Origin: Thermoanaerobaculia bacterium
GTDB taxonomy: Bacteria; Acidobacteriota; Thermoanaerobaculia; Multivoradales; UBA5704
NCBI GenBank assembly: GCA_035940855.1
Contig: DASZEM010000007.1
Location: 138,928 to 202,927 of the forward strand
DNA: 64,000 nucleotides
Direction of reading: 5' to 3'
A program made the translations under genes and the position numbers. Under the pieces are notes generated by a model. It was not told the DNA's origin, searched no databases, and saw nothing but the letters and a program-made list of their open reading frames with translations. Of the stretch, positions 1 through 64,000 are shown piece after piece. Every line of letters starts with the position of its first letter. The stretch's first letter is position 1.

Positions 1-522
1 CCTTCCCACGCCTCGGCCGCGGAGGGAGGGTTCCGGTGTGAGGAGCTGTCGTTCGAGGTGAACCTTTCCCCGAGCGATGCCACGGTCTACAACGTGTTCG
101 GCGTCCTGTGCTCTCGCGGCGCCATCCATCAGGCGACGATGCAGATCGTGCTGCATGGCTCGACCTACAGCCACTCGTACTGGGACTGGCCGTTCCAGCC
201 CGAGACCTATTCGTATGTGCGCCGCGCCACGGCCGCGGGCTACGCGGTCCTCAACATCGACCGGATCGGGATCGGCCAGAGCGATCATCCTCCGGCGGAG
301 GACGTCACGATCGGGGCCAACGCGTACGTGGTCCACCAGATCGTGCAGCAGTTGCGCGGTGGGGGCCTGGTCGTGCCTTCTTTCGGCCGAATCCGCGCCG
401 GCCGGGTGGCGCTCGTCGGCCACTCGCTCGGATCGGTGATCTCGATCCAGGAGGCGGCGACAGGCGGGCGTCAGCGCCGTCAACGACCTCAGCGGGTCAG
501 CGACGGCGCAAGGCGCGGGTGA
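1..522 (+). pseudogene. alpha/beta-hydrolase fold protein fragment. The frame is open to the window start (5' partial) and ends abnormally soon after the nucleophile elbow.
   Basis: HG oxyanion-hole motif (VLHGSTYS) and nucleophile elbow GHSLG are present. The ORF then stops after an Arg/Gln-rich tail, with no downstream catalytic Asp/His segment. Its 3' end overlaps the convergent yaiI gene. Confidence 0.45.
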
Positions 523-955
523 GCACGCGGTCGAGGGCGGCCGAGAACGCCTGCTTGTCCTTGGGAGTGTAGGGTCGCGGTCCGCCGGTCTCCAGGCCGG
601 CTCCGCGCAGGCCGTCCATGAGGTCGCGGACGGCGAGGCGCTCGCCCACGTTTTCCTCGGTGTACTCATAGCCCCGCGGATCGATCACCGCGACCTGTTT
701 TTCGACCAGCCGGGAGGCGAGGGGGATGTCGGCCGTGACGGCGACGTCCCCCGGTTGCGCGTGGTCGGCAATGTGGCGGTCGGCCACGTCCGGACCGCCG
801 GCGACCCGCACGGTGGAGACGAAGGGGTTGCCCGGAGGGTCCGAGAGCCACTGGTTGGCGACCTGCACGGCCTCCAGTTGCAGCCGCTTGGCGGCCCGGA
901 AGGCGATTTCCTTGACCTCCCGGGGAGCGGCGTCGGCGTCGATCCAGAGCTTCAT
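497..955 (-). CDS. yaiI: UPF0178/DUF188 protein YaiI
   Basis: Near full-length similarity to E. coli YaiI (MxxWxDADAxP...VANQ...VAxGxDxAD...GDxVxTADIPLA...). 152 aa, the typical size. Confidence 0.85.
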   Translation of the reverse strand: MKLWIDADAAPREVKEIAFRAAKRLQLEAVQVANQWLSDPPGNPFVSTVRVAGGPDVADRHIADHAQPGDVAVTADIPLASRLVEKQVAVIDPRGYEYTEENVGERLAVRDLMDGLRGAGLETGGPRPYTPKDKQAFSAALDRVLTRALRRR

Positions 956-990
956 GGGCGATAGAATATCTCCCGGAAAGGCGGTGACGG

Positions 991-1620
991 ATGCCCACCT
1001 TCACGAATCTCCTTCTCTTCCTGGGCGCCGCCCTGGCGCTCAATCTCACGCCGGGGCCGGACATGCTCTACGTGGCGGCCCGTGGGTCGTCCGAGGGGCG
1101 CGGGGCGGGGGTGGTGTCGGCGCTGGGAATCGCGGCGGGGTGCCTGGTGCACATCGCGGCGCTGGCTCTGGGGTTTTCGGCTCTGCTGGAACGGGTGCCC
1201 GCGGCTTATGACGCCGTGCGGCTGGGCGGGGCGGCGTACCTGATCTGGCTCGGGGTCCGGGCGCTGTGGCGGCCGTCGGCGCTGGGAGCGGTGGGGAAGA
1301 CCGAGCGGGCTCCGCTGGGGCGGATCTTCCGCCAGGGGATCGTCACCAACGTCCTCAATCCCAAGGTGGCCCTGTTCTTCCTGGCGTTCCTGCCGCAGTT
1401 CGTGGATCCGGGCCGCGGCCCCGTGGCGGGGCAGCTCGTGTTCCTGGGCCTGCTGTTCAACACGTCAGGCACGCTGGTGAACCTGGGGGTCGCGCTGGCG
1501 GCGAGCCGCGCCACGACCTGGCTGCGCGCCCGCCAGCGCGCGTCCCAGGCGATGCAGCGGGTGACCGGGGCGGTGTTCGTGGGACTCGGCCTGCGGCTCG
1601 CCATGGCCGGACGCCGGTGA
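991..1620 (+). CDS. LysE/RhtB-family amino-acid exporter
   Basis: 209 aa with six hydrophobic segments. The N-terminus (LFLGAALALNLTPGPDMLYV) and the NPK motif fit the LysE-type translocator family. Confidence 0.85.
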   Translation: MPTFTNLLLFLGAALALNLTPGPDMLYVAARGSSEGRGAGVVSALGIAAGCLVHIAALALGFSALLERVPAAYDAVRLGGAAYLIWLGVRALWRPSALGAVGKTERAPLGRIFRQGIVTNVLNPKVALFFLAFLPQFVDPGRGPVAGQLVFLGLLFNTSGTLVNLGVALAASRATTWLRARQRASQAMQRVTGAVFVGLGLRLAMAGRR

Positions 1621-1713
1621 GGCTGGAGCGCAGGGGGGAAAGAGTGCGCCGCACTTGCCGGGCCGGAGAGGAGCCGCTAGCATTGCCCCCAGGGGAATTC
1701 GAAAGGAGGCATC

Positions 1714-2118
1714 ATGGCAGGTGATCACAGGGTACGCCGGCTTCTCGCAGCCGGAGTCGCGGCGTTTCTCTCGCTGGTCCCCGCTTCGGCCCGGGCGCAG
1801 GGGGAGGGCGTCGTCACCGGGCACGTCCAGAACGCCCAGGGACAGGCCTTGCCGGGTGTAGCGATCAAGCTCCTGAAGGCAGGGCAGGTGAGTCAGCCGA
1901 AGACGTCCGGTGCGGACGGCGACTTCCGGTTCGAGAAGCTGGCCTCCGGCGTCTACTCCGTGGCGGCGTCCCTGGAAGGCTACGCGCCGGTCAACTGCCC
2001 GGGGGTCCGGATCGTCGTCAGCGTGGAGCGCCACTTCGCGATCAAGCTGGTGCCGGCCTCGGAGGGCGGACCGCCGTCGACCTGCGAGATCGTCACCGAG
2101 CCGGCGCAGCCGCAGTAA
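1714..2118 (+). CDS. secreted carboxypeptidase-regulatory-like (CarboxypepD_reg) domain protein
   Basis: Signal peptide (…LVPASARAQG). Pattern G-V-TG-V…G-AL-PGV-I-L…T-DG-F-F-L-G-Y-V…GY. RBS AAAGGAGG 6 nt upstream of the ATG. Confidence 0.65.
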   Translation: MAGDHRVRRLLAAGVAAFLSLVPASARAQGEGVVTGHVQNAQGQALPGVAIKLLKAGQVSQPKTSGADGDFRFEKLASGVYSVAASLEGYAPVNCPGVRIVVSVERHFAIKLVPASEGGPPSTCEIVTEPAQPQ

Positions 2119-2208
2119 TCCCGGTCCGGCGCGGGGAGGCCGGTGGTTCTGGTCTCCCCGCGCCTCAGGCCGCCCGCGAAATGATTCAGGCTCGCCGGTC
2201 ACCCCCTT

Positions 2209-4143
2209 GTGAACGATCCCAGCTTTCAAGGGGGATTTATGGCTGAGATGAGGTATCTGGAGCTTGATCTTCTGATCGAGCCCGCGGAGAAAGGGTACTG
2301 CGCCAGGATCATCCAATCTCCGGCCGGTCAGGCTTCCGCCGAGTTTGAATTGCCCTTTTCCAGGATCGAGCTTGACAACTTCGTCCTGCGCCTGGGGCGC
2401 TCCAGAGGTTCGACCCGCCGGGTGGAATCCTCCGAAATGGCTGCCGCCAAGAAATTCGGAGGAGACCTCTTCAAAGCGGTCTTCACGGGCGATCTCCGGA
2501 GTTGCTTGCGGTCGAGCAATGACGAGGCGGACCGGCAAGGAATGGGTTTGCGGGTCCGGTTGCGCCTGGCCGGCGTTCCGGATCTCGGGGATCTGCCCTG
2601 GGAGTACCTGTACGATCCCGGGTTGAACCGCTTCCTCGCCCTTTCGACGGACACTCCGATCGTCCGCTATCTCGATCTGCCGGAAGCGGTCCGGCCGGTC
2701 AGGGTCAAGCCGCCTCTCCGGATCCTTGCGGTCGTCGCGAGCCCGAGCGATTTTCCGCCGCTCGAAGTGGATCGGGAGTTCGAGAATCTGAGCCGGGCGC
2801 TGGGTGAGCTTACGGCGCAGGGGGTGGTCGCGCTGGACCGGCTTGCCGAGCCTACGCTGGCGGACCTTCAGCGCCGGCTGAGGCAGACCGAGTACCACGT
2901 CTTTCATTTCATCGGTCACGGCGGTTTCGACCGGCAGGTCCAGGACGGCGTTCTTTATTTTCAGTCCCCGGAGGGCCGGGGCCGACCCGTCGGCGCCCAG
3001 TATCTGGGAGCCCTGCTCCACGATCACCGGTCCCTCCGGTTGGCGGTCCTGAACGCTTGTGAAGGTGCCCGGGGCGCGGAGGGAGACCCCTTTTCCGGGA
3101 CAGCCCAGGGGCTCGTGCAGCAGGGAATCCCGGCGGTCATCGCCATGCAGTTCGAGGTGAGCGACGAAGCCGCCATCACCTTCAGCCAGGAGTTCTACTC
3201 CGCGGTGGCGGTGGGCTACCCGATGGATGCGGCCCTGGCGGAGGCGCGCAAGGCGATCTTCGCCCAGGTCAGCGAGCTCGAGTGGGGGACTCCGGTGCTC
3301 TACATGCGTTCCGTGGACGGCCGGATCTTCGACCTCCAGGAAGTCGGCGAGGAGCAGCGCCGGCAGGTGCAAGAGGCCGCGCGCCGGCGTCAAACCCGGG
3401 AGGTGAAGGTCCCGCCGGAGCTTCGTCAGACCCCGCCCCCGGCTCCGCCCCCAACCCCAGCCACGACCTCTCCGCCGCCATCCCTGCCACCTCTCCCCGT
3501 CGTGACAGCGCCGCCCGTAAAGCCGGAACCCGCGAGGCCGCCAGCCGCAGCCCCGGCAACTCCGGCCGTGCGCCATCCTTTCAGGATCCTGGCGATAGGC
3601 TTCAGTGTGGTTCTTGTGCTCCTCTTCCTGGTCGGTTCCTGCATGATAGGGATCGCCAGCTTCGCGAATAATCCGAAAAATGTCGCCCCCTTTCCCCCCC
3701 TACCTGCTCCGCCGACGGCTCCCGACCTGGACCTCAAGGCGAGCCTGCATGCCGCTCTCAACAACGCCCAGGACGTACGCATCGAGGCCATGAAGACGCT
3801 CGACAAAAGCCGGCTGGGGACTGCCTTTATAGGCATCGCGTTAGCCGCTGAGAACCAGAGGATCGACAATTTACGAGGGCAGGGCTTCTACGCGGAAATG
3901 GCGCCCTTCATTCAGGAGATCCAACCCTTCACTCCGAGTTCGGACGGGTTGCAGGCGCAGGTGAACGTCTGGGAAACGAGCGAAGGGATCCGGTACGTTT
4001 CCCACCAGACCGGAGAGTGCTGGCAAACTCCTCCCCTGGAGGGAGACTCGACTTACTTCCTGGTTCGAAACGGGTCCGGCTGGCTGGTCTCGGAGATCCA
4101 AAGCCACTATCCGATTCCCCATGCCACCCCCTGTAACGGGTAA
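2209..4143 (+). CDS. membrane-anchored CHAT-domain (caspase-like) protease: cytoplasmic CHAT domain, Pro-rich linker, one TM helix, ~180-aa C-terminal extracytoplasmic domain
   Basis: CHAT His/Cys dyad context HVFHFIGHGGF … LAVLNACEGARG. Low-complexity P/A/T linker, then TM helix FRILAIGFSVVLVLLFLVGSCMIGIASF preceded by R/H (N-in topology). Probable true start at the MAEMRY Met (2239). Confidence 0.8.
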   Translation: MNDPSFQGGFMAEMRYLELDLLIEPAEKGYCARIIQSPAGQASAEFELPFSRIELDNFVLRLGRSRGSTRRVESSEMAAAKKFGGDLFKAVFTGDLRSCLRSSNDEADRQGMGLRVRLRLAGVPDLGDLPWEYLYDPGLNRFLALSTDTPIVRYLDLPEAVRPVRVKPPLRILAVVASPSDFPPLEVDREFENLSRALGELTAQGVVALDRLAEPTLADLQRRLRQTEYHVFHFIGHGGFDRQVQDGVLYFQSPEGRGRPVGAQYLGALLHDHRSLRLAVLNACEGARGAEGDPFSGTAQGLVQQGIPAVIAMQFEVSDEAAITFSQEFYSAVAVGYPMDAALAEARKAIFAQVSELEWGTPVLYMRSVDGRIFDLQEVGEEQRRQVQEAARRRQTREVKVPPELRQTPPPAPPPTPATTSPPPSLPPLPVVTAPPVKPEPARPPAAAPATPAVRHPFRILAIGFSVVLVLLFLVGSCMIGIASFANNPKNVAPFPPLPAPPTAPDLDLKASLHAALNNAQDVRIEAMKTLDKSRLGTAFIGIALAAENQRIDNLRGQGFYAEMAPFIQEIQPFTPSSDGLQAQVNVWETSEGIRYVSHQTGECWQTPPLEGDSTYFLVRNGSGWLVSEIQSHYPIPHATPCNG

Positions 4144-4180
4144 GAGTGAGCCCGGACGGCGCTGGTTTAGAATAGGCTCG

Positions 4181-5098
4181 ATGAGCCTCGTCGAAGAGAC
4201 GGAGAAGAACGCGGCGCCCCCCCCGCGGGCGGACACGCGGGCGCCGCTCGATGTGCCGGTCGCCTTCGTCAAGTACTACGAGAAGGGCTCGACCGTCATG
4301 GGCGCCGACCAGGTGGCCGAGCGCCTGAAAGCCCGCGGCTGGGACGCCCGCTCGATCCCCGTGCGCGAGATCGGGACGGTGCGTGGCGGCGTCCTAATCT
4401 TCATCAAGACCTCGCGCCTCGATCACCTGCTGCTCGCCAGGGCGCGCGGCAACCGGCTCGCGCTCGACGTGCAGGACACGGTCGTCTTCAAGCGGCGGAT
4501 CAAGAACCGCTGGCTGTTCGACGCCCTGATCTTCAAGAACGGGCGCCAGCTCGCCGATTTCGGACGGCCGGGGCGGCCCGACCGCGTGATCTATCACCAG
4601 TGGGACCCGCGGTACTCGCCGAACCAGGCTCCGCGCGACCGCATGGTCCTGGGCTATCTGGGCAGTGCGCGGTCTCTCCCTGCCGGGTGGCGGTTGCCGG
4701 AGGAGGCCGAGTTGGTCGAGTTCGACGACCGCGAGCCGGAGCGGGTCTTCCGGGGAGCGCCCCGGTTCAACGCCCATCTCGCGGTGCGCCAGCCCGGCCG
4801 GGAGCTCCTCTACAAGCCGAACTGCAAGGTGTCGACGGCGGCGGCCTGCGAGGCCGTCCTGATCTCGACCCGCGATGAGACTACGGTCGAGCTGCTGGGC
4901 GAGGATTATCCCTTCTATTGCGAGCTCGCTCCGGAATCGGTCCGGGCCGCGATCGAGCGGGCGCGCGCCTCCTTCGGCTCGGCCGAGTGGGAGCTGGCCC
5001 TGGAGCGGCTGCGGGCCGTGCGCGAGCGGACCCATTTCGACCGGATCCTCGACCAGTACGAAGACCTCATCCACGAGCTCGCTCCGGCGCGCCGATGA
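4181..5098 (+). CDS. hypothetical protein, possibly sugar-transferase-like Rossmann fold
   Basis: Good GC3 coding signal. Start chosen at MSLVEETEK (the ORF opens at 4121). No family recognised with confidence. Confidence 0.45.
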   Translation: MSLVEETEKNAAPPPRADTRAPLDVPVAFVKYYEKGSTVMGADQVAERLKARGWDARSIPVREIGTVRGGVLIFIKTSRLDHLLLARARGNRLALDVQDTVVFKRRIKNRWLFDALIFKNGRQLADFGRPGRPDRVIYHQWDPRYSPNQAPRDRMVLGYLGSARSLPAGWRLPEEAELVEFDDREPERVFRGAPRFNAHLAVRQPGRELLYKPNCKVSTAAACEAVLISTRDETTVELLGEDYPFYCELAPESVRAAIERARASFGSAEWELALERLRAVRERTHFDRILDQYEDLIHELAPARR

Positions 5099-5111
5099 CC
5101 GCAAACCCGCC

Positions 5112-6056
5112 ATGACCACGACGGTCTGCTATCTCATCCAGAGCCACCGCGACCCGCCGCAGATCCACCGGCTGGTGCGGGTGCTGCGCCAGGGCAGCCC
5201 GCGGGCGAAGATCGTGGTGCGCCACGACTTCGGCAAGTGCGACCTCGACTGGACGCCTCTCGCCGATCTTCCGGACATCCATCTTCTTCCCGTCACGGGT
5301 CCGCCGCAGGTGCGGGCGGACTATTCCTGCCAGGTCCAGCCCTACCTCGACGCCATCGGCTGGCTGGAAGACCAGGGGATCGAGTACGACTGGCTGGTGA
5401 ACCTGACCGCCCAGGACTATCCGGTGAAGCCCGTGGCGGAGATCGAACGCTTCCTCGGCGAGGCGCGGTGCGACGGCTTCCTGCGCTTCTGGGACGTCCT
5501 CTCGCCCGAGAGCCCCTGGTCGGCCCGCAAGGCGCGGGCCCGGTACTGGTACCGCTACCGCCGGCTGCCGGCGGGAGCCGAGCCGTTGATGCGCGCGGCC
5601 CGGCTCCTGACGCGCGTCCTGCCCATTCACTTCTATCTGGACTATGGACCGCTCCTCGGGGTGCGGGCCCTGCGCACACCGTTCCATGACGGCTTCCGCT
5701 GCCACGGCGGCTGGGCTTTCTTCACGCTCCGGCGGCGGGCCGCGCTCTACGTGCGCGAGTTCCTGGCCGAGCATCCGGAGGTGGAGAGGCATTACCGGAC
5801 GACCGTGGCGGCCGAGGAGTCGCTGGTGCCGACGGTGCTCGCCAACAGCGGCCGCTTCGAGCTGGTCAACGACGACCTGCGGTTCATCGACTATTCGCGG
5901 GCGCAGAAGGGCTCGCCGCGGACTCTCACCTGCGCGGACCTGCCGGAGCTGACCTCCGGGCGCTATCACTTCGCCCGCAAGTTCGACCTCGGGGTGGACC
6001 GCGAGGTGCTGGACCGCATCGACCGCGAGCTGTTGGGCATCGAACCCGTCGCCTAG
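5112..6056 (+). CDS. glycosyltransferase family 14 (core-2/I-branching enzyme-like) protein
   Basis: N-terminal VCYLIQSHRDPPQIHRLVRVL and C-terminal HGGWAFFTLRR match the GT14 'Branch' domain pattern (YLIxxH…QxxRLx… / GSQWFxLxR). Confidence 0.65.
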   Translation: MTTTVCYLIQSHRDPPQIHRLVRVLRQGSPRAKIVVRHDFGKCDLDWTPLADLPDIHLLPVTGPPQVRADYSCQVQPYLDAIGWLEDQGIEYDWLVNLTAQDYPVKPVAEIERFLGEARCDGFLRFWDVLSPESPWSARKARARYWYRYRRLPAGAEPLMRAARLLTRVLPIHFYLDYGPLLGVRALRTPFHDGFRCHGGWAFFTLRRRAALYVREFLAEHPEVERHYRTTVAAEESLVPTVLANSGRFELVNDDLRFIDYSRAQKGSPRTLTCADLPELTSGRYHFARKFDLGVDREVLDRIDRELLGIEPVA

Positions 6057-6085
6057 CAATCGATCATCCTCTATAATCGGTCATC

Positions 6086-6979
6086 ATGCGCCTTGTAACT
6101 CGTGGTGACCTCGACGGTCTGACGTGTGCCGTCCTGTTGTCTCTGAACGAAGAGATCGACAGCATCTCCCTCATCCATCCCCAGGACATCAGCGACGGCC
6201 GGGCCGACATCCGGCCGGGGGACGTCATCGCCAACCTGCCATACCACCCGGGGTGTGCTCTTTGGTTCGATCACCACCTGCACACGGCGTCGGCCAACGT
6301 GCCTCCCGAGGCTTTCCGGGGGGCGTTCGCCCAGGCGCCTTCGGCGGCCCGGCTGGTCTATGAGTACTACGGCGGGGAAGAGGCGATGCCGCAGTTCGCC
6401 GAGCTGGTGCGCGAGACCGACCGCTTGGACTCCGCGAACCTGACGCCCGCCGACGTGCTCGATCCCCAGACCTACATCAAGCTCGGCTTCACGATCGACG
6501 GCCGGAGCGGCCTCGGCACGTTCGAGCGCTACTTCCTGCACCTGGTCGAGCTGCTGCGGGCGGGCACGCCGATCGCGGCGATCCTGGACGATCCGGCCGT
6601 CCGGAAGCGTTGCGAGCTCCTGGAGAGCGAGAACGAGCGCTTCTGCCAGGAGCTGCGCAACCACAGCCGGGTGGACGGCAACGTCGTGGTGACCGACTTC
6701 CGGGATCTGGACCACACGCCCATCGGCAACCGCTTCCTGGTCTACGCGCTCTATCCGGAGGTCAACGTCTCGGCCCGCATCCACTGGGGGCCGAACCGCT
6801 CGTTCCCCATGCTGCTCCTGGGCCACAGCATCTTCCGGCGTACGTGCAAGACCAACGTCGGCGAGCTCGCCGCTCGCTATGGCGGCGGCGGCCACCGGGG
6901 CGCGGGCAGCATCCCCCTGATGGAAGACCCCGACCAGCAGATCGCCATGGTGATTGGCGAGCTCAAGGCGAACGGGTAG
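6086..6979 (+). CDS. DHH-family phosphoesterase (NrnA/DhhP-like, DHH + DHHA1)
   Basis: Motifs GDLDGLTCAVLL, DHH (LWFDHHLH) and DHHA1 GGGHRGAGS. 297 aa, as expected for stand-alone nanoRNase or c-di-NMP phosphodiesterases. Confidence 0.75.
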   Translation: MRLVTRGDLDGLTCAVLLSLNEEIDSISLIHPQDISDGRADIRPGDVIANLPYHPGCALWFDHHLHTASANVPPEAFRGAFAQAPSAARLVYEYYGGEEAMPQFAELVRETDRLDSANLTPADVLDPQTYIKLGFTIDGRSGLGTFERYFLHLVELLRAGTPIAAILDDPAVRKRCELLESENERFCQELRNHSRVDGNVVVTDFRDLDHTPIGNRFLVYALYPEVNVSARIHWGPNRSFPMLLLGHSIFRRTCKTNVGELAARYGGGGHRGAGSIPLMEDPDQQIAMVIGELKANG

Positions 6980-6984
6980 GGGGC

Positions 6985-7013
6985 TTGACAGCCGGCACGG
7001 GAGGACGTACTAT
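6985..7013 (+). promoter_or_regulatory. near-consensus sigma70-like promoter (TTGACA-17 nt-TACTAT)
   Basis: cTTGACAgccggcacgggaggacgTACTATtt lies in the intergenic gap after the DHH gene. The nearest downstream + strand gene is ywbE at 7436. Confidence 0.35.
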
Positions 7014-7073
7014 TTACTTCGGATTGGGGAATCCCGGTCGGCAAGGGCCTCGGCAACGCCGGGGTTCTTTGCT

Positions 7074-7394
7074 TTAGGGGAATATCTTGAGGCCGAACCC
7101 CTTGATTCTGCCGCCATTGCTGTAGAGCTTCCCGCGGATGATCTCAAAGGCCCGGTTGGGCTCTTCAGGGTTCATCGTCTTGCGGCGGATAGGGCGGGCG
7201 AACAGGTCCGCGAGCTGCAGGCCGCAGCAGTTCGTCTTCTTGTCGGCCAGGGTCATCTGGAACGGCAGGCGCTCTCCCCGGTAGTTGGCGCCCGCGCAGA
7301 CCCGCTCGAACTCCCCGGCGAGCTCCTGGTCTTCTTTCTTTCCCCGGCATTCGAAGACGAAATGGGTGAGGCGGCCTCTCTGACAGCCGGGCAT
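7074..7394 (-). pseudogene. DUF3800-family protein remnant (C-terminal half only)
   Basis: Contains the DUF3800 C-terminal QLADL motif (GLQLADLFARPI). The N-terminal half (IDESG region) is missing, and ywbE occupies the upstream space. Confidence 0.4.
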
Positions 7395-7435
7395 TATAGG
7401 CCTGAAATTGGGAACCGGCGTAATGGGAGAACGGC

Positions 7436-7645
7436 ATGGCGGGCGAGCTGCGGAAGGACATCCACCCGGGCCTGGAGGTGGAGATCGTGCAGAAGGCCGA
7501 CCAGCGCACGGGGCGGCGGACGCGGGGGATCGTGCGCGACATCCTGACCAGCTCTCCCCGGCATCCGCACGGCATCAAGGTGCGGCTCCAGACGGGCGAG
7601 GTCGGCCGGGTCCAGGAGATCCTGGGGCCGAAAGGACCGGAGTAG
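7436..7645 (+). CDS. ywbE: YwbE-family small protein (DUF2196)
   Basis: 69 aa with IHPGLEVEIVQKADQRTGRRTRGIVRDILT…HPHGIKVRLQTGEVGRVQEI, matching the conserved YwbE pattern. Confidence 0.8.
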   Translation: MAGELRKDIHPGLEVEIVQKADQRTGRRTRGIVRDILTSSPRHPHGIKVRLQTGEVGRVQEILGPKGPE

Positions 7646-7646
7646 A

Positions 7647-7702
7647 GTCTGACATGTCACATTGTGTCAGCCCGGATTGACACAAATTTTCTGAGTGTCA
7701 GA
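7647..7702. promoter_or_regulatory. cluster of TGACA/TGTCA palindromes (possible ywbE terminator and/or operator for the downstream P450 gene)
   Basis: tCTGACATGTCACATTGTGTCAGcc contains the perfect 10-nt palindrome TGACATGTCA nested in a CTGACA…TGTCAG inverted repeat. It is followed by TTGACACAA and TGAGTGTCAG in an AT-rich tract. Confidence 0.5.
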
Positions 7703-7870
7703 AAGGCCAAATCTGTAGCCGTTTGGTACTGCAAGCCCATCAAATCTCGCTTTTCAGCCCCTCTTCTTTCCGCCGCGCGTTGTGGCATGGCGATTGCTAA
7801 AACTTCGATCGAAGCTGCTGTACATCGTCAAGTCATTTGCCCGGGGGCGGAGTCCCCCGAGGAGGGATCG

Positions 7871-9253
7871 ATGACCACCAAGATCGAGCGCCTGGCACTC
7901 GAGCGGCAAGGGAGCAGGATCCCGCCGCGCCCCCGCGGGTATCCCCTGGTCGGAGTCCTGCCCCGGCTGATGAGCGATCCCGTCCGGTTCTGTACGCGGA
8001 TGATGCTCCAATATAACGACCTGGTCCGTCTGGACCTGGGGGTCGGCTCGATTTACCTGGTCACTCTGCCCGAGCACATGCATCAAGTGCTGGTGGAAAA
8101 CAATGACAACTATTGGAAGGGCGACGTCTTCGAGCGGACCCGCTTCCTGTTCGGCAACGGATTGGTGGTGAACGAGGGGGAGAGCTGGCGGCGACAGCGG
8201 CGGCTCATGCAGCCGGCCTTCGCCCACCGCCGGGTCGCCTCGCTGGTCCCCATCATGACGGATGTCGTCGAGCAGCGGCTGGCCGGCTGGGAAGCCGCGA
8301 GCGAGACCGGCGAGCCCCTGGAGATCGGCAGGGAAATGATGTCTCTCACCCTGGGCATCATCGTCAAGACGATGTTCAGCCTGAGCATCGACGACCGTGA
8401 GCTGAGGGTGATGTCGCGCTGCTTCAACACCGCTCTCGAACAGATCACGCTCCGGATGGCCACCTATTTCCTGCCGGAGTGGGTCCCCCTGCCCGGCCAG
8501 CGCGCCCGCCGGCAGGCGGTCGCCACCCTCGACGAGATGGTCTACCGCATCATCCGGGAACGGCGGGAGAGCGGCCGGGAGTTCGACGACCTGCTCTCCA
8601 TGCTGCTCTCGGCGCGGGACACGGAGACGGGGGAGGGGATGACCGACCGCGAGATCCGGGACGAGGTCATGGTCACCCTGTTCGGCGGCTACGAGGCCAC
8701 GGCCGACGCCTTGACCTGGACCTGGTTCCTCCTGGGCGAGCACCCGCACGTGGACGACAGGGTGCGCGAGGAGGTCGCCTCGGTGCTCGGCGGCCGGGCA
8801 CCGTCGTTCGAGGACCTGGCCGGCCTCACGTACACGGCGCAGGTCGCCCAGGAAGCCATGCGCCTGTACCCGCCCTTCTGGTTCTACAACCGCACCGCCA
8901 TCGGCGACGACGAGATCGGCGGCTACCGAATCCCGGCGGGTGCCCAGATCCTGCTCTGCCCCTATGCGACTCACCGGCACCCGGAGTTCTGGGAGGTGCC
9001 CGAGGCGTTCCGGCCGGAGCGCTTCGAGCCCGCGCAGGTGGCCAGCCGGCCGCGGCACGCCTACGTCCCCTTCGGCACGGGACCGCGGATGTGCATCGGT
9101 CGCCACCTCGCGATGCTCGAGATGCAACTGATCCTGGCCCTGGTGGCGCAACGCTACCGACCGCGCCTCGCCCCCGGCTGGGTGGTGGTCCCCAAGGTGG
9201 GGACCTCGCTACGGGCGAAGGGCGGGATGTGGATGATCCCGGAGCGCGCCTGA
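7871..9253 (+). CDS. cytochrome P450 monooxygenase
   Basis: Heme-binding loop FGTGPRMCIGRHLA and the EXXR region are present. RBS GGAGGG upstream of the ATG at 7871. The annotated ORF opens earlier at 7664, but its N-terminal extension is AT-rich leader. Confidence 0.9.
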   Translation: MTTKIERLALERQGSRIPPRPRGYPLVGVLPRLMSDPVRFCTRMMLQYNDLVRLDLGVGSIYLVTLPEHMHQVLVENNDNYWKGDVFERTRFLFGNGLVVNEGESWRRQRRLMQPAFAHRRVASLVPIMTDVVEQRLAGWEAASETGEPLEIGREMMSLTLGIIVKTMFSLSIDDRELRVMSRCFNTALEQITLRMATYFLPEWVPLPGQRARRQAVATLDEMVYRIIRERRESGREFDDLLSMLLSARDTETGEGMTDREIRDEVMVTLFGGYEATADALTWTWFLLGEHPHVDDRVREEVASVLGGRAPSFEDLAGLTYTAQVAQEAMRLYPPFWFYNRTAIGDDEIGGYRIPAGAQILLCPYATHRHPEFWEVPEAFRPERFEPAQVASRPRHAYVPFGTGPRMCIGRHLAMLEMQLILALVAQRYRPRLAPGWVVVPKVGTSLRAKGGMWMIPERA

Positions 9254-9256
9254 CGC

Positions 9257-9934
9257 CTAGGCCCCCTGGTGAAGGGGCGAGTCCTCGTAGCGCGCCAGGA
9301 GGTCCTCCGGGCCGTCGTAGAGGGCGAGGGCGGCTTCGAGATCGGAGTCCTCGAAGCCGCCGCAACGGAAGGCGATGACGCCCACGCCCACCTTGCCCGC
9401 GGCCTGGATGTCGTAGGGCGTGTCGCCCAGCATGACGACCGTTTCGGCAGGAAGCTCCAGGCGATCGAGGGCGGCCTTGACGACGTCCGGGTCGGGTTTC
9501 GATCTTCCCGCGTCGCTCGCCGAGGTCGAGTCCTCCAGGAGGTCCGCGATCCCGGCGATCTCGAGGTTCTTCTCGAGCTCGTCCCCGGGCGAGGAGGTGG
9601 CGATCACCAGTCGCATGCCGTCCCGCCGGATGCGCTCGAGAAGGGGGCGTACCCCGGGAAAGGGCCGGATTCCCGGGACGTAGCGGGTCTTGAAGATCTC
9701 GCCCCGCCGCTCGCTGATCTTCTTCCCTTCTTCGCTCTCCTTGGAGATCCCCACGGCCGCGGGGAGGAGGTTGTCCCCGCCCATCCCGACCCAGGGCCAG
9801 ATGTCCTCTTCGGAGACCTGGTGGCCGTGCTCGCGCAGAGCGTCGACCCAGGCGTGGACGTGAGCGGCGTTGCTGTCGATGAGCGTGCCGTCCATGTCGA
9901 GGATGACGGCGCGATAGCGTGATTCGTTGGCCAT
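9257..9934 (-). CDS. HAD-superfamily hydrolase (subfamily IA, phosphatase/beta-phosphoglucomutase-like)
   Basis: Motif I VILDMDGTLIDS, SSP motif, K…D motif IV. The long upstream ORF extension (to 12271) is a spurious GC-rich frame antisense to the M28 gene. Confidence 0.85.
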   Translation of the reverse strand: MANESRYRAVILDMDGTLIDSNAAHVHAWVDALREHGHQVSEEDIWPWVGMGGDNLLPAAVGISKESEEGKKISERRGEIFKTRYVPGIRPFPGVRPLLERIRRDGMRLVIATSSPGDELEKNLEIAGIADLLEDSTSASDAGRSKPDPDVVKAALDRLELPAETVVMLGDTPYDIQAAGKVGVGVIAFRCGGFEDSDLEAALALYDGPEDLLARYEDSPLHQGA

Positions 9935-9985
9935 GGCGCCTTCAGGGGAGCAAGGGGCATACCATGCTAGTCTGCCGTTCCATTC

Positions 9986-12070
9986 ATGATGGAGGCCGAT
10001 GTGAGCTCCCGGAGCCGCCTTGCCGTTCCCGCTGCGATCCTCGCCTGGACCGTCTCTCTCGTCCCACCCGCCCGTGGCACCGAGCCGCCGCCCTTCCTGC
10101 CTGAGCCCACGGTGCGGGCCCTCGCCTCGGAGGTTTCGGGCGCGGCGGCCAAGCGAAATCTTCAGGACCTGACCCTGTTCCACCGTATGCGCGGATCGCG
10201 GGGGTTCCGCGCCGCGGCCGAGCGGGTGCGCGACCGGGCGAAGGAGTACGGGCTCTCGGAGGTCGAGATCCTGGATCTGCCCGCGGATGGCAAGGTCTTC
10301 TATGGCACCCAGCGCTCGCGGCCGGCGTGGGACGCCGAATTCGCCGAGCTGTGGGAGCAGAGGGAAGAGGACGGCCGTTGGATGGACGCCGAGCGGATCG
10401 CCTCGTGGGAGTCCCGCCCCATCGTGCTGGCCCAGGACAGCGCCAGCGGCGAAGTCGCGGCCGCGCTGGTGGACGTGGGAGCCGGGACGGCGGAGGCGGA
10501 CTACAAGGACAAGGATGTAAAGGGGAAGCTCGTCCTGGCCTCCTCCCAGCCCGGCGCCGTCTACCCGCTGGCCGTGGACCGGTTCGGCGCGGCCGGAATC
10601 GTCTCCTACGCCCAGAATCAGGTGACGGGGTGGTGGAAGGAGGACGAGAACCTCGTCCGCTGGGGGCACCTCGACACCTTCCCGGAGCCGAAGACGTTCG
10701 CTTTCATGGTCTCGCTCAAGCAGGCGCGGGCCTGGCAGGCGCGGCTCGCGGCGGGCGAGCCGGTGCGGCTGCGGGCGAGCGTCAGGGCCGGCCAGCACCC
10801 TGGGGCCTACAGCATCGCGACCGGGGTGATCCCGGGCACGGACCGGGCGCACGAGATCGTCCTCTCCTGCCATCTCGACCACCAGCGGCCGGGGGCGAAC
10901 GACAACGCGAGCGGCTGCTCGGCCATCCTGGAGACGGCTCGCGCGCTGGCGAAGCTGGTCCGCGAGGGCCGGCTCGGCACCCCGCGCCGCACGATCCGCT
11001 TCGTGTGGCCGCCGGAGATCGAGGGCACGATCTCGCTGCTCAACGCCCGGCCGGACCTCGCGGCCCGCGCCCTGGCCGTGATCCACATGGACATGGTGGG
11101 CGGCGACCCCGAGATCACCAAGGCCGTGTTCCACGTGACCCGCTCGCCCAGGAGCCTGCCGACCTTCGTCAACGACGTGGGCGAGGCCTTCGGCCGCTTC
11201 GTCAACGAGCAGTCCTACGCCCTGGCGGCCACCGGCGAGGCCCCTTATCCGCTTGTCGATCCCGAAGGGAGTAAGCGGGCGCTCCAGGCCGAGTTCGTGG
11301 ATTTCACGGAGGGGAGCGACCACCAGGTGTGGGCGGAGGGCTCGTGGCGGGTGCCGGCCCTCTATCTGAACGACTGGCCGGACCGGTACATCCACACCCA
11401 CGCGGACGGGGTGGCGAACATCGACTCGACCAAGCTCCTGCGGGCCGCCTTTCTGGGGGCCGCGAGCGCGTGGTACCTGGCCGGGCTGGACGCGGCCCAG
11501 ATGCCGGCCCTCTGGGAGGTGGTCCGCCGGGGGAGCTTGGAGCGGACGCGGCAGGCCCTGGAGCGGCGGGAGCGGCTGCGGGCGATGAGGGAGGAGGGAG
11601 ACAACCTGCTGCGCTGCCAATTCGAGTACGAAGTGGGCGTCGTGGCCTCGATAGGCCGTTTCGGCGAGGTGCCGCCCGAGGTGCGGAGGGATGCGGAACG
11701 GTTTCTGGCGGGATTGCGGGAGATCGCAGGCGTCGCCCCGGCGCCTGGATCCGCTGGCGTCGTCTATCGCCGTGCCTCCGAGCCCAAGGGACCGATGGGC
11801 GGCTTCGGCTACGACTACTTTCAGGACCACATCGCCCGGAAGGGGATCGCGGCGCCCGCTCTTCTCAAGCGGACCGGGTTGTGGGGAGGCGGGGGCGAGT
11901 ACGCCTACGAGGCCCTGAACCTCGTGGACGGCAAGCGCACGGTGGGCGAGATCCGCGACGCGCTCGCCGCCATCTACGGCCCGTTGCCGGTAGAGGAGGT
12001 GGCGGAGTACCTGGGAGCGCTCGAGAAGATCGGCATCCTGACCCGTGGAGGAGACCGGCATGCTTCGTGA
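9986..12070 (+). CDS. secreted M28-family zinc aminopeptidase with PA domain
   Basis: Signal peptide. Metal ligands HLDH…NDNASG…EEG, and HMDMVG. Confidence 0.85.
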   Translation: MMEADVSSRSRLAVPAAILAWTVSLVPPARGTEPPPFLPEPTVRALASEVSGAAAKRNLQDLTLFHRMRGSRGFRAAAERVRDRAKEYGLSEVEILDLPADGKVFYGTQRSRPAWDAEFAELWEQREEDGRWMDAERIASWESRPIVLAQDSASGEVAAALVDVGAGTAEADYKDKDVKGKLVLASSQPGAVYPLAVDRFGAAGIVSYAQNQVTGWWKEDENLVRWGHLDTFPEPKTFAFMVSLKQARAWQARLAAGEPVRLRASVRAGQHPGAYSIATGVIPGTDRAHEIVLSCHLDHQRPGANDNASGCSAILETARALAKLVREGRLGTPRRTIRFVWPPEIEGTISLLNARPDLAARALAVIHMDMVGGDPEITKAVFHVTRSPRSLPTFVNDVGEAFGRFVNEQSYALAATGEAPYPLVDPEGSKRALQAEFVDFTEGSDHQVWAEGSWRVPALYLNDWPDRYIHTHADGVANIDSTKLLRAAFLGAASAWYLAGLDAAQMPALWEVVRRGSLERTRQALERRERLRAMREEGDNLLRCQFEYEVGVVASIGRFGEVPPEVRRDAERFLAGLREIAGVAPAPGSAGVVYRRASEPKGPMGGFGYDYFQDHIARKGIAAPALLKRTGLWGGGGEYAYEALNLVDGKRTVGEIRDALAAIYGPLPVEEVAEYLGALEKIGILTRGGDRHAS

Positions 12071-12869
12071 CAAGCTGGCCGAGCGCCATCGCCACAAGCC
12101 CCACGAGTTCCGCTGGCGCAGCCGCGAGATCTCGCGGCTGGAGGGCCTGAGCGACGCCGTCTTCGGCTTCGCCATCACGCTGCTGATCGTGGCCCTGGAG
12201 GTCCCCCGGACCTCGGGCGAGCTGCTCGAGACGATGCGGGGGTTCCTCTCGTTCGCCATCACCTTCGCCATCCTCTACGTGGTCTGGTACCGGCAGTTCG
12301 TCTTCTTCCGGCGCTATGGCCTGGAGGACCGCACCACGGCCATCCTGAACGGGGCCCTTCTCTTCATCGTCCTGTTCTTCGTCTTCCCCCTCAAGTTCCT
12401 CCTCGGCACGCTCGTGGAGCGCCTGCTCGGCAACAGGATGGTGCGCCTGCCGGACGGCACCCTGGAGCGGGCGATCCAGCCGGAGCACATCGCGCCCATG
12501 CTGTCGATCTACGGGCTGGGCTTCGCGGCGATGTTCAGCCTCTTCGCCCTTCTCCACGCCCACGCCTGGCGCCAGCGGCACCAGCTCGATCTCAACGAGC
12601 TGGAGCGGATGGACACCCGCCAGGCCATGGTGGTGTTCTCCGCCGCCGCGGGGCTGGGCGTGCTCACCGCGGTCAACGCCAACGTGATCGCCTGGGCCGA
12701 AGGGAAACCCTATGAGGATCAGGTCGCCTTCGCGCAGCTCGGCGTCCTTCTGGTCTACATGGTGGTCTTGGTGCGCTTCCGGGTGGCGAGGCGGCGGCAG
12801 AGACGGAATCTGGTCGAGCGGCTGAAGGCGGCCGGGGAGCTCACAGAGTCAGAGATCGAGGCCCCGTGA
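12060..12869 (+). CDS. TMEM175/DUF1211-family K+ channel-like membrane protein
   Basis: Signature RLEGLSDAVFGFAITLL, repeated in the second half. Six TM segments. Confidence 0.75.
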   Translation: MLRDKLAERHRHKPHEFRWRSREISRLEGLSDAVFGFAITLLIVALEVPRTSGELLETMRGFLSFAITFAILYVVWYRQFVFFRRYGLEDRTTAILNGALLFIVLFFVFPLKFLLGTLVERLLGNRMVRLPDGTLERAIQPEHIAPMLSIYGLGFAAMFSLFALLHAHAWRQRHQLDLNELERMDTRQAMVVFSAAAGLGVLTAVNANVIAWAEGKPYEDQVAFAQLGVLLVYMVVLVRFRVARRRQRRNLVERLKAAGELTESEIEAP

Positions 12870-15800
12870 GCCCCGCTTCCAGGCGGGCTTCCTTGAGCAC
12901 CGGTCCGTAATCCCGCGCCAGCAGGGGGTTGGCCTTCAGCGCCTCTTGGAGTGAGGCCGCGGCCTGCTTCGCCCCTTCGCGGCGGCGGGCGGCGTCGGTT
13001 TCCTGCCGTGCGGTCCGGTACTGGAGCAGTCCCTGGAGGGCGAGATACCGCGCCTCGCCGGCGTTGATGGCGAGCGCCTTGCCCACGCGGCCGAGCCCTT
13101 CGCGCAGGGCCGCGGCGCGGGTCCTGGCGTCCGGGGCGGTCTCGGCGCGGTAGCGGGCGATTTCAGCTTGAGTGAAGAAGACGTCCGGCTGCTCCCGGTT
13201 GAGAGCCTCGGCGCGGGCGAGCTCGGCGGCAGCCCGCCGCAGGGCCGGCCCCGGGTCCTGCCGCCGCCCGAGGCTCCACCGGGCGGCGATGACATCCATC
13301 CGCGCCCGTTCGAGGAAGACGTCGGCGTCGGCGGGGTTCAGGCGCAGGGCCTCTTCCAGAGTGGCATTGGCCGAATCGAGGGCCGGCCGCGGGTCCTGCC
13401 CCTGCCCCAGGAGGGCCTCGGCCAGGGTCCGCCAGGTATAGCCCAGGTTGTAGCGGGCCAGGGAGTAGTCCGGCTTCAGGGCCGTGGCGCGCTGGTAGCT
13501 GCGGGCGGCCCGGGTGAGGGCCGCGCTCGGGTCGTCGCCGCGGGCCAGCAGGTACTCGCCCAAGGTGAGATGGACGTTGCCCAGGTTGTTGTGGATGGGG
13601 GCCGAGTTGGGATTGAGGCGCGCCGCCCGCTCCAGGGCCGCCACGGCCTTGCCCACGGAGCCGCTGGGGTCCATGCCGCGGGCGATCTGGATTTCAGCCA
13701 TCGCCTTCCAGGTGTTGCCGAGGCCGATCGGAGCGGGGAGGAACTGGGGATTCAGGGCCATGGCCTTCTCATAGCTCGCCGCCGCCCCCTGGAGCGCCGG
13801 GCGGGGATCGGCGCCCCTGCGCTGCTGGTCCTGGACGAGCACGAGATAGGCATTGCCCAGCCCCGAATGAGCGGAGGCGAGCCCGGGCTGCGCCTCGACC
13901 GCTTTGCGGGCTGTCTCGATGCCCCGCTGGATGTCGGCTCGGGCGTCCAGGCCCCGGCCCAGCTTCCACTGGGCGAGCAGGCGGCGGGAGGAGGCCAGGT
14001 AGCTCCAGGCGCTGGCGTTGCCGGGGTCGAGGGCGATGGCGTGGTCCGCCAGGCGGATGCCGGATTGGAGGTCCGCCGTGGGATCGCCGCCGCGCTTGAA
14101 TTTCTGGTCGCCCAGGCGCCAGAACATGGAGGCCTGGAGCACCCGCACGTCGGCCAGCCCGGGATCGACGGAGAGCGCCCGCTCGCAGGCCGCCAGGGCC
14201 TCGGCCACCCGGGCCTCGGGCACGTCCTCCTGGTTGACGGCCGTGTTGATGGTGCTGGTCCAGCGGCCGCAGTCGCCCGCGTAAAGACCAGGATCGCTCG
14301 GCGCGCCCTGGAGGAGCCGGGCATAGACCTCGCCGGCGCGGTCGAACAGGCGCAGAGCCTCGTCGTACCGGCCGGCGTTGCCGGCTTCGCTTCCTTGAGC
14401 GAGATAGACCTCGGCCTCGATCTCGCCGGCCTCGTGAAGCCAGGGGGTCTGGAGATAGGCCCGGCGGGCCTGGGCCAGGGCTTCCGGGTAGCGCTTCTCG
14501 TAGTAGGCGATGAGCGCCGCGAGGTACGGCGAGCTGCCGGGCTCGGCCGCGGCTTCCCGCAGGTACGCCAGGGCCGGCCGCCGGTAGGCGCGGTCGGCTT
14601 CCTCGCGGCTCGCCTGGGCGGCGGCGCCCTGGGCGCCCTGAAGATTGGGGTCGGACCGGGAGCGATCGTAGAAGTAGCCCAGGGTCTGGCCCAGGGCGGC
14701 GGCCACGTCCGGGCCGCGCTCGCCGGCCTTCCAGGCGCGCTCCAGGTGATCGCGGGCGGCCCCGTACTGGTGGAGGGCCAGGTAGGCCTGCCCGAGGGCG
14801 GAGTGGCCCGGCCCCTCGGCGATGGCGCCGAGCCGCCTCATCTCGGCCCGCACGCTTTCCATCTCCTGGTGGAGCCGGCGCTTGTGGGGCGTGATGTCGT
14901 GGCGGGGGAGGGTGGCCTCGTAGCGCAGGCTGGTCTGGATGGCGCCGATGCGCTGGCCGAAGCGCTGGGCGAGCTCCGTCCGCTCCCGCGCCTGCCACTG
15001 GGCCCGCAGGCTCAGGGCGCCCAGGACCAGGAGGGCCAGTAGGGCGGCGGCGGAGACGATGGCGAGAGCGCGATTCTTGCGCAGCTTCTTGCCGGCCCGG
15101 TAGGCCCAGCCGGCGGGACGGGCGTGGATCGGCTCGCCGTCCAGGAAGCGGTCGAGGTCCTCGGCCAGATCCCGGGCCGACTCGTAGCGCCTGGAGGGGT
15201 CCTTCTCCAGGCACTTGGCGACGATCGTCTCCAGGTCCTCGGGGATCGAAGGGGCGATCTCGCGCAGGGGCTTGGCGTCTTCCTGGACGAGCTGGACCAG
15301 GATCTTGGCGAGGTTGCCGCCCCGGAACGGGGGCACGCCGGCGAGCAGCTCGTAGAGCACGACGCCCAGGCTGTAGACGTCGGTGCGCCGGTCGAGCGGC
15401 CGGCCCTGCGCCTGCTCGGGGGAGATGTAGGCCGGCGTGCCGCTGATCATGCCCGTGCGCGAGAGGCTGACCTCGTCCTGCTCCATCGCCAGGCCGAAAT
15501 CGACGACGAACGGATGGAGGGCGCCCGATTCGTCGCGCGCCAGCAGGATGTTGCCCGGCTTCAGGTCGCGGTGGATGAGGCCCGTCCGATGGGCGGCGTG
15601 GACGGCCCGGGCCACGTCGCGCAGGAGCTGGACTTTGGATTCGATGGACAGCTCCTCGGTCAGCTCGCCCAGGCTCCGGCCGTCGATGTACTGCATAGCG
15701 ATGTAGGGCCGGCCCTCGACCTCTCCCACCTCGTGGACCTGGCAGACGTTGGGGTGGCCGACGCGGGCCTGGGCCCGGGCCTCGCGCAGGAAGCGCTCGG

Positions 15801-16290
15801 TCTGCTGGGCGTCGTTGCGGTGGAGGAACTTGAGGGCGATCCATCGCCCGAGGGTGGGATCGAAGGCCTTGTACACGGTGCCCATGCCGCCCGAGCCCAG
15901 GAGGAGCTCGACGCGGTAGCGGGTCCAGTCCGCGAGGAAGCGCAGCTCCGGGGGGAGGGCGGGAGCTTTGGCGGGGTGGGCGGGCTCCGGTACGAGGGGG
16001 CCGGCCGGCGGAAAGGGCCGGGAATCCCCCGTCAGGTCGGGGGTGAGGTCGTCCCGGCTCCCCTGAAGCTCGGCGGCCAGCCCGGCCACGGTCTCCGGAG
16101 TGAGGAATCCGGCTTCGATCAGGGCCCGCACCCAGCGGCCGTCTTCCGGGGCGAGAGGCGAGCCGCTCCCAGGGCCGAGGCTGCCGAGAGGCTCGGGCAG
16201 ATGATCGGCGACCGAGTCGAGATCCTCCCAACGGAGAAGGCCCTTGGCGATCGCCAACCGCAGGAGACTGCTCTCCGAGGTTGAGGTCAT
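12841..16290 (-). CDS. Ser/Thr protein kinase with a single TM helix and a large periplasmic TPR-repeat domain
   Basis: Hanks motifs GSGGMGTVYKA, HRDLKPGNIL, DFG, SPEQ. TM helix LAIVSAAALLALLVLGALSL, followed by ~700 aa of TPR-like repeats. Confidence 0.9.
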   Translation of the reverse strand: MTSTSESSLLRLAIAKGLLRWEDLDSVADHLPEPLGSLGPGSGSPLAPEDGRWVRALIEAGFLTPETVAGLAAELQGSRDDLTPDLTGDSRPFPPAGPLVPEPAHPAKAPALPPELRFLADWTRYRVELLLGSGGMGTVYKAFDPTLGRWIALKFLHRNDAQQTERFLREARAQARVGHPNVCQVHEVGEVEGRPYIAMQYIDGRSLGELTEELSIESKVQLLRDVARAVHAAHRTGLIHRDLKPGNILLARDESGALHPFVVDFGLAMEQDEVSLSRTGMISGTPAYISPEQAQGRPLDRRTDVYSLGVVLYELLAGVPPFRGGNLAKILVQLVQEDAKPLREIAPSIPEDLETIVAKCLEKDPSRRYESARDLAEDLDRFLDGEPIHARPAGWAYRAGKKLRKNRALAIVSAAALLALLVLGALSLRAQWQARERTELAQRFGQRIGAIQTSLRYEATLPRHDITPHKRRLHQEMESVRAEMRRLGAIAEGPGHSALGQAYLALHQYGAARDHLERAWKAGERGPDVAAALGQTLGYFYDRSRSDPNLQGAQGAAAQASREEADRAYRRPALAYLREAAAEPGSSPYLAALIAYYEKRYPEALAQARRAYLQTPWLHEAGEIEAEVYLAQGSEAGNAGRYDEALRLFDRAGEVYARLLQGAPSDPGLYAGDCGRWTSTINTAVNQEDVPEARVAEALAACERALSVDPGLADVRVLQASMFWRLGDQKFKRGGDPTADLQSGIRLADHAIALDPGNASAWSYLASSRRLLAQWKLGRGLDARADIQRGIETARKAVEAQPGLASAHSGLGNAYLVLVQDQQRRGADPRPALQGAAASYEKAMALNPQFLPAPIGLGNTWKAMAEIQIARGMDPSGSVGKAVAALERAARLNPNSAPIHNNLGNVHLTLGEYLLARGDDPSAALTRAARSYQRATALKPDYSLARYNLGYTWRTLAEALLGQGQDPRPALDSANATLEEALRLNPADADVFLERARMDVIAARWSLGRRQDPGPALRRAAAELARAEALNREQPDVFFTQAEIARYRAETAPDARTRAAALREGLGRVGKALAINAGEARYLALQGLLQYRTARQETDAARRREGAKQAAASLQEALKANPLLARDYGPVLKEARLEAGLTGPRSLTL

Positions 16291-16410
16291 ACGTTGTCTG
16301 GTGAGAAACAGTGTACCGCACCAGGAGGTGCGCCCATTGAAAAGTGACGGGAAGGGGAGAAAGATTTCAGCGAGAGCGCGGGAGGGCGGCTCCGCCCGCT
16401 CCAGGGGCCG

Positions 16411-18300
16411 CTAGAACGGCCGCTCCGTCTCCCACCCGACCGGCAGGGCGGCGCCGGCCAGCAGGTTGCGCAGCACGATCGGCTCGACGGGCTTGACGAA
16501 GTGGTGGTGGATGCCGGCCTCCTGGGAGCGGCGCCGGTCCTCGGGCTGCCCGTAGCCGGTCATGGCCACGAGGAGGGTGTGGTCGAGCCCGATCTCCTCG
16601 CGCAGGCGGCGGGCCACCTGGTAGCCGTCGAGCCCGGGTAAGCCGATGTCGAGCAGCACGACCTCGGGTTGCTGGAGGCGGGCGGCCTCCAGGGCGGTGC
16701 GGCCGTCGTGCACCACGTTGACGTCGTGGTTCCAGAGCCGGAGCAGGGTGGCGAGGCTCTCGGCGGCGTCGATGTTGTCCTCGACGACCAAGACCCGCAA
16801 CGGGCGGGCAGCGGAGGGAGCGGCCAACTCGGCCGCCGGCAGGGCCGCCTCGGCGGGGAGGCGGGCCGGCAGGTGGATCACGAACTCGCTGCCCTGGCCG
16901 AGGCCGGGGCTCGACGCCTCCACCCGGCCGCCGTGCATCTCGACCAGGCTGCGCACCAGGGTGAGGCCCACGCCCAGGCCGCCGTCCGAGCGGGCGAGCG
17001 AGCCGTCCGACTGCACGAAAGGCTCGAAGACGCGGTCGAGCACGTCGGGCGGCACGCCGATTCCCGTGTCGCGCACCCGGATCACGGCCTCGTCGCCCTC
17101 CCGGGCCGCCGACACCTGGATGTGGCCGCCCGGCATGGTGTATTTGGCGGCGTTGTTGAGGAGGTTCGAGATCACCTGCTCGAGCCGGGTGGCGTCGGCC
17201 TCCAGGCGGACGGGCTCGGAGGGCGGATCGACCGTCAGCTCGTGGGTACGGCTCTCGATCAGGGGGCGGATCCCTTCGACGGCGCGCTGGAGGATGGTGC
17301 CCAGGTCCACGATCTCCTTCCTCAGGCGGATGCTGCCGCTGGTGATGCGGGAGACGTCGAGCAGGTCGTCCACCAGCCGGGCGAGGTGCTTGACCTGGCG
17401 CTCCACCATCTCGCGCGAGGGCTGGAAGGTGGGGTCGACCGTCTCGACCTGGCGCATCAGCTCGACGGCGTTGCGGATGGGGGCGAGCGGGTTGCGCAGC
17501 TCGTGGGCCAGCATGGCGAGGAACTGGTCCTTGCGGCGGTCGGCTCCCAAGAGCTCCTCGGCGCGCCGGCGCAGCTCCTCCTCCAGCCTCTTCTGCTCGG
17601 TGATGTCGAGCTGCGTGCCCCAGCAGCGCACGAGACGGCCGCCTTCGACCACGCCCACGAGGTTGTTCAGGAAGACCTTGGGATTGCCCTCGGCGTCCAT
17701 CTCGTGGGACTCGGCACCGGTCAGCCGGTAGCCGGACTGGACGAAGGTGCGCAGATACTCGACGTTGTGGGCGTCCTCCCGGGGAAGGAGCTGGCCCAGG
17801 CGGGCGCCCAGGATCTCCTGCTCGGAGTCGAGCCCGTACATGCGGGCCATGACGCGGTTGCACTCGGCGAGCACGCCATGCCGGAAGAAGCGGTCGACCT
17901 GCTCGTCCTCGGGGAGGCCGGTCGGGATGGGCTCCTCGAGCTCGAAGCGCCAGATCCCCTCCGAGCTCTGCTCGACGAAAGCCCGGTAACGCTCCTCGCT
18001 CTCGCGCAGGGCTCGCTCAGCCAGACTGCGTTCCGTGGCGTCGCGCAGCACGAGCACGGCCCCGGCATCGTCCGGCAGCGGCTCCACGGTCTTCTCGATC
18101 CGCGACTCGTCGAGACGGGTCAGAACGTCCTGGAGCGGGCGGCCGCACGCGGAATCCAGACCGGCGCCGGTCAGGCGCTCGGCGGCGGGGTTCATGAACG
18201 TTACGCGGCCCTCTACATCCGTGGTGACGACGGCGTCACCGATCTTGTCCAGCGCAACACGGAGCCAATCGCGATGGACCTGGCTTCCGGGATCTGACAT
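16411..18300 (-). CDS. hybrid sensor histidine kinase (PAS domains - HisKA - HATPase_c - receiver)
   Basis: H-box HELRNPL, N/G boxes, and a C-terminal receiver (VLVVEDN…LLDIGLPGLDG…K). Confidence 0.9.
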   Translation of the reverse strand: MSDPGSQVHRDWLRVALDKIGDAVVTTDVEGRVTFMNPAAERLTGAGLDSACGRPLQDVLTRLDESRIEKTVEPLPDDAGAVLVLRDATERSLAERALRESEERYRAFVEQSSEGIWRFELEEPIPTGLPEDEQVDRFFRHGVLAECNRVMARMYGLDSEQEILGARLGQLLPREDAHNVEYLRTFVQSGYRLTGAESHEMDAEGNPKVFLNNLVGVVEGGRLVRCWGTQLDITEQKRLEEELRRRAEELLGADRRKDQFLAMLAHELRNPLAPIRNAVELMRQVETVDPTFQPSREMVERQVKHLARLVDDLLDVSRITSGSIRLRKEIVDLGTILQRAVEGIRPLIESRTHELTVDPPSEPVRLEADATRLEQVISNLLNNAAKYTMPGGHIQVSAAREGDEAVIRVRDTGIGVPPDVLDRVFEPFVQSDGSLARSDGGLGVGLTLVRSLVEMHGGRVEASSPGLGQGSEFVIHLPARLPAEAALPAAELAAPSAARPLRVLVVEDNIDAAESLATLLRLWNHDVNVVHDGRTALEAARLQQPEVVLLDIGLPGLDGYQVARRLREEIGLDHTLLVAMTGYGQPEDRRRSQEAGIHHHFVKPVEPIVLRNLLAGAALPVGWETERPF

Positions 18301-18422
18301 GTCGGAGATACCTCATCCTTGTAAAAGCAACATCCCGGAGGCGGACTCCCCCTTGGAGAGGAATCCGATCCTCCGGCGGTGGGCTGAAAATGAGCACGTC
18401 GCGTGCCAGGAACGAGGGCTTC

Positions 18423-20303
18423 TCATCGCCAGGGCCGCGTCTCCAGCGCCGGCGCTTTCATCACGCGGAAGTAGGGGAGGAGGCCCACCGTCTCGTCCCA
18501 GTAGGGCGTGCGGCGGTACCACCACTGATAGCGGGCGTTGCCGTCGGCGGCGAGCTTCTCGTCCTTCAGGGCGGCCTGCCACTCGGCGGCGGTCTCAGGG
18601 TCCTCGAGCATTTTGGCCGCGAAGCCTTCGAGCACCCTCGGATCGATGTACTCCTTGCCCTCGAAGACGGTCGAGAGGAGCCCCCAGGAGAGGAGCGAGT
18701 CTGGCGCCTCGGGCTCCAGGAGCTGGACGGCCACCTCGAAGTCCGGCTGGTCGGCCGGGATCCAGAGAGCTCCCGCCGGGACCTTCCGCCGCTCCGCGGC
18801 CCGCGCGGCTTTTTCCGAGATCCGCGTCAGCCCCTGGTAGCTCGACGGGGCCGGCTGCGGCTGGGAGACGCGCATCGTCTCGACCTCGATCTCGACCGGT
18901 TTCAGGACCCGCTCAACTCTCAATCCGTGCCCGCGCAGCCGCTCCTCGATCTGCGGCCAGCCGGGGAGCACCAGATAGCCACGGGGCCGGGGCACGGCCA
19001 GTGTGATCTTGGACTTGTGGCGCCAGGGCACCTCGATCTGCCGCACCTCGCCGCTCCGGAAGAGGAGGAGCGGCTGGCCGCTGACGACGGAGGTTTTCAT
19101 TTCGCCCGCGTAGACGGGGAAGCGGATCCGGTCCGCCTCGTCGCTCTCCTCGTAGCTCACCACCACGTCCGAGGGTGGCGCGTCCGGCTTGCCCTTGGCG
19201 ACCGTGGCCTCCTCGGCCTCCATTACGGCATGAATGAGCTCGGCCGGGTCGCGGGCGATCTCGTCCAGCAGGGCCAGCAGGAAGTCGCGGGTCGCGAGCA
19301 CCCGCTTCTCGTACGGCTTGTAGGAGTGCGTCTCGACCAGGATCGACGGGCGGTTGCGCAGCGGGAAATAGCCCGAGGAGTAGCGCGGCTGGCCCACCCA
19401 GGAGGTGAACCCCTTCGATGGATCGTTGCGGTCGATCAGGTCCACGTAGGGGCCGTTCTTGTGTCCGGCCCGGGCCGTGGCCGCGGTCACCGCCGGCATG
19501 TGGGCGCGCAGCCAGGCGTCCACCGGGGCGGGCGCCTGGGGCGCCTCCGCCCAGCCCCAGGTGAGGACCCAGTCGTGGTCCACGCCGTCGGTGACGTGGT
19601 TGTCCACGTGGAGGTGGGGCCGCCAAGCGTTGACCAGGGCCACGAGCGAGCGGGCCTCCTCGGAGGCGAGCTTCAGGTGGTCGCGGTTCAGGTCGAGCCC
19701 GCTGGCCGTGGTGCGGAAGCCCATGCCCTGGCGCGGACCGTTTTGGTTGGGCCGGTTGTAGGGCGAGACGCGCTCGTGGCCGTCCACGTTGTAGATCGGC
19801 AGGACGACCAGGGTCACCTTCTCCAGGATCTCGCGGTGCCGGCCCGCGGCCATGTCGCGCAGGATCATCAGCGAGGCGTCCTTGCCGTCGATCTCTCCCG
19901 CGTGAATGCCGTTCTGGATCAGCACGATGGGCTTGGGCAGCTTCTGCGCCTTGCGGCCGGTGAAGGCCTTCTCGCGGGAGACCACCACGAACGGCAGCGG
20001 CCGGCCCTGGCCCGAGCTGCCGTAGAAGCCGACGTACATCTCGGGGAAGTGGGCCTGGAGCTTCTTCAGGAAGTCGAGCGTCTCGTCGTAGCTCGACGTG
20101 GCCTGGAAGTCCGTCAGCTCCGCCCGGGTGCGCATCTGGGCCGCGGCCTCCGCGTCCTCCCGTTTGGGCGGAGCGATGGGACCGGACTCGGGGACAACCT
20201 CCTCGTCCGGATCCCCGGGCGGTGTCTGCGAACCTGGGGAGAGGGCGGCGAAGAACAGCAGGCCGGGGAGGAGGATCAGAAGAGCTCGGACGCGCTGGGA
20301 CAT
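18423..20303 (-). CDS. secreted M14-family zinc carboxypeptidase
   Basis: Start taken at MSQRVRALLILLPG, giving a signal peptide. Zn-binding HAGE motif. Confidence 0.8.
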   Translation of the reverse strand: MSQRVRALLILLPGLLFFAALSPGSQTPPGDPDEEVVPESGPIAPPKREDAEAAAQMRTRAELTDFQATSSYDETLDFLKKLQAHFPEMYVGFYGSSGQGRPLPFVVVSREKAFTGRKAQKLPKPIVLIQNGIHAGEIDGKDASLMILRDMAAGRHREILEKVTLVVLPIYNVDGHERVSPYNRPNQNGPRQGMGFRTTASGLDLNRDHLKLASEEARSLVALVNAWRPHLHVDNHVTDGVDHDWVLTWGWAEAPQAPAPVDAWLRAHMPAVTAATARAGHKNGPYVDLIDRNDPSKGFTSWVGQPRYSSGYFPLRNRPSILVETHSYKPYEKRVLATRDFLLALLDEIARDPAELIHAVMEAEEATVAKGKPDAPPSDVVVSYEESDEADRIRFPVYAGEMKTSVVSGQPLLLFRSGEVRQIEVPWRHKSKITLAVPRPRGYLVLPGWPQIEERLRGHGLRVERVLKPVEIEVETMRVSQPQPAPSSYQGLTRISEKAARAAERRKVPAGALWIPADQPDFEVAVQLLEPEAPDSLLSWGLLSTVFEGKEYIDPRVLEGFAAKMLEDPETAAEWQAALKDEKLAADGNARYQWWYRRTPYWDETVGLLPYFRVMKAPALETRPWR

Positions 20304-20497
20304 GTGGCTGGTCTCCTGGATCGGAGCGGACTGTAGCAGAGAAGAGAGGAGGGGGCTTTCCCATGAATTCGATAGTATGGGAATAAAGAGAGCAATGATA
20401 GTGGTACTACGGGCATAGGGTGTGCACCGAGGATCTCGGTGGGAGCCGATGCTCCCCGACTTCACGAAAAATCACCAGGAGAGAAGAGGAGAACATC

Positions 20498-23047
20498 ATG
20501 AACGCCATTCGTTGCCGGAGATTACCGCGGGCCCTTGCGCTGGCCGCAGGAGCGGCTCTCCTTTGTATCCCCGCGTGGGCGGCGACGCCCTCCGCTGGAA
20601 CCGTTTCCTCGTCCTCGACCCAGGCGAGCTGGGCGGGCGGGCCGCGTACCCCGACCGCTTCCGCGACCTGCGGCAGCCCCAACAACGCGAGTTGTGACAA
20701 TTACAAACTGACCATCAACCCGCCGTCCTACGCTTACAAGGTCGAGATCACCCTGACGCCGCAGCTGCCGACGGACGACTACGACCTCGAGGTCTACGCT
20801 CCCAACGGCACCCTGGCCGGCAGCTCCGGCAACAGCCCCGGCCAGGCGGAGAAGGTGGTGCTCACCAATCCGGCGGCCGGCGTCTACACGGTGACGGCCT
20901 CACCCTATGCCGCCCTGACGGCGTACAAGGCCACGGCCAAGCTCTCCCAGCTCCCGGCGGCGCCCGCGCCTTCGAACGTGACGCCGCCCCGCTACGCCAA
21001 CTACACGCCTCCGGGCGGCAAGGGACAGAGCGCCGGCGAGCCCACCCTGGGCGTCAACGAGCGGACGGGGTCGGTGATGTACATCGCCGGCACCGAGACC
21101 CTGCGGGCCGACTTCAACGACTGCACCTCGCCGGCCTCGGCGAGTTGGAAGGACGTGAGCGCCCTCCAGACCTCCCAGATCACCTTCGACCCGATCCTGT
21201 GGACGGACCAGGAGCTCGGCCGCACGTTCGTCTCCCAGCTCCTGCCCAGCAAGGTCAGCCTGATGGCCTACACGGACAACGACGGCATCACCTGGTCGCC
21301 GAGCCAGGGCGCCGGCATCAACTCCGGCGTGGACCACCAGAGCCTCGGCGGCGGCCCCTTCGCCCCGGGCCTGCTCCAGCCGCTGACCAGCTACCCGCAC
21401 ATCGTCTACTACTGCTCGCAGGACGTCGCCATGGCCCAGTGCGCCACGAGCCTGGACGGCGGCGTGACCTTCGGGCCGGCCGTGCCCATCTACAACATCA
21501 CCCAGTGCGGCGGCCTCCACGGCCACGTCAAGGTGGGGCCGGACGGCACCGCCTACGTGCCCAACAAGAGCTGCGGCAGCGGCCAGGGCTTCTCCGTGTC
21601 CACGGACAACGGCCTCTCCTGGACGGTCAAGACCGTGCCCGGCAGCTCGGGCGGCGAGTGGGATCCCTCGGTGGGCATCGCCAAGGACGGCACCGTCTAC
21701 TTCGGCTATGAGGACGGCGACGGCCATCCCAAGGTCGCCGTCTCGCACGACCAGGGCGACACCTGGGACTACATCGTGGACCTCGGCGCCCAGACCGGCC
21801 TGCAGAACATCGCCTTCCCCGCCGTCGTGGCGGGCGACGGCGACCGGGCGGCCTTCGCCTTCCTGGGCACCACGACGCCGGGCGACCTCGGCGGCGACGA
21901 TCCCAACGCCCCGGCCGTCTGGTACCTCTACGTGGCCCACACCTACGACGGCGGCGCTACCTGGACGGTGGCCAACGCCACGCCGAACGACCCCGTGCAG
22001 CGCGGCACCATCTGCAGCAGCGGCACGACCTGCGGCGCCACCCGCAACCTGCTCGACTTCATGGACGCCACCACGGACGCCCGGGGCCGGGTGCTGGTGG
22101 GCTACGCCGACGGCTGCGTGGGTGGCTGCGTGAACGGCGGCCCCAACTCGGGCACGGCGCTCGCGACCATCGCCCGCCAGATGAGCGGCAACGGCGTCTA
22201 CGCCCTCTACGACGAGCCCGAGCCGGCCCTGCCCGCGGCCCCCGCCCTCGACGCGGCCCGGACCGGCGGCTCCGTCCACCTCACCTGGTCGACGCCGGAC
22301 GAGAACGGCAGCGCGATCCTGGGCTACCGCCTCTACAAGCGGCTGCCGGGCGGCATCTCCGAGCAGTTCCAGGGCGTGAGCGGCAGCACTCATTCCTGGG
22401 ATGACTCCTCGCCGGCCGGCACGACCTACCGGGTCAAGGCCGTGAACGGCCAGGGGGAGGGACCGGCCTGCCGCGAGGTGGTCCCGGTGGCGGCCCCTCC
22501 GGCCAACCAGACCTGCACCCCGCCCGGCGCCAAGGTGGGATCGGACAACACGGGCGACTCCCCCGTGGCGGCGCTCGACATCCAGTCGCTCTCCGTGGCC
22601 GAGCCGCCCGCGTCGGACGGCTCGCACAAGATCGTCTTCACCCTCAAGGTGGCCAACCTGTCGAGCTTCACGGCGGGCAACACCTGGATGGTCCTGTGGA
22701 ACCGCCCCACGCCCGACGCCACCTACGACCGCAACTTCGTGGCCATGCGGGCGACCGCCCCGGGCGTCGTGGCGTTCAAGTACGGCAAGATCTCGCCGCC
22801 GAACGTAAACCAGGGGACCGACCTCGGCGACGCGGTGGGCTCCTACTCGGCCGACGGCACGATCACCCTCACGATCACCACCGACCAGGCGGACGACATC
22901 CAGACCGGCCAGGATCTCTCGGCCCTGGAGGTCCGCACCTTCGCGGCGAACGTGAGCGGCATGCCCGTCTCCCAGTCCACGGCCGTGGACTACAGCGGCG
23001 GGGGCAACTACACGCTGGTAGGCACCGCCCCGTGCGGCGGCAGCTAG
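20498..23047 (+). CDS. secreted PPC-domain + BNR/Asp-box beta-propeller (sialidase-like) + FN3-like protein
   Basis: Signal peptide. N-terminal pre-peptidase-C-terminal-like domain (CGSPNNASCDNYKLTI…DDYDLEVY). Multiple Asp-boxes (SxDxGxTW). C-terminal FN3-like region (LTWSTPDENGSAILGYRLY). Confidence 0.8.
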   Translation: MNAIRCRRLPRALALAAGAALLCIPAWAATPSAGTVSSSSTQASWAGGPRTPTASATCGSPNNASCDNYKLTINPPSYAYKVEITLTPQLPTDDYDLEVYAPNGTLAGSSGNSPGQAEKVVLTNPAAGVYTVTASPYAALTAYKATAKLSQLPAAPAPSNVTPPRYANYTPPGGKGQSAGEPTLGVNERTGSVMYIAGTETLRADFNDCTSPASASWKDVSALQTSQITFDPILWTDQELGRTFVSQLLPSKVSLMAYTDNDGITWSPSQGAGINSGVDHQSLGGGPFAPGLLQPLTSYPHIVYYCSQDVAMAQCATSLDGGVTFGPAVPIYNITQCGGLHGHVKVGPDGTAYVPNKSCGSGQGFSVSTDNGLSWTVKTVPGSSGGEWDPSVGIAKDGTVYFGYEDGDGHPKVAVSHDQGDTWDYIVDLGAQTGLQNIAFPAVVAGDGDRAAFAFLGTTTPGDLGGDDPNAPAVWYLYVAHTYDGGATWTVANATPNDPVQRGTICSSGTTCGATRNLLDFMDATTDARGRVLVGYADGCVGGCVNGGPNSGTALATIARQMSGNGVYALYDEPEPALPAAPALDAARTGGSVHLTWSTPDENGSAILGYRLYKRLPGGISEQFQGVSGSTHSWDDSSPAGTTYRVKAVNGQGEGPACREVVPVAAPPANQTCTPPGAKVGSDNTGDSPVAALDIQSLSVAEPPASDGSHKIVFTLKVANLSSFTAGNTWMVLWNRPTPDATYDRNFVAMRATAPGVVAFKYGKISPPNVNQGTDLGDAVGSYSADGTITLTITTDQADDIQTGQDLSALEVRTFAANVSGMPVSQSTAVDYSGGGNYTLVGTAPCGGS

Positions 23048-23088
23048 GCACGGCGGCCGGGCGCTGATCCCCGGAACGAGTCGTCCTA

Positions 23089-23128
23089 TCCCGGAGGCGT
23101 GGCACCGTGCCACGCCTCCGGATTTTTG
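23089..23128 (+). terminator. rho-independent terminator
   Basis: CCGGAGGCGTGGCAC-cg-GTGCCACGCCTCCGG (15-bp stem) followed by ATTTTTGTG, 40 nt after the stop of the gene at 20498..23047. Confidence 0.8.
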
Positions 23129-23216
23129 TGCGCAAAAGCGCAGTAGAGGAGGAATTTCCCGAAGCATTATGAAGTTATAGCTAATATCTTTTCACGACTC
23201 ACCTCAAGGAGAGAGA

Positions 23217-24935
23217 ATGCTCACCAGTGATCATTGCGTCAAGAAGGCCCTGGCGGCTGCGGCCTTGCTGGGCCTCGCAGCCTTCCCGGTCCGCGCCCTC
23301 AGCCCCTCCGCGGGCACCGTATCCTCGACCGCTCCTCAGGCAAGTTGGAGCGGCGGCCCCCGCCTGACCAGCGTGGCCACCGTCTGCGGCAGCCCCAACA
23401 ACGCGAGCTGTGACAATTACAAGCTGACTATCGCCGCGCCGTCCGGGAGCTTCAGGGTGGAGATCGTTCTCACCCCACAGCTCGTGGACGACTACGACCT
23501 CGAGGTCTACGGCCCCAACGGCGCCCTCCTGGCGACCTCCGGCAATGGTCCCGGTTCGGCCGAGAAGGTGGTCCTGAGCAACCCGGCGGGCGGCACCTAC
23601 ACCGTGGCCGCCGCCCCCTACACGGCGCTCCGGGCCTACAGCGCCACGGCCAAGCTGACCCTGGTGACACCGCCGCCTCCGCCGCCCTCGGTCACGCCGC
23701 CCGCGTACCAGGTCTTCGCCCCGCCCGCCGGGGTCGGCGCCAGCGCGGGCGAGCCGACGCTGGGGGTCGACGAGGCCACGGGCACGGCGATGTACATCGC
23801 GGGTCTCGAGACGCTCAAGGTGACGTTCAACGACTCTGTCACGCCGGCCACGGCCGCCTGGACGGACGTGAGCGCGCCGCTCACCTCGATCACCACCTTC
23901 GACCCGATCCTGTTCACGGACCAGGAGACGGGCCGCACGTTCGTCTCGCAGCTCCTGCCCACCAAGATCAGCCTGATGGAGTACACGGACGACAACGGCG
24001 CCACCTGGCACCCCAGTCAGGGCGGGGGCATCAACTCGGGCGTCGACCACCAGAGCGTGGGCGGCGGCCCCTTCGTGCCCGGCCTGCTCCAGCCGCTGAC
24101 CTCCTACCCGCACATCGTCTACTACTGCTCTCAGGACGTCGCCCTGGCCCAGTGCGCCACGAGCCTGGACGGCGGCACGACGTTCGGCCTGGCGGTGCCG
24201 ATTTACAACCTCACCCAGTGCGCGGGCCTGCATGGCCACGTCAAGGTGGCGCCGGACGGCACGGCCTACGTGCCCAACAAGAGCTGCGGCGGTGAGCAGG
24301 GCGTCGCGGTCTCGACGGACAACGGCCTCAACTGGACCGTCAAGAAGGTGCCCGGCAGCTCCCCCGGCAGCTCGGACCCGTCGGTGGGCATCGCCACGGA
24401 CGGCACGGTCTACTTCGGCTTCGCGGGCAGTGACGGCCACGCCTACGTCTCGGTCGCAGCCGCCGGCAGCCAGGGCGGCTCCTGGAGCCTCCCCTACGAC
24501 GTGGGTGCCTCGCTCGGCATCCAGAACATCGCCTTCCCGGCTGTCGTCGCGGGCGATTCCGAGCGCGCGGCCTTCGCCTTCCTGGGCACCACGGAGCCGG
24601 GCAACGCCACGGGCGACGACCCCAAATTCCGGGCCGAGTGGCACCTCTACGTGGCCCATACCTACGACGGCGGCCAGAATTGGGTGACGGTGGACGTGAC
24701 GCCCAACGACCCGGTCCAGCGGAGCACCATCTGCACCGCCGGCACGACCTGCGGCACGACCCGCAACCTGCTCGACTTCATGGACGCGACGGTGGATGCC
24801 CGTGGCCGCGTGCTGGTGGGCTACGCCGACGGCTGCGTGGGGGCCTGCGTCAGCGGCGGCACCAACACCTTCGCGGCCGAGGCCCGGATCGCCCGGCAGA
24901 AGAGCGGCAAGGGGCTCTACGCCGCGTATGACTGA
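23217..24935 (+). CDS. secreted PPC-domain + BNR/Asp-box beta-propeller protein (shorter tandem paralog of 20498..23047)
   Basis: ~75% aa identity to the upstream gene over 570 aa. Lacks the C-terminal FN3/extra domains. Confidence 0.85.
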   Translation: MLTSDHCVKKALAAAALLGLAAFPVRALSPSAGTVSSTAPQASWSGGPRLTSVATVCGSPNNASCDNYKLTIAAPSGSFRVEIVLTPQLVDDYDLEVYGPNGALLATSGNGPGSAEKVVLSNPAGGTYTVAAAPYTALRAYSATAKLTLVTPPPPPPSVTPPAYQVFAPPAGVGASAGEPTLGVDEATGTAMYIAGLETLKVTFNDSVTPATAAWTDVSAPLTSITTFDPILFTDQETGRTFVSQLLPTKISLMEYTDDNGATWHPSQGGGINSGVDHQSVGGGPFVPGLLQPLTSYPHIVYYCSQDVALAQCATSLDGGTTFGLAVPIYNLTQCAGLHGHVKVAPDGTAYVPNKSCGGEQGVAVSTDNGLNWTVKKVPGSSPGSSDPSVGIATDGTVYFGFAGSDGHAYVSVAAAGSQGGSWSLPYDVGASLGIQNIAFPAVVAGDSERAAFAFLGTTEPGNATGDDPKFRAEWHLYVAHTYDGGQNWVTVDVTPNDPVQRSTICTAGTTCGTTRNLLDFMDATVDARGRVLVGYADGCVGACVSGGTNTFAAEARIARQKSGKGLYAAYD

Positions 24936-25102
24936 GAAGTGAGCCGAGTTGGCGGAGGGCTGGGTTTCCCTTGCCGGCCCTCCTCCTTGGGAGGGTGAGG
25001 CCTTGGAAAAGGTCTTCCCGGCTTTCCTTCGGGGCGCCGTGAGGCGTCCCCTTTTTGTTCTTTGTCTATGGAACGTTTTTTGCTCGGAAATTCCGGCATC
25101 TC

Positions 25103-25954
25103 ATGCCCGCGAGATCAGGTGTCTCCGCGTCCGCTCTCCCCGTGACGATTCTGCGCCCGTCGCGGGGGTGGGTTTCGCTCGGCCTCGGGGAGCTTTGGGA
25201 ATACCGGGAGCTGCTGTACTTCCTGGTCTGGCGGGACGTCAAGGTCCGCTACAAGCAGACGGCTCTGGGCGCCGTGTGGGCGGTCCTCCAGCCCGTGGCC
25301 ACCATGGTGGTGTTCAGCCTGTTCTTCGGGCGCCTGGCCGGGGTGCCTTCGGACGGCGTGCCCTACCCGGTGTTCAGCCTGGCGGGACTAGTGCCGTGGA
25401 CGTTCTTCTCCCAGGGGCTCGTGCAGTCGGCCAACAGTCTGGTGGGCAGCCAGAACCTGCTCACCAAGGTGTACTTCCCCCGGCTGGCGATCCCCACCGC
25501 CACCGTGCTCTCCGGAGTGGTGGACTTCGCCCTCTCCTTCCTGGTGCTGATGGGAATCATGCTCTTCTATGGCATCGTGCCCACGGCACGGATCCTCTGG
25601 CTGGGGCCGCTCCTGATGCTCGCCTTCGCGACGGCCCTGGGGGTGGGGCTGTGGCTCTCGGCGCTCCACGTCAAATACCGGGACGTGCGCTACGTTGTCC
25701 CCTTCCTGGCCCAGCTCTGGCTCTTCGCCACCCCCATCGCCTATCCGAGCAGCCTCCTCCGGGAGCCGTGGCGCGCGCTCTACGGGCTCAATCCCATGGC
25801 CGGCGTGGTCGAGGGCTTCCGCTGGGCCCTGCTGGGGACGGACACGGCTCCCGGCCCCCTCCTCGCCGCCTCGGCCGCGACCTCCCTGGTCCTCCTGATC
25901 TCCGGCGCCTTCTACTTCCGGCGCATGGAGCGGACGTTCGCGGACTTCGTATGA
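25103..25954 (+). CDS. wzm: ABC-2 type polysaccharide/O-antigen export permease (Wzm-like)
   Basis: Six TM segments with the ABC2_membrane signature (WRDVKVRYKQTALGAVWAVLQP). Confidence 0.85.
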   Translation: MPARSGVSASALPVTILRPSRGWVSLGLGELWEYRELLYFLVWRDVKVRYKQTALGAVWAVLQPVATMVVFSLFFGRLAGVPSDGVPYPVFSLAGLVPWTFFSQGLVQSANSLVGSQNLLTKVYFPRLAIPTATVLSGVVDFALSFLVLMGIMLFYGIVPTARILWLGPLLMLAFATALGVGLWLSALHVKYRDVRYVVPFLAQLWLFATPIAYPSSLLREPWRALYGLNPMAGVVEGFRWALLGTDTAPGPLLAASAATSLVLLISGAFYFRRMERTFADFV

Positions 25955-27216
25955 GCGGGGCGATCCGGGCCGAGGGTCTCGGCAAGCTGTACCGCATCGG
26001 GCGACTGGAGTCCCGGTATGACACCTTAAGGGATGCCTTGGCGGGGTGGGGACGCCGCTTGGTGGAGCGGCGAAAAGGGTCTGGCGGGGAAGACACCTTG
26101 TGGGCGCTCCGGGACGTCTCCTTCGAGATCGGCCGGGGGGAGGCCGTGGGCCTGATCGGCGGCAACGGCGCGGGCAAGAGCACGCTGCTCAAGATCCTCT
26201 CCAGGATCACCGAGCCCACCACCGGCGAGGCCCGCATCGAGGGGCGGGTGGGCTCGCTTCTGGAGGTGGGCACGGGCTTCCACTCCGAGCTGAGCGGGCG
26301 GGAGAACGTCTATCTGGCCGGCGCCATCCTGGGCATGAAGCGGGCGGAGATCACCCGCAAGCTCGACGAGATCGTCGCCTTCGCGGAGGTCGAGCGGTTC
26401 CTCGACACGCCGGTCAAGCGCTACTCGAGCGGCATGTATCTGCGGCTGGCCTTCGCCGTGGCCGCCCACCTCGAGCCCGAGATCCTGCTGGTGGACGAGG
26501 TGCTGGCCGTGGGAGACGCCGCCTTCCAGAAGAAGTGCCTGGGGAAGATGGGCGACGTGGCCCGGCAGGGGCGCACGGTGCTCTTCGTCAGCCACAACAT
26601 GGTCGCCATCGAGGGGCTCTGCCAGCGGGTGCTCTGGCTGCGGGACGGCCGGGTGGCCGAGGACGGTCCCGCGGGGCGGGTGGTCTCCGAGTATCTCAAG
26701 ACCTCTTCGGCGCCCGCCCCCGAGCGGCTGTGGTGCGACCGGGACACGGCCCCCGGCAACGAGAAGGTGCGCCTCCGGAGCGCCCGCGTCCGGCCCGCGT
26801 CCGGCTCGCCGGGGGACCCCGTCACGGTACGGACGCCGCTCGTCTTCGAATTCGAGTACTGGAACCTCCAGCCCGGCGCGCGGCTGAATCTGAGCCTCCA
26901 TCTCTACAACGAGCAGGGGGTCCTGGTGTTCAACGCCGGCCCCCTCGATCCCCCTCCGTCCTTCCCGGCCGGCCTGTTCCGGGACGTCTGCCAAGTGCCG
27001 GGGGACTTCCTCAACGACGGGGTCCACAGCGTCGAGCTGATGGTGGTGCAGGACCTCGGCAAGGTGCTCTTCCGGATCGCCGACCTCCTGGTGTTCGACG
27101 TGCGCGACACGGTGGAGATGCGGGGCGAGTGGTACGGCAAGTGGCCCGGGGCGGTCCGTCCCCTGCTGCCCTGGAGCACCGAGGCGGTTGAGGTGCCGGT
27201 GGAGGAGCCCGCGTGA
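25951..27216 (+). CDS. wzt: ABC transporter ATP-binding protein Wzt-like with C-terminal carbohydrate-binding (Wzt_C) domain
   Basis: Walker A GGNGAGKST, signature YSSGMYLRL, Walker B LLVDEV. A ~150-aa C-terminal beta-sandwich extension. ATGA overlap with wzm. Confidence 0.9.
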   Translation: MSGAIRAEGLGKLYRIGRLESRYDTLRDALAGWGRRLVERRKGSGGEDTLWALRDVSFEIGRGEAVGLIGGNGAGKSTLLKILSRITEPTTGEARIEGRVGSLLEVGTGFHSELSGRENVYLAGAILGMKRAEITRKLDEIVAFAEVERFLDTPVKRYSSGMYLRLAFAVAAHLEPEILLVDEVLAVGDAAFQKKCLGKMGDVARQGRTVLFVSHNMVAIEGLCQRVLWLRDGRVAEDGPAGRVVSEYLKTSSAPAPERLWCDRDTAPGNEKVRLRSARVRPASGSPGDPVTVRTPLVFEFEYWNLQPGARLNLSLHLYNEQGVLVFNAGPLDPPPSFPAGLFRDVCQVPGDFLNDGVHSVELMVVQDLGKVLFRIADLLVFDVRDTVEMRGEWYGKWPGAVRPLLPWSTEAVEVPVEEPA

Positions 27217-28127
27217 CCGGCTATCTGCATCCCGGGTACGCGGCCTCGCTGGCCGGGCTCGGCAAGCCGCGCCTGCTGCCGGCGAGCGGCGGGTGGATCC
27301 TGGAGCGGGAGATTCCGGGCTCCTCCGGCCGGGACGCCATGGGCTGCTACCCGCTGTTCGCCTGCCAGTGCTGGGATCGGTTGGAAGAGGACCTCCGGGA
27401 CCTGGAGGGTCTGGTGAGCCTGGCGCTGGTGGCCGATCCGTTCGGCGACTATGACGAGCCTTTGCTGCGCCGCTGCTTCGACCGGGTCGTGCCGTTCAAG
27501 CGGCATTTCGTGGTCGACCTCGGCCGGCCGCTGGCGGAGATCGGCTCGAAGCACCACCGCTACTACCAGCGCCGGGCGTCCGCTGGCGTCGAGGTGGAGG
27601 AGTGTCCGTGCCCGGCCGAACACCTGGACGAGTGGACCGGCCTTTACGGCCACCTGGTCCGCCGGCACGGCCTCACGGGGATCCAGGCGTTCTCGCGCGC
27701 CGCCTTTGCCGCGCAGCTCTCGACGCCGGGCCTCGTCATGCTGCGGGCCGTCCATTTGGGCGAGACGGTGGGCATCCACCTCTGGTATTTGCAAGGCGAG
27801 GTCGCCTACAGCCATCTTCAGGCGAGCAGTGACCTCGGGTATCGCCTGATGGCCTCCTACGCGCTGTATGGCGCGGCCCTCCGCCTCCTGGCCCCGTGGG
27901 TCCGCTGGCTCGACCTGGGGGCCGGAGCGGGGATCGCCGAGCCGTCGCGCGGGCTCGAACAGTTCAAGGCGGGTTGGGCCACGGGGACCCGGACGGCCTG
28001 GTTCTGTGGCCGGGTGCTCGATCCGGAGCGGTACGCCACATTGTCTGCGGGCGCCGGGCGGGAGCCCGCGGACTACTTCCCGGCCTACCGGGCCGGTGAG
28101 ATGGAAGCGAGGTCTCCCGCGGCATGA
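27213..28127 (+). CDS. FemAB-family / BioF2-like GNAT-fold (Acetyltransf_6) transferase
   Basis: C-terminal GLEQFKAGWATG resembles the FemABX GLxxFKxxFG motif. 304 aa. ATGA-coupled to its paralog. Confidence 0.55.
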   Translation: MTGYLHPGYAASLAGLGKPRLLPASGGWILEREIPGSSGRDAMGCYPLFACQCWDRLEEDLRDLEGLVSLALVADPFGDYDEPLLRRCFDRVVPFKRHFVVDLGRPLAEIGSKHHRYYQRRASAGVEVEECPCPAEHLDEWTGLYGHLVRRHGLTGIQAFSRAAFAAQLSTPGLVMLRAVHLGETVGIHLWYLQGEVAYSHLQASSDLGYRLMASYALYGAALRLLAPWVRWLDLGAGAGIAEPSRGLEQFKAGWATGTRTAWFCGRVLDPERYATLSAGAGREPADYFPAYRAGEMEARSPAA

Positions 28128-29086
28128 TCCGCCAGGAACTGATCCCCCTCGCGGCGCCGGACGCTTGGAGAGAGGCGCTGCGGGACGTGCCGCACGAGGT
28201 CTGGCACACGTGGGAGCACTGCGCGGCCCTGGCCTTGACGGTCCCTCACGAGATCTTCCTGTACCGCTACGAGGCGGGTCCCGTCCGGGTCGTGGCCCCG
28301 CTCCTGGAGCGGCGGCTCGGCCCTCACGTGGACATCGCGACCCTGCCGGGTTTCGCGGGCTTCGTGGCCACGTCGGGCGATCCGGACTTCCCCCGCCATT
28401 GGGAGGGCTTCGCCCGGGACAGGGGCTATGTCTGCGGCTATCTCGGGCTCCATCCGTTCCTGGGCGATCCCCTGGATTTCGATCCCCTGGAGGGATCGAA
28501 CAGCGTCTACGTGCTCGACCTGCGGCGGGGGCCGGACGCGCTCTTCGCCGCCCTGGACCGCAACCGCAGGCGGCAACTGAAGGACTGGGAGCAGACCTCC
28601 GCCGGGCTCCTGCGCGACCGCGACGAGCTGACGGGCTTCCTGGTCCGCGAGTATCCGGCGTTCCTGGAGCGGATCGGTGCCTCCTCGGCATACCGGCGCT
28701 CCCCCGAGACCCTGGAGCGCCTGTGCAATCTCGAGAACGTCCTGCTGGTGGGGGCGGGGGAGGGCGGGGAGGTGGAGGCCGTCCACGTCTTCGCCTGGAC
28801 GCCCCACGCCGGCACCAGCCTGTTCAGCGTCTCCCGGCCGGAGGGGCGGCGGTACACGACGACGCTGCTCTGGCAGGGCGTTCAGGAGCTTGTCGCCCGC
28901 GGCGTGCCCCTGCTGAACCTCGGCGGGGGCGTCCGCGAGGACGACGGGGTCGCGCGGGCCAAGCAGCGGTTCGGAGCGGCGCGGCTGCCGCTGCGCTGCT
29001 CGAAACAGGTCTACCAGCCGGAGGTCTACACGGAGCTGTGCCGGGGCCATGCCGCGAACGGTTATTTCCCGGCCTACTGGTCCTAG
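28124..29086 (+). CDS. FemAB-family / BioF2-like GNAT-fold transferase (paralog of 27213..28127)
   Basis: GVARAKQRFGAARL motif and a shared C-terminal …YFPAYW tail with the upstream gene. 320 aa. Confidence 0.55.
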   Translation: MIRQELIPLAAPDAWREALRDVPHEVWHTWEHCAALALTVPHEIFLYRYEAGPVRVVAPLLERRLGPHVDIATLPGFAGFVATSGDPDFPRHWEGFARDRGYVCGYLGLHPFLGDPLDFDPLEGSNSVYVLDLRRGPDALFAALDRNRRRQLKDWEQTSAGLLRDRDELTGFLVREYPAFLERIGASSAYRRSPETLERLCNLENVLLVGAGEGGEVEAVHVFAWTPHAGTSLFSVSRPEGRRYTTTLLWQGVQELVARGVPLLNLGGGVREDDGVARAKQRFGAARLPLRCSKQVYQPEVYTELCRGHAANGYFPAYWS

Positions 29087-29098
29087 GAGAGGAGGAGG

Positions 29099-29800
29099 AT
29101 GTTCACCCGGTCCGCCCGCTACTACGACGCCCTCTACGGGTTCAAGGATTACGAGGCCGCGTCGCGCAAGCTCCACGCGCTGATCCAGAGCCGCAACCCC
29201 GCCGCCGAGACCCTCCTGGACCTCGCCTGCGGCACCGGCAGGCACCTGGAGCATCTGGGCGCGCACTACCGGGTGGAGGGGCTCGACCTCAACCCCGAGC
29301 TGCTGGAAACGGCGCGGCGGCGCTGTCCTGGAGTGCCGTTCCACCAAGGGGACATGACGGACTTCTCCCTCGGCCGCCGCTTCGACGCCGTCACCTGCCT
29401 GTTCAGCTCGGTCGCCTACGTCCGGACGGTGGAGAGCCTGCGCCGCACCGTCGCCAACATGGCCCGGCACCTGCGGCCCGGCGGCGTAGTGGTGCTGGAA
29501 CCCTGGTTCGGCCCGGACCGCTATTGGACGGGCACCATCACGGCCAACTCCGTGGACGAGCCCAACCTGAAGATCGCCTGGATGTATACCAGCGAGCGGG
29601 AGGGAGACCTGTCGGTCCTGGACATCCACTATCTGGTCGGCACGCCGGAAGGGATCGAGCACTTCACCGAGCGCCACGAGCTGGGCCTGTTCACGGACGA
29701 AGAGTACCTGGCGGCCTTCCGGGACGCGGGGCTCGATGTGACCCACGACCCCGAAGGCCTGTTCGGGCGCGGACTGTTCCTGGGGGTTCAGCCATCATGA
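29099..29800 (+). CDS. TylM1/DesVI-like NDP-amino-sugar N,N-dimethyltransferase (class I SAM-MTase)
   Basis: Colinear match to TylM1. [66 protein letters not shown]…GRGLFLG. Confidence 0.75.
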
Positions 29801-31023
29801 AGGCGCGCGTGCAGGACCTGGCCGTGTTCGGAGGGCCGCGGGCCTTCGAGGAGTCCCTGCCCGTGGGCCGGCCCAACATCGGCGACCGCGGCCGGCTGTT
29901 CGCCCGGCTCAACGACCTGCTCGACCGGCGCTGGCTGACCAACCGGGGTCCCTACGTCCAGGAGCTGGAGGAACGGATCGCGGCCCTGGCGGGCGTGCGG
30001 CACTGCATCGCGACCTGCAACGGCACGGTGGCGCTGGAGATCGCCGTCCGTGCCCTGGGTATGACCGGCGAGGTGATCGTGCCTTCCTTCACGTTCATCG
30101 CCACGGCGCACGCCCTGCAATGGCAGGAGATCACACCCGTCTTCTGCGACGTCGATCCTCGCACCCACAACCTCGACCCCCGGCACGTGGAGGCCCTCAT
30201 CACCCCGCGCACCACCGGCATCATCGGCGTCCACCTCTGGGGACGGCCGTGCGAGGTGGAGGCCCTGGAGGAGATCGCCCTCCGTCGTGAGCTCCGGCTC
30301 CTGTTCGACGCCGCGCACGCCTTCGGCTGCACCCGGGCGGGCCGCCCGGCCGGCTCCTTCGGCAACGCCGAGGTCTTCAGCTTCCACGCCACCAAGTTCC
30401 TCAACGCCTTCGAGGGCGGAGCGGTGGTCACCGGCGACGATGATCTCGCGGCGCGCATCCGGCTGATGAAGAACTTCGGCTTCGCCGACTACGACGAGGT
30501 GGTCTACGTCGGCACCAACGGCAAGATGGACGAGGCGTCCGCCGCCATGGCCCTGACCTCGCTCGAAAGCATGGAGGAGTTCATCGCGGCCAACCGGCGC
30601 AACTACCGGCGGTACCGCCAGGGGCTGGCGGGGGTGCCGGGCGTGCGCCTCCTCGAATACGACGAGACGGAGCGGAACAACTACCAGTACATCGTGCTGG
30701 AGGTCGACGAGGCGTCCGCCGGCCTGGGCCGCGACCTGCTCCAGCGGGTCCTCTGGGCCGAGAACGTCCTGGCGCGGCGCTACTTCTACCCCGGCTGCCA
30801 CCGCATGGAGCCCTACCGCTCCTATTTCCCCCACGCCGGCCTGCTGCTGCCGGTGACGGAGCGGCTCGTCCTGCGGGTGCTGACCCTGCCCACCGGCACG
30901 GCCGTCGACGAGGACCAGATCGCGGAGATCTGCGGCGTGATCCGGCTCGCCGTCGCCCATGGGAACGAAATCGCGGCGCGGCTGCGGGAAGCGGTGCCGC
31001 AGGGAGCGGGAGAAACCCGGTGA
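29797..31023 (+). CDS. DegT/DnrJ/EryC1/StrS-family PLP-dependent sugar aminotransferase
   Basis: [19 protein letters not shown] (PLP lysine). ATGA overlap with the upstream MTase. Confidence 0.85.
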
Positions 31024-31943
31024 AGGTCAGCGTCTCCATCACCGCTTACGCTCACGAGCGCTACATCGCCCAGTCGATCGAGAGCGTGCTCCAGCAGCGG
31101 ACCGCCTTCGACTTCGAGCTGATCGTGGGCGAGGACTGCTCCGGCGACCGCACCCGCGAGATCGTGCTCGACTACCAGCGGCGGTATCCCGAGAGGATCC
31201 GGACCGTGCTGCCGGAGGCGAACCTCGGGGGCGGCGGCAAGCGCCTCTTCGCCGAGACGCTGCGGCTCTGCCGGGGCCAGTACATCGCCATGATGGACGG
31301 CGACGACTACTGGACCTCGCCGGAGAAGCTCCGGATCCAGGCGGACTTCCTGGATGCCCACCCGGAGTGCTCGATGTGCTACCACGACGCGGAGAACGTC
31401 TACGAGGACGGTCTCGACGGTCCGCCGACCACGCGCTCGGCGGGGGCGAAGCCGTTCGCCGGCATGGCGGAGGTCCTCGAGCGCTGCTTCATCCCTGCCT
31501 GCTCGCCGATGTTCCGGCGCGAGGTGGTGGCCGAGCTCCCGCCCTGGTACCACGAGGTGCCGTGGGGGGACTGGCCCCTCTACGTCCTGGCCGCGCAGCG
31601 GGGACTCATCGGCTACCTCGACGCCGTGCTCGGCGCCTACCGCATCCACCGGGGCGGCGTGTGGTCGCGCCTCGCGGAGGCCGAGAAGATGGAGGGGGTG
31701 CTGGCCTTCTACCGGCACGCGGCCCCCCTTCTCGGGCGCCGGTACGCCAGGGCCATCCGCCACCGGTCCGGCCGCTGCAACTACCGTCTCGCCTGGCTCT
31801 ACAGCCAGGAGGGCGAGACCGCCAAAGCGAGGTCCTGCGCATGGAAGGCCATCCGCCAGCTCCCCCTTCGAAGGCATCATCCGTACGGCCACCTGCTCCG
31901 GATGCTCCTCCGGCCGTCATGGCTCCCGGCGAAGGCTTCCTAG
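31020..31943 (+). CDS. GT2-family glycosyltransferase (GT-A)
   Basis: VSVSITAYAHERYIAQSIESVLQQ…ELIVGEDCSGD…MDGDD (DXD). Confidence 0.85.
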   Translation: MKVSVSITAYAHERYIAQSIESVLQQRTAFDFELIVGEDCSGDRTREIVLDYQRRYPERIRTVLPEANLGGGGKRLFAETLRLCRGQYIAMMDGDDYWTSPEKLRIQADFLDAHPECSMCYHDAENVYEDGLDGPPTTRSAGAKPFAGMAEVLERCFIPACSPMFRREVVAELPPWYHEVPWGDWPLYVLAAQRGLIGYLDAVLGAYRIHRGGVWSRLAEAEKMEGVLAFYRHAAPLLGRRYARAIRHRSGRCNYRLAWLYSQEGETAKARSCAWKAIRQLPLRRHHPYGHLLRMLLRPSWLPAKAS

Positions 31944-32959
31944 CCTGGCGGCGCCGCGCCCGCAAGTGGCGGGGCCGCTGGGAGCGCGCGCTCGAGCGCC
32001 ACGTGCGGCCGGCGCTCCTGCCGCCGCGGGTGCGACACGTGGCGGGTCCCCGTGAGGTCCGCTACGGCGAGGACGAGGTGCTCGCCATCTCCATCGTCCG
32101 CAACGGCGCCGTCCACGTGCGCTCCTTCCTGGAGCATCACTTCGGCCTGGGCGTGCGGCACGTCGTGCTCCTGGACAACGGCTCGACCGACGGCACGGTC
32201 GACCTGGCGAGAGGCTACGGGAACGTCACGATCCTGCGCACGGACTGCCCCTACGGCGTCTACGAGAACGTCATGAAGAGGTACCTCGCCCGCCGGTTCT
32301 CGCGCGGCCGCTGGAACCTCTGCGTGGACATCGACGAGCGCTTCGACTACCCGTCTTCGGACGTCCTCCCCCTGCCGTCCTTCCTCGCCTATCTGGACCG
32401 CCGCGGCTTCACGGCGGTCGTGGCCCAGATGCTGGACATGTTCCCGGACGGTCCCATCCTCGAAGCCGGGGGAGGGGCGGCCGGCCTTGAGGAGCGCCAC
32501 CGTTTCTACGACATCTCCTCGGTCGGCCGTCTCGATTACCGCTGGGGGCTCCTGTCGAGCCCGGCGGTCAAGGAGCACCGGGGCGGCATCCGCATCGCCG
32601 CGTTCCAGACCAACAACTGTCTCTCCAAGGCGGCCCTGGTGCGGGTGGACGAGGAGATCGAGCTGTTCGTGGACTGGCACCACGTGGCCAACGCCCGCAT
32701 CGCGGATGTGACCTGCCTGCTGCTGCACTACCCCTTCGTCGAGACCTTCCGCGCCAAGCTGGAGGACGCGGTGAGCGCCCGGCGCTACGGGAAATGGACC
32801 CCGCAGTACGAGCGCTACTGGCGGGCGCTGCGCGAGAATCCCGGCCTCTCCTTCATGGGACCGGCCGCCCGCGAGCTCACCGGCACCCGGGAGCTGGTGG
32901 AACAGGGGTTCCTGGTGGTCTCGGAGGATTTCCAGCGCTGGGTGGCGGAGCATGACTGA
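31919..32959 (+). CDS. GT2-like glycosyltransferase-fold protein
   Basis: VVLLDNGSTDGT nucleotide-binding motif and D-x-D (DIDERFD). The start is uncertain; it overlaps the upstream gene by 25 nt. Confidence 0.55.
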   Translation: MAPGEGFLAWRRRARKWRGRWERALERHVRPALLPPRVRHVAGPREVRYGEDEVLAISIVRNGAVHVRSFLEHHFGLGVRHVVLLDNGSTDGTVDLARGYGNVTILRTDCPYGVYENVMKRYLARRFSRGRWNLCVDIDERFDYPSSDVLPLPSFLAYLDRRGFTAVVAQMLDMFPDGPILEAGGGAAGLEERHRFYDISSVGRLDYRWGLLSSPAVKEHRGGIRIAAFQTNNCLSKAALVRVDEEIELFVDWHHVANARIADVTCLLLHYPFVETFRAKLEDAVSARRYGKWTPQYERYWRALRENPGLSFMGPAARELTGTRELVEQGFLVVSEDFQRWVAEHD

Positions 32960-33845
32960 GCCCCGCATCTCCGTCTGCATCGTCTGCCGCAACGAGGCGG
33001 ACCGGCTCGGCCCCTGCCTGGAGTCCGTGGCCTGGGCGGACGAGATCCTGGTGATGGACCTCGACAGCACCGACGGCTCCGCCGAGCTGGCCATGTCCCA
33101 CGGGGCGCGCGTCCTCCGCCGGGCGCCCGTGCCCATCGTCGAGCTGGTCCGCAACGAGGTGGCTGCGGAGGCGGCGGGGGAGTGGATCCTCGTCCTCGAC
33201 CCGGACGAGCGGATCACCCCCGGCCTCGCCCGGGAGCTGCGTGCCCTCGCCGGGCGGGACGACCTCGACGCCGTGGTCATCCCGCGGATGAACTACGATC
33301 TGGGCTACCCCCCGAGCAACCCCTACGAGCGCTACGAGCCCCAGCTCCGGATGTACCGCCGGTCGCGGGTGGCCTGGCCCACCATCCCCAACAAACTCCC
33401 CCAGGTCCCCGAGGAGCGCCGCCATCAGATCCCCGGGCGGGACGAGCTGGTGATGGTCCACGACCGCAGCCGCAACGTACCCGAGATCCTGGACCGGAGC
33501 CTCCGCTACGCGCCGCTTCAGGCCCAGTCCATGATCGACCGTGGAGAGGTCTTCACGGCCCGTTCCATGCTGGCCTCGCTCGGCAGCCGGGCATACCGCC
33601 AGCTCGTGCTGGGAAAGGCCTGGCGGGACGGCGTACCCGGCCTGCTCCGCGTGGGGATCCTCGTGGGCTTCCACTTCTACGTCTGGACGGCCTTCTGGCA
33701 GCTCTCGGGGGCGCGGCGGACGCCGGAGGACGACCGCTTCGTGCGGCGGCTGGGGCGGTTCGTCGAGGGCGCCCGCCGCGTCTGGCGCGCCGGCACCGCG
33801 CCCTGGCGGTGGGGCAAGCGGCTGCTGCGCGCGGCGAGGCGTTAG
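32952..33845 (+). CDS. GT2-family glycosyltransferase (WaaE/KdtX-like)
   Basis: ISVCIVCRNEADRLGPCLESV-WADEILVMDLDSTDGS. Confidence 0.8.
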   Translation: MTEPRISVCIVCRNEADRLGPCLESVAWADEILVMDLDSTDGSAELAMSHGARVLRRAPVPIVELVRNEVAAEAAGEWILVLDPDERITPGLARELRALAGRDDLDAVVIPRMNYDLGYPPSNPYERYEPQLRMYRRSRVAWPTIPNKLPQVPEERRHQIPGRDELVMVHDRSRNVPEILDRSLRYAPLQAQSMIDRGEVFTARSMLASLGSRAYRQLVLGKAWRDGVPGLLRVGILVGFHFYVWTAFWQLSGARRTPEDDRFVRRLGRFVEGARRVWRAGTAPWRWGKRLLRAARR

Positions 33846-34102
33846 ACGGTCTCGAACCCGAGGTGGCGGATCTCCTCGAGGATTCGGACCCTCTCCCGGT
33901 TCCGGTCGTGCCGGAAGAGCTCGCTCACCTCGATGGAGGGGACGAGCCCCTGCCCCAGGTCGCCGCGCAGATAGAAGCAGTTGAAACCGAAGCGGTTCAC
34001 TCCCACGAGCCGTAGCCGAGCCGGCGGGCGAGCCGGGTCATCGCCTCGGGCGGGCCAGGATCTCGGCCAACCGGTCCATGGCCCTGCGGGCGGTCTTCCG
34101 AA

Positions 34103-36235
34103 TCAAGGCTGTTCTCCGGGCGTCCGGAGCCGCAGGCCATGGAGGAACCCTCTGGCCGTGCCCGCGAGCAGGAGGCCCTCTTCGGCGAGCGCTTCCCGCT
34201 GCCCGCGCCGGAGCGCCGAGGCGGCGAGGCGCATGCGCAGGCCCAGCCACCCTGCCAGGACCCGCAGGGCGTAGAGGTCCCCTTGGCGGAGCCACAGGGC
34301 GCAGCAGGCTCCCATGCCGTGGCCGTACATCGGCCGCCGCGCCCGGCGCTCGGCCCGGGTCTGCCGCTCGTGGAAGACCAGAGACTCCGGCTCGTACCGG
34401 ATGCGCGCCCCGGCCCGCAGCAGCCGGTAGAAGAGGTCCATGTCCACCCCGCCGCGGCCCGGCGAGCCCGGCCCCAGGCGCTCGTCGTTGCCGGCGACGC
34501 GCTCGAACCAGCTCTTGCGGAGGGCGAAGTTGTTGCCGCTGCCCACCTCCCAGGGGACGGTCCGGCCCCGGAAGTCGCGCCGCTCCGGGCGCGTGCGCGA
34601 GGAGACGGGGCAGACCCTCTCGCCCCGCGGCTCCAGGGGGAGCACGCGGCCGGTGACGGCATCGAAGCCGAGGTCCGCGATGAAGGCCCGGGCGATGGCC
34701 GCGAGCCAGTCGCGGTCCGGGATGCAGTCGTCGTCCGTCACGGCCACGATGGACCGGCTCGCCCGCGAGACCGCCTCGTTCTGGGCCGTGCCCAGGCCCC
34801 GCGCCTCCTGCCGGACGTAGACGATGGGGAACGGTCCGCCCTTCCGCTCCTCGACCACGGCCCGCGTCCGGTCGTCGCGGCTCTGATCGACCACGACCAC
34901 CTCTGCCGGCAGGAGGGAGCCCGCCGCCAGCGCGTCCAGGCAGCGGGCCAGCTCGTCCGGCCGGTCGAGGGTGGAGATGGCGACGGAGATCCCTGCCTCG
35001 CGCAGGAGGAGGGAGTCGTAGAGGTCCTCATACCTCCGCACAGTCCGCTCCCAGCCCAGGTTCTCCACGGCCCACGCCCGCGCCCGGGTCCCCAGGGCCA
35101 CCCGCCGGTCCCGTTCCTCGAGCAGGCCGGCGATAGCCGCCGCGAAATCCCCGTCCGTCTCCGCCAGCACGGCCTCCTCCCCGTCCCGCGCGCCGATCCC
35201 CTCGACGGCCAGCGGGGAGGCCACTACGGCCTTGCCGGCCGCCAGGGCCTCCAGGATCTTGACGCGCATCCCGCCGCCCTTGTGGAGGGGGGCGGCCACC
35301 ACGGCGGCCCGGTTCAGATAGGGACGCAGATCGGGGACGAAGCCGGTGACCTCGATCCCCGGTCCTTCGAGACCCTCCGGCGGCGCTTCGCCCACCAGGG
35401 TCAGGCGGGCGTCGGGCCGGCGCTCGCGGACGCGGGAGAAGATCGAGCGCGCCAGCCGCGTGGCGGCGTCCACGTTCGGCGGATGATGGAAGTTGCCATG
35501 GAAGAGGATCTCCGGCGCCTCGCCCGCGGGATCGAGGGCCGTCTCCGGCAACTCCGTGCCCAGGGGGATGGTGACGATGGGGACGCCGTCCGCGTACGGC
35601 GCCAGGGCCGCCCGGTCCCGGTTCGTGAACACGACCATGGCGTCCGCCAGGGACGCCACCCGCCGCTCGAAGCGCTCCCAGGCCAGGAGGTCGAGCCGGT
35701 CGCGCAGCCGCTCGAGACCCCGCGAGGACCGCCAAAGCTCGCGGGCCGCCCCCACCCCGGGCTCGTACTGGTTGAGCACCCGCCGTGCCGGAAAGCCGTG
35801 GAGACCCTCGAGATACTGGCCCATCACGTGGTACTCGGCCTGCACCACGTCCGGCCGCCAGGTCGGGACGAGCTCCCGCAGGCGCGCCGCGAGCGCTGGC
35901 ACCCGGCTGTGCGTGGCCCAGGTGGGTCGGAAGGAGAAGAGAGCCGCCGCGGCCCGGGCCTGCTTGTGGAGGCGGCGCCTCAGGCCCACGGCCCGGTTGC
36001 GGCCGAAGCGGGGAAACTCCTCGACGAGATCGAGCCGGGCCCGCAGCGCCTCGTCGATCCCCGGCTCGCCGTCGCCCCGCAGGTAGAGGAGGCCTACCCG
36101 GTTCCGCTGCGCGAGACCCGACAGCAGGCCGGCCATGGCCCGGCCGCCGCCGTGGCCCGCGTCGAGCCGCGGCGCGAAAGGGGCCAGGAAGAGGAGCCGT
36201 CGGGTCTCGGCGATGTCATCGCCAGCCGGCGTCAT
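34103..36235 (-). CDS. bifunctional glycosyltransferase: N-terminal GT4 (GT-B) + C-terminal GT2 (GT-A)
   Basis: GT4 E-x7-E region (KGGGMRVKILEALAAGKAVVAS). Then ISVAISTLDRPDELARCLDAL…VVVDQSRDD…TDDD for the GT2 part. Confidence 0.8.
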   Translation of the reverse strand: MTPAGDDIAETRRLLFLAPFAPRLDAGHGGGRAMAGLLSGLAQRNRVGLLYLRGDGEPGIDEALRARLDLVEEFPRFGRNRAVGLRRRLHKQARAAAALFSFRPTWATHSRVPALAARLRELVPTWRPDVVQAEYHVMGQYLEGLHGFPARRVLNQYEPGVGAARELWRSSRGLERLRDRLDLLAWERFERRVASLADAMVVFTNRDRAALAPYADGVPIVTIPLGTELPETALDPAGEAPEILFHGNFHHPPNVDAATRLARSIFSRVRERRPDARLTLVGEAPPEGLEGPGIEVTGFVPDLRPYLNRAAVVAAPLHKGGGMRVKILEALAAGKAVVASPLAVEGIGARDGEEAVLAETDGDFAAAIAGLLEERDRRVALGTRARAWAVENLGWERTVRRYEDLYDSLLLREAGISVAISTLDRPDELARCLDALAAGSLLPAEVVVVDQSRDDRTRAVVEERKGGPFPIVYVRQEARGLGTAQNEAVSRASRSIVAVTDDDCIPDRDWLAAIARAFIADLGFDAVTGRVLPLEPRGERVCPVSSRTRPERRDFRGRTVPWEVGSGNNFALRKSWFERVAGNDERLGPGSPGRGGVDMDLFYRLLRAGARIRYEPESLVFHERQTRAERRARRPMYGHGMGACCALWLRQGDLYALRVLAGWLGLRMRLAASALRRGQREALAEEGLLLAGTARGFLHGLRLRTPGEQP

Positions 36236-37790
36236 TCCAGGCTCCGAACAGCTCGTCCGCTCGCTGGGCGAGGGTGGCCACGTAGGCGGTCTCGCGCCGT
36301 CCCGATCCGGGGCGCAGGGCCAGCTCCACCCAGGCCGCCACCAGCAGGAGCGGCACGAACCGGCGGTCGATCCGCAGGGTCCGGCAGTACTCCGCCACAG
36401 CCTGGCGCACGGCCTCCCCGGCCTCGCCGCCGCCCCGGGCGGTCCACACCTCGCGCAGGACGCGGAGCCGGGTGCCGTCGTCGAACGCCCGCAGGGCCAG
36501 CTCGCTCCAGTGGGTGGCGAAGTGGAGGAGATCGCAGAGCGCCGGCCCGGGCCGCGCCCCTTCCCAGTCGATCACCCGCAGCCCCCCCTCGCCCCGCAGC
36601 AGGTTCCACGGCGTGAAGTCCCGGTGCTGGCAGACGATGGGGAGCCCCGCCGTTTCCGCCAGCTCGCCGCTCCGCCGCCGGACGGCGGCCGTGAGCCCCG
36701 CGAGGTCCATCCCCTCCACCGATCCCTGAAGCTCGGTGAGAGGCTCTTCGAGCCATTCCTCCGCCTCCCGCTCGTCCCACTCCACGCGGCGGACCTCCGT
36801 CCGCCCATGGAAACGGGCCAGCCAGTCCGCGGCCTCGCGCAGATCCTCGATTTTCTTGCCCAGAGGCTCACCCCAGCTCCCGGCCCTTTGCGCCAGGGGA
36901 CGGCCGGCGGCGTAGCCCTCGAGGGCCAGGGAGAGGCGGCCGGCCCGGTAGAGGCCCCGGGGCGTGGGCAGGGCATCGCGGTTTCCCGGCTCCAGACGCC
37001 CCCGCAGGTGGGCCAGCAAGGCCTGCTCCTGCTCCGTCTTCTCCTTGAGCGCCGGCAGCCGGGGTACCTTGAGCACCGCCTCGGGCGAGGAGCCGCCGGG
37101 CGCGAAGGGGAGCGCCACCACGCGGTCCGGGCCGTGGGCCAGGAGCAGGGGACGGAGCCCCCGCATCGAGGAGGGGAGTGCGGGGTGATCGAGGATCGTG
37201 GCCCGCCCCTTCGGATCCTCCGTCCCGGCCACGACCGTCAGGGCATAGCGCCAGGGGAGCGCGGCCTCGCCCAGCAGGCGCAGGCCCACCCGGCGCAGCG
37301 TCTTCCCCAATGTCCAGTCCGCGAGGAGGGTCTCGGTGTACCAGCGCAGGGCCCCCGGCGGATCGAGGGGGACGTACGCCTCCGGCCGCTCGAACCCGGG
37401 CAGCACGGCATAGAGGCCCGTCGTCCGCAGGCGGTCCCCCCGGGGCATCTGCCGCCGCGACGCGAGCTCGAACCAGCCGCAGCCACCGGGGGCCAGGCAG
37501 CGCCCTTCCTCTTCCGGGTCCACGCTCGCGGTGTCGTCGCCGTGAAAGACGAACAGGGCGTCCGCCGATCCCTCGGGCTGAATTCCCGTGCTCACGCGGC
37601 GGGCGAGGCCGGCCCCGGCGGCCGCCTCGGCGAGACGGGGAGGGCCCCCCAGGATCACGAGGTGATCGAAGACGCCGCCGGGCGGTGGAGGGAGGAGGAA
37701 GCGGGGGTCCAGGCGCCGGAGGCCCTCGCCTCCCCGGCCCTCGTCTCCCCACGCGAGAACGGCACTCTCTCGAGAGGGACGAGCGTTCAC
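36216..37790 (-). CDS. aminoglycoside-phosphotransferase-like (APH/choline-kinase fold) kinase
   Basis: Brenner motif HRDFTPWNLL and a downstream D-W-E metal-binding region. Start assigned to a GTG overlapping the upstream stop (GTGA); a later ATG is also possible. Confidence 0.55.
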   Translation of the reverse strand: MNARPSRESAVLAWGDEGRGGEGLRRLDPRFLLPPPPGGVFDHLVILGGPPRLAEAAAGAGLARRVSTGIQPEGSADALFVFHGDDTASVDPEEEGRCLAPGGCGWFELASRRQMPRGDRLRTTGLYAVLPGFERPEAYVPLDPPGALRWYTETLLADWTLGKTLRRVGLRLLGEAALPWRYALTVVAGTEDPKGRATILDHPALPSSMRGLRPLLLAHGPDRVVALPFAPGGSSPEAVLKVPRLPALKEKTEQEQALLAHLRGRLEPGNRDALPTPRGLYRAGRLSLALEGYAAGRPLAQRAGSWGEPLGKKIEDLREAADWLARFHGRTEVRRVEWDEREAEEWLEEPLTELQGSVEGMDLAGLTAAVRRRSGELAETAGLPIVCQHRDFTPWNLLRGEGGLRVIDWEGARPGPALCDLLHFATHWSELALRAFDDGTRLRVLREVWTARGGGEAGEAVRQAVAEYCRTLRIDRRFVPLLLVAAWVELALRPGSGRRETAYVATLAQRADELFGAWNDAGWR

Positions 37791-38716
37791 CGCACCGGCC
37801 TTTCCGCGATCACCCGCCGCCACACCGCGAGGTCCCTGCCCAGCGCCCGCCGCCGCTCCGGATCGGTCGCCCAGAGCGACTTCACCGTGTCCCGCACCAC
37901 GTGCTCGGCCATGGCGAGCGTCACGGCCCAGCGCAGGCGCCGCAGCGTCCCCCGCGGCGAGTGGCGGCGGTGGAAATGGGCGAGGCTCTGGAACAGCCGC
38001 ACGGCCATCTCCGGCCGCATCCGGCCCGTGCTCGCCCCCTCCTCGTGGACCACGGCCGCCTCGGGCGTGAAGCGGATCTCCCAACCCGACCTCCGCAGCC
38101 GCCAGCAGAAGTCCATCTCCTCGGCGTAGAGGAAGTAGGACTCGTCGAACCCGCCCACGGCCTCGAACGCCTCGCGGCGGATCGCCATTGCCGCGCCCTT
38201 GACCCAGGGCACCTCCCCGGCCGGGATGGAGGAGTAGACCGGACGGAAACGCCGAGAATAGCGGACGATCCGGTTCAGGTACGTATTCATGGCGAGCACG
38301 TCGAACGGCGTGAGGAAGGGGAAGCAGGAGGGCTGCCGCGTGCCGTCCGGGTTCAGCAGGAGGGGACCCGCCACGGCGGCCCGGGAATGCCCTTCGAGCT
38401 CCCGTCCCAGCGCCTCCAAGGCCCCGGGCCGCACCCGCGTGTCGCTGTTCAGGAGCAGGATGAACGGCGACCGGCAGGCGGCGATCCCTTGATTGACGGC
38501 CGCGCCGTAGCCCGGGTTGTCCCCGTTCTCCACGAGTCGCGCCTCGGGAAAGCCGGCGCGCACCATGCCGGCGCTGCCGTCCGTCGAGGCATTGTCCACC
38601 ACCACCACCTCGCCCGGCCCCTCGGCCCACACCGTCTCCAGGCACGCCCGCAGGTGCTCGCGGGTCTCGTGGTTGACGATCACGGCGGCAAAATCGCGGA
38701 CATCGCGCGGCGTCAC
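37787..38716 (-). CDS. GT2-family glycosyltransferase (rhamnosyltransferase-like)
   Basis: AAVIVNHETREHLRACLETV…VVVVDNASTDGS…DxD. GTG start with a GAGGAGG RBS. Stop/start overlaps of GTGA type on both sides. Confidence 0.8.
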   Translation of the reverse strand: MTPRDVRDFAAVIVNHETREHLRACLETVWAEGPGEVVVVDNASTDGSAGMVRAGFPEARLVENGDNPGYGAAVNQGIAACRSPFILLLNSDTRVRPGALEALGRELEGHSRAAVAGPLLLNPDGTRQPSCFPFLTPFDVLAMNTYLNRIVRYSRRFRPVYSSIPAGEVPWVKGAAMAIRREAFEAVGGFDESYFLYAEEMDFCWRLRRSGWEIRFTPEAAVVHEEGASTGRMRPEMAVRLFQSLAHFHRRHSPRGTLRRLRWAVTLAMAEHVVRDTVKSLWATDPERRRALGRDLAVWRRVIAERPVR

Positions 38717-39627
38717 GTCGGCCTCCTCAGCGCGCCGCGCCAGACCGCGAGGTCCTCCGCCAGCCGCGAGCGCCTCCCTGAGTCGCGGGAGAAGGCCAGC
38801 CGCAGCGAGTCGCGCCCCAGCCGGACGAGCATGGCGGCGCCGATCATCCCCTCCAGCGCCAGGACCCGGGGCCGGGAGTAGTGGCGGCGGTAGAACAGCT
38901 TCGAGCTGGCCACCCGCCGTACCGCCATTTCCGGCCGCCTTTGTCCCGTGCTGGCCCCGCCCACGTGCGTCACGGCCGTGACGGGGGCGAAGTGGACCTC
39001 CCAACCGGCGGCGCTCAGCCGGTAGCAGAGGTCGATCTCCTCCGAGTACATGAAGAAGGCGGGATCGAACCCGCCGATTTCCTCGAACGCCTCACGGCGG
39101 ATGGCGAGGGCCGCCCCCAGCACCCAGGGCACCACCCGCGGCCGGTCGTGGGGGGAGTGGCTGAGGAGCCAGCGGTCCCGGAGGGCGGGCACGCGGGCCA
39201 GCCAGCGGCCGAGCGGCGTCTTCTCGACCATCAAATGGAGCGTCCCGATGTAAGGAAAGCAGGAGACCTGGAGCGTGCCGTCCGGGTTCACCAGCCGCGG
39301 ACCGGCCACGGCGGCCCGGGGATGGCGGGCCAGGTACCCGGCCAGAGCCCCGAGCGCTCCCGGCGAGACGCGCGTGTCCGCGTTGAGCAGGAGGACGAAC
39401 GGGGAGGTGCAGAGGGAGACGGCACGGTTCGCCGCCGCGCCGAAGCCGGGGTTCTCCCCGTCCGCGAGCAGCGTCACCTCGGGGAAGTCCCGGCGCACCA
39501 TCTCGGCGCTGCCGTCCGCCGAGCCGGTGTCGGCCACCACCACCTCGTGCATCCCTTCGGACCGCAGGCTCTCCAGGCAGGCCCGCAGGTGCTCGCGGGT
39601 GTCATGGTTGACGACGACGGCCGCCAT
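38713..39627 (-). CDS. GT2-family glycosyltransferase (paralog of 37787..38716)
   Basis: MAAVVVNHDTREHLRACLESL…VVVADTGSADGS. ~50% identical to the downstream paralog. Confidence 0.8.
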   Translation of the reverse strand: MAAVVVNHDTREHLRACLESLRSEGMHEVVVADTGSADGSAEMVRRDFPEVTLLADGENPGFGAAANRAVSLCTSPFVLLLNADTRVSPGALGALAGYLARHPRAAVAGPRLVNPDGTLQVSCFPYIGTLHLMVEKTPLGRWLARVPALRDRWLLSHSPHDRPRVVPWVLGAALAIRREAFEEIGGFDPAFFMYSEEIDLCYRLSAAGWEVHFAPVTAVTHVGGASTGQRRPEMAVRRVASSKLFYRRHYSRPRVLALEGMIGAAMLVRLGRDSLRLAFSRDSGRRSRLAEDLAVWRGALRRPT

Positions 39628-39643
39628 TTTGGGAGATAGGGCT

Positions 39644-40828
39644 TCAGGTCGCGCCACCGTTCACTTCCTGGTACAGCTCGTTGACCGAGCGCACGAACTC
39701 GAACCACCCGAACCGCTCCTCGGCCCGCGCCCGCGCCGCCGCGGCCAGGCGGTCCGCCAGCGGCCGGTCCCGCAGCACGCGCACGATGCCGCTCGCCAGC
39801 TCCGGCGACCAGGCCCCCGTGAGCAGCGCGCTCTCGTCGTCCAGCACCGAACGGTGGGCCGGGATGTCGGTCGCGACGATCGGCTTGCCCGCCGCCAGGT
39901 AGTCGAAGATTTTAAGCGGCAGGTTGTCCCCGTAGGCCCGGGGCGACACCAGCACGTCAGCCAGAGCTAGAAAGCCGGGGATCCTCTCCCGCGGCTGGCG
40001 CTTCACCACCCGCAGCGCGCCCTGCCGCACCAGGTCCGAATGGGCGCGGGACACGGTGGTGCCCCCGGTCTCGTCCGCCCCCACCAGCACGAAAGCCACG
40101 CCGGGCACCTCGGCCCGCACGTGGGGAACGGCCGCGAGCAGCTCGGGCAACCCCTGGTAGGCCTCGAACGTGCCACTGTAGAGCACCACCGGCTGATCCG
40201 GGCGCAGCCCGAGCTCGCCCCGCAACGCCTCCGCCTCCCCGGGAGGAGACGACGGCAGTGCGCTCGCGAACCGCCACTCCCGCAGCCGCGCGTCCGGCGC
40301 CAGGGCGCGCACCCGCTGGGCGAGGCCCGTGCTGCTCACGATCGAGTCGGCGCGCCGCAGCAGCCAGCGCTCCATGCGGATCAGCGCCGACTGCGCCATC
40401 CCGCTCCGGAAGGCCAGGTGCTGGGCGAGCTGCTCCGGCAGGCTCGACTGCATGTCGTAGATCACCGGCACCCGGAACCGCTGGCCCAGCACCACGCAGG
40501 GGAACGCGGCCTCCTCGATGGCGTGGATGCACGAGTAGCCTCCCTCCGACAGGCGCCGGACCAGCTCCGAGATCAGCGTCGCGTCGAGCAGCAACTTGGC
40601 GAGCGAGAAGCCGATCGGCACCTGCCGCACCCGGAACGGGTTGGAAGACCGGAAGTACCGCACCCGCGGGATCTCGATCGACTGTCCCAGCGGGTAGGTG
40701 ACCACGTCCACCTCGTAGGCGAGCTGGGACAGCGCCAGGAGGAGCTGGCGCACCGCGATCGGCGTCCCACGGTCTTCGTAGAACGGCTGCGGAGCAACGA
40801 CGAGCACCCGAGATCTCGGCAGAGTCAA
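39644..40828 (-). CDS. GT4-family glycosyltransferase (GT-B)
   Basis: RVLVVAPQPF…GG…; E-x7-E region (LKIFDYLAAGKPIVATD). The track's start is a TTG at 40981. A shorter TTG/GTG start near 40828 (…LTLPRSRVLVVAP) is more plausible but uncertain. Confidence 0.7.
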   Translation of the reverse strand: MTLPRSRVLVVAPQPFYEDRGTPIAVRQLLLALSQLAYEVDVVTYPLGQSIEIPRVRYFRSSNPFRVRQVPIGFSLAKLLLDATLISELVRRLSEGGYSCIHAIEEAAFPCVVLGQRFRVPVIYDMQSSLPEQLAQHLAFRSGMAQSALIRMERWLLRRADSIVSSTGLAQRVRALAPDARLREWRFASALPSSPPGEAEALRGELGLRPDQPVVLYSGTFEAYQGLPELLAAVPHVRAEVPGVAFVLVGADETGGTTVSRAHSDLVRQGALRVVKRQPRERIPGFLALADVLVSPRAYGDNLPLKIFDYLAAGKPIVATDIPAHRSVLDDESALLTGAWSPELASGIVRVLRDRPLADRLAAAARARAEERFGWFEFVRSVNELYQEVNGGAT

Positions 40829-41034
40829 CCTTCCTTGTCTGCGATCTAAGCCGTAGACGGACGAGAAGCCAGGACAAAAGCAGCAGAAAGAGTGCCATCG
40901 ATGAAAACCAATGGGCGCATGCGCGGTCTCTCCTTTTCCCAGAGGACAGGGCCAGGAAGACGGTGCTCTCTTCCCAGCCAATGCGTTAAACGCTATATCT
41001 ATTTGTAAGGCCAGAGGAGTCCATGGAAAAAGGT

Positions 41035-42177
41035 TTATAGCGCCGGCTCCCGGTCCGCTTCCGGGTAGGTGCCGAGCACGCGCATCTCGGCCGTCAGCGG
41101 TCGGACCTCGGCGAGGGCGCTGCGCACGGGGTCGCGTCCGGCGTTGCCGTGGAGGTCCAGATAGAACCGGTACTGCCAGGGGCTCTGGGGGATGGGGCGC
41201 GACTCCACCTTGGCCAGGCTCACCCCGCGGCGGCTGAAGACGCCGAGCACCTCGGCCAGGGAGCCGGGCGTGTCCGGGAGCGTGAGCAGGAGCGATGTGC
41301 GGGCCGGCGTCTCCGGCGGGAAGTGGATGGGATCGTGCGCCAGCTCCACGAACCGGGTGTAGTTGCCCTCCTGCGACTGGATTCCCCGCCGCAGCACCTC
41401 CAGGCCGTACACCCGGGCCGCCGACTCGCCCGCGATGGCGGCCACCGTGGGGTCGTTGCGCTCCCGCACCTTGCGGGCCGAGCCCGCCGTGTCGAACTCC
41501 GTCTGCGTCTTGATCCAGGGCACGGTACGCAGGAAATCCTGAGACTGGAGGATGCCCTGAGGATGGGAGAGCACGATCCTCAGGTCCTCGATCCGCGCCC
41601 CGGGCAGCCCCAGCAGGCAGTGCTCGATGCGGCTCACCTCTTCGGCCGTGATGGTGAGGCCCCCCTCGGCCAACAGGTCATAGGTCTCGTTGATGCTCCC
41701 CGCCGTGGTGTTCTCGATGGGGAGCAGGGCGCGGTCCGCCGTGCCGCCGCGCACCGCCTCCGCCGCCTCGCGAAAGGTCTCGAACCCTTCGAGGAGCACG
41801 CCCTCGGGGATCCCCGCGTACCGGCGCTGGGCCGTGAGATGGCTGTAGGATCCCTCGACTCCCTGATAGGCCACGCGCAGGGGCGTCGAGTCGAGGGAGC
41901 GCACGTGGGCCTTCTGGTGGGCGACCGACATGTCGAGGATCACCCGGTACATCCGCTCGACCTCGTGGGGATCGAGCCCGCGCTCGACGGCCGCGTGGCG
42001 CACCCGCTGGATCACCTGGTCCTCTCGCGGCTCGTCGCGGAACGGATAGGCCGTCCGCAGCTTTTCCCCCGCCACCTCCTCGGCCAGGCTCATCCGCCGC
42101 CGGAGCTGGGACAGGATCTCCCGGTCGATCTCCTCGATGGCTTCGCGCAGGGCCTGGAGGTCGCGGGGAGCGGACAT
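41035..42177 (-). CDS. pheA: bifunctional chorismate mutase / prephenate dehydratase
   Basis: N-terminal CM_2 domain (LREAIEEIDREILSQLRRRMSLAEEV), PDT domain (VAYQGVEGSYSH…TRF), and a C-terminal ACT domain. Confidence 0.9.
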   Translation of the reverse strand: MSAPRDLQALREAIEEIDREILSQLRRRMSLAEEVAGEKLRTAYPFRDEPREDQVIQRVRHAAVERGLDPHEVERMYRVILDMSVAHQKAHVRSLDSTPLRVAYQGVEGSYSHLTAQRRYAGIPEGVLLEGFETFREAAEAVRGGTADRALLPIENTTAGSINETYDLLAEGGLTITAEEVSRIEHCLLGLPGARIEDLRIVLSHPQGILQSQDFLRTVPWIKTQTEFDTAGSARKVRERNDPTVAAIAGESAARVYGLEVLRRGIQSQEGNYTRFVELAHDPIHFPPETPARTSLLLTLPDTPGSLAEVLGVFSRRGVSLAKVESRPIPQSPWQYRFYLDLHGNAGRDPVRSALAEVRPLTAEMRVLGTYPEADREPAL

Positions 42178-42262
42178 GGTGGGGGAGTATAGCGGCCTCG
42201 CCGAAGCATTCTCGGGAGATGTAGCTTGCGTGTCAATGTCGAACGGTGTAGGGTCGATCCCG

Positions 42263-44270
<2,008 letters not shown>

Positions 44271-44293
44271 GACACCGTGAGGGCCGGAGCGCC

Positions 44294-44854
44294 CTACTCC
44301 TCTCGCGCGGCGATCTCCTTGACCCTTTGCCAGCGCCGGAGTTGCTCCGGCGCGTACTCTTCGAGATACTGGTCCATCGCCTCGAGATCGACTCGGCCAC
44401 GCTTCAGAAGCTCCACCAGGTCGGCGGTATCCTTCTGTCTTCCTGCCTTGAGCTTCATGTACACCAGCGCAGGCAGCGGCACGATCGGGACTCCATCGCT
44501 TTGAGGTGGTTCTTCCACGGCGGGGCGCAACTGGCGTTCCTCGCCTTTCGACTCGTCGATCGAGACAAAATCGACTCGGACGTTACCGATGGCGATGAGG
44601 GGTACCTTCAGGGTGACGAAACCGCCCTCATGCTTGTCGAACGCCTCATCGCCGACCAGGAAGTCCACGTCGTCCGTCGTTCGCGGATAGCCGTGTGCGC
44701 CTACGGCAAGACCTCCGGCAAGAGCGTGAGGGATGTTGGCCTCGCGGAGCTTCTGTGAGGCGAGTCCCACCGCCCTGAGGATTTCGGGAGCCACGATGCC
44801 GCGGGTGAGCTTGAGGTCGGGAAGGTCGCTGTCCAGCGAAAACTGTTTCTTCAT
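44294..44854 (-). CDS. minimal nucleotidyltransferase (MNT) fold protein, function unknown
   Basis: GG-A…HG-x-R-T-DDVDFLV pattern (ALAGGLAVGAHGYPRTTDDVDFLV). ATGA-coupled to the upstream aminotransferase. Confidence 0.45.
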   Translation of the reverse strand: MKKQFSLDSDLPDLKLTRGIVAPEILRAVGLASQKLREANIPHALAGGLAVGAHGYPRTTDDVDFLVGDEAFDKHEGGFVTLKVPLIAIGNVRVDFVSIDESKGEERQLRPAVEEPPQSDGVPIVPLPALVYMKLKAGRQKDTADLVELLKRGRVDLEAMDQYLEEYAPEQLRRWQRVKEIAAREE

Positions 44855-46044
44855 AGGCGCGGTGCTCCTTCAAACGCCTCCTCGAACGCCGCCACCGCCC
44901 CCTCCGCGTCCACCGAAGCCCCGGCTTCCGCGAGCGCCCCGGCCACGGCCTCGACCGTCTGCCGCAGGGAGTCTGGCCGGGTGACCGTGTAGCCCATGTG
45001 GCCGATCCGGAAGGACGTGGTCCGCACGGCGGGGTGGAGGCCGCCGGCCACGATGACGCCGCGGGCGGCGATCCTGGGCAGCAGCGAGGCGTCGATCCCC
45101 TCGGGGAAGAGGAGCACGGAGAGTGTGTTGCCGGCCACCTCGCCCGGTGGGAGGGAACGCAGGCCCAGCACGGCCCAGGCGGCGCGCAGGGCGGCGGCGG
45201 CGCGGGCGTGGGCTTCGATTCGGGCCTCGATGCCGTCCTGCAGGATCTCTCCCAGGCCCGTCTCCAGCGCCATCACCAGGGTGGTGGCCGGCGTCGCGAA
45301 GTAGCTCGGCTTCCTCTCTTCGTAGGCGCGATGGATGGGGAGCCAGGAATTCCAGTCCAGGAACAGCGGTGGAGGGGCGGCCCGGCGGGCGGACCGGGCG
45401 GCCAGGGCCCGCTCGCCCGCCACCATCAGGGCCAGGCCGGGAGGCAGGCCGATGGCCTTCTGCGAGCCCGTGAAGTAAAGGTCGGCCCCCCAGGCGGCCA
45501 TCTCGAAGCGCTCGCCGGCCGTGGCGCAGACGCCGTCGAACACGGCGAGCGCGCCGGCCTCGCGGGCGAGACGGCAGAGGGGTTCGGGATCCACCCGCAC
45601 GCCCGTCGAGGTGTCCACGTGGGTGGCGAAGAGGGCCTTGAACGAGCCCCGCCCCAGGGCCTCCCGGATTTCCTCGACAGCCGGGACCTCGCCCACGGGC
45701 GCGCCGATCTCGGCCACCTCGCCGCCGTTGCGCCGCACGATCTCCGTCATGCGCTCGGAGAAATAGCCGGTGTTGACGACCAACGCCCGGTCTCCCGGCT
45801 CGATCAGGTTGGCCGCCGCCACCTCCATGGCGACGGTGCCGCTGCCGGCGAGGAGGAAGGGCTGGAATGACCGGGCCGGCGCATCCGCCCGCCAGACCTG
45901 GCGCATCCGTTCCAGGCAGGTGCTGAACGCCTCGAGGAGCCGAGGCGACGTGTGGCCCGGCGGGGGAACGGACGCGGCGGCGAGGACGGCCGGCGAGACC
46001 TCCACCGGTCCGGGGATCATGAGCAGGGGGCGGGGAGCGGACAT
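44851..46044 (-). CDS. class V aminotransferase (serine-pyruvate / alanine-glyoxylate aminotransferase-like)
   Basis: PGPVEV…, SGT…; PLP-lysine motif FTGSQKAIG. Confidence 0.8.
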   Translation of the reverse strand: MSAPRPLLMIPGPVEVSPAVLAAASVPPPGHTSPRLLEAFSTCLERMRQVWRADAPARSFQPFLLAGSGTVAMEVAAANLIEPGDRALVVNTGYFSERMTEIVRRNGGEVAEIGAPVGEVPAVEEIREALGRGSFKALFATHVDTSTGVRVDPEPLCRLAREAGALAVFDGVCATAGERFEMAAWGADLYFTGSQKAIGLPPGLALMVAGERALAARSARRAAPPPLFLDWNSWLPIHRAYEERKPSYFATPATTLVMALETGLGEILQDGIEARIEAHARAAAALRAAWAVLGLRSLPPGEVAGNTLSVLLFPEGIDASLLPRIAARGVIVAGGLHPAVRTTSFRIGHMGYTVTRPDSLRQTVEAVAGALAEAGASVDAEGAVAAFEEAFEGAPRL

Positions 46045-46115
46045 GGCGGCGTATGGTAGCATCTGCCGCCATTCGACGCGTGACAGGCTTTTTTCCTGAA
46101 GAGGATCTTTCATTC

Positions 46116-47096
46116 ATGTTCTGGCGTGGCAGGCGGGTGCTGGTGACGGGCGGTTGCGGCTTCATCGGCTCCCATCTCGTGGAAGCCCTGCTTCAGCAGG
46201 GAGCGGAGGTGTCGGTGCTGGGCAAGTACAACTCGCGCTCCGACTTCGGCTTCCTGCGCGGAATCGATCATCCAGGCCTGAACGTGCGGCTGGGAGACAT
46301 CGCCGATCCATGGTTCGTGCGGTCCTTGACGGAGGGGGTGGACACGGTCTTCCACCTCGCCGCCCTGATCGGCATTCCATATTCCTACGCGGCGCCGTCC
46401 CAGTACGTGGAAACCAATGTCAAGGGCACCCTCGCGGTGCTCGAAGCCGCGCGCCGAGAGAACGTCCGCCGCGTGGTCCACACGTCGACGTCCGAGACCT
46501 ATGGCACGGCCCAGTACACGCCGATCGACGAGCTCCATCCCCTGGTGGGCCAATCTCCCTACTCGGCCACCAAGATCGCGGCGGACAAGCTCGCCGAGAG
46601 CTATTTCCTTTCGTTCGACGTGCCGGTGACCACGCTGCGCCCCTTCAACACGTTCGGTCCCCGGCAATCCCTGCGGGCCGTGATTCCCTCGCTCATGGCG
46701 CAGGCCCTCTACGCCGGGGAGATCACCGTGGGCTCGCTCGATCCCGTGCGCGACATGAACTACGTGGCCGACACCGTGGCGGGCTTCCTGGGCGCCGGGG
46801 CCGCGGAAGGCGTGGAAGGAAACGTTTATAACGTCGGCTCGGGCCAGGGGCACACCATCGGCGAGATCCTGGATCTGGTCCAGAAGGTGGCGGGGACCGG
46901 CAAGCCGGTGCGCCAGCAGGAGGAGCGGGTGCGGCCCGCGAAGAGCGAGGTCGGCCGGCTTCTCTGCGACTACTCGCGGGCCGCCGCGGCGTTCCGGTAC
47001 GCGCCTTCGGTCTCGCTGGCCGAGGGGCTCGAAAAAGTGCGCGATCACCTGCTGGCGAACCCGCCCGCGCAGGATGCCAACGTCTATCGGGTTTGA
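46116..47096 (+). CDS. NAD-dependent NDP-sugar epimerase/4,6-dehydratase (SDR family)
   Basis: VLVTGGCGFIGSHLV Rossmann motif, S-x24-YSATK catalytic triad. Confidence 0.85.
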   Translation: MFWRGRRVLVTGGCGFIGSHLVEALLQQGAEVSVLGKYNSRSDFGFLRGIDHPGLNVRLGDIADPWFVRSLTEGVDTVFHLAALIGIPYSYAAPSQYVETNVKGTLAVLEAARRENVRRVVHTSTSETYGTAQYTPIDELHPLVGQSPYSATKIAADKLAESYFLSFDVPVTTLRPFNTFGPRQSLRAVIPSLMAQALYAGEITVGSLDPVRDMNYVADTVAGFLGAGAAEGVEGNVYNVGSGQGHTIGEILDLVQKVAGTGKPVRQQEERVRPAKSEVGRLLCDYSRAAAAFRYAPSVSLAEGLEKVRDHLLANPPAQDANVYRV

Positions 47097-47117
47097 GGGC
47101 GGGTCCGAGGGCAACCC

Positions 47118-47831
47118 ATGCGCGCATTGATCCTGGCGGGGGGGAAAGGCAGCCGGCTCAAACCCTTTACATTCGTCATCCCCAAGCCTCTCGTCCCCAT
47201 CGGCGAGATGCCGGTCCTCGAGATCCTCATCCGCCAGTTGAGGTGCCAGGGCTTCGAAGCGATCACCATTTCGGTGGGCCACCTGGCCGGCCTCATCCGC
47301 GCCTTCTGCGGCGACGGCAGCCAGTGGGGGATCCCCATCGACTACGTCTACGAGGACCAGCCCCTGGGGACCATCGGCTGTCTCTCCCTCCTGGGAGACC
47401 GGCACGGGGCCGACCGGGTGTTCGTGGTCAACGGCGACACTCTGACGGACATGAACATGGCGGAGGCGTACGCCGCTCACGACGGCAGGGACGCGATCAC
47501 GATCTGCGCCAACCGGCGGTCGGTCGGCATCGATTTCGGAGTGCTGGAGACGGACGGCGCGGGCCGCCTCGCGAGCTATACCGAGAAGCCTACCCTCCAC
47601 TACCGGGTGAGCATGGGAGTGAACGTGGTCTCTTCCTGGGCGGTCGCGAAGTACATCCGGACGGGCGAGCGCCTGGACACGCCGGACCTCGTCCGCCGCT
47701 TGATGGAGGCCGGGGAAGGGGTGCGGGTCCTGGACGTCGACGCCTACTGGCTGGACCTGGGCCGGCTCAGCGACCTCGAAGCGGGCCACGAGGCCTTTCG
47801 CGCCGACCCCCGGCGGTTCCTTCCCGAATGA
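47118..47831 (+). CDS. sugar-1-phosphate nucleotidyltransferase (RfbF/glucose-1-P cytidylyltransferase-like)
   Basis: ALILAGGKGSRLKPFTFVIPKPLVPIGEMP. Confidence 0.8.
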   Translation: MRALILAGGKGSRLKPFTFVIPKPLVPIGEMPVLEILIRQLRCQGFEAITISVGHLAGLIRAFCGDGSQWGIPIDYVYEDQPLGTIGCLSLLGDRHGADRVFVVNGDTLTDMNMAEAYAAHDGRDAITICANRRSVGIDFGVLETDGAGRLASYTEKPTLHYRVSMGVNVVSSWAVAKYIRTGERLDTPDLVRRLMEAGEGVRVLDVDAYWLDLGRLSDLEAGHEAFRADPRRFLPE

Positions 47832-48691
47832 GCGGACCGGTCCTCGTCACGGGCGCGGGCGGCCTGATCGGGACGGAGCTGCTGCCCCTGCTGGAGGGGG
47901 GATCTGCGCGGGTGATGACCTCCGGAGACCGCCACCGCTGTGACCTGAGCGTCCCTGGGGAAGCCGCGGCCCTGATCGAAGCCGTCCGCCCCGGCACGAT
48001 CGTCCACCTGGCGGGCGGCACGAGCCCCGACCGCCGCGAGGTGTACCGGAAAAACGTCCTCACGACCGTCCGCCTGCTGGACGCGGCGGCCCGGCTGCCG
48101 GAGCCCCCCTACTGCATCGTCCTGGGCTCGGCCGCCGAGTATGGGGACGCTTCCGGGGATCTGGTCACGGAGTCGTCGCCCCCGCGGCCGGTCACGGAGT
48201 ACGGCCGGGCGAAGCTCGCCCAGACGACTCTCGCGGAGTCGATCTGCGACTCCGCCGGCCTGCCGCTGACAGTCCTGCGGCCGTTCAATCTGGTCTCCTC
48301 CCGCCTGCCCCCTTCGAGCGCCCTCGGCAACCTGCGGGAGCAGCTCCTGCGAGGCCGGGGCCGGGAGCGCACGGTCGAATGCGGCCGGCTGGACGTGGTC
48401 CGGGACTTCGTGCCGGTGTCCGCCGTAGCCGAGGCGATCCGGCGGCTGGTGGCGAGCCCGGTACCGGGCCAAATCCTCAACGTCTGCTCCGGCGTGGGGA
48501 TCGAGCTGGGGGCGGTCCTGCGGGCCCTGGCGGAGAGGCTCGGGGTGGCCGTACGGACGATCCAGAAGCCCGAGCTCCTCGCCATCCCCGCGGCGCCGCG
48601 GGTGGTGGGAGATCCCTCGCGGCTCCTTCGTTGGACGGGGATGCGGATCGAGGCCACGGCCGAGGGTCTGGCCAGGCTCCTGCTTACGTAA
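47828..48691 (+). CDS. NAD(P)-dependent sugar reductase/epimerase (RmlD-like SDR)
   Basis: VLVTGAGGLIG…YGRAK. ATGA overlap with the upstream gene. Confidence 0.7.
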   Translation: MSGPVLVTGAGGLIGTELLPLLEGGSARVMTSGDRHRCDLSVPGEAAALIEAVRPGTIVHLAGGTSPDRREVYRKNVLTTVRLLDAAARLPEPPYCIVLGSAAEYGDASGDLVTESSPPRPVTEYGRAKLAQTTLAESICDSAGLPLTVLRPFNLVSSRLPPSSALGNLREQLLRGRGRERTVECGRLDVVRDFVPVSAVAEAIRRLVASPVPGQILNVCSGVGIELGAVLRALAERLGVAVRTIQKPELLAIPAAPRVVGDPSRLLRWTGMRIEATAEGLARLLLT

Positions 48692-51600
48692 GGACGGATC
48701 GGATCGCCGCTTCGTAGCGCTCGAACATCTGGCGCGCGTCGAGGGCCGATTCCGCGAAGGCGCGGGCGGCGGCTTTCATCCGGCGGTGCTCTTCCGGATG
48801 GGCGGCCAGCCAGCGGATCCGCTCCGCGAAGGCCCGGACGTCGCCGGGCTCGCAGAGGAAGCCCGTCACCCCGTCCTGGATGAGCTCGGGCAGCGCGCCC
48901 ACCCGCGAGGCGATCACCGGCACCCCGAGGGCGAGGCTCTCCAGGACCGCCACCGGCCGGCCGTCGAACCGGGACGGCAGGATCAGGGCGTCGTAGGTCG
49001 CCATGTAGCCGCGGACGTGCTCGACCTGGCCCAGGAAGCGCAGGGAGTCGCCGAGGGCCATCTTCTCGATGCGCTGCTCCACCTGCCCGGCCAGCGGGCC
49101 GGCGCCGGTCATCAGGAAGACGAGCCGGGGATCGCTCCGGCAGGCGCGGGCGATCTTGAGGAAAGCCTCGGGGTCCTTCTCCTCGGACAACCGGCCGGAG
49201 AAACCGGCGATGAACGACTCGGGCGCGATGCCCAACTCGCTCAGGATGGAGGCGGACTTGCCATACGGGCGGAAAGCTTCGAGGTCGACTCCGCTCGGGA
49301 CCTGCAGCACCTTCTCGGGCATCTCGCCGGCCTCGGCCAGCCAGGCGGCCACCTCCTGGTTCTCGACCAGGATCTTGTCGAAACAGGAGGCGTACTTCCG
49401 GTTGCTCCCCGTGTGACCAATGGTGTTGAAGAGCAGGTCGATCACCTTGAGCTCCGGGTAATCCGACTTGATCCGGGGCAGCAGCTCGTAGAACACCCGG
49501 CTGCCGACGATCCACAGCAGCGAGACGTCCCGGGTCTCGAGCAGATAGCCGATGAACTCCTGCCAGCGGTTCGGCTCGAGGAAGCGCGGCAGGTGGTAGA
49601 TCTCGGCCGTCGCCTTCTCGAACCAGGCCGTCGAGTCGCCGTAGACGGGATAGACGTACTCGGTCGTCACCACCACGATCCGGAACCCGTGCGCGGCGAG
49701 CCAGGTCGAGACCTCGCTCATCAGGCGTTCCGCTCCGCCGATGACCAGGAACGGCATGGCGATCAGGATCGTCGCCTGACCGGCGGGAGCGGCCGGCACG
49801 CCGTTCTTCAGGTTGACGAAGCCGTCCTCCATCCGGACCTTGAGCCGCCGGTTCTCCTCGCTGCGGCGCAAGGCCTCGTCAGTGAGGACGTCCCGGTTGA
49901 ATTCGGTCACCGCCTCGCGCTGGCGGTCCATGGAGGGCACCGCCTGGTTCTGGCTGCTCAGGCTCTGGCACGAGTGGACGCGATAGAGGAAGAGAGGCTC
50001 TTCGACGATGTTGGCGATCCTGGCGCCCAGGGCGGCGAAGCGTATCCAGAGCCGCCAGTCCTCGTAGAAGTAATCGCTGCCGATCCCGTGGTCCTGGTAT
50101 CCCCCCGCCCGGTTCCAGAGGTCCTTGCGGAACACGGCGCAGGTACTGACGTTGTTGCCCTGAAGCATGTCGGCGAGCGCGGGGAACCGCTCCAGGTGAT
50201 AGACCTCGCTCTTGTCGCCGAAGCTCCGGATGGAGGTCGAAACAAGGTCGTAATCCTGGGTTTCGAGCAGGAACAGGGCCTTCTCGAGGTAGGTGGGCTT
50301 GATCATGTCGTCGGCGTCGAGGCAGCAGACGTACTTGCCCTGGGCCCGGGAGATGCCGAAGTTGCGGTTGTCCCCCACGAGATGGCGGCCCTCGCGGAAC
50401 CAGACCCGCGTCTTCGGCCGGTCGAGCGCTTTCAGGGCCGCCAGGGAGTCGGCGGAGGAGGAGCCCCCGTCGATCACCAGGATCTCGAAATCCTGAAAGG
50501 TCTGGGCGAGGACGGAGTCCACGGCCTCGGAGACGAAGTGGCCGTAGTTGTAGCAGGGGATGATCACGCTCACCAGCGGCCGCGAGGCGGGCCAGGGCTC
50601 CTGGCGGCGGACGGTGAATTCGGCCGGATGCTCGGCGACCGCGATCGCGGCGGCCGCCTGGTGGGTCTCCTGGTTGACGGAATGCTGCACGAGCTGGTTC
50701 ACGTGCAGCTTGAGCGAGGGCAGGTCGCCGCGCAGGAGGAGGGCGGCGGCCGAGGTCGCGCGGCGCCAGGACAGCCTCTGGACCAGATCGCGCAGGCGGG
50801 CCACGGCCACGTCGGGAGGCGCGTCGTCCGGAACCGACAGCCAGGCCAGCACGGCCCCCCGCAGCTTGAACCGCGTGTGGCCGGAGATGGGCAGCAGGCG
50901 GTAGGCGAAGCGGGCCGTGCGCCAGGCGGCGACTCCGGGCCGCAAGGCGGCCCGGAGCTTCCACCAGCGGTCGACCAGCCGCCACGCCCGCGAGGAGACG
51001 AGGGTGAGGAGGCTCGCGTCCAGCCGTTCCGCCTCGCGGCGGACCTCCTGGAGGGCGCGGTCCCGCTCGGCGAGCCGGTCTTCGCTCTCCTGGAGCCTGG
51101 CCGCGATGGCCGCGATGCCCGCCTCGGCCTCCTGCAGCTTCGCCTGCAGCTCCGCGTACCGGGCTTCCTGGGCTTCCTGGACTTCCTGCAGCTCCTCGTG
51201 CCGGGCTTCCGCGGCCTCGGCCCGCTCGCGTTCGCGCCCGAGGTCGCTCTCCAGCCTCGCCAGCGTCCGGCGCAGCTCCCCGGCTTGGGCTTCCGCGAGC
51301 TCCGCCCGGTCGAGAGCGGCCGCGATCTGCTGGTGGAGGGTCTCGCGCTCCCGGCCGCCATCGTTCTCGCCGCGCGACAGGTCGAGGCTCCAGAGCGCCG
51401 CCAGCCGGTGGAGGAGCTCCGGAGTCACCCTCTCCGGGGGGAGCTCGGCGAGCAGGGCGGTGGTCTCGACCGTGGAGCGGGCGGCGTGGACGAGGTCGAA
51501 GAAGAGCCGGAAGGAGCGCTCCCGGCGGGATCTGAGCCTGGAGATCGGCGAATCGGCCAGGTGCCGGAAGAAAGCCGCCAGCTCCCGGTGCCTCGCCGGG

Positions 51601-52415
51601 GAGCGCGTCGCGAGACCCACGAAGGTGCTGCCGTAATCCCTGATCACGGCCTCGCGCCCGAGGAGGGGCAGCTCGAAGACGGACTCGAAGAGGAAGGCCA
51701 ACCCTTCGAGAGTGGGGTAGTAGACGTGCTCGAGAGAAGAGTTGAACCAGACCCGGTTGTCCTGGGTGGGCGAGAGGAGGGGGACCTCGAAGACCAGCAC
51801 GCCCTCGGGCGCCAGGAGCTTCCGGATCTGGTCCAACGCCGTCCGGATGTCCGGCACGTGCTCGAGGACGGCGATCGCGGTGATCACGTCGAAGGAGCCG
51901 CCGTGCTCCTCGGGCAGGCGCGGATCACAGACGTCCTGGCCCAGCATCCGGATGCCGGCCCGTTGGCACTGCTCGGAGAGGCGCTCGTTGACCTCGATGC
52001 CGTGGAGTTGGTAGCCGGGGCCGAGCAGCCGCAGCAGGTGGCCGTCCGCGCACCCCACGTCGAGAGCTGTACCGCCGGGGCTCAGGAGGTGGACGAGGTC
52101 GGCGACCCAGGCGAGAGAGTGCGCCGCCACCAGGGAGTATGTGGAGTAACCGAGCTCGCCCGCCTCGGGACTCGCGTAGTAGGCGTCGGAGTAGTAGGCC
52201 GACGTGTCGAGAGGGCGCTCTGCCACGATCCCCATCCGGCAGCGCGCGCACTGCAGGACCGGGATGCCGTCGCTGCGCGTGCCGAGCCGGTCCAGGAGCG
52301 CTCCGCCGCAGACCGGACAGGCGTCCACGGGCACGGTCTCCGGGGGGGAGCCCGGCCTGGAGGATCGGCCCGCGCCTTGCGACGGCACCGGCAAGCCAAG
52401 CGCAGCCCTATCCAT
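48684..52415 (-). CDS. giant multidomain glycan-assembly protein: Zn-ribbon + class I SAM-methyltransferase, coiled-coil, GT2, GT4
   Basis: CPVCGG…CARC; MTase motif I LDVGCADGHL. ~150-aa E/A/R/L-rich heptad region (AEAQAGELRRTLARLESDLGRERERAEAAEARHEELQEV…). GT2 (VSVIIPCYNYGHFVSEAVDSV…DADD). GT4 (E-x7-E region LESLALGVPVIAS). Confidence 0.8.
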   Translation of the reverse strand: MDRAALGLPVPSQGAGRSSRPGSPPETVPVDACPVCGGALLDRLGTRSDGIPVLQCARCRMGIVAERPLDTSAYYSDAYYASPEAGELGYSTYSLVAAHSLAWVADLVHLLSPGGTALDVGCADGHLLRLLGPGYQLHGIEVNERLSEQCQRAGIRMLGQDVCDPRLPEEHGGSFDVITAIAVLEHVPDIRTALDQIRKLLAPEGVLVFEVPLLSPTQDNRVWFNSSLEHVYYPTLEGLAFLFESVFELPLLGREAVIRDYGSTFVGLATRSPARHRELAAFFRHLADSPISRLRSRRERSFRLFFDLVHAARSTVETTALLAELPPERVTPELLHRLAALWSLDLSRGENDGGRERETLHQQIAAALDRAELAEAQAGELRRTLARLESDLGRERERAEAAEARHEELQEVQEAQEARYAELQAKLQEAEAGIAAIAARLQESEDRLAERDRALQEVRREAERLDASLLTLVSSRAWRLVDRWWKLRAALRPGVAAWRTARFAYRLLPISGHTRFKLRGAVLAWLSVPDDAPPDVAVARLRDLVQRLSWRRATSAAALLLRGDLPSLKLHVNQLVQHSVNQETHQAAAAIAVAEHPAEFTVRRQEPWPASRPLVSVIIPCYNYGHFVSEAVDSVLAQTFQDFEILVIDGGSSSADSLAALKALDRPKTRVWFREGRHLVGDNRNFGISRAQGKYVCCLDADDMIKPTYLEKALFLLETQDYDLVSTSIRSFGDKSEVYHLERFPALADMLQGNNVSTCAVFRKDLWNRAGGYQDHGIGSDYFYEDWRLWIRFAALGARIANIVEEPLFLYRVHSCQSLSSQNQAVPSMDRQREAVTEFNRDVLTDEALRRSEENRRLKVRMEDGFVNLKNGVPAAPAGQATILIAMPFLVIGGAERLMSEVSTWLAAHGFRIVVVTTEYVYPVYGDSTAWFEKATAEIYHLPRFLEPNRWQEFIGYLLETRDVSLLWIVGSRVFYELLPRIKSDYPELKVIDLLFNTIGHTGSNRKYASCFDKILVENQEVAAWLAEAGEMPEKVLQVPSGVDLEAFRPYGKSASILSELGIAPESFIAGFSGRLSEEKDPEAFLKIARACRSDPRLVFLMTGAGPLAGQVEQRIEKMALGDSLRFLGQVEHVRGYMATYDALILPSRFDGRPVAVLESLALGVPVIASRVGALPELIQDGVTGFLCEPGDVRAFAERIRWLAAHPEEHRRMKAAARAFAESALDARQMFERYEAAIRSVLT

Positions 52416-52438
52416 TCTTCGACACCTGGGGTCGCCGG

Positions 52439-54142
52439 TCAGACTTTCCGTGATTTCGGCCTGTAGATCCTGTAGTCCCCGAAACTCGCTACCAGATCCG
52501 CGTTCCCGGCGATCCAGTCCCGCAGAACCGGCCGAAATGCGAGTTGATCCGGGCCATTGCCTTCTGTAAACACGATATAGCTTACCCGACCGGACTCCCA
52601 GGCCGCAATCAGCCGCGCCGCGGACGCGTCGTCATAGAGGGCGGCGTAGTTCTCGACGTACCGTCTCTTGGCCAGGAAGCCGACATCCTTCATGGAGGTG
52701 ATGATCTCCTGCTCCGACGTGTGGGCCCAGAGGAAGGCCGCCGCCTCCCGTAGCCCCCGCTGGCCGTAGTTGTAGGTCGTGGAGTACTCGACGCGGCTCT
52801 GGTGCAGGGCGGTCCCTGCCTGGAGGCCCGCGTGCAGCAGCAGCGCGCAGGCCGCGAGATCCGCTCCCGCCCGCTTCAGGCGCGGCCCTCCCGCCGCCCA
52901 GGCGATCAGGCCCGCCGCGGCCACGCCCGCCGGGATCCACAGCGACAGCGCCCGCGGGTAGACCATGCCGCCCTTCAGGAGGGCGTCCCGGACGGCGGCG
53001 CCCCCGATCCACAGGCCCGCCAGCCAGACCCCCGCGCCGGCCGCCAGCCGTCCGGTCCCGGCCCGCGCGGTGCCGCGCTCCCACGGCACGGCGACCAGGA
53101 GCACGGGCGCGCTGGTGAGCAGGGCCCAGAAGACGAAGGTGTACTTGAAGGGCGCGCCCGCGAAGCTCATCACCTGGCCACAGTAGTAGATGACGCTGAA
53201 GACGCTGAGACCCAGCAGGAAGAAGTAGTAGAGGGCGCGCCGCTCGCGGTCCCGCCACCAGCGGCGGGCGGCGGCCGCGAGCAGCGCCAGGGCGCTCAGC
53301 CAGGGCAACAGCCCCGTCCACCGCAGGGTGAACGGCACCATGAACGTGAAGTTCGCGCGATAATTGAGCAGCCGTCCCGGTCCGAGCATGCTCGCCCGCA
53401 GGAACTGGAACGTGTAGACCACGTCCAGTCCCGTGAGGGCCCCGTAGAGCCAGTACGTCGAGAGGAACCCCGCCAGGCCGGCGGCGGACACGCCGGCCGT
53501 GACCAGGACCGCCTTCTTCCAGCCCAGGAGCGGCGCGAGGAACAGGAACAGGAACGGAAAGAGGAGGAAGACGGTCGTGAGCTTCGCCCAGAGGGCGCCG
53601 GTCAGGGCCAGCGCCACGAGCGCCGGTTCCCAGAAGCGGGGTATGTCCTCCCGCCAGCGGCCGTCGCGCCAGCCGATCCGGATCACGCTCCAGAGGACCA
53701 GGGTGAGCAGCGGACCATAGACCGTCGAGTCGATGTCGGGGATCGCGGAGACCTGCAGCGTGTAGGGGTTCAGCAGGAAGGCCAGCCAGAACAGCCAGCG
53801 CCACCGCCGCACCCGCTCCTCCCCGAAGAGGCGGCCCAGGATCCGCAGGGCCAGCCAGCCCTGGAGGAGGGCGCACAGGGCGCCGAACATCCGCGCCTGG
53901 GCCGGGCCGCTGCCGAAAAGCCGGAACCATCCCGCCAGCGTGTAGATGTACAGCGGCGGGTGGTAGAGACCGCTGTGGGCCCGGTTCTCCTCGCCCCGGT
54001 AGTAGATGGGCTTGCCGCTCCGGGCCGTGGCCTCCGCCACCGCCGGGAAGTCCATGTCGTCGAGGTGCAGCGGCTTCGCGGCCTGGTGGGCCGCCAGGAC
54101 CAGGAACAGCAGGATGGCGCCCCGCGAGACCGCTTCCCTCAT
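52439..54142 (-). CDS. GT-C fold integral-membrane glycosyltransferase (ArnT/PMT-like, polyprenyl-phosphate-sugar dependent)
   Basis: ≥11 TM helices. First periplasmic loop DD motif (HLDDMDFPAVAE). ATGA-coupled to the upstream MTase. The ORF track's longer frame (to 54715) overlaps the MTase gene. Confidence 0.65.
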   Translation of the reverse strand: MREAVSRGAILLFLVLAAHQAAKPLHLDDMDFPAVAEATARSGKPIYYRGEENRAHSGLYHPPLYIYTLAGWFRLFGSGPAQARMFGALCALLQGWLALRILGRLFGEERVRRWRWLFWLAFLLNPYTLQVSAIPDIDSTVYGPLLTLVLWSVIRIGWRDGRWREDIPRFWEPALVALALTGALWAKLTTVFLLFPFLFLFLAPLLGWKKAVLVTAGVSAAGLAGFLSTYWLYGALTGLDVVYTFQFLRASMLGPGRLLNYRANFTFMVPFTLRWTGLLPWLSALALLAAAARRWWRDRERRALYYFFLLGLSVFSVIYYCGQVMSFAGAPFKYTFVFWALLTSAPVLLVAVPWERGTARAGTGRLAAGAGVWLAGLWIGGAAVRDALLKGGMVYPRALSLWIPAGVAAAGLIAWAAGGPRLKRAGADLAACALLLHAGLQAGTALHQSRVEYSTTYNYGQRGLREAAAFLWAHTSEQEIITSMKDVGFLAKRRYVENYAALYDDASAARLIAAWESGRVSYIVFTEGNGPDQLAFRPVLRDWIAGNADLVASFGDYRIYRPKSRKV

Positions 54143-54786
54143 GAGCTCGGCCTCCATTCCGCCCGGATGAACATCTGCTTGGCGAAGGGCTTGACCGGCA
54201 GGAGCAGATACAGCCGGATGAGGAAGGGGATCACGGGGAACCTCGATTTGATCGTCAACGGCAGGAAGCGGGGCTTGACCAGGATCACCCGGAAGCCGTG
54301 CGCGGCCAGCAGGTCGCACAGGCCCCGGTCGGAGAACACGGACACGTGCGTGTAGTCGTCGAAGTACTCCCGGTAGGCGTAGCGGTAGTTGGGTTGCAGC
54401 ACGTTGAGCGTCCCCCCGGGCCGGAGCTTCTTCTTGAGCTCCTCCAGGGTGGCCGAGAGCTCTTCCCGCGTCAGGTGCTCGAAAAGGTTGCTGGCGAAGG
54501 CGAAGTCCACCGAGCCGTCGGGGACGAAGCCGAGATCGCTGGCGCTGCCCACCTTCGTCCGCACGCCGGGGTCGACGAAGGCGGTGAACCCCTCCCACTG
54601 GTCCACGGCGAGCCGCTGGGCGCAGCGCACGTGATTGATGAAGTGTCCATAGCCGGCGCCCAGCTCGAGAACGTGGAAGCCGGGGGGGATCAGCCGAGAG
54701 AAATACGCTTCCCACAGGGTCTTCCAGAGCCGGTCGCGGCGCCGGTCGAACGTGAAGCGCGTCTCGTGATAGTTGTCCACCGACAT
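54139..54786 (-). CDS. class I SAM-dependent methyltransferase
   Basis: Motif I VLELGAGYGHF, motif post-I, DFAFASNLFEHL. Confidence 0.8.
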   Translation of the reverse strand: MSVDNYHETRFTFDRRRDRLWKTLWEAYFSRLIPPGFHVLELGAGYGHFINHVRCAQRLAVDQWEGFTAFVDPGVRTKVGSASDLGFVPDGSVDFAFASNLFEHLTREELSATLEELKKKLRPGGTLNVLQPNYRYAYREYFDDYTHVSVFSDRGLCDLLAAHGFRVILVKPRFLPLTIKSRFPVIPFLIRLYLLLPVKPFAKQMFIRAEWRPSS

Positions 54787-55769
54787 TAGCGAGTCTCAGG
54801 CCAGCCGAAGATCAGACCCTTGATCATTTTCAAGCCCACTTTCAAGGCGCGCAGGTTGCTGACATTGCCCCCCTTGCTCACGCCGACCCGGTCGAAGAAG
54901 GTCACCGGGCACTCCACGATCTCGACGCCGAAGCGCAGGGCGGTGTCGAGGAAATGGGCGTTGAACTCGAGGTTGACGGCGGAGTTGAGGCGGGGCAGGA
55001 GGTCGCGGAGCACGCTGTTGCGGCACAGCTTGTAGGTGGTGCCCACGTCCGTGAAGGTGCCCGTGCCGAGGTGCTTGGCCTCGAGCAGCTTGCCGACGAA
55101 AAAGTTGCCGTAGTACATGAACGTCGTGAGCTGGGTCTTGGGGCTCCTCAACTGCTCCACGATGCGCGTGCCGTTGACGACGTCGGCGTGCGGGATATAG
55201 GCCAGGAACTTGTCGACGTCGAAGGCGCGGAAGGTCCGGTCGCCCTCGCACAGCAGGGTCAGCTCGGTGTCCTCGTAAGCCATGCCCTCGCGCAACGCGC
55301 GGTGGACGCAGCGGCCATAGCCGGGCCGCGGCTCCGTCACCACGATGGCCCCATGCCTGCGCGCGGTCTCGGCGGTCCCGTCGGCGCTGTTGTTGTCCAC
55401 GACGAGGACCCGCTTCACCCGCGGATGGGAGCGGAAGTCGTCGACCGCCTCGCCGATGCTCGCTTCGTCGTTGTAGGCCGTGAGCACGGCCGTGACCTCG
55501 GTGGTCGCGGGCACCTCGAAGCGGACGCCGTGCCTCTTGCGTTTCAAGGGGGCGAGGAACGCCAGGTCCAGGGCCACCAGGAGGATGCCCAGCAGCAGGG
55601 GGATGCCGCTGTACCAGACGATCCTGTGATGGATCGCCGCGAAAGCCGCCGGCGGGAACAGCAGCCTCCCGGGCAGAGCGATCAGGACGCCGAAGAGATA
55701 CAACGCCAGGCTGCCGCTAATCGAAAGCAGCCCGTAGAGGAGCAGCGGCGCTCTGAAACCCGTCCTCAT
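54786..55769 (-). CDS. membrane-anchored GT2 polyprenyl-phosphate sugar synthase (ArnC/GtrB/DPM1-like)
   Basis: Two N-terminal TM helices, then VTAVLTAYNDEASIGEAV…VLVVDNNSADGT…EGD. Confidence 0.8.
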   Translation of the reverse strand: MRTGFRAPLLLYGLLSISGSLALYLFGVLIALPGRLLFPPAAFAAIHHRIVWYSGIPLLLGILLVALDLAFLAPLKRKRHGVRFEVPATTEVTAVLTAYNDEASIGEAVDDFRSHPRVKRVLVVDNNSADGTAETARRHGAIVVTEPRPGYGRCVHRALREGMAYEDTELTLLCEGDRTFRAFDVDKFLAYIPHADVVNGTRIVEQLRSPKTQLTTFMYYGNFFVGKLLEAKHLGTGTFTDVGTTYKLCRNSVLRDLLPRLNSAVNLEFNAHFLDTALRFGVEIVECPVTFFDRVGVSKGGNVSNLRALKVGLKMIKGLIFGWPETR

Positions 55770-57331
55770 TGCTGTGTCTGAAGGCAGATGATCGCAAGAT
55801 GGCCCTGGACCGCGACGGATTCCGGGCCGGGCCAGGGCTGGACGGAACGGCAGTAGACCTCCGCGGCCGCGATCTCCGCGGGATCTTTCGCTTGTATGAA
55901 GTCGTACCCCGAGACCTCTCTCAGGATCGTCAGCCTTCCTTGGAGGGCGCCGAAAGCGGAGATGTTCATGTCGTGGTCCGCCGTCGAGTACGGCAACGGA
56001 TACCGCCACTCCTTTCCCACCACGGCCACGGAGGCGATCTGCGCAAAGCCGGGCGACATCTCGAGCCGTCCCACGATCCGGCTCGCCCTCAACTGATCAC
56101 GCGTGTTCAGCCGCAATTGTTCTCTCAGAATCCGGTTGTCCGCCCCGATGAAGGAGAGGAGGATCAAGGCGGCGATGAGTCCCAGCAGCTTCCTTGCGGT
56201 GCCGCCGAAACATAGCCAGGAGATCACCAGGAGCCCGGCCCAGAAGATCCCGACGTGGGACATGACTCTGGGAACGGGCCAGAACTCCGCCAGGACGATG
56301 ATGATCCCCACGCTCCAGACCAGAGCGGCCGCGATCAGCGCATAGGCCAGGAGCAGAAGCGCCGCAGCCCGCGCCTGCAGCCACGGCCGTGCGCGCCAGA
56401 GCAGCCCCGCCAGGGCAGTCAGGAGGAGCAGCAGCAGCAGCTTCTGTGTAAGCGGCACTACCATCGGCCCTGGCTTGAGGAGGCGGTAGTCAAGGATGTC
56501 CAGGACCATGCCCGCCCTCGTGGGGATCTCCCGGAGTGGGAGGAGCGCGGTCCGCGCGGAGCGGACGACGGCCAGCGCCCTGGAGATGGCGGCATCCAGG
56601 AGGATATAGCCCGCCGTTCCGAGGATGGCGCAGAGCAGGAGGCCGGTGTTCCTGTGCCACAGGAACCTCCTGGGCGCAAGCAGCGACGTGACTCGCTTCG
56701 GCCAGCCGGCCGCTGCACCGATCCGCAGATAACGAGTGAGCCAGACCGCCCCCCCCATGGCGACGACCATCAGGCAGTAGTGGAGGACCACCTGATAGAT
56801 AGACAGCGCGAATGCGAACAGAGCCGCCCCGGCAAGCACTTGGCGGGGGGACCATCTCAAGGGGATCAACAGGAGGGAGAACAGGGCCAGCGCGACCATG
56901 GCGCTCCCCAGGGCCGTGCGGAACGTGAAGATTTCGGTCGTGTAGGGATGGTTGACCACGATGCCGGCGGCCGCCACGGGCAGCCAGCCCTGGTGGCCGA
57001 GGTTCCAGTGCCGGACGATCAACGTGCCGAGGAGCGCCGACGTGAAGATCGCAAGACCGGTGAAGAAGACCGTGGCATAGGTGGGCTCGAGCTGAAGGTG
57101 ATAGAACAGTTGGGTCACGATCGCCTGGCCGAAGCGCCCTTGCTTGAGCATGCCGAGAGAAGGCGACTCCAAGCCAAAAATGTAATAGTCGTCGATCGAA
57201 TAGGCCGGTAGAAAGGCCAGTCCCTTGGCGATCGCCGTCACCAGCAGGGTGGCGAGGAAGACCCTGTCCCGCAAGAGGGCTCGGAGTTGGGGCACGGGGG
57301 GAGCGTATCCGCGGAGGGAGCACTGTGGCAA
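55766..57331 (-). CDS. polytopic membrane protein, possible GT-C/GtrII-like glycosyltransferase
   Basis: ~12 TM helices plus a C-terminal soluble domain. ATGA-coupled to the GT2 sugar synthase. Start uncertain. Confidence 0.5.
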   Translation of the reverse strand: MPQCSLRGYAPPVPQLRALLRDRVFLATLLVTAIAKGLAFLPAYSIDDYYIFGLESPSLGMLKQGRFGQAIVTQLFYHLQLEPTYATVFFTGLAIFTSALLGTLIVRHWNLGHQGWLPVAAAGIVVNHPYTTEIFTFRTALGSAMVALALFSLLLIPLRWSPRQVLAGAALFAFALSIYQVVLHYCLMVVAMGGAVWLTRYLRIGAAAGWPKRVTSLLAPRRFLWHRNTGLLLCAILGTAGYILLDAAISRALAVVRSARTALLPLREIPTRAGMVLDILDYRLLKPGPMVVPLTQKLLLLLLLTALAGLLWRARPWLQARAAALLLLAYALIAAALVWSVGIIIVLAEFWPVPRVMSHVGIFWAGLLVISWLCFGGTARKLLGLIAALILLSFIGADNRILREQLRLNTRDQLRASRIVGRLEMSPGFAQIASVAVVGKEWRYPLPYSTADHDMNISAFGALQGRLTILREVSGYDFIQAKDPAEIAAAEVYCRSVQPWPGPESVAVQGHLAIICLQTQQ

Positions 57332-57352
57332 GTGCGATTAGAATCTCCCGCC

Positions 57353-57958
57353 ATGTACCGGTCCGCCGAGTTGCGATTCGTCCTGGCCGCGGCGGCGGCC
57401 GCCATCGCCCTGCTGCTGGCTCTCCTGGCGGTGGCCGCGGAACGGACGGACCTCCTCATGCTGGACTTCCGGGAGTGGCGGCCGGTGACCTCGGGCCTGG
57501 TGGAGCCGTCGCGAAGCCATGTCGAGGCGTACTTCAGAAACCTGCAGTCCGATCCTCCCGACCGCCGCCTGTTCCGGCTGACCCTGCAGCTCGAGTCCGC
57601 GGCCGGCGGGCCCGGTTTCCTGGCGGCCGAGCGCGAGCTCCCGGCCGTCGACGGAGCGCGCTACTGCTTCCGGGTGCTGGCTTCACCCGCGGCGCCGGGC
57701 GCGGCCAGTGGCCTCGGGATCGCCGTGCACGTGAACGGCGCGTTAGCGTGGTCCCGGCCGCTCACGCCCCCGGTGAGAGGGTTCGCCATTTCCGTCCCCG
57801 GCATCCGTCCCCGCCGGGGGAAGGTCAAGATCCGGCTCGAGCTGCGGTCGTCCGGCCCGCAGCGTTCTCCGGCGTCTCCGGCGTCCCCGGCGTCCCCGGC
57901 TCCCGCCGTTCATTTCGAATACGCGACGCTCCGCAGATGCGCGCCGGGAGCCCGGTGA
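57353..57958 (+). CDS. hypothetical membrane-anchored protein with SPA repeat
   Basis: N-terminal hydrophobic anchor AAAAAAIALLLALLAVAA. Good GC3 bias. C-terminal (SPA)4 repeat. Confidence 0.4.
   Translation: MYRSAELRFVLAAAAAAIALLLALLAVAAERTDLLMLDFREWRPVTSGLVEPSRSHVEAYFRNLQSDPPDRRLFRLTLQLESAAGGPGFLAAERELPAVDGARYCFRVLASPAAPGAASGLGIAVHVNGALAWSRPLTPPVRGFAISVPGIRPRRGKVKIRLELRSSGPQRSPASPASPASPAPAVHFEYATLRRCAPGAR
57866..57901 (+). repeat. 4 copies of a 9-nt tandem repeat (TCYCCGGCG) encoding SPASPASPASPA
   Basis: tctccggcg tctccggcg tccccggcg tccccggct. Confidence 0.6.
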
Positions 57959-59646
57959 CCCCAGGGCTCCGGCGTCTCTCCGCCGGTCGCCGTCGAGTCT
58001 GGGCTCCGGCCGCCGTCCTGGGCGTGCTGGCGGTGGCGCTGGTCGCGGCGGCGCCCTCCTCGGCCGTCCGCGTGGCGGCCTTCCTGGTGGCCGCCGGCTA
58101 CGCGGCCCGCGTCCTGCGGCGCCAGGGACCTCTCGCCGCCGATCGGACGGCGCGGGCCGTCCTCTTCCTGGTCACGGGAGTCGGGGTCTTCCTGCCCGCT
58201 CTCATCGGGTTCTTCAACCTGATGGGCCACACGCTGGCGCGCCTGACGGACCCGGCGGCGCCGGCCTCCCGGGGGGACCTCCTCGCCACCACGCTGGTGG
58301 CGGCCGGCCTGGTCCTGGCGGCCCGCCACTGGCCGGCCAGGCTCGGAGAGCCCGCCTTCGTGGCTCTCGCGCTGGTTTCCGCGACCGCCTTGAAGCTGGC
58401 CTACGTTCTTCTCGTCCGCGTGGAGCCGGTCTCCGACTTCGCGGACATGTGGGCGTTGACTTCGTCGCTCGCGGAGCGCGGGCTGGACGCCACGAGAGGC
58501 TCGCTCGTCTTCTTGTTCCATCGCTGGTCCTACTTCGAGCGGGTGCTGCCCTACCTGCTGCCGCTGCGGCTTGCCTTCGGGCCGCGGCCGGAGTCCTACT
58601 CGGTCGCCAACGTGGTGGTGGGGTCCCTGGCCTCCCTGCTGGTCTACCGGATGACCCGGTCGTGGTTCGGCGCCGGCGCCGCCCGGGTCGCCCTGGTCGT
58701 GTCGCTGGCCGCGGTGGAGACCGTGCTCGCGGCCGGGATCCCCACCCACGACGTGCCCGGAGCGTTCTACACGCTGATCGCGCTCGTCCTCTTCCTCGCC
58801 GCCTGGAGGCTCCATTCGCGGGGGAGGGAGCGCGCCGCGCTCCTGGCCGGCGCCGGATTCGGCCTGGCCGTCGCCGTCCTCGACCTCCAGCGGACGACCG
58901 GGAGCGTGATGCTGCTGACGGTCACGCTGCTGGGCCTGGCCATGGCGGCCGTCGAGAGAGGGGCCGCCGGCCCGCCCGCCGGCGAACGCCACCGCCGGCT
59001 TCTGGCGGCCCTGGCGCTGGTCTTCATCCCCTGGATGGTGTTCGGGACCGCCGACCGGGTCTTGCGCGCGGCGGAGCTGAGGGTACCTCCCGCCCTGCGG
59101 GAGCGCGCCGGCTGGCGGGGCCTGGCCGCGGCCACCGACAGTTGGGGCGACGGCAGCTACGCCTACTGCTATGAAAACTACACGGCCCCGTACGGCGTAT
59201 CCAAGGCGGACTGGCGCTCCCTGGCGCTGGCGAAGCTCGCCACCGATCTCCACCACCACCCCGGGGCGCGCGTCACGAGCTATCTGCGCAAGTCGGAGGC
59301 TCTCTTCGACCTGGGAAGCCAGACGTACTTCTATCTGCACGGCGCGGAGCTGAGGGGATTCGGCCCGGTCTACAGGGAACGGGAAGAGAGGATCCTGGCC
59401 GTCTCCCGCTGGTTCTCCGCCCTGTTCCTGGGCGCCCTGGTGGTGGCGTTCTGCCGGCTGTGGACGCTGCCGGAGGTCCCGTTGCCCGGCCTGCTGCCGC
59501 TGCTCTACCTGGCCGTCTTCACGGCCATCCTGCTGTTCCTGGCGGAAGTGCAGCCGAGGTACCTCTACCCGATCTGGTACCTGGGCGCCATCTACATCGG
59601 TGCCCTGTTCGGTCCCGGTTGCCCCGGATCCTCGCGCTCGTCTTGA
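57937..59646 (+). CDS. polytopic membrane protein, GT-C-like (PMT/ArnT/glycosyltransferase family 39-like)
   Basis: ~13 predicted TM helices. The long upstream ORF extension (from 57325) is a different-looking P/R-rich frame, so the start was set at MRAGSPV. Confidence 0.5.
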   Translation: MRAGSPVTPGLRRLSAGRRRVWAPAAVLGVLAVALVAAAPSSAVRVAAFLVAAGYAARVLRRQGPLAADRTARAVLFLVTGVGVFLPALIGFFNLMGHTLARLTDPAAPASRGDLLATTLVAAGLVLAARHWPARLGEPAFVALALVSATALKLAYVLLVRVEPVSDFADMWALTSSLAERGLDATRGSLVFLFHRWSYFERVLPYLLPLRLAFGPRPESYSVANVVVGSLASLLVYRMTRSWFGAGAARVALVVSLAAVETVLAAGIPTHDVPGAFYTLIALVLFLAAWRLHSRGRERAALLAGAGFGLAVAVLDLQRTTGSVMLLTVTLLGLAMAAVERGAAGPPAGERHRRLLAALALVFIPWMVFGTADRVLRAAELRVPPALRERAGWRGLAAATDSWGDGSYAYCYENYTAPYGVSKADWRSLALAKLATDLHHHPGARVTSYLRKSEALFDLGSQTYFYLHGAELRGFGPVYREREERILAVSRWFSALFLGALVVAFCRLWTLPEVPLPGLLPLLYLAVFTAILLFLAEVQPRYLYPIWYLGAIYIGALFGPGCPGSSRSS

Positions 59647-59699
59647 AGGCCTTCGGCGGCTGGAATACAATTCTTTTTTCTTTGTCGGCAGCAGACCTG

Positions 59700-60800
59700 A
59701 TGATCCCCTTCAATGACCTGAAGCCTCTCCACGGCCTGCTGGCCGGGGAGCTGGAAGCGGCGGCGAAACGGGTGCTGCACAGCGGCTGGTACATCCTCGG
59801 CCCGGAGCTCGAAGCCTTCGAGCAGGCCTTCGCCGCGTATCACGGCGTGTCCCACGCGGTGGGAGTCGCCAACGGCACCGACGCCATCGAGCTGGCCCTC
59901 CGGGCCCTGGGGATCGGCCCGGGCGACGAGGTGATCACGGTGGCTCACACGGCCGTGGCCACCGTCTGCGCGGTGGAGCGGACCGGCGCCACGCCCGTCC
60001 TGGTGGACATCGACGAGGCTACGTGCACTCTGGACTCCGCGGCGGCCGCGGCGGCCGTCACTCCCCGCACGAAGGCGATCGTCCCCGTGCACCTGTATGG
60101 CCATCCCGCGGACATGGAGGCCTTGACCGAGCTGGCGGCGCGGCATGGCCTGGCCGTCGTCGAGGACTGCGCCCAGGCTCACGGGGCACGGATCGAAGGG
60201 CGCCTGGCCGGCACGATCGGCCACCTGGGCGCGTTCAGCTTCTATCCCACCAAGAACCTCGGAGCCTATGGGGACGGCGGGGCGGTCATCACCGGCGACG
60301 CCGCCCTGGCCGAGCGGGTCCGGCGCCTGCGGAACTACGGGCAGGAGGACCGGTACCACCACGCGGAACGCGGGCAGAACAGCCGGCTCGACGAGATGCA
60401 GGCCGCTCTCCTGCGGGTCAAGCTGGCCCACCTGGACGGCCACAACGCCATCCGGCGCCGGCTGGCGGGGGAGTACTCGTGGCGCCTCACCGGCGTGACC
60501 ACCCCGTCCTGCCGCGCCGGGGTGGAGCCCGTGTTCCACCTCTACGTGGTGCGCCACCCCCAGCGGGACCCGTTGATGAAGGCCCTTGGGGCAAGGGGGA
60601 TCGGCACGCTGATCCACTACCCCGTCCCCGTGCACCTCCAGAAGGGTTACCGGGATCTGGGGTATGCTCCGGGCTCCCTGCCGGTGACCGAGCGGACCGC
60701 GGACGAGATCCTCTCCCTGCCGCTCTACGTCGGCCTCACCCCCGAAGCCGTGGCCTCGGTCTCGGATGCCGTGAACGAATGTGCCCGGCTCCTCCCGTGA
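59700..60800 (+). CDS. DegT/DnrJ/EryC1/StrS-family sugar aminotransferase (PglE/ArnB/WecE-like)
   Basis: GAFSFYPTKNLGAYGDGGAV with the PLP lysine. AT-rich promoter-like leader at 59650-59699. Confidence 0.85.
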   Translation: MIPFNDLKPLHGLLAGELEAAAKRVLHSGWYILGPELEAFEQAFAAYHGVSHAVGVANGTDAIELALRALGIGPGDEVITVAHTAVATVCAVERTGATPVLVDIDEATCTLDSAAAAAAVTPRTKAIVPVHLYGHPADMEALTELAARHGLAVVEDCAQAHGARIEGRLAGTIGHLGAFSFYPTKNLGAYGDGGAVITGDAALAERVRRLRNYGQEDRYHHAERGQNSRLDEMQAALLRVKLAHLDGHNAIRRRLAGEYSWRLTGVTTPSCRAGVEPVFHLYVVRHPQRDPLMKALGARGIGTLIHYPVPVHLQKGYRDLGYAPGSLPVTERTADEILSLPLYVGLTPEAVASVSDAVNECARLLP

Positions 60801-60805
60801 ATTCC

Positions 60806-61555
60806 ATGGACCCCAATCGGTTCGCGGACCTGACCTACGACGGCTTCCGGGAGCTCGCCCGCGACGAGTCCCTGAGCCTCCATGAGAAGGTGGGGTTCCC
60901 CGACTCCTACCGCGCCGGCAAGGAGGAGGCCATCCTGCGGGACGTCCGGGCCAAGCTCTCGAACCTGGAACGGCCCGGACGCAGGGTGCTCGACGTCGGG
61001 CCGGGCTGCAGCGGCGTCGCCCTTGGGCTTCTCGATTGGTGTCGCGAGAAGGGGCACGCCCTCACCCTCATCGACTCCGCGGAGATGCTGGCGCTCCTGC
61101 CCGCCGAGCCCTTCGCCGCCAAGCTGCCCGGCCGCTTCCCGGAGGAGCACACGGCCTTCCTGGCGGAGAACCGGGGGCGGCTCGACGCCATCCTCGTCTA
61201 CAGCGTCGTCCAGTACGTGTTTCGCGAGAGCAACGTCTTCGCCTTCTTCGACGCCTGCCTGGAGCTGCTGGCCGAGGGCGGCCAGTTGCTGATCGGCGAC
61301 ATCCCCAATCTATCGATGCGCAAGCGCTTCTTCAGCTCCGCGGAGGGCGCGCGCTTTCACCAGGCCTTCACCGGCACGGGCGAGGTCCCCGCCGTAGCCC
61401 ACAACACCCTCGAGCCCGGCCACATCGACGACGCGGCGCTCCTGGGGCTGGTCCTGCGCGCCCGCTCGGCGGGCTACCACGCGTTCCTCCTGCCGCAGGC
61501 CGCCGACCTGCCCATGGCGAACCGGCGCGAGGACCTGCTGGTGCACAAGCCCTGA
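60806..61555 (+). CDS. SAM-dependent methyltransferase-like protein
   Basis: Motif I-like VLDVGPGCSGVALGL; acidic motif II LIDSAEM. Confidence 0.55.
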   Translation: MDPNRFADLTYDGFRELARDESLSLHEKVGFPDSYRAGKEEAILRDVRAKLSNLERPGRRVLDVGPGCSGVALGLLDWCREKGHALTLIDSAEMLALLPAEPFAAKLPGRFPEEHTAFLAENRGRLDAILVYSVVQYVFRESNVFAFFDACLELLAEGGQLLIGDIPNLSMRKRFFSSAEGARFHQAFTGTGEVPAVAHNTLEPGHIDDAALLGLVLRARSAGYHAFLLPQAADLPMANRREDLLVHKP

Positions 61556-61563
61556 GGTCCCCC

Positions 61564-62217
61564 ATGGTCAAGACGAAAAAGCTCGTCCTCCTCGGCGACA
61601 GCGCCTTCGCGGAGATCGCCTACGAGTACTTCACCCACGACTCCGAGTACGAGGTCGCGGCCTTCAGCGTCGAGCGGGAGTACCTGCGGCGCGACGAGCT
61701 CTTCGGAGTGCCGGTGGTGCCGTTCGAGGAGCTGCCGGAGCGCTTCGCCCCCGGAGGGCACGAGTTCTACGCCGCCCTCGTCTACACCCAGGGCAACACC
61801 CTGCGCCGGCGCCTGTACGAGGCGGCCAAGGCGAAGGGCTACCGGCCAGCCTCCTACGTGAGCCCCCACGCCTTCGTCTGGCGCAACGCCAGGATCGGCG
61901 AGCATTGCTTCATCTTCGAGAACAACGTCGTCCAGCCGTTCGTCACGATCGGCGACGACGTGGTCCTCTGGAGCGGCAACCACATCGGCCACCACTCGAA
62001 AGTCGGCGACCACTGTTTCGTCTCGTCGCACGTGGTGGTCTCCGGTTTCGTCGAGGTCGGACATTCATGCTTTCTGGGCGTCAACGCGACGGTCGCCAAC
62101 AACACGAAGATCGGCGACCGGTGCACGGTGGGGGCGGGAGCGGTGGTCCTGGGCGACGTGGGCGACAATGAGACGGTCGTCGGCGTCTGGAAAAGGCGGC
62201 GGCCCGTGGTAGAATGA
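61564..62217 (+). CDS. NeuD/PglD/WbpD-family sugar N/O-acetyltransferase (left-handed beta-helix, hexapeptide repeats)
   Basis: N-terminal Rossmann-like KLVLLGDSAFAEI. Hexapeptide repeats (IGEHCFIFENNVV… IGDDVVLWSGNHIGHHSKVGDHCFVSS…). Confidence 0.8.
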   Translation: MVKTKKLVLLGDSAFAEIAYEYFTHDSEYEVAAFSVEREYLRRDELFGVPVVPFEELPERFAPGGHEFYAALVYTQGNTLRRRLYEAAKAKGYRPASYVSPHAFVWRNARIGEHCFIFENNVVQPFVTIGDDVVLWSGNHIGHHSKVGDHCFVSSHVVVSGFVEVGHSCFLGVNATVANNTKIGDRCTVGAGAVVLGDVGDNETVVGVWKRRRPVVE

Positions 62218-62339
62218 ACGAGCCGATCCCGGATCTGTAACGAACCAGCGTCCTCCGGCGCCAGTATATCCAGCCGACCCACGGCTGACAGTCCGATATC
62301 GATGCGCGAACAAGCTGTTTTTCAGAGGAGAGAACCGTC

Positions 62340-63245
62340 ATGAAGCTTTTCAGCACCGTCTTTGCCTTCCTGGTCCTCGCCGTCCTGCTGGCCGCGCCGG
62401 CCGCCCAGGCTCAGGCCACCCGTACCTGGGTCTCCGGCGTCGGCGACGATGTCAACCCGTGCAGCCGCACCGCTCCCTGCAAGACCTTCGCGGGAGCCAT
62501 CTCGAAGACCGCGGCCGGCGGCGAGATCTCCGTCCTCGATCCCGGCGGCTTCGGCACCGTGACGATCACCAAGGCCATCACCATCAACGGTGACGGCACG
62601 CTCGCCGGCATCCTCTCCGCGGGCACCAACGGGATCATCGTCAACGCGGGCGTCAACGACAGGATCGTCATCCGCAACATCTCGATCAACGGCGCGGGCA
62701 CGGGCGTCAACGGCATCCGCTACCTCGCCGCCAAGAGCCTCACCGTCGACAACGTCACCATCAGCGGGGTCACCGGCCGCGGCATCGACGTGTCCTTGAC
62801 CAACACAGGCAACCTGTTTGTCAGGAACACCAACATCACCAACTGTGCCACCGGCATCTTCGTCAATAGTACCGTCTTTGCCCTGGCCTCGCTCGACCAT
62901 GTTGCTCTTCAAAACAACGCTACCGGACTTGAGGCCTCTACCAACGGCCGCGTTACCATCAGCAACTCGGACATCTCCGAAAACACCTCAAATGGGCTTC
63001 TCGCCAGTACTTCAACCTCTCAGATCAACGCGGAGGGCTGCCAGATTGCCTTCAACGCGCTGGTCGGTGTCAACTGTTCGGTCGCCAGCGCTGCGATTCG
63101 CCTCTCTAACAACCAGATCTATAACAACACGACTGGCATCAGCATCGCCGGCAGTTGTGTCGTCAACTCGACGGGAAATAACCGAAACTTCGCCAACGGA
63201 ACCAACTTGTCGGGGACGCTCGGCGCCGCGGTCACGGTTCAGTAA
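62340..63245 (+). CDS. secreted right-handed parallel beta-helix repeat protein
   Basis: Signal peptide LAAPAAQAQA. N/T/S/I/G-rich repeats (NISINGAGTGVNGI, NVTISGVTGRGIDV, NTNITNCATGIFV…). GC clearly lower than the surrounding DNA. Confidence 0.7.
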   Translation: MKLFSTVFAFLVLAVLLAAPAAQAQATRTWVSGVGDDVNPCSRTAPCKTFAGAISKTAAGGEISVLDPGGFGTVTITKAITINGDGTLAGILSAGTNGIIVNAGVNDRIVIRNISINGAGTGVNGIRYLAAKSLTVDNVTISGVTGRGIDVSLTNTGNLFVRNTNITNCATGIFVNSTVFALASLDHVALQNNATGLEASTNGRVTISNSDISENTSNGLLASTSTSQINAEGCQIAFNALVGVNCSVASAAIRLSNNQIYNNTTGISIAGSCVVNSTGNNRNFANGTNLSGTLGAAVTVQ

Positions 63246-63252
63246 GGCCGTC

Positions 63253-63285
63253 CACGGGAGCTCCCGTTCAACGGGAGCTCCCGTG
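63253..63285. terminator. perfect 15-bp stem / 3-nt loop hairpin between convergent genes (bidirectional terminator candidate)
   Basis: CACGGGAGCTCCCGT-tca-ACGGGAGCTCCCGTG. Each arm is itself a 14-nt palindrome. Confidence 0.55.
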
Positions 63286-63291
63286 CCCGCT

Positions 63292-64000
63292 TCAATCCTG
63301 CTCGAAGATCGCGCAACCAAAGCCGGTGGCGCCGTGCCGGTTGCCATTATAGAAGAGATAGCGGCGTCCCCCCAGGTCCACCACGCACGGATAGCAGACC
63401 ATCTCCGAGTCCCACCCGGATTCCGAACGGTAGATCCCCACTTCGGAGTCCTTCCGCACCCACTCGTATCCGTCGTCCGACTCCGCGTAGCCGAAACGAT
63501 ACGGCCGGTCTTCCGAACGGACCGAAAACCACATCCGGTAGATCCCGCCGTCCCGCAGGACCCAGGGACGGCCTAGAGAGTACTCCTGAGGCCACTCCGG
63601 CTGGAGACAAGCTTCGTTCGTGGATTGCCAGTGGATGCCGTCGGTGGAGAAGGCGTGGCGGATGACGTTGTTGTAGTGGAGGCCGTTGCGGCCCTGCGAC
63701 CAGTGGAGGCAGGACCAGTACCACATGCGGAAGCCGTCTTCGACGGGCATGACGAAGGGCGCCGAGCGTGAGAAGGGCTCTTCTGCCGTGCGGTCCAGCA
63801 CCGGCACACGGGAGGCTCGCCGGAAGGATTTCCGGTCGGTGCTGGTGGCGAGCCCGCTGAACAGCATGTAGGGTACTCGCTCGCAGCGCTGCCAGCCGAT
63901 GTAGTAGAGAAAGCATTGATCTCCCACGGTAATCGCGCAGGAGGCGTTGACGCCGCAGTCATCGAAGGTCCCGGGCTCGCCGAGATCGAGAACGGGTTCC
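63292..64000 (-). CDS. GH130/DUF377-like beta-propeller glycosidase/phosphorylase (5' partial, continues beyond the window)
   Basis: GEPGTFDDCGV…LYYIG, DGIHW, GIYRMWFS, RRYLFYNG. The frame is open from the annotated GTG to the window end. Confidence 0.5.
   Translation of the reverse strand, partial: EPVLDLGEPGTFDDCGVNASCAITVGDQCFLYYIGWQRCERVPYMLFSGLATSTDRKSFRRASRVPVLDRTAEEPFSRSAPFVMPVEDGFRMWYWSCLHWSQGRNGLHYNNVIRHAFSTDGIHWQSTNEACLQPEWPQEYSLGRPWVLRDGGIYRMWFSVRSEDRPYRFGYAESDDGYEWVRKDSEVGIYRSESGWDSEMVCYPCVVDLGGRRYLFYNGNRHGATGFGCAIFEQD

Follow-up and report, generated by a model that had tools for sequence, protein, structure and literature searches.

FemX of Weissella viridescens, a UDP-MurNAc-pentapeptide alanyltransferase, and FemX, FemA, and FemB of Staphylococcus aureus are aminoacyl-tRNA-dependent enzymes that act on peptidoglycan precursors, with FemA and FemB extending the chain begun by FemX. 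Amide-linked amino acids (glycyl, N-acetylglycyl, alanyl, N-acetylseryl, and others) are common and serotype-defining in O antigens and other surface glycans; in the literature we found, we know of no established enzymes that place amino acids on 6-deoxy-amino sugars. Escherichia coli O antigens, for example, carry amide-linked Gly, N-acetyl-Gly (O121), Ala, and N-acetyl-Ser (PMC7685785). The aminoacylation chemistry itself has precedents in Orf11/Sbb17 and VimA: Orf11, Sba18, and Sbb17 of streptothricin-type pathways catalyze the aminoacyl-tRNA-dependent aminoacylation of the amino sugar streptothrisamine, with Orf11 using Gly-tRNA for glycylation (PMC12945691), and VimA, an acyltransferase-like protein of the Wbp/Vim pathway of Porphyromonas gingivalis and Tannerella forsythia, selects between Ser and Gly for amide linkage to an LPS sugar (PMC7468200).

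The genes examined here, ORF1 and ORF2, lie in a 64-kb stretch of DNA from a Thermoanaerobaculia bacterium (hereafter the window), in a tightly packed + strand operon. Upstream are wzm, encoding an ABC-2 type polysaccharide export permease (25055–25954; PF01061 ABC2_membrane, 69.5 bits; Wzm/KpsM-like in NCBIfam), and wzt, encoding an ABC export ATPase extended at its C terminus (25951–27216; PF00005 ABC_tran, 73.9 bits). Wzt scores about 190 bits on galactan/teichoic-acid export ATPase models (NCBIfam), and its extension gives a weak, sub-threshold match to Wzt_C (16.6 bits; Pfam). The wzt stop codon overlaps the GTG start of ORF1 (27213–28127, +; 304 aa) in a GTGA at 27213–27216, and ORF1 overlaps the ATG start of ORF2 (28124–29086, +; 320 aa) in an ATGA read from the sequence at 28124–28127 (+); a preliminary description of two translationally coupled proteins of ~310 aa was therefore accurate. 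Both genes encode FemX-like double-GNAT transferases, and the start/stop overlaps indicate that wzt, ORF1, ORF2, and the sugar genes form a single operon. Both have coding-type composition (GC3 of 0.89 for ORF1 and 0.91 for ORF2, GC2 about 0.5), and the long antisense ORFs at 26904–28691 and 28085–29746 (−) were rejected as genes on the same GC3/GC2 test.

Downstream of ORF2 are genes for a DesVI/TylM1-like SAM-dependent NDP-amino-sugar N-methyltransferase (29099–29800, +; DesVI 3bxo, 4e-57; TylM1 3pfg, 2.6e-56; CalS10, 3e-49) and for a DesI-like PLP aminotransferase of the type that converts dTDP-4-keto-6-deoxyglucose to the 4-amino sugar (29797–31023, +, with the start at 29797 as in the public gene call; DesI 2po3, E = 3e-136; 550 bits on TIGR04427, cutoff 650, NCBIfam). 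Thus, the flanking genes named in the preliminary description (wzm-wzt on the 5′ side, a TylM1-like methyltransferase and a DegT aminotransferase on the 3′ side) are all present. A GT2 glycosyltransferase gene just 3′ of the DesI-like gene (31020–31943, +; PF00535, 72.6 bits) is a candidate for the transferase of the decorated sugar, and two further GT2-type genes (31919–32959 and 32952–33845, +; Glyco_tranf_2_4, 57.5 bits, and PF00535, 59.1 bits) bring the operon to its end. Convergent glycan genes follow (34103–40981, −; Pfam), comprising a GT1-GT2 fusion, an APH-like kinase, two GT2, and one GT4. An NDP-hexose 4,6-dehydratase (46053–47096, +; GDP_Man_Dehyd/Epimerase, 197/182 bits) and a sugar-1-phosphate nucleotidylyltransferase (47118–47831, +; NTP_transferase, 112 bits) form a gene pair (46053–47831) that likely supplies NDP-4-keto-6-deoxyhexose. 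The ABC-transporter polysaccharide operon is thus the real setting of ORF1 and ORF2; the window holds no tRNA gene, neither a tRNA nor an aminoacyl-tRNA synthetase gene lies near the two ORFs, and Pfam searches of the window found no mur/fts genes.

The Pfam assignments suggested in the preliminary description were not borne out for the window proteins: PF13480 (Acetyltransf_6) falls below its gathering threshold of 22 for both ORF1 (18.2 bits) and ORF2 (19.0 bits), and PF02388 (FemAB) has no match. Precomputed matches to these two models exist for many ORF1 homologs and a few ORF2 homologs, and an ORF1-like protein of Tropicibacter scores 34 bits on PF13480. NCBIfam at E ≤ 0.1 returned nothing for ORF1, ORF2, or plasmid-borne relatives, including TIGR03019 (PEP-CTERM-associated FemAB). 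A single-sequence phmmer search of PDB sequences with ORF1 found no match; the ORF1 family profile, searched against the same sequences, matched FemX (E = 1.6e-4), and Weissella FemX is the closest solved relative of the family by sequence. The AF2 model of ORF1 (pLDDT 90.6) retrieved FemX (TM 0.70), then Sba18/Sbb17 and MprF, with Foldseek, and its top 29 matches are aminoacyl-tRNA-dependent enzymes or close fold relatives, e.g., FemA. With a profile match to FemX itself and a double-GNAT fold most like FemX/FemA, the FemABX-like placement stands.

The predicted active site of ORF1 lies in the motif G247-L-E-Q-F251-K252-A-G-W (27951–27977, +; K252 codon at 27966–27968), in which G247, L248, K252, G254, and W255 are invariant across 43 homologs and F251 is present in 42; a 279-aa Geodermatophilus protein gave a weak match to the ORF1 profile at the motif level only. 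In ORF2 the corresponding motif is A279-K280-Q-R-F-G284 (28958–28975, +; K280 codon at 28961–28963), with K280 in 49 of 49 homologs, F283 in 48, and G284 in 45. The FemABX-like C-terminal motifs noted previously are not chance look-alikes, because the lysine is invariant in both families and profile alignment pairs F251-K252 of ORF1 with F304-K305 of FemX. GNAT domain 2 of ORF1 begins with a conserved basic helix (S112-K-H-H-R-Y-Y-Q-R-R-A122; 27546–27578, +), with H115 in 41/43 homologs, R116 in 42/43, and R/K at 120 and 121; in the profile alignment this helix is paired with the basic residues SKTKSKIKR of FemX. Searches of PDB sequences with ORF2, both by phmmer and with its family profile, gave only noise, with no solved Fem protein matched. 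The paralogy of the two proteins is evident by profile–profile comparison (98.9% probability, E = 1.6e-17, 256 columns), but it is distant, with a BLASTP alignment that covers 163 aa at 26% identity (E = 1e-3).

The ORF1 family occurs in 326 species genomes across more than 10 phyla, and its linkage to DesI, GT2, wzm, and wzt recurs in Acidobacteriota, Planctomycetota, Chloroflexota, Cyanobacteria, Desulfuromonadia, Actinomycetota, and others. Synteny argues for the amino-sugar acceptor proposed in the preliminary description, since 62/80 ORF1-family loci have a DegT-family gene no more than 10 kb away (49 of the 62 being DesI orthologs); the partner aminotransferases of ORF1/ORF2 loci always score best on C4-aminotransferase models. 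After ORF1 there is usually a gene for a “cap” enzyme of variable type, such as an LbH protein (150 bits on the NeuD/PglB/VioB model, nearest PglD/PerB) or a GNAT resembling PseH. Relatives of these cap enzymes (NeuD/PglB/VioB family, PseH-like GNAT, DesVI/TylM1) normally modify the C4/C3 amine of the sugar; hence pairs of DesI with a VioB-like or TylM1-like enzyme could make N-acetyl- or N,N-dimethyl-viosamine without an amino acid. In some loci, L077, L081, and L051 among them, DesI has no acyltransferase-like neighbor other than ORF1; an ATP-grasp gene lies between ORF1 and DesI in locus L054, and an AMP-ligase and an SDR are present in some ORF1 loci.

ORF2 has a different distribution. 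An ORF2-like gene is present in 5/80 ORF1 loci, and ORF1 occurs without ORF2 in about 94%. Where the ORF2 locus is flanked by 3 kb or more of sequence on each side, an ORF1-like gene is present in 13 of 15 cases; the 59 informative ORF2 loci divide into 34 with an ORF1-like gene, 16 with a WbqC-family gene, and nine with neither, and none has both. An obligate ORF1–ORF2 heterodimer was therefore rejected, since ORF1 mostly stands alone and ORF2 also pairs with WbqC. A TylM1-like methyltransferase gene directly adjoins the ORF2-like gene in 47/80 ORF2 loci, but just two of 80 ORF1 loci contain one, each together with ORF2; homologs of the GT2 at 31020–31943 are found close to ORF1 in 23/80 loci and close to ORF2 in 42/80 loci. 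The gene maps compared include ORF1>GNAT>DesI and ORF1>ORF2>GNAT>DesI. The earlier suggestion that two paralogs could add two successive residues fits this asymmetry, as ORF2 behaves as an add-on that requires an upstream ORF1-like or WbqC gene.

Based on these data, we lean towards a role for ORF1 and ORF2 as cytoplasmic FemX-type double-GNAT aminoacyl transferases that tailor the 4-amino-4,6-dideoxyhexose of an ABC-exported surface glycan. The nucleotidyltransferase and 4,6-dehydratase encoded at 46–48 kb would generate NDP- (probably dTDP-) 4-keto-6-deoxyglucose, and the DesI-like enzyme, as is well supported by homology, would convert this to dTDP-4-amino-4,6-dideoxyglucose. With aminoacyl-tRNA as the donor, ORF1 would then aminoacylate the C4 amine, via Lys252 as the counterpart of FemX Lys305; ORF2 would attach a second amino acid to the alpha-amine thus introduced, as FemA/FemB do after FemX; and the DesVI/TylM1-like enzyme would methylate the terminal amine. 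We regard this sequence of N-aminoacylation, extension, and N-methylation as somewhat probable. The decorated sugar would be installed by the adjacent GT2, with the glycan exported by Wzm/Wzt. In most other genomes ORF1 is present without ORF2, and an acetyltransferase or a different methyltransferase would cap its product, or the product would stay uncapped.

A different division of labor, which we consider unlikely, has the neighboring enzymes modify the sugar amine directly, yielding dTDP-4-N,N-dimethylamino-4,6-dideoxyglucose here (DesI with the TylM1-like enzyme) and Qui4NAc elsewhere (DesI with a VioB-like enzyme), while ORF1 and ORF2 aminoacylate another target in the same pathway, either a sugar hydroxyl (as an ester; cf. 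MprF, VlmA) or another undecaprenyl-linked glycan residue. This would suit a methyltransferase that resembles DesVI, TylM1, and CalS10 about as much as true NDP-amino-sugar N-methyltransferases resemble one another, as well as the VioB-type LbH and PseH-like GNAT partners and the esters formed by MprF-type relatives of the same fold. However, it leaves unexplained why ORF1 tracks the aminotransferase, and is at odds with loci that have ORF1 and DesI without another N-modifying enzyme, with the dependence of ORF2 on an upstream ORF1-like or WbqC gene, and with the restriction of TylM1-like genes, among the 80 ORF1 loci, to two that also have ORF2; furthermore, where the sugar acceptor of a Fem-fold enzyme is known (Orf11/Sbb17, VimA), the bond formed is an amide to a sugar amine. 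It is less probable still that ORF1 and ORF2 use acyl-CoA or an acyl carrier to N-acylate the amino sugar with an acetyl or other group. Acetyltransf_6, of the GNAT clan, is the sole Pfam family touched, public annotation of the homologs reads “GNAT family N-acetyltransferase,” the acyl-CoA-using N-myristoyltransferase shares the double-GNAT fold, and the AMP-ligase and SDR of some loci could make an acyl donor. Acetyl-CoA tandem GNATs reach a TM of about 0.4 at most against ORF1 (Foldseek), and the Q/R-x-x-G-x-G/A pyrophosphate motif (motif A) of acetyl-CoA GNATs is not conserved in either family alignment, occurring sporadically (at most 7/49) and at non-homologous positions.

That only ORF1 is catalytic, with ORF2 a degenerate paralog that serves as a non-catalytic partner or specificity subunit, seems very improbable. 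In the window ORF2, Ala takes the place of FemX Phe304, at a position that is variable in the ORF2 family (F in 28, S in 11, and A in 9 of 49 homologs), and the lack of sequence matches to solved Fem enzymes would accord with degeneration; yet the near-invariance of Lys280, Phe283, Gly284, and an RNRRRQL helix across about 400 representative clusters argues for a conserved active site, the AF2 model is complete and very confident (pLDDT 94.2), and the occurrence of ORF2 with WbqC in place of ORF1 indicates that it is no obligate ORF1 subunit. The similarity of the ORF1 family to Weissella FemX might suggest ordinary FemABX peptidoglycan-branching, or related cell-wall or lipid, aminoacyl transferases in an incidental glycan cluster. 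This role was rejected on gene context and is the one to which we give the least credence: the glycan-gene linkage is kept across many phyla, the overlaps join ORF1 and ORF2 to wzt and the sugar genes, and neither nearby mur/fts genes nor a PF02388 match was found.

The preferred aminoacylation pathway, if true, would extend tRNA-dependent non-ribosomal peptide bonds beyond peptidoglycan, lipids, and antibiotics to the nucleotide-sugar tailoring of exported polysaccharides, and would correct a widespread annotation (“GNAT family N-acetyltransferase / hypothetical protein”). It offers a concrete candidate in the Fem-like ORF1 family, tightly tied to a DesI-type aminotransferase in hundreds of genomes, a second in the Fem-like ORF2 family, which behaves as a chain extender, and an apparent analogue of the first step in the unrelated WbqC family. 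A broader view, which we advance tentatively and rather doubt, is that the ORF1 family constitutes a widespread tRNA-dependent class joining amino acids to 4-amino-6-deoxyhexoses of bacterial surface glycans, which would be the reaction behind the amide-linked amino acids long known from O antigens, with WbqC as a functional analogue and ORF2 plus the TylM1-like methyltransferase as an optional second module. The organism would therefore build an N-methylated dipeptidyl-viosamine, in effect a short peptide assembled on a nucleotide sugar without the ribosome.

Compared with FemX, FemA, and FemB, the window proteins have 14–19% identity and leave the Pfam FemAB model unmatched, and they belong to a sugar-aminotransferase/ABC-exporter glycan operon rather than lying among cell-wall genes; in this context, they would presumably act on an NDP- or lipid-linked amino sugar instead of the lysine of a peptide stem. 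Orf11, Sba18, and Sbb17 act on a free secondary-metabolite intermediate in Streptomyces, whereas the window family is found in surface-polysaccharide operons of many phyla; Sbb17/Sba18 were not matched by phmmer or profile searches of PDB sequences, and the likeness is structural only. In the type-B flagellin locus of Clostridioides difficile, a FemAB-like gene (CDR20291_0244), which could not be mutated, accompanies genes for an ATP-grasp protein (0245), as in locus L054, and an FdtB-like sugar aminotransferase (0247), and the glycan ends in a “peptidylamido sugar”; this system, likened here by description, serves protein O-glycosylation in a Firmicute. VimA, also likened by description, gives the same kind of product as proposed here, but there the amino acid is joined to a 2,3-diamino uronic acid that the deacetylase VimE has exposed, whereas ORF1 would act on the DesI product. 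The WbqC family (PF08889), named from the E. coli O121 O-antigen cluster, occupies the exact position of ORF1, as in Hymenobacter tibetensis (DegT, WbqC, ORF2-like, TylM1-like methyltransferase, GT2, wzt, wzm), although the two families are unrelated, with no Pfam overlap and no PDB relative of WbqC found. WbqC also occurs in an operon with a ProRS paralog, a tRNA, and LmbE (PMC10404621), which suggests that it, too, may be linked to aminoacyl-tRNA.

ORF1 (27213-28127, + strand; GTG start, 304 aa) and ORF2 (28124-29086, + strand; ATG start, 320 aa), which carry the public locus tags VHC97_04630/04635 in their exact-match homologs, overlap in ATGA at the end of ORF1 and the start of ORF2; ORF calls and the sequence confirm the coupled pair of the preliminary description. 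The wzt stop codon likewise overlaps the GTG start of ORF1 (GTGA). G+C content is ~70% across the window, and codon-position composition (GC3 ~0.9, GC2 ~0.5) favours the frames of both ORFs; long antisense ORFs were ruled out as genes by the same composition. Nine genes, wzm (25055) through the third GT2 gene (33845), are joined by junctions that all overlap or leave a gap of ≤12 nt, and this tight packing suggests a single operon. The flanking genes also proved as previously described: the ABC polysaccharide exporter genes wzm and wzt (+ strand) lie upstream of ORF1, and ORF2 is followed by a methyltransferase matching DesVI (4e-57), TylM1 (2.6e-56) and CalS10, a DegT-family aminotransferase matching DesI (3e-136), and three GT2 genes (+ strand). 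The opposite (-) strand encodes a GT1-GT2 fusion, an aminoglycoside-phosphotransferase (APH)-like kinase, two GT2 and one GT4, and a 4,6-dehydratase and a nucleotidyltransferase are encoded at 46-48 kb. The region is a true glycan locus of the ABC-transporter type, in which operon membership of the two ORFs and their linkage to a C4 aminotransferase are well supported. A 1,243-aa methyltransferase-GT2-GT1 fusion (48684-52415, - strand) and a second, ArnB/PseC-like DegT aminotransferase (59460-60800, + strand) suggest that a further amino sugar is made or that the window holds another glycan locus.

Several further features of the locus may bear on the exported glycan and the cell surface. WbdD-type kinases terminate glycan chains; by analogy, the APH-family kinase set among the glycosyltransferases (36216-37790, - strand), another of which occurs in a Geodermatophilus locus (L003/L004, 2018-2974), may function in sugar phosphorylation or chain termination. 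Wzt (25951-27216, + strand) has a C-terminal extension of ~170 aa with a weak, below-threshold match to Wzt_C (16.6 bits), a domain that in other systems recognizes the chain-terminating residue, and the decorated amino sugar might analogously be a terminal cap read by this extension. Directly 5' of wzm are genes for two paralogous, large, secreted-looking proteins (20420-23047 and 23217-24935, + strand) that combine BNR/Asp-box repeats with fn3 or PPC domains and may be glycosylated targets or cell-surface partners of the glycan; big surface proteins are also found 5' in other ORF1 loci (Ig-like/DUF11, ~850 aa; beta-helix, ~330 aa).

The ORF1 and ORF2 families are uncharacterized and mostly mis-annotated. 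Profile searches supported their proposed FemAB-like nature: a profile built from 43 ORF1 homologs matched Weissella FemX (E=1.6e-4) across domain 2. Direct scans of family libraries gave weak signals: both proteins fell below the Acetyltransf_6 (PF13480) cutoff of 22 bits (ORF1, 18.2; ORF2, 19.0), and the Pfam scan gave no FemAB match to either. The NCBIfam scan of the two proteins returned no match, and single-sequence PDB searches with them returned nothing meaningful. Clustered at 90% identity, the ORF1 homologs fall into more than 2,300 groups, many of which reach PF13480. The ORF2 family is smaller: a word-index search gave 129, and an exhaustive one ~404 representative clusters at E≤1e-30. 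Paralogy of the pair is evident at the family level (hhalign 98.9%, E=1.6e-17, 256 columns), with only 26% pairwise identity. Structural modelling, which gave confident AlphaFold predictions (pLDDT 90.6 for ORF1 and 94.2 for ORF2), supports a Fem-like fold well: the top 29 PDB matches of the ORF1 model in Foldseek comprise FemX (TM 0.70), Sba18/Sbb17, MprF aminoacyl-PG synthase domains, FemA and one unannotated relative, and the structures closest to the ORF2 model are Sbb17/Sba18, then FemX. The Sbb17/Sba18 entries are described as 'aminoacyl-tRNA-dependent peptide synthases' and were crystallized with the amino sugar streptothrisamine.

The C-terminal motifs noticed earlier are real (GLEQF-K252-AGW in ORF1; A-K280-QRFG in ORF2), and their lysine, predicted to be catalytic, is invariant in family alignments (43/43 ORF1 and 49/49 ORF2 relatives). 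The preceding Phe is present in 42/43 ORF1 relatives versus only 28/49 ORF2 relatives, the window ORF2 having Ala at this position. Domain 2 begins with a basic helix, which reads SKHHRYYARKA among ORF1 relatives and RNRRRQLR among those of ORF2. In the profile alignment, the F-K of the ORF1 family falls on F304-K305 of FemX, the Lys305 of which acts in substrate-assisted aminoacyl transfer (PMC12945691).

Scanning a single genome from each species yielded 326 ORF1 relatives, in Acidobacteriota, Rubrobacteraceae, Planctomycetota, Chloroflexota, Verrucomicrobiota, Nitrospirota, Geobacter and its kin, Cyanobacteria, Alphaproteobacteria and others. Among the best 80 of these 326 loci, for which ORFs ≤7 kb from the ORF1-family gene were clustered and then annotated, 62 have a DegT-family gene no farther than 10 kb away (belonging to the DesI-ortholog cluster in 49), wzt is present in 24, and a GT2 of the window's kind in 23. 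Only 5 contain an ORF2-like gene and only 2 a TylM1-like methyltransferase; both of the latter also have ORF2. The gene directly 3' of ORF1 usually encodes a variable tailoring ('cap') enzyme: a NeuD/PglB/VioB-family LbH acetyltransferase (29 loci), a small SAM methyltransferase (10), a PseH/RimJ-like GNAT (6) or an SDR with AMP-ligase (6-7); in 5 loci this position is held by ORF2. Gene maps include ORF1>GNAT>DesI alongside ORF1>ORF2>GNAT>DesI, and in one locus a PylC-like ATP-grasp gene sits between ORF1 and DesI.

Other genes also recur near ORF1. A conserved ~313-aa protein with a marginal Pfam match to GH130 (mannoside phosphorylase-like) is encoded in 24/80 ORF1 loci (L013, L015, L021, L026 and others), ~2.2 kb 3' of ORF1 between the cap enzyme and DesI, and is absent from the window. 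In nine loci (L019, L020, L037, L045, L084 and others), the gene directly 5' of ORF1 encodes a divergent DegT-like protein (~349 aa) that scores 37 bits in Pfam and matches no NCBIfam model; it is a second PLP enzyme beside the normal DesI ortholog of the same loci. Two ORF1-family genes are present in L031 and L048 (in tandem in the latter), another route to two Fem-like enzymes than the ORF1-ORF2 pair of the window.

For the ORF2 family, the comparison covered 80 loci from metagenomes, many of which are short. A TylM1-like methyltransferase directly adjoins the ORF2-like gene in 47/80, DegT/DesI and GT2 genes are each found in 42/80, and an ORF1-like gene in 34/80; where at least 3 kb was available on both sides (n=15), ORF1 and DegT were each present in 13. 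A sharp pattern emerged for WbqC (PF08889), a family named after the E. coli O121 cluster: of the 59 ORF2 loci that were informative, ORF1 alone is present in 34 and WbqC alone in 16, mostly immediately upstream of ORF2, while none has both and 9 have neither. The search across all loci found WbqC neither in the 80 ORF1 loci nor in the window. That ORF2 depends on an ORF1-like or WbqC gene located 5' of it is well supported; given their mutual exclusivity, ORF1 and WbqC look like alternative providers of one upstream step, WbqC being an apparent non-homologous replacement of ORF1. For cultured organisms, plasmid records show DegT-WbqC-ORF2-like-TylM1-like methyltransferase-GT2-wzt-wzm in Hymenobacter tibetensis, and methyltransferase-ORF1-like-DegT in Tropicibacter oceani; Chlorogloea sp. 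CCALA 695 is a further cultured carrier. A single glycan locus (L004) of the cultured actinomycete Geodermatophilus sabuli may contain three Fem-like genes: besides the ORF2-like gene, a divergent ORF1-like gene between wzt and DesI (14377-15164, - strand), which matches in two reading frames, was called as only 121 aa (PF13480, 23.7 bits) and may be frameshifted, and, after the ORF2-like gene, a gene for 279 aa (11005-11844, + strand) with a Fem-type motif ('...LLRFKASMAT').

The association of both families with DesI-type sugar amination is clear and conserved, and their loci show a modular 'starter / extender / cap' organization. The aminoacyl or acyl decoration of an amino sugar proposed in the preliminary description is supported as far as computation goes. 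We propose that aminoacyl-tRNA would be the donor for both enzymes, with ORF1 acting on the C4 amine of dTDP-4-amino-4,6-dideoxyglucose and ORF2 adding a second residue to extend the chain; the TylM1-like enzyme would then methylate the terminal amine, and the adjacent GT2 would transfer the decorated sugar. Because aminoacyl-tRNA is found only in the cytoplasm, the reaction would take place on the nucleotide sugar or lipid-linked glycan, before export by Wzm/Wzt.

The main alternative, which we consider unlikely, is that the cap enzymes modify the sugar amine itself and the Fem-like enzymes aminoacylate another position; the nearest characterized relatives of the cap enzymes (VioB, PglD, PerB, PseH, DesVI, TylM1) do act on the sugar amine. 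'Bare' ORF1>DesI loci also occur, among the annotated ORFs of which no other N-modifying enzyme was found, the remaining ORFs encoding glycosyltransferases, a sulfotransferase, a deacetylase and similar proteins. CoA-dependent acylation by ORF1 and ORF2 is more doubtful still. CoA-dependent tandem GNATs reach a TM of only ~0.4 against the ORF1 model, and the Q/RxxGxG/A CoA-binding motif is not conserved in either family alignment; the absence of this motif, like the catalytic Lys, is well supported.

Aminoacyl-tRNA-dependent decoration by ORF1 and ORF2 would resemble several described systems. VlmA, DhpH/K, PacB and Orf11 are Fem-like aminoacyl-tRNA-dependent enzymes, and Orf11 uses Gly-tRNA to turn streptothrisamine, an amino sugar, into glycylthricin (PMC12945691). 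In P. gingivalis and T. forsythia, a swap of vimA replaces Ser by Gly as the amino acid held in amide linkage on an LPS linking sugar (PMC7468200). In the type-B flagellin locus of C. difficile, a FemAB-like gene occurs together with genes for an ATP-grasp and an FdtB-like aminotransferase, and the glycan made there terminates in a peptidylamido sugar (PMC5207246). E. coli O antigens bear Gly, N-acetyl-Gly (O121), L-Ala, N-acetyl-L-Ser and allo-Thr through amide bonds (PMC7685785). Operon partners of WbqC include a ProRS paralog, an unusual tRNA, LmbE, GT4 and MurG, the tRNA being an anticodon-mutant tRNA(Pro) of Streptomyces-type genomes interpreted as a mistranslation device (PMC10404621). 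Alternatively, this operon could serve the tRNA-dependent aminoacylation of a sugar, and we infer a possible tie of WbqC to aminoacyl-tRNA. The ORF1/ORF2 system is not categorically new. Fem-type aminoacylation of amino sugars is already known for Orf11/Sbb17 and implied for VimA.
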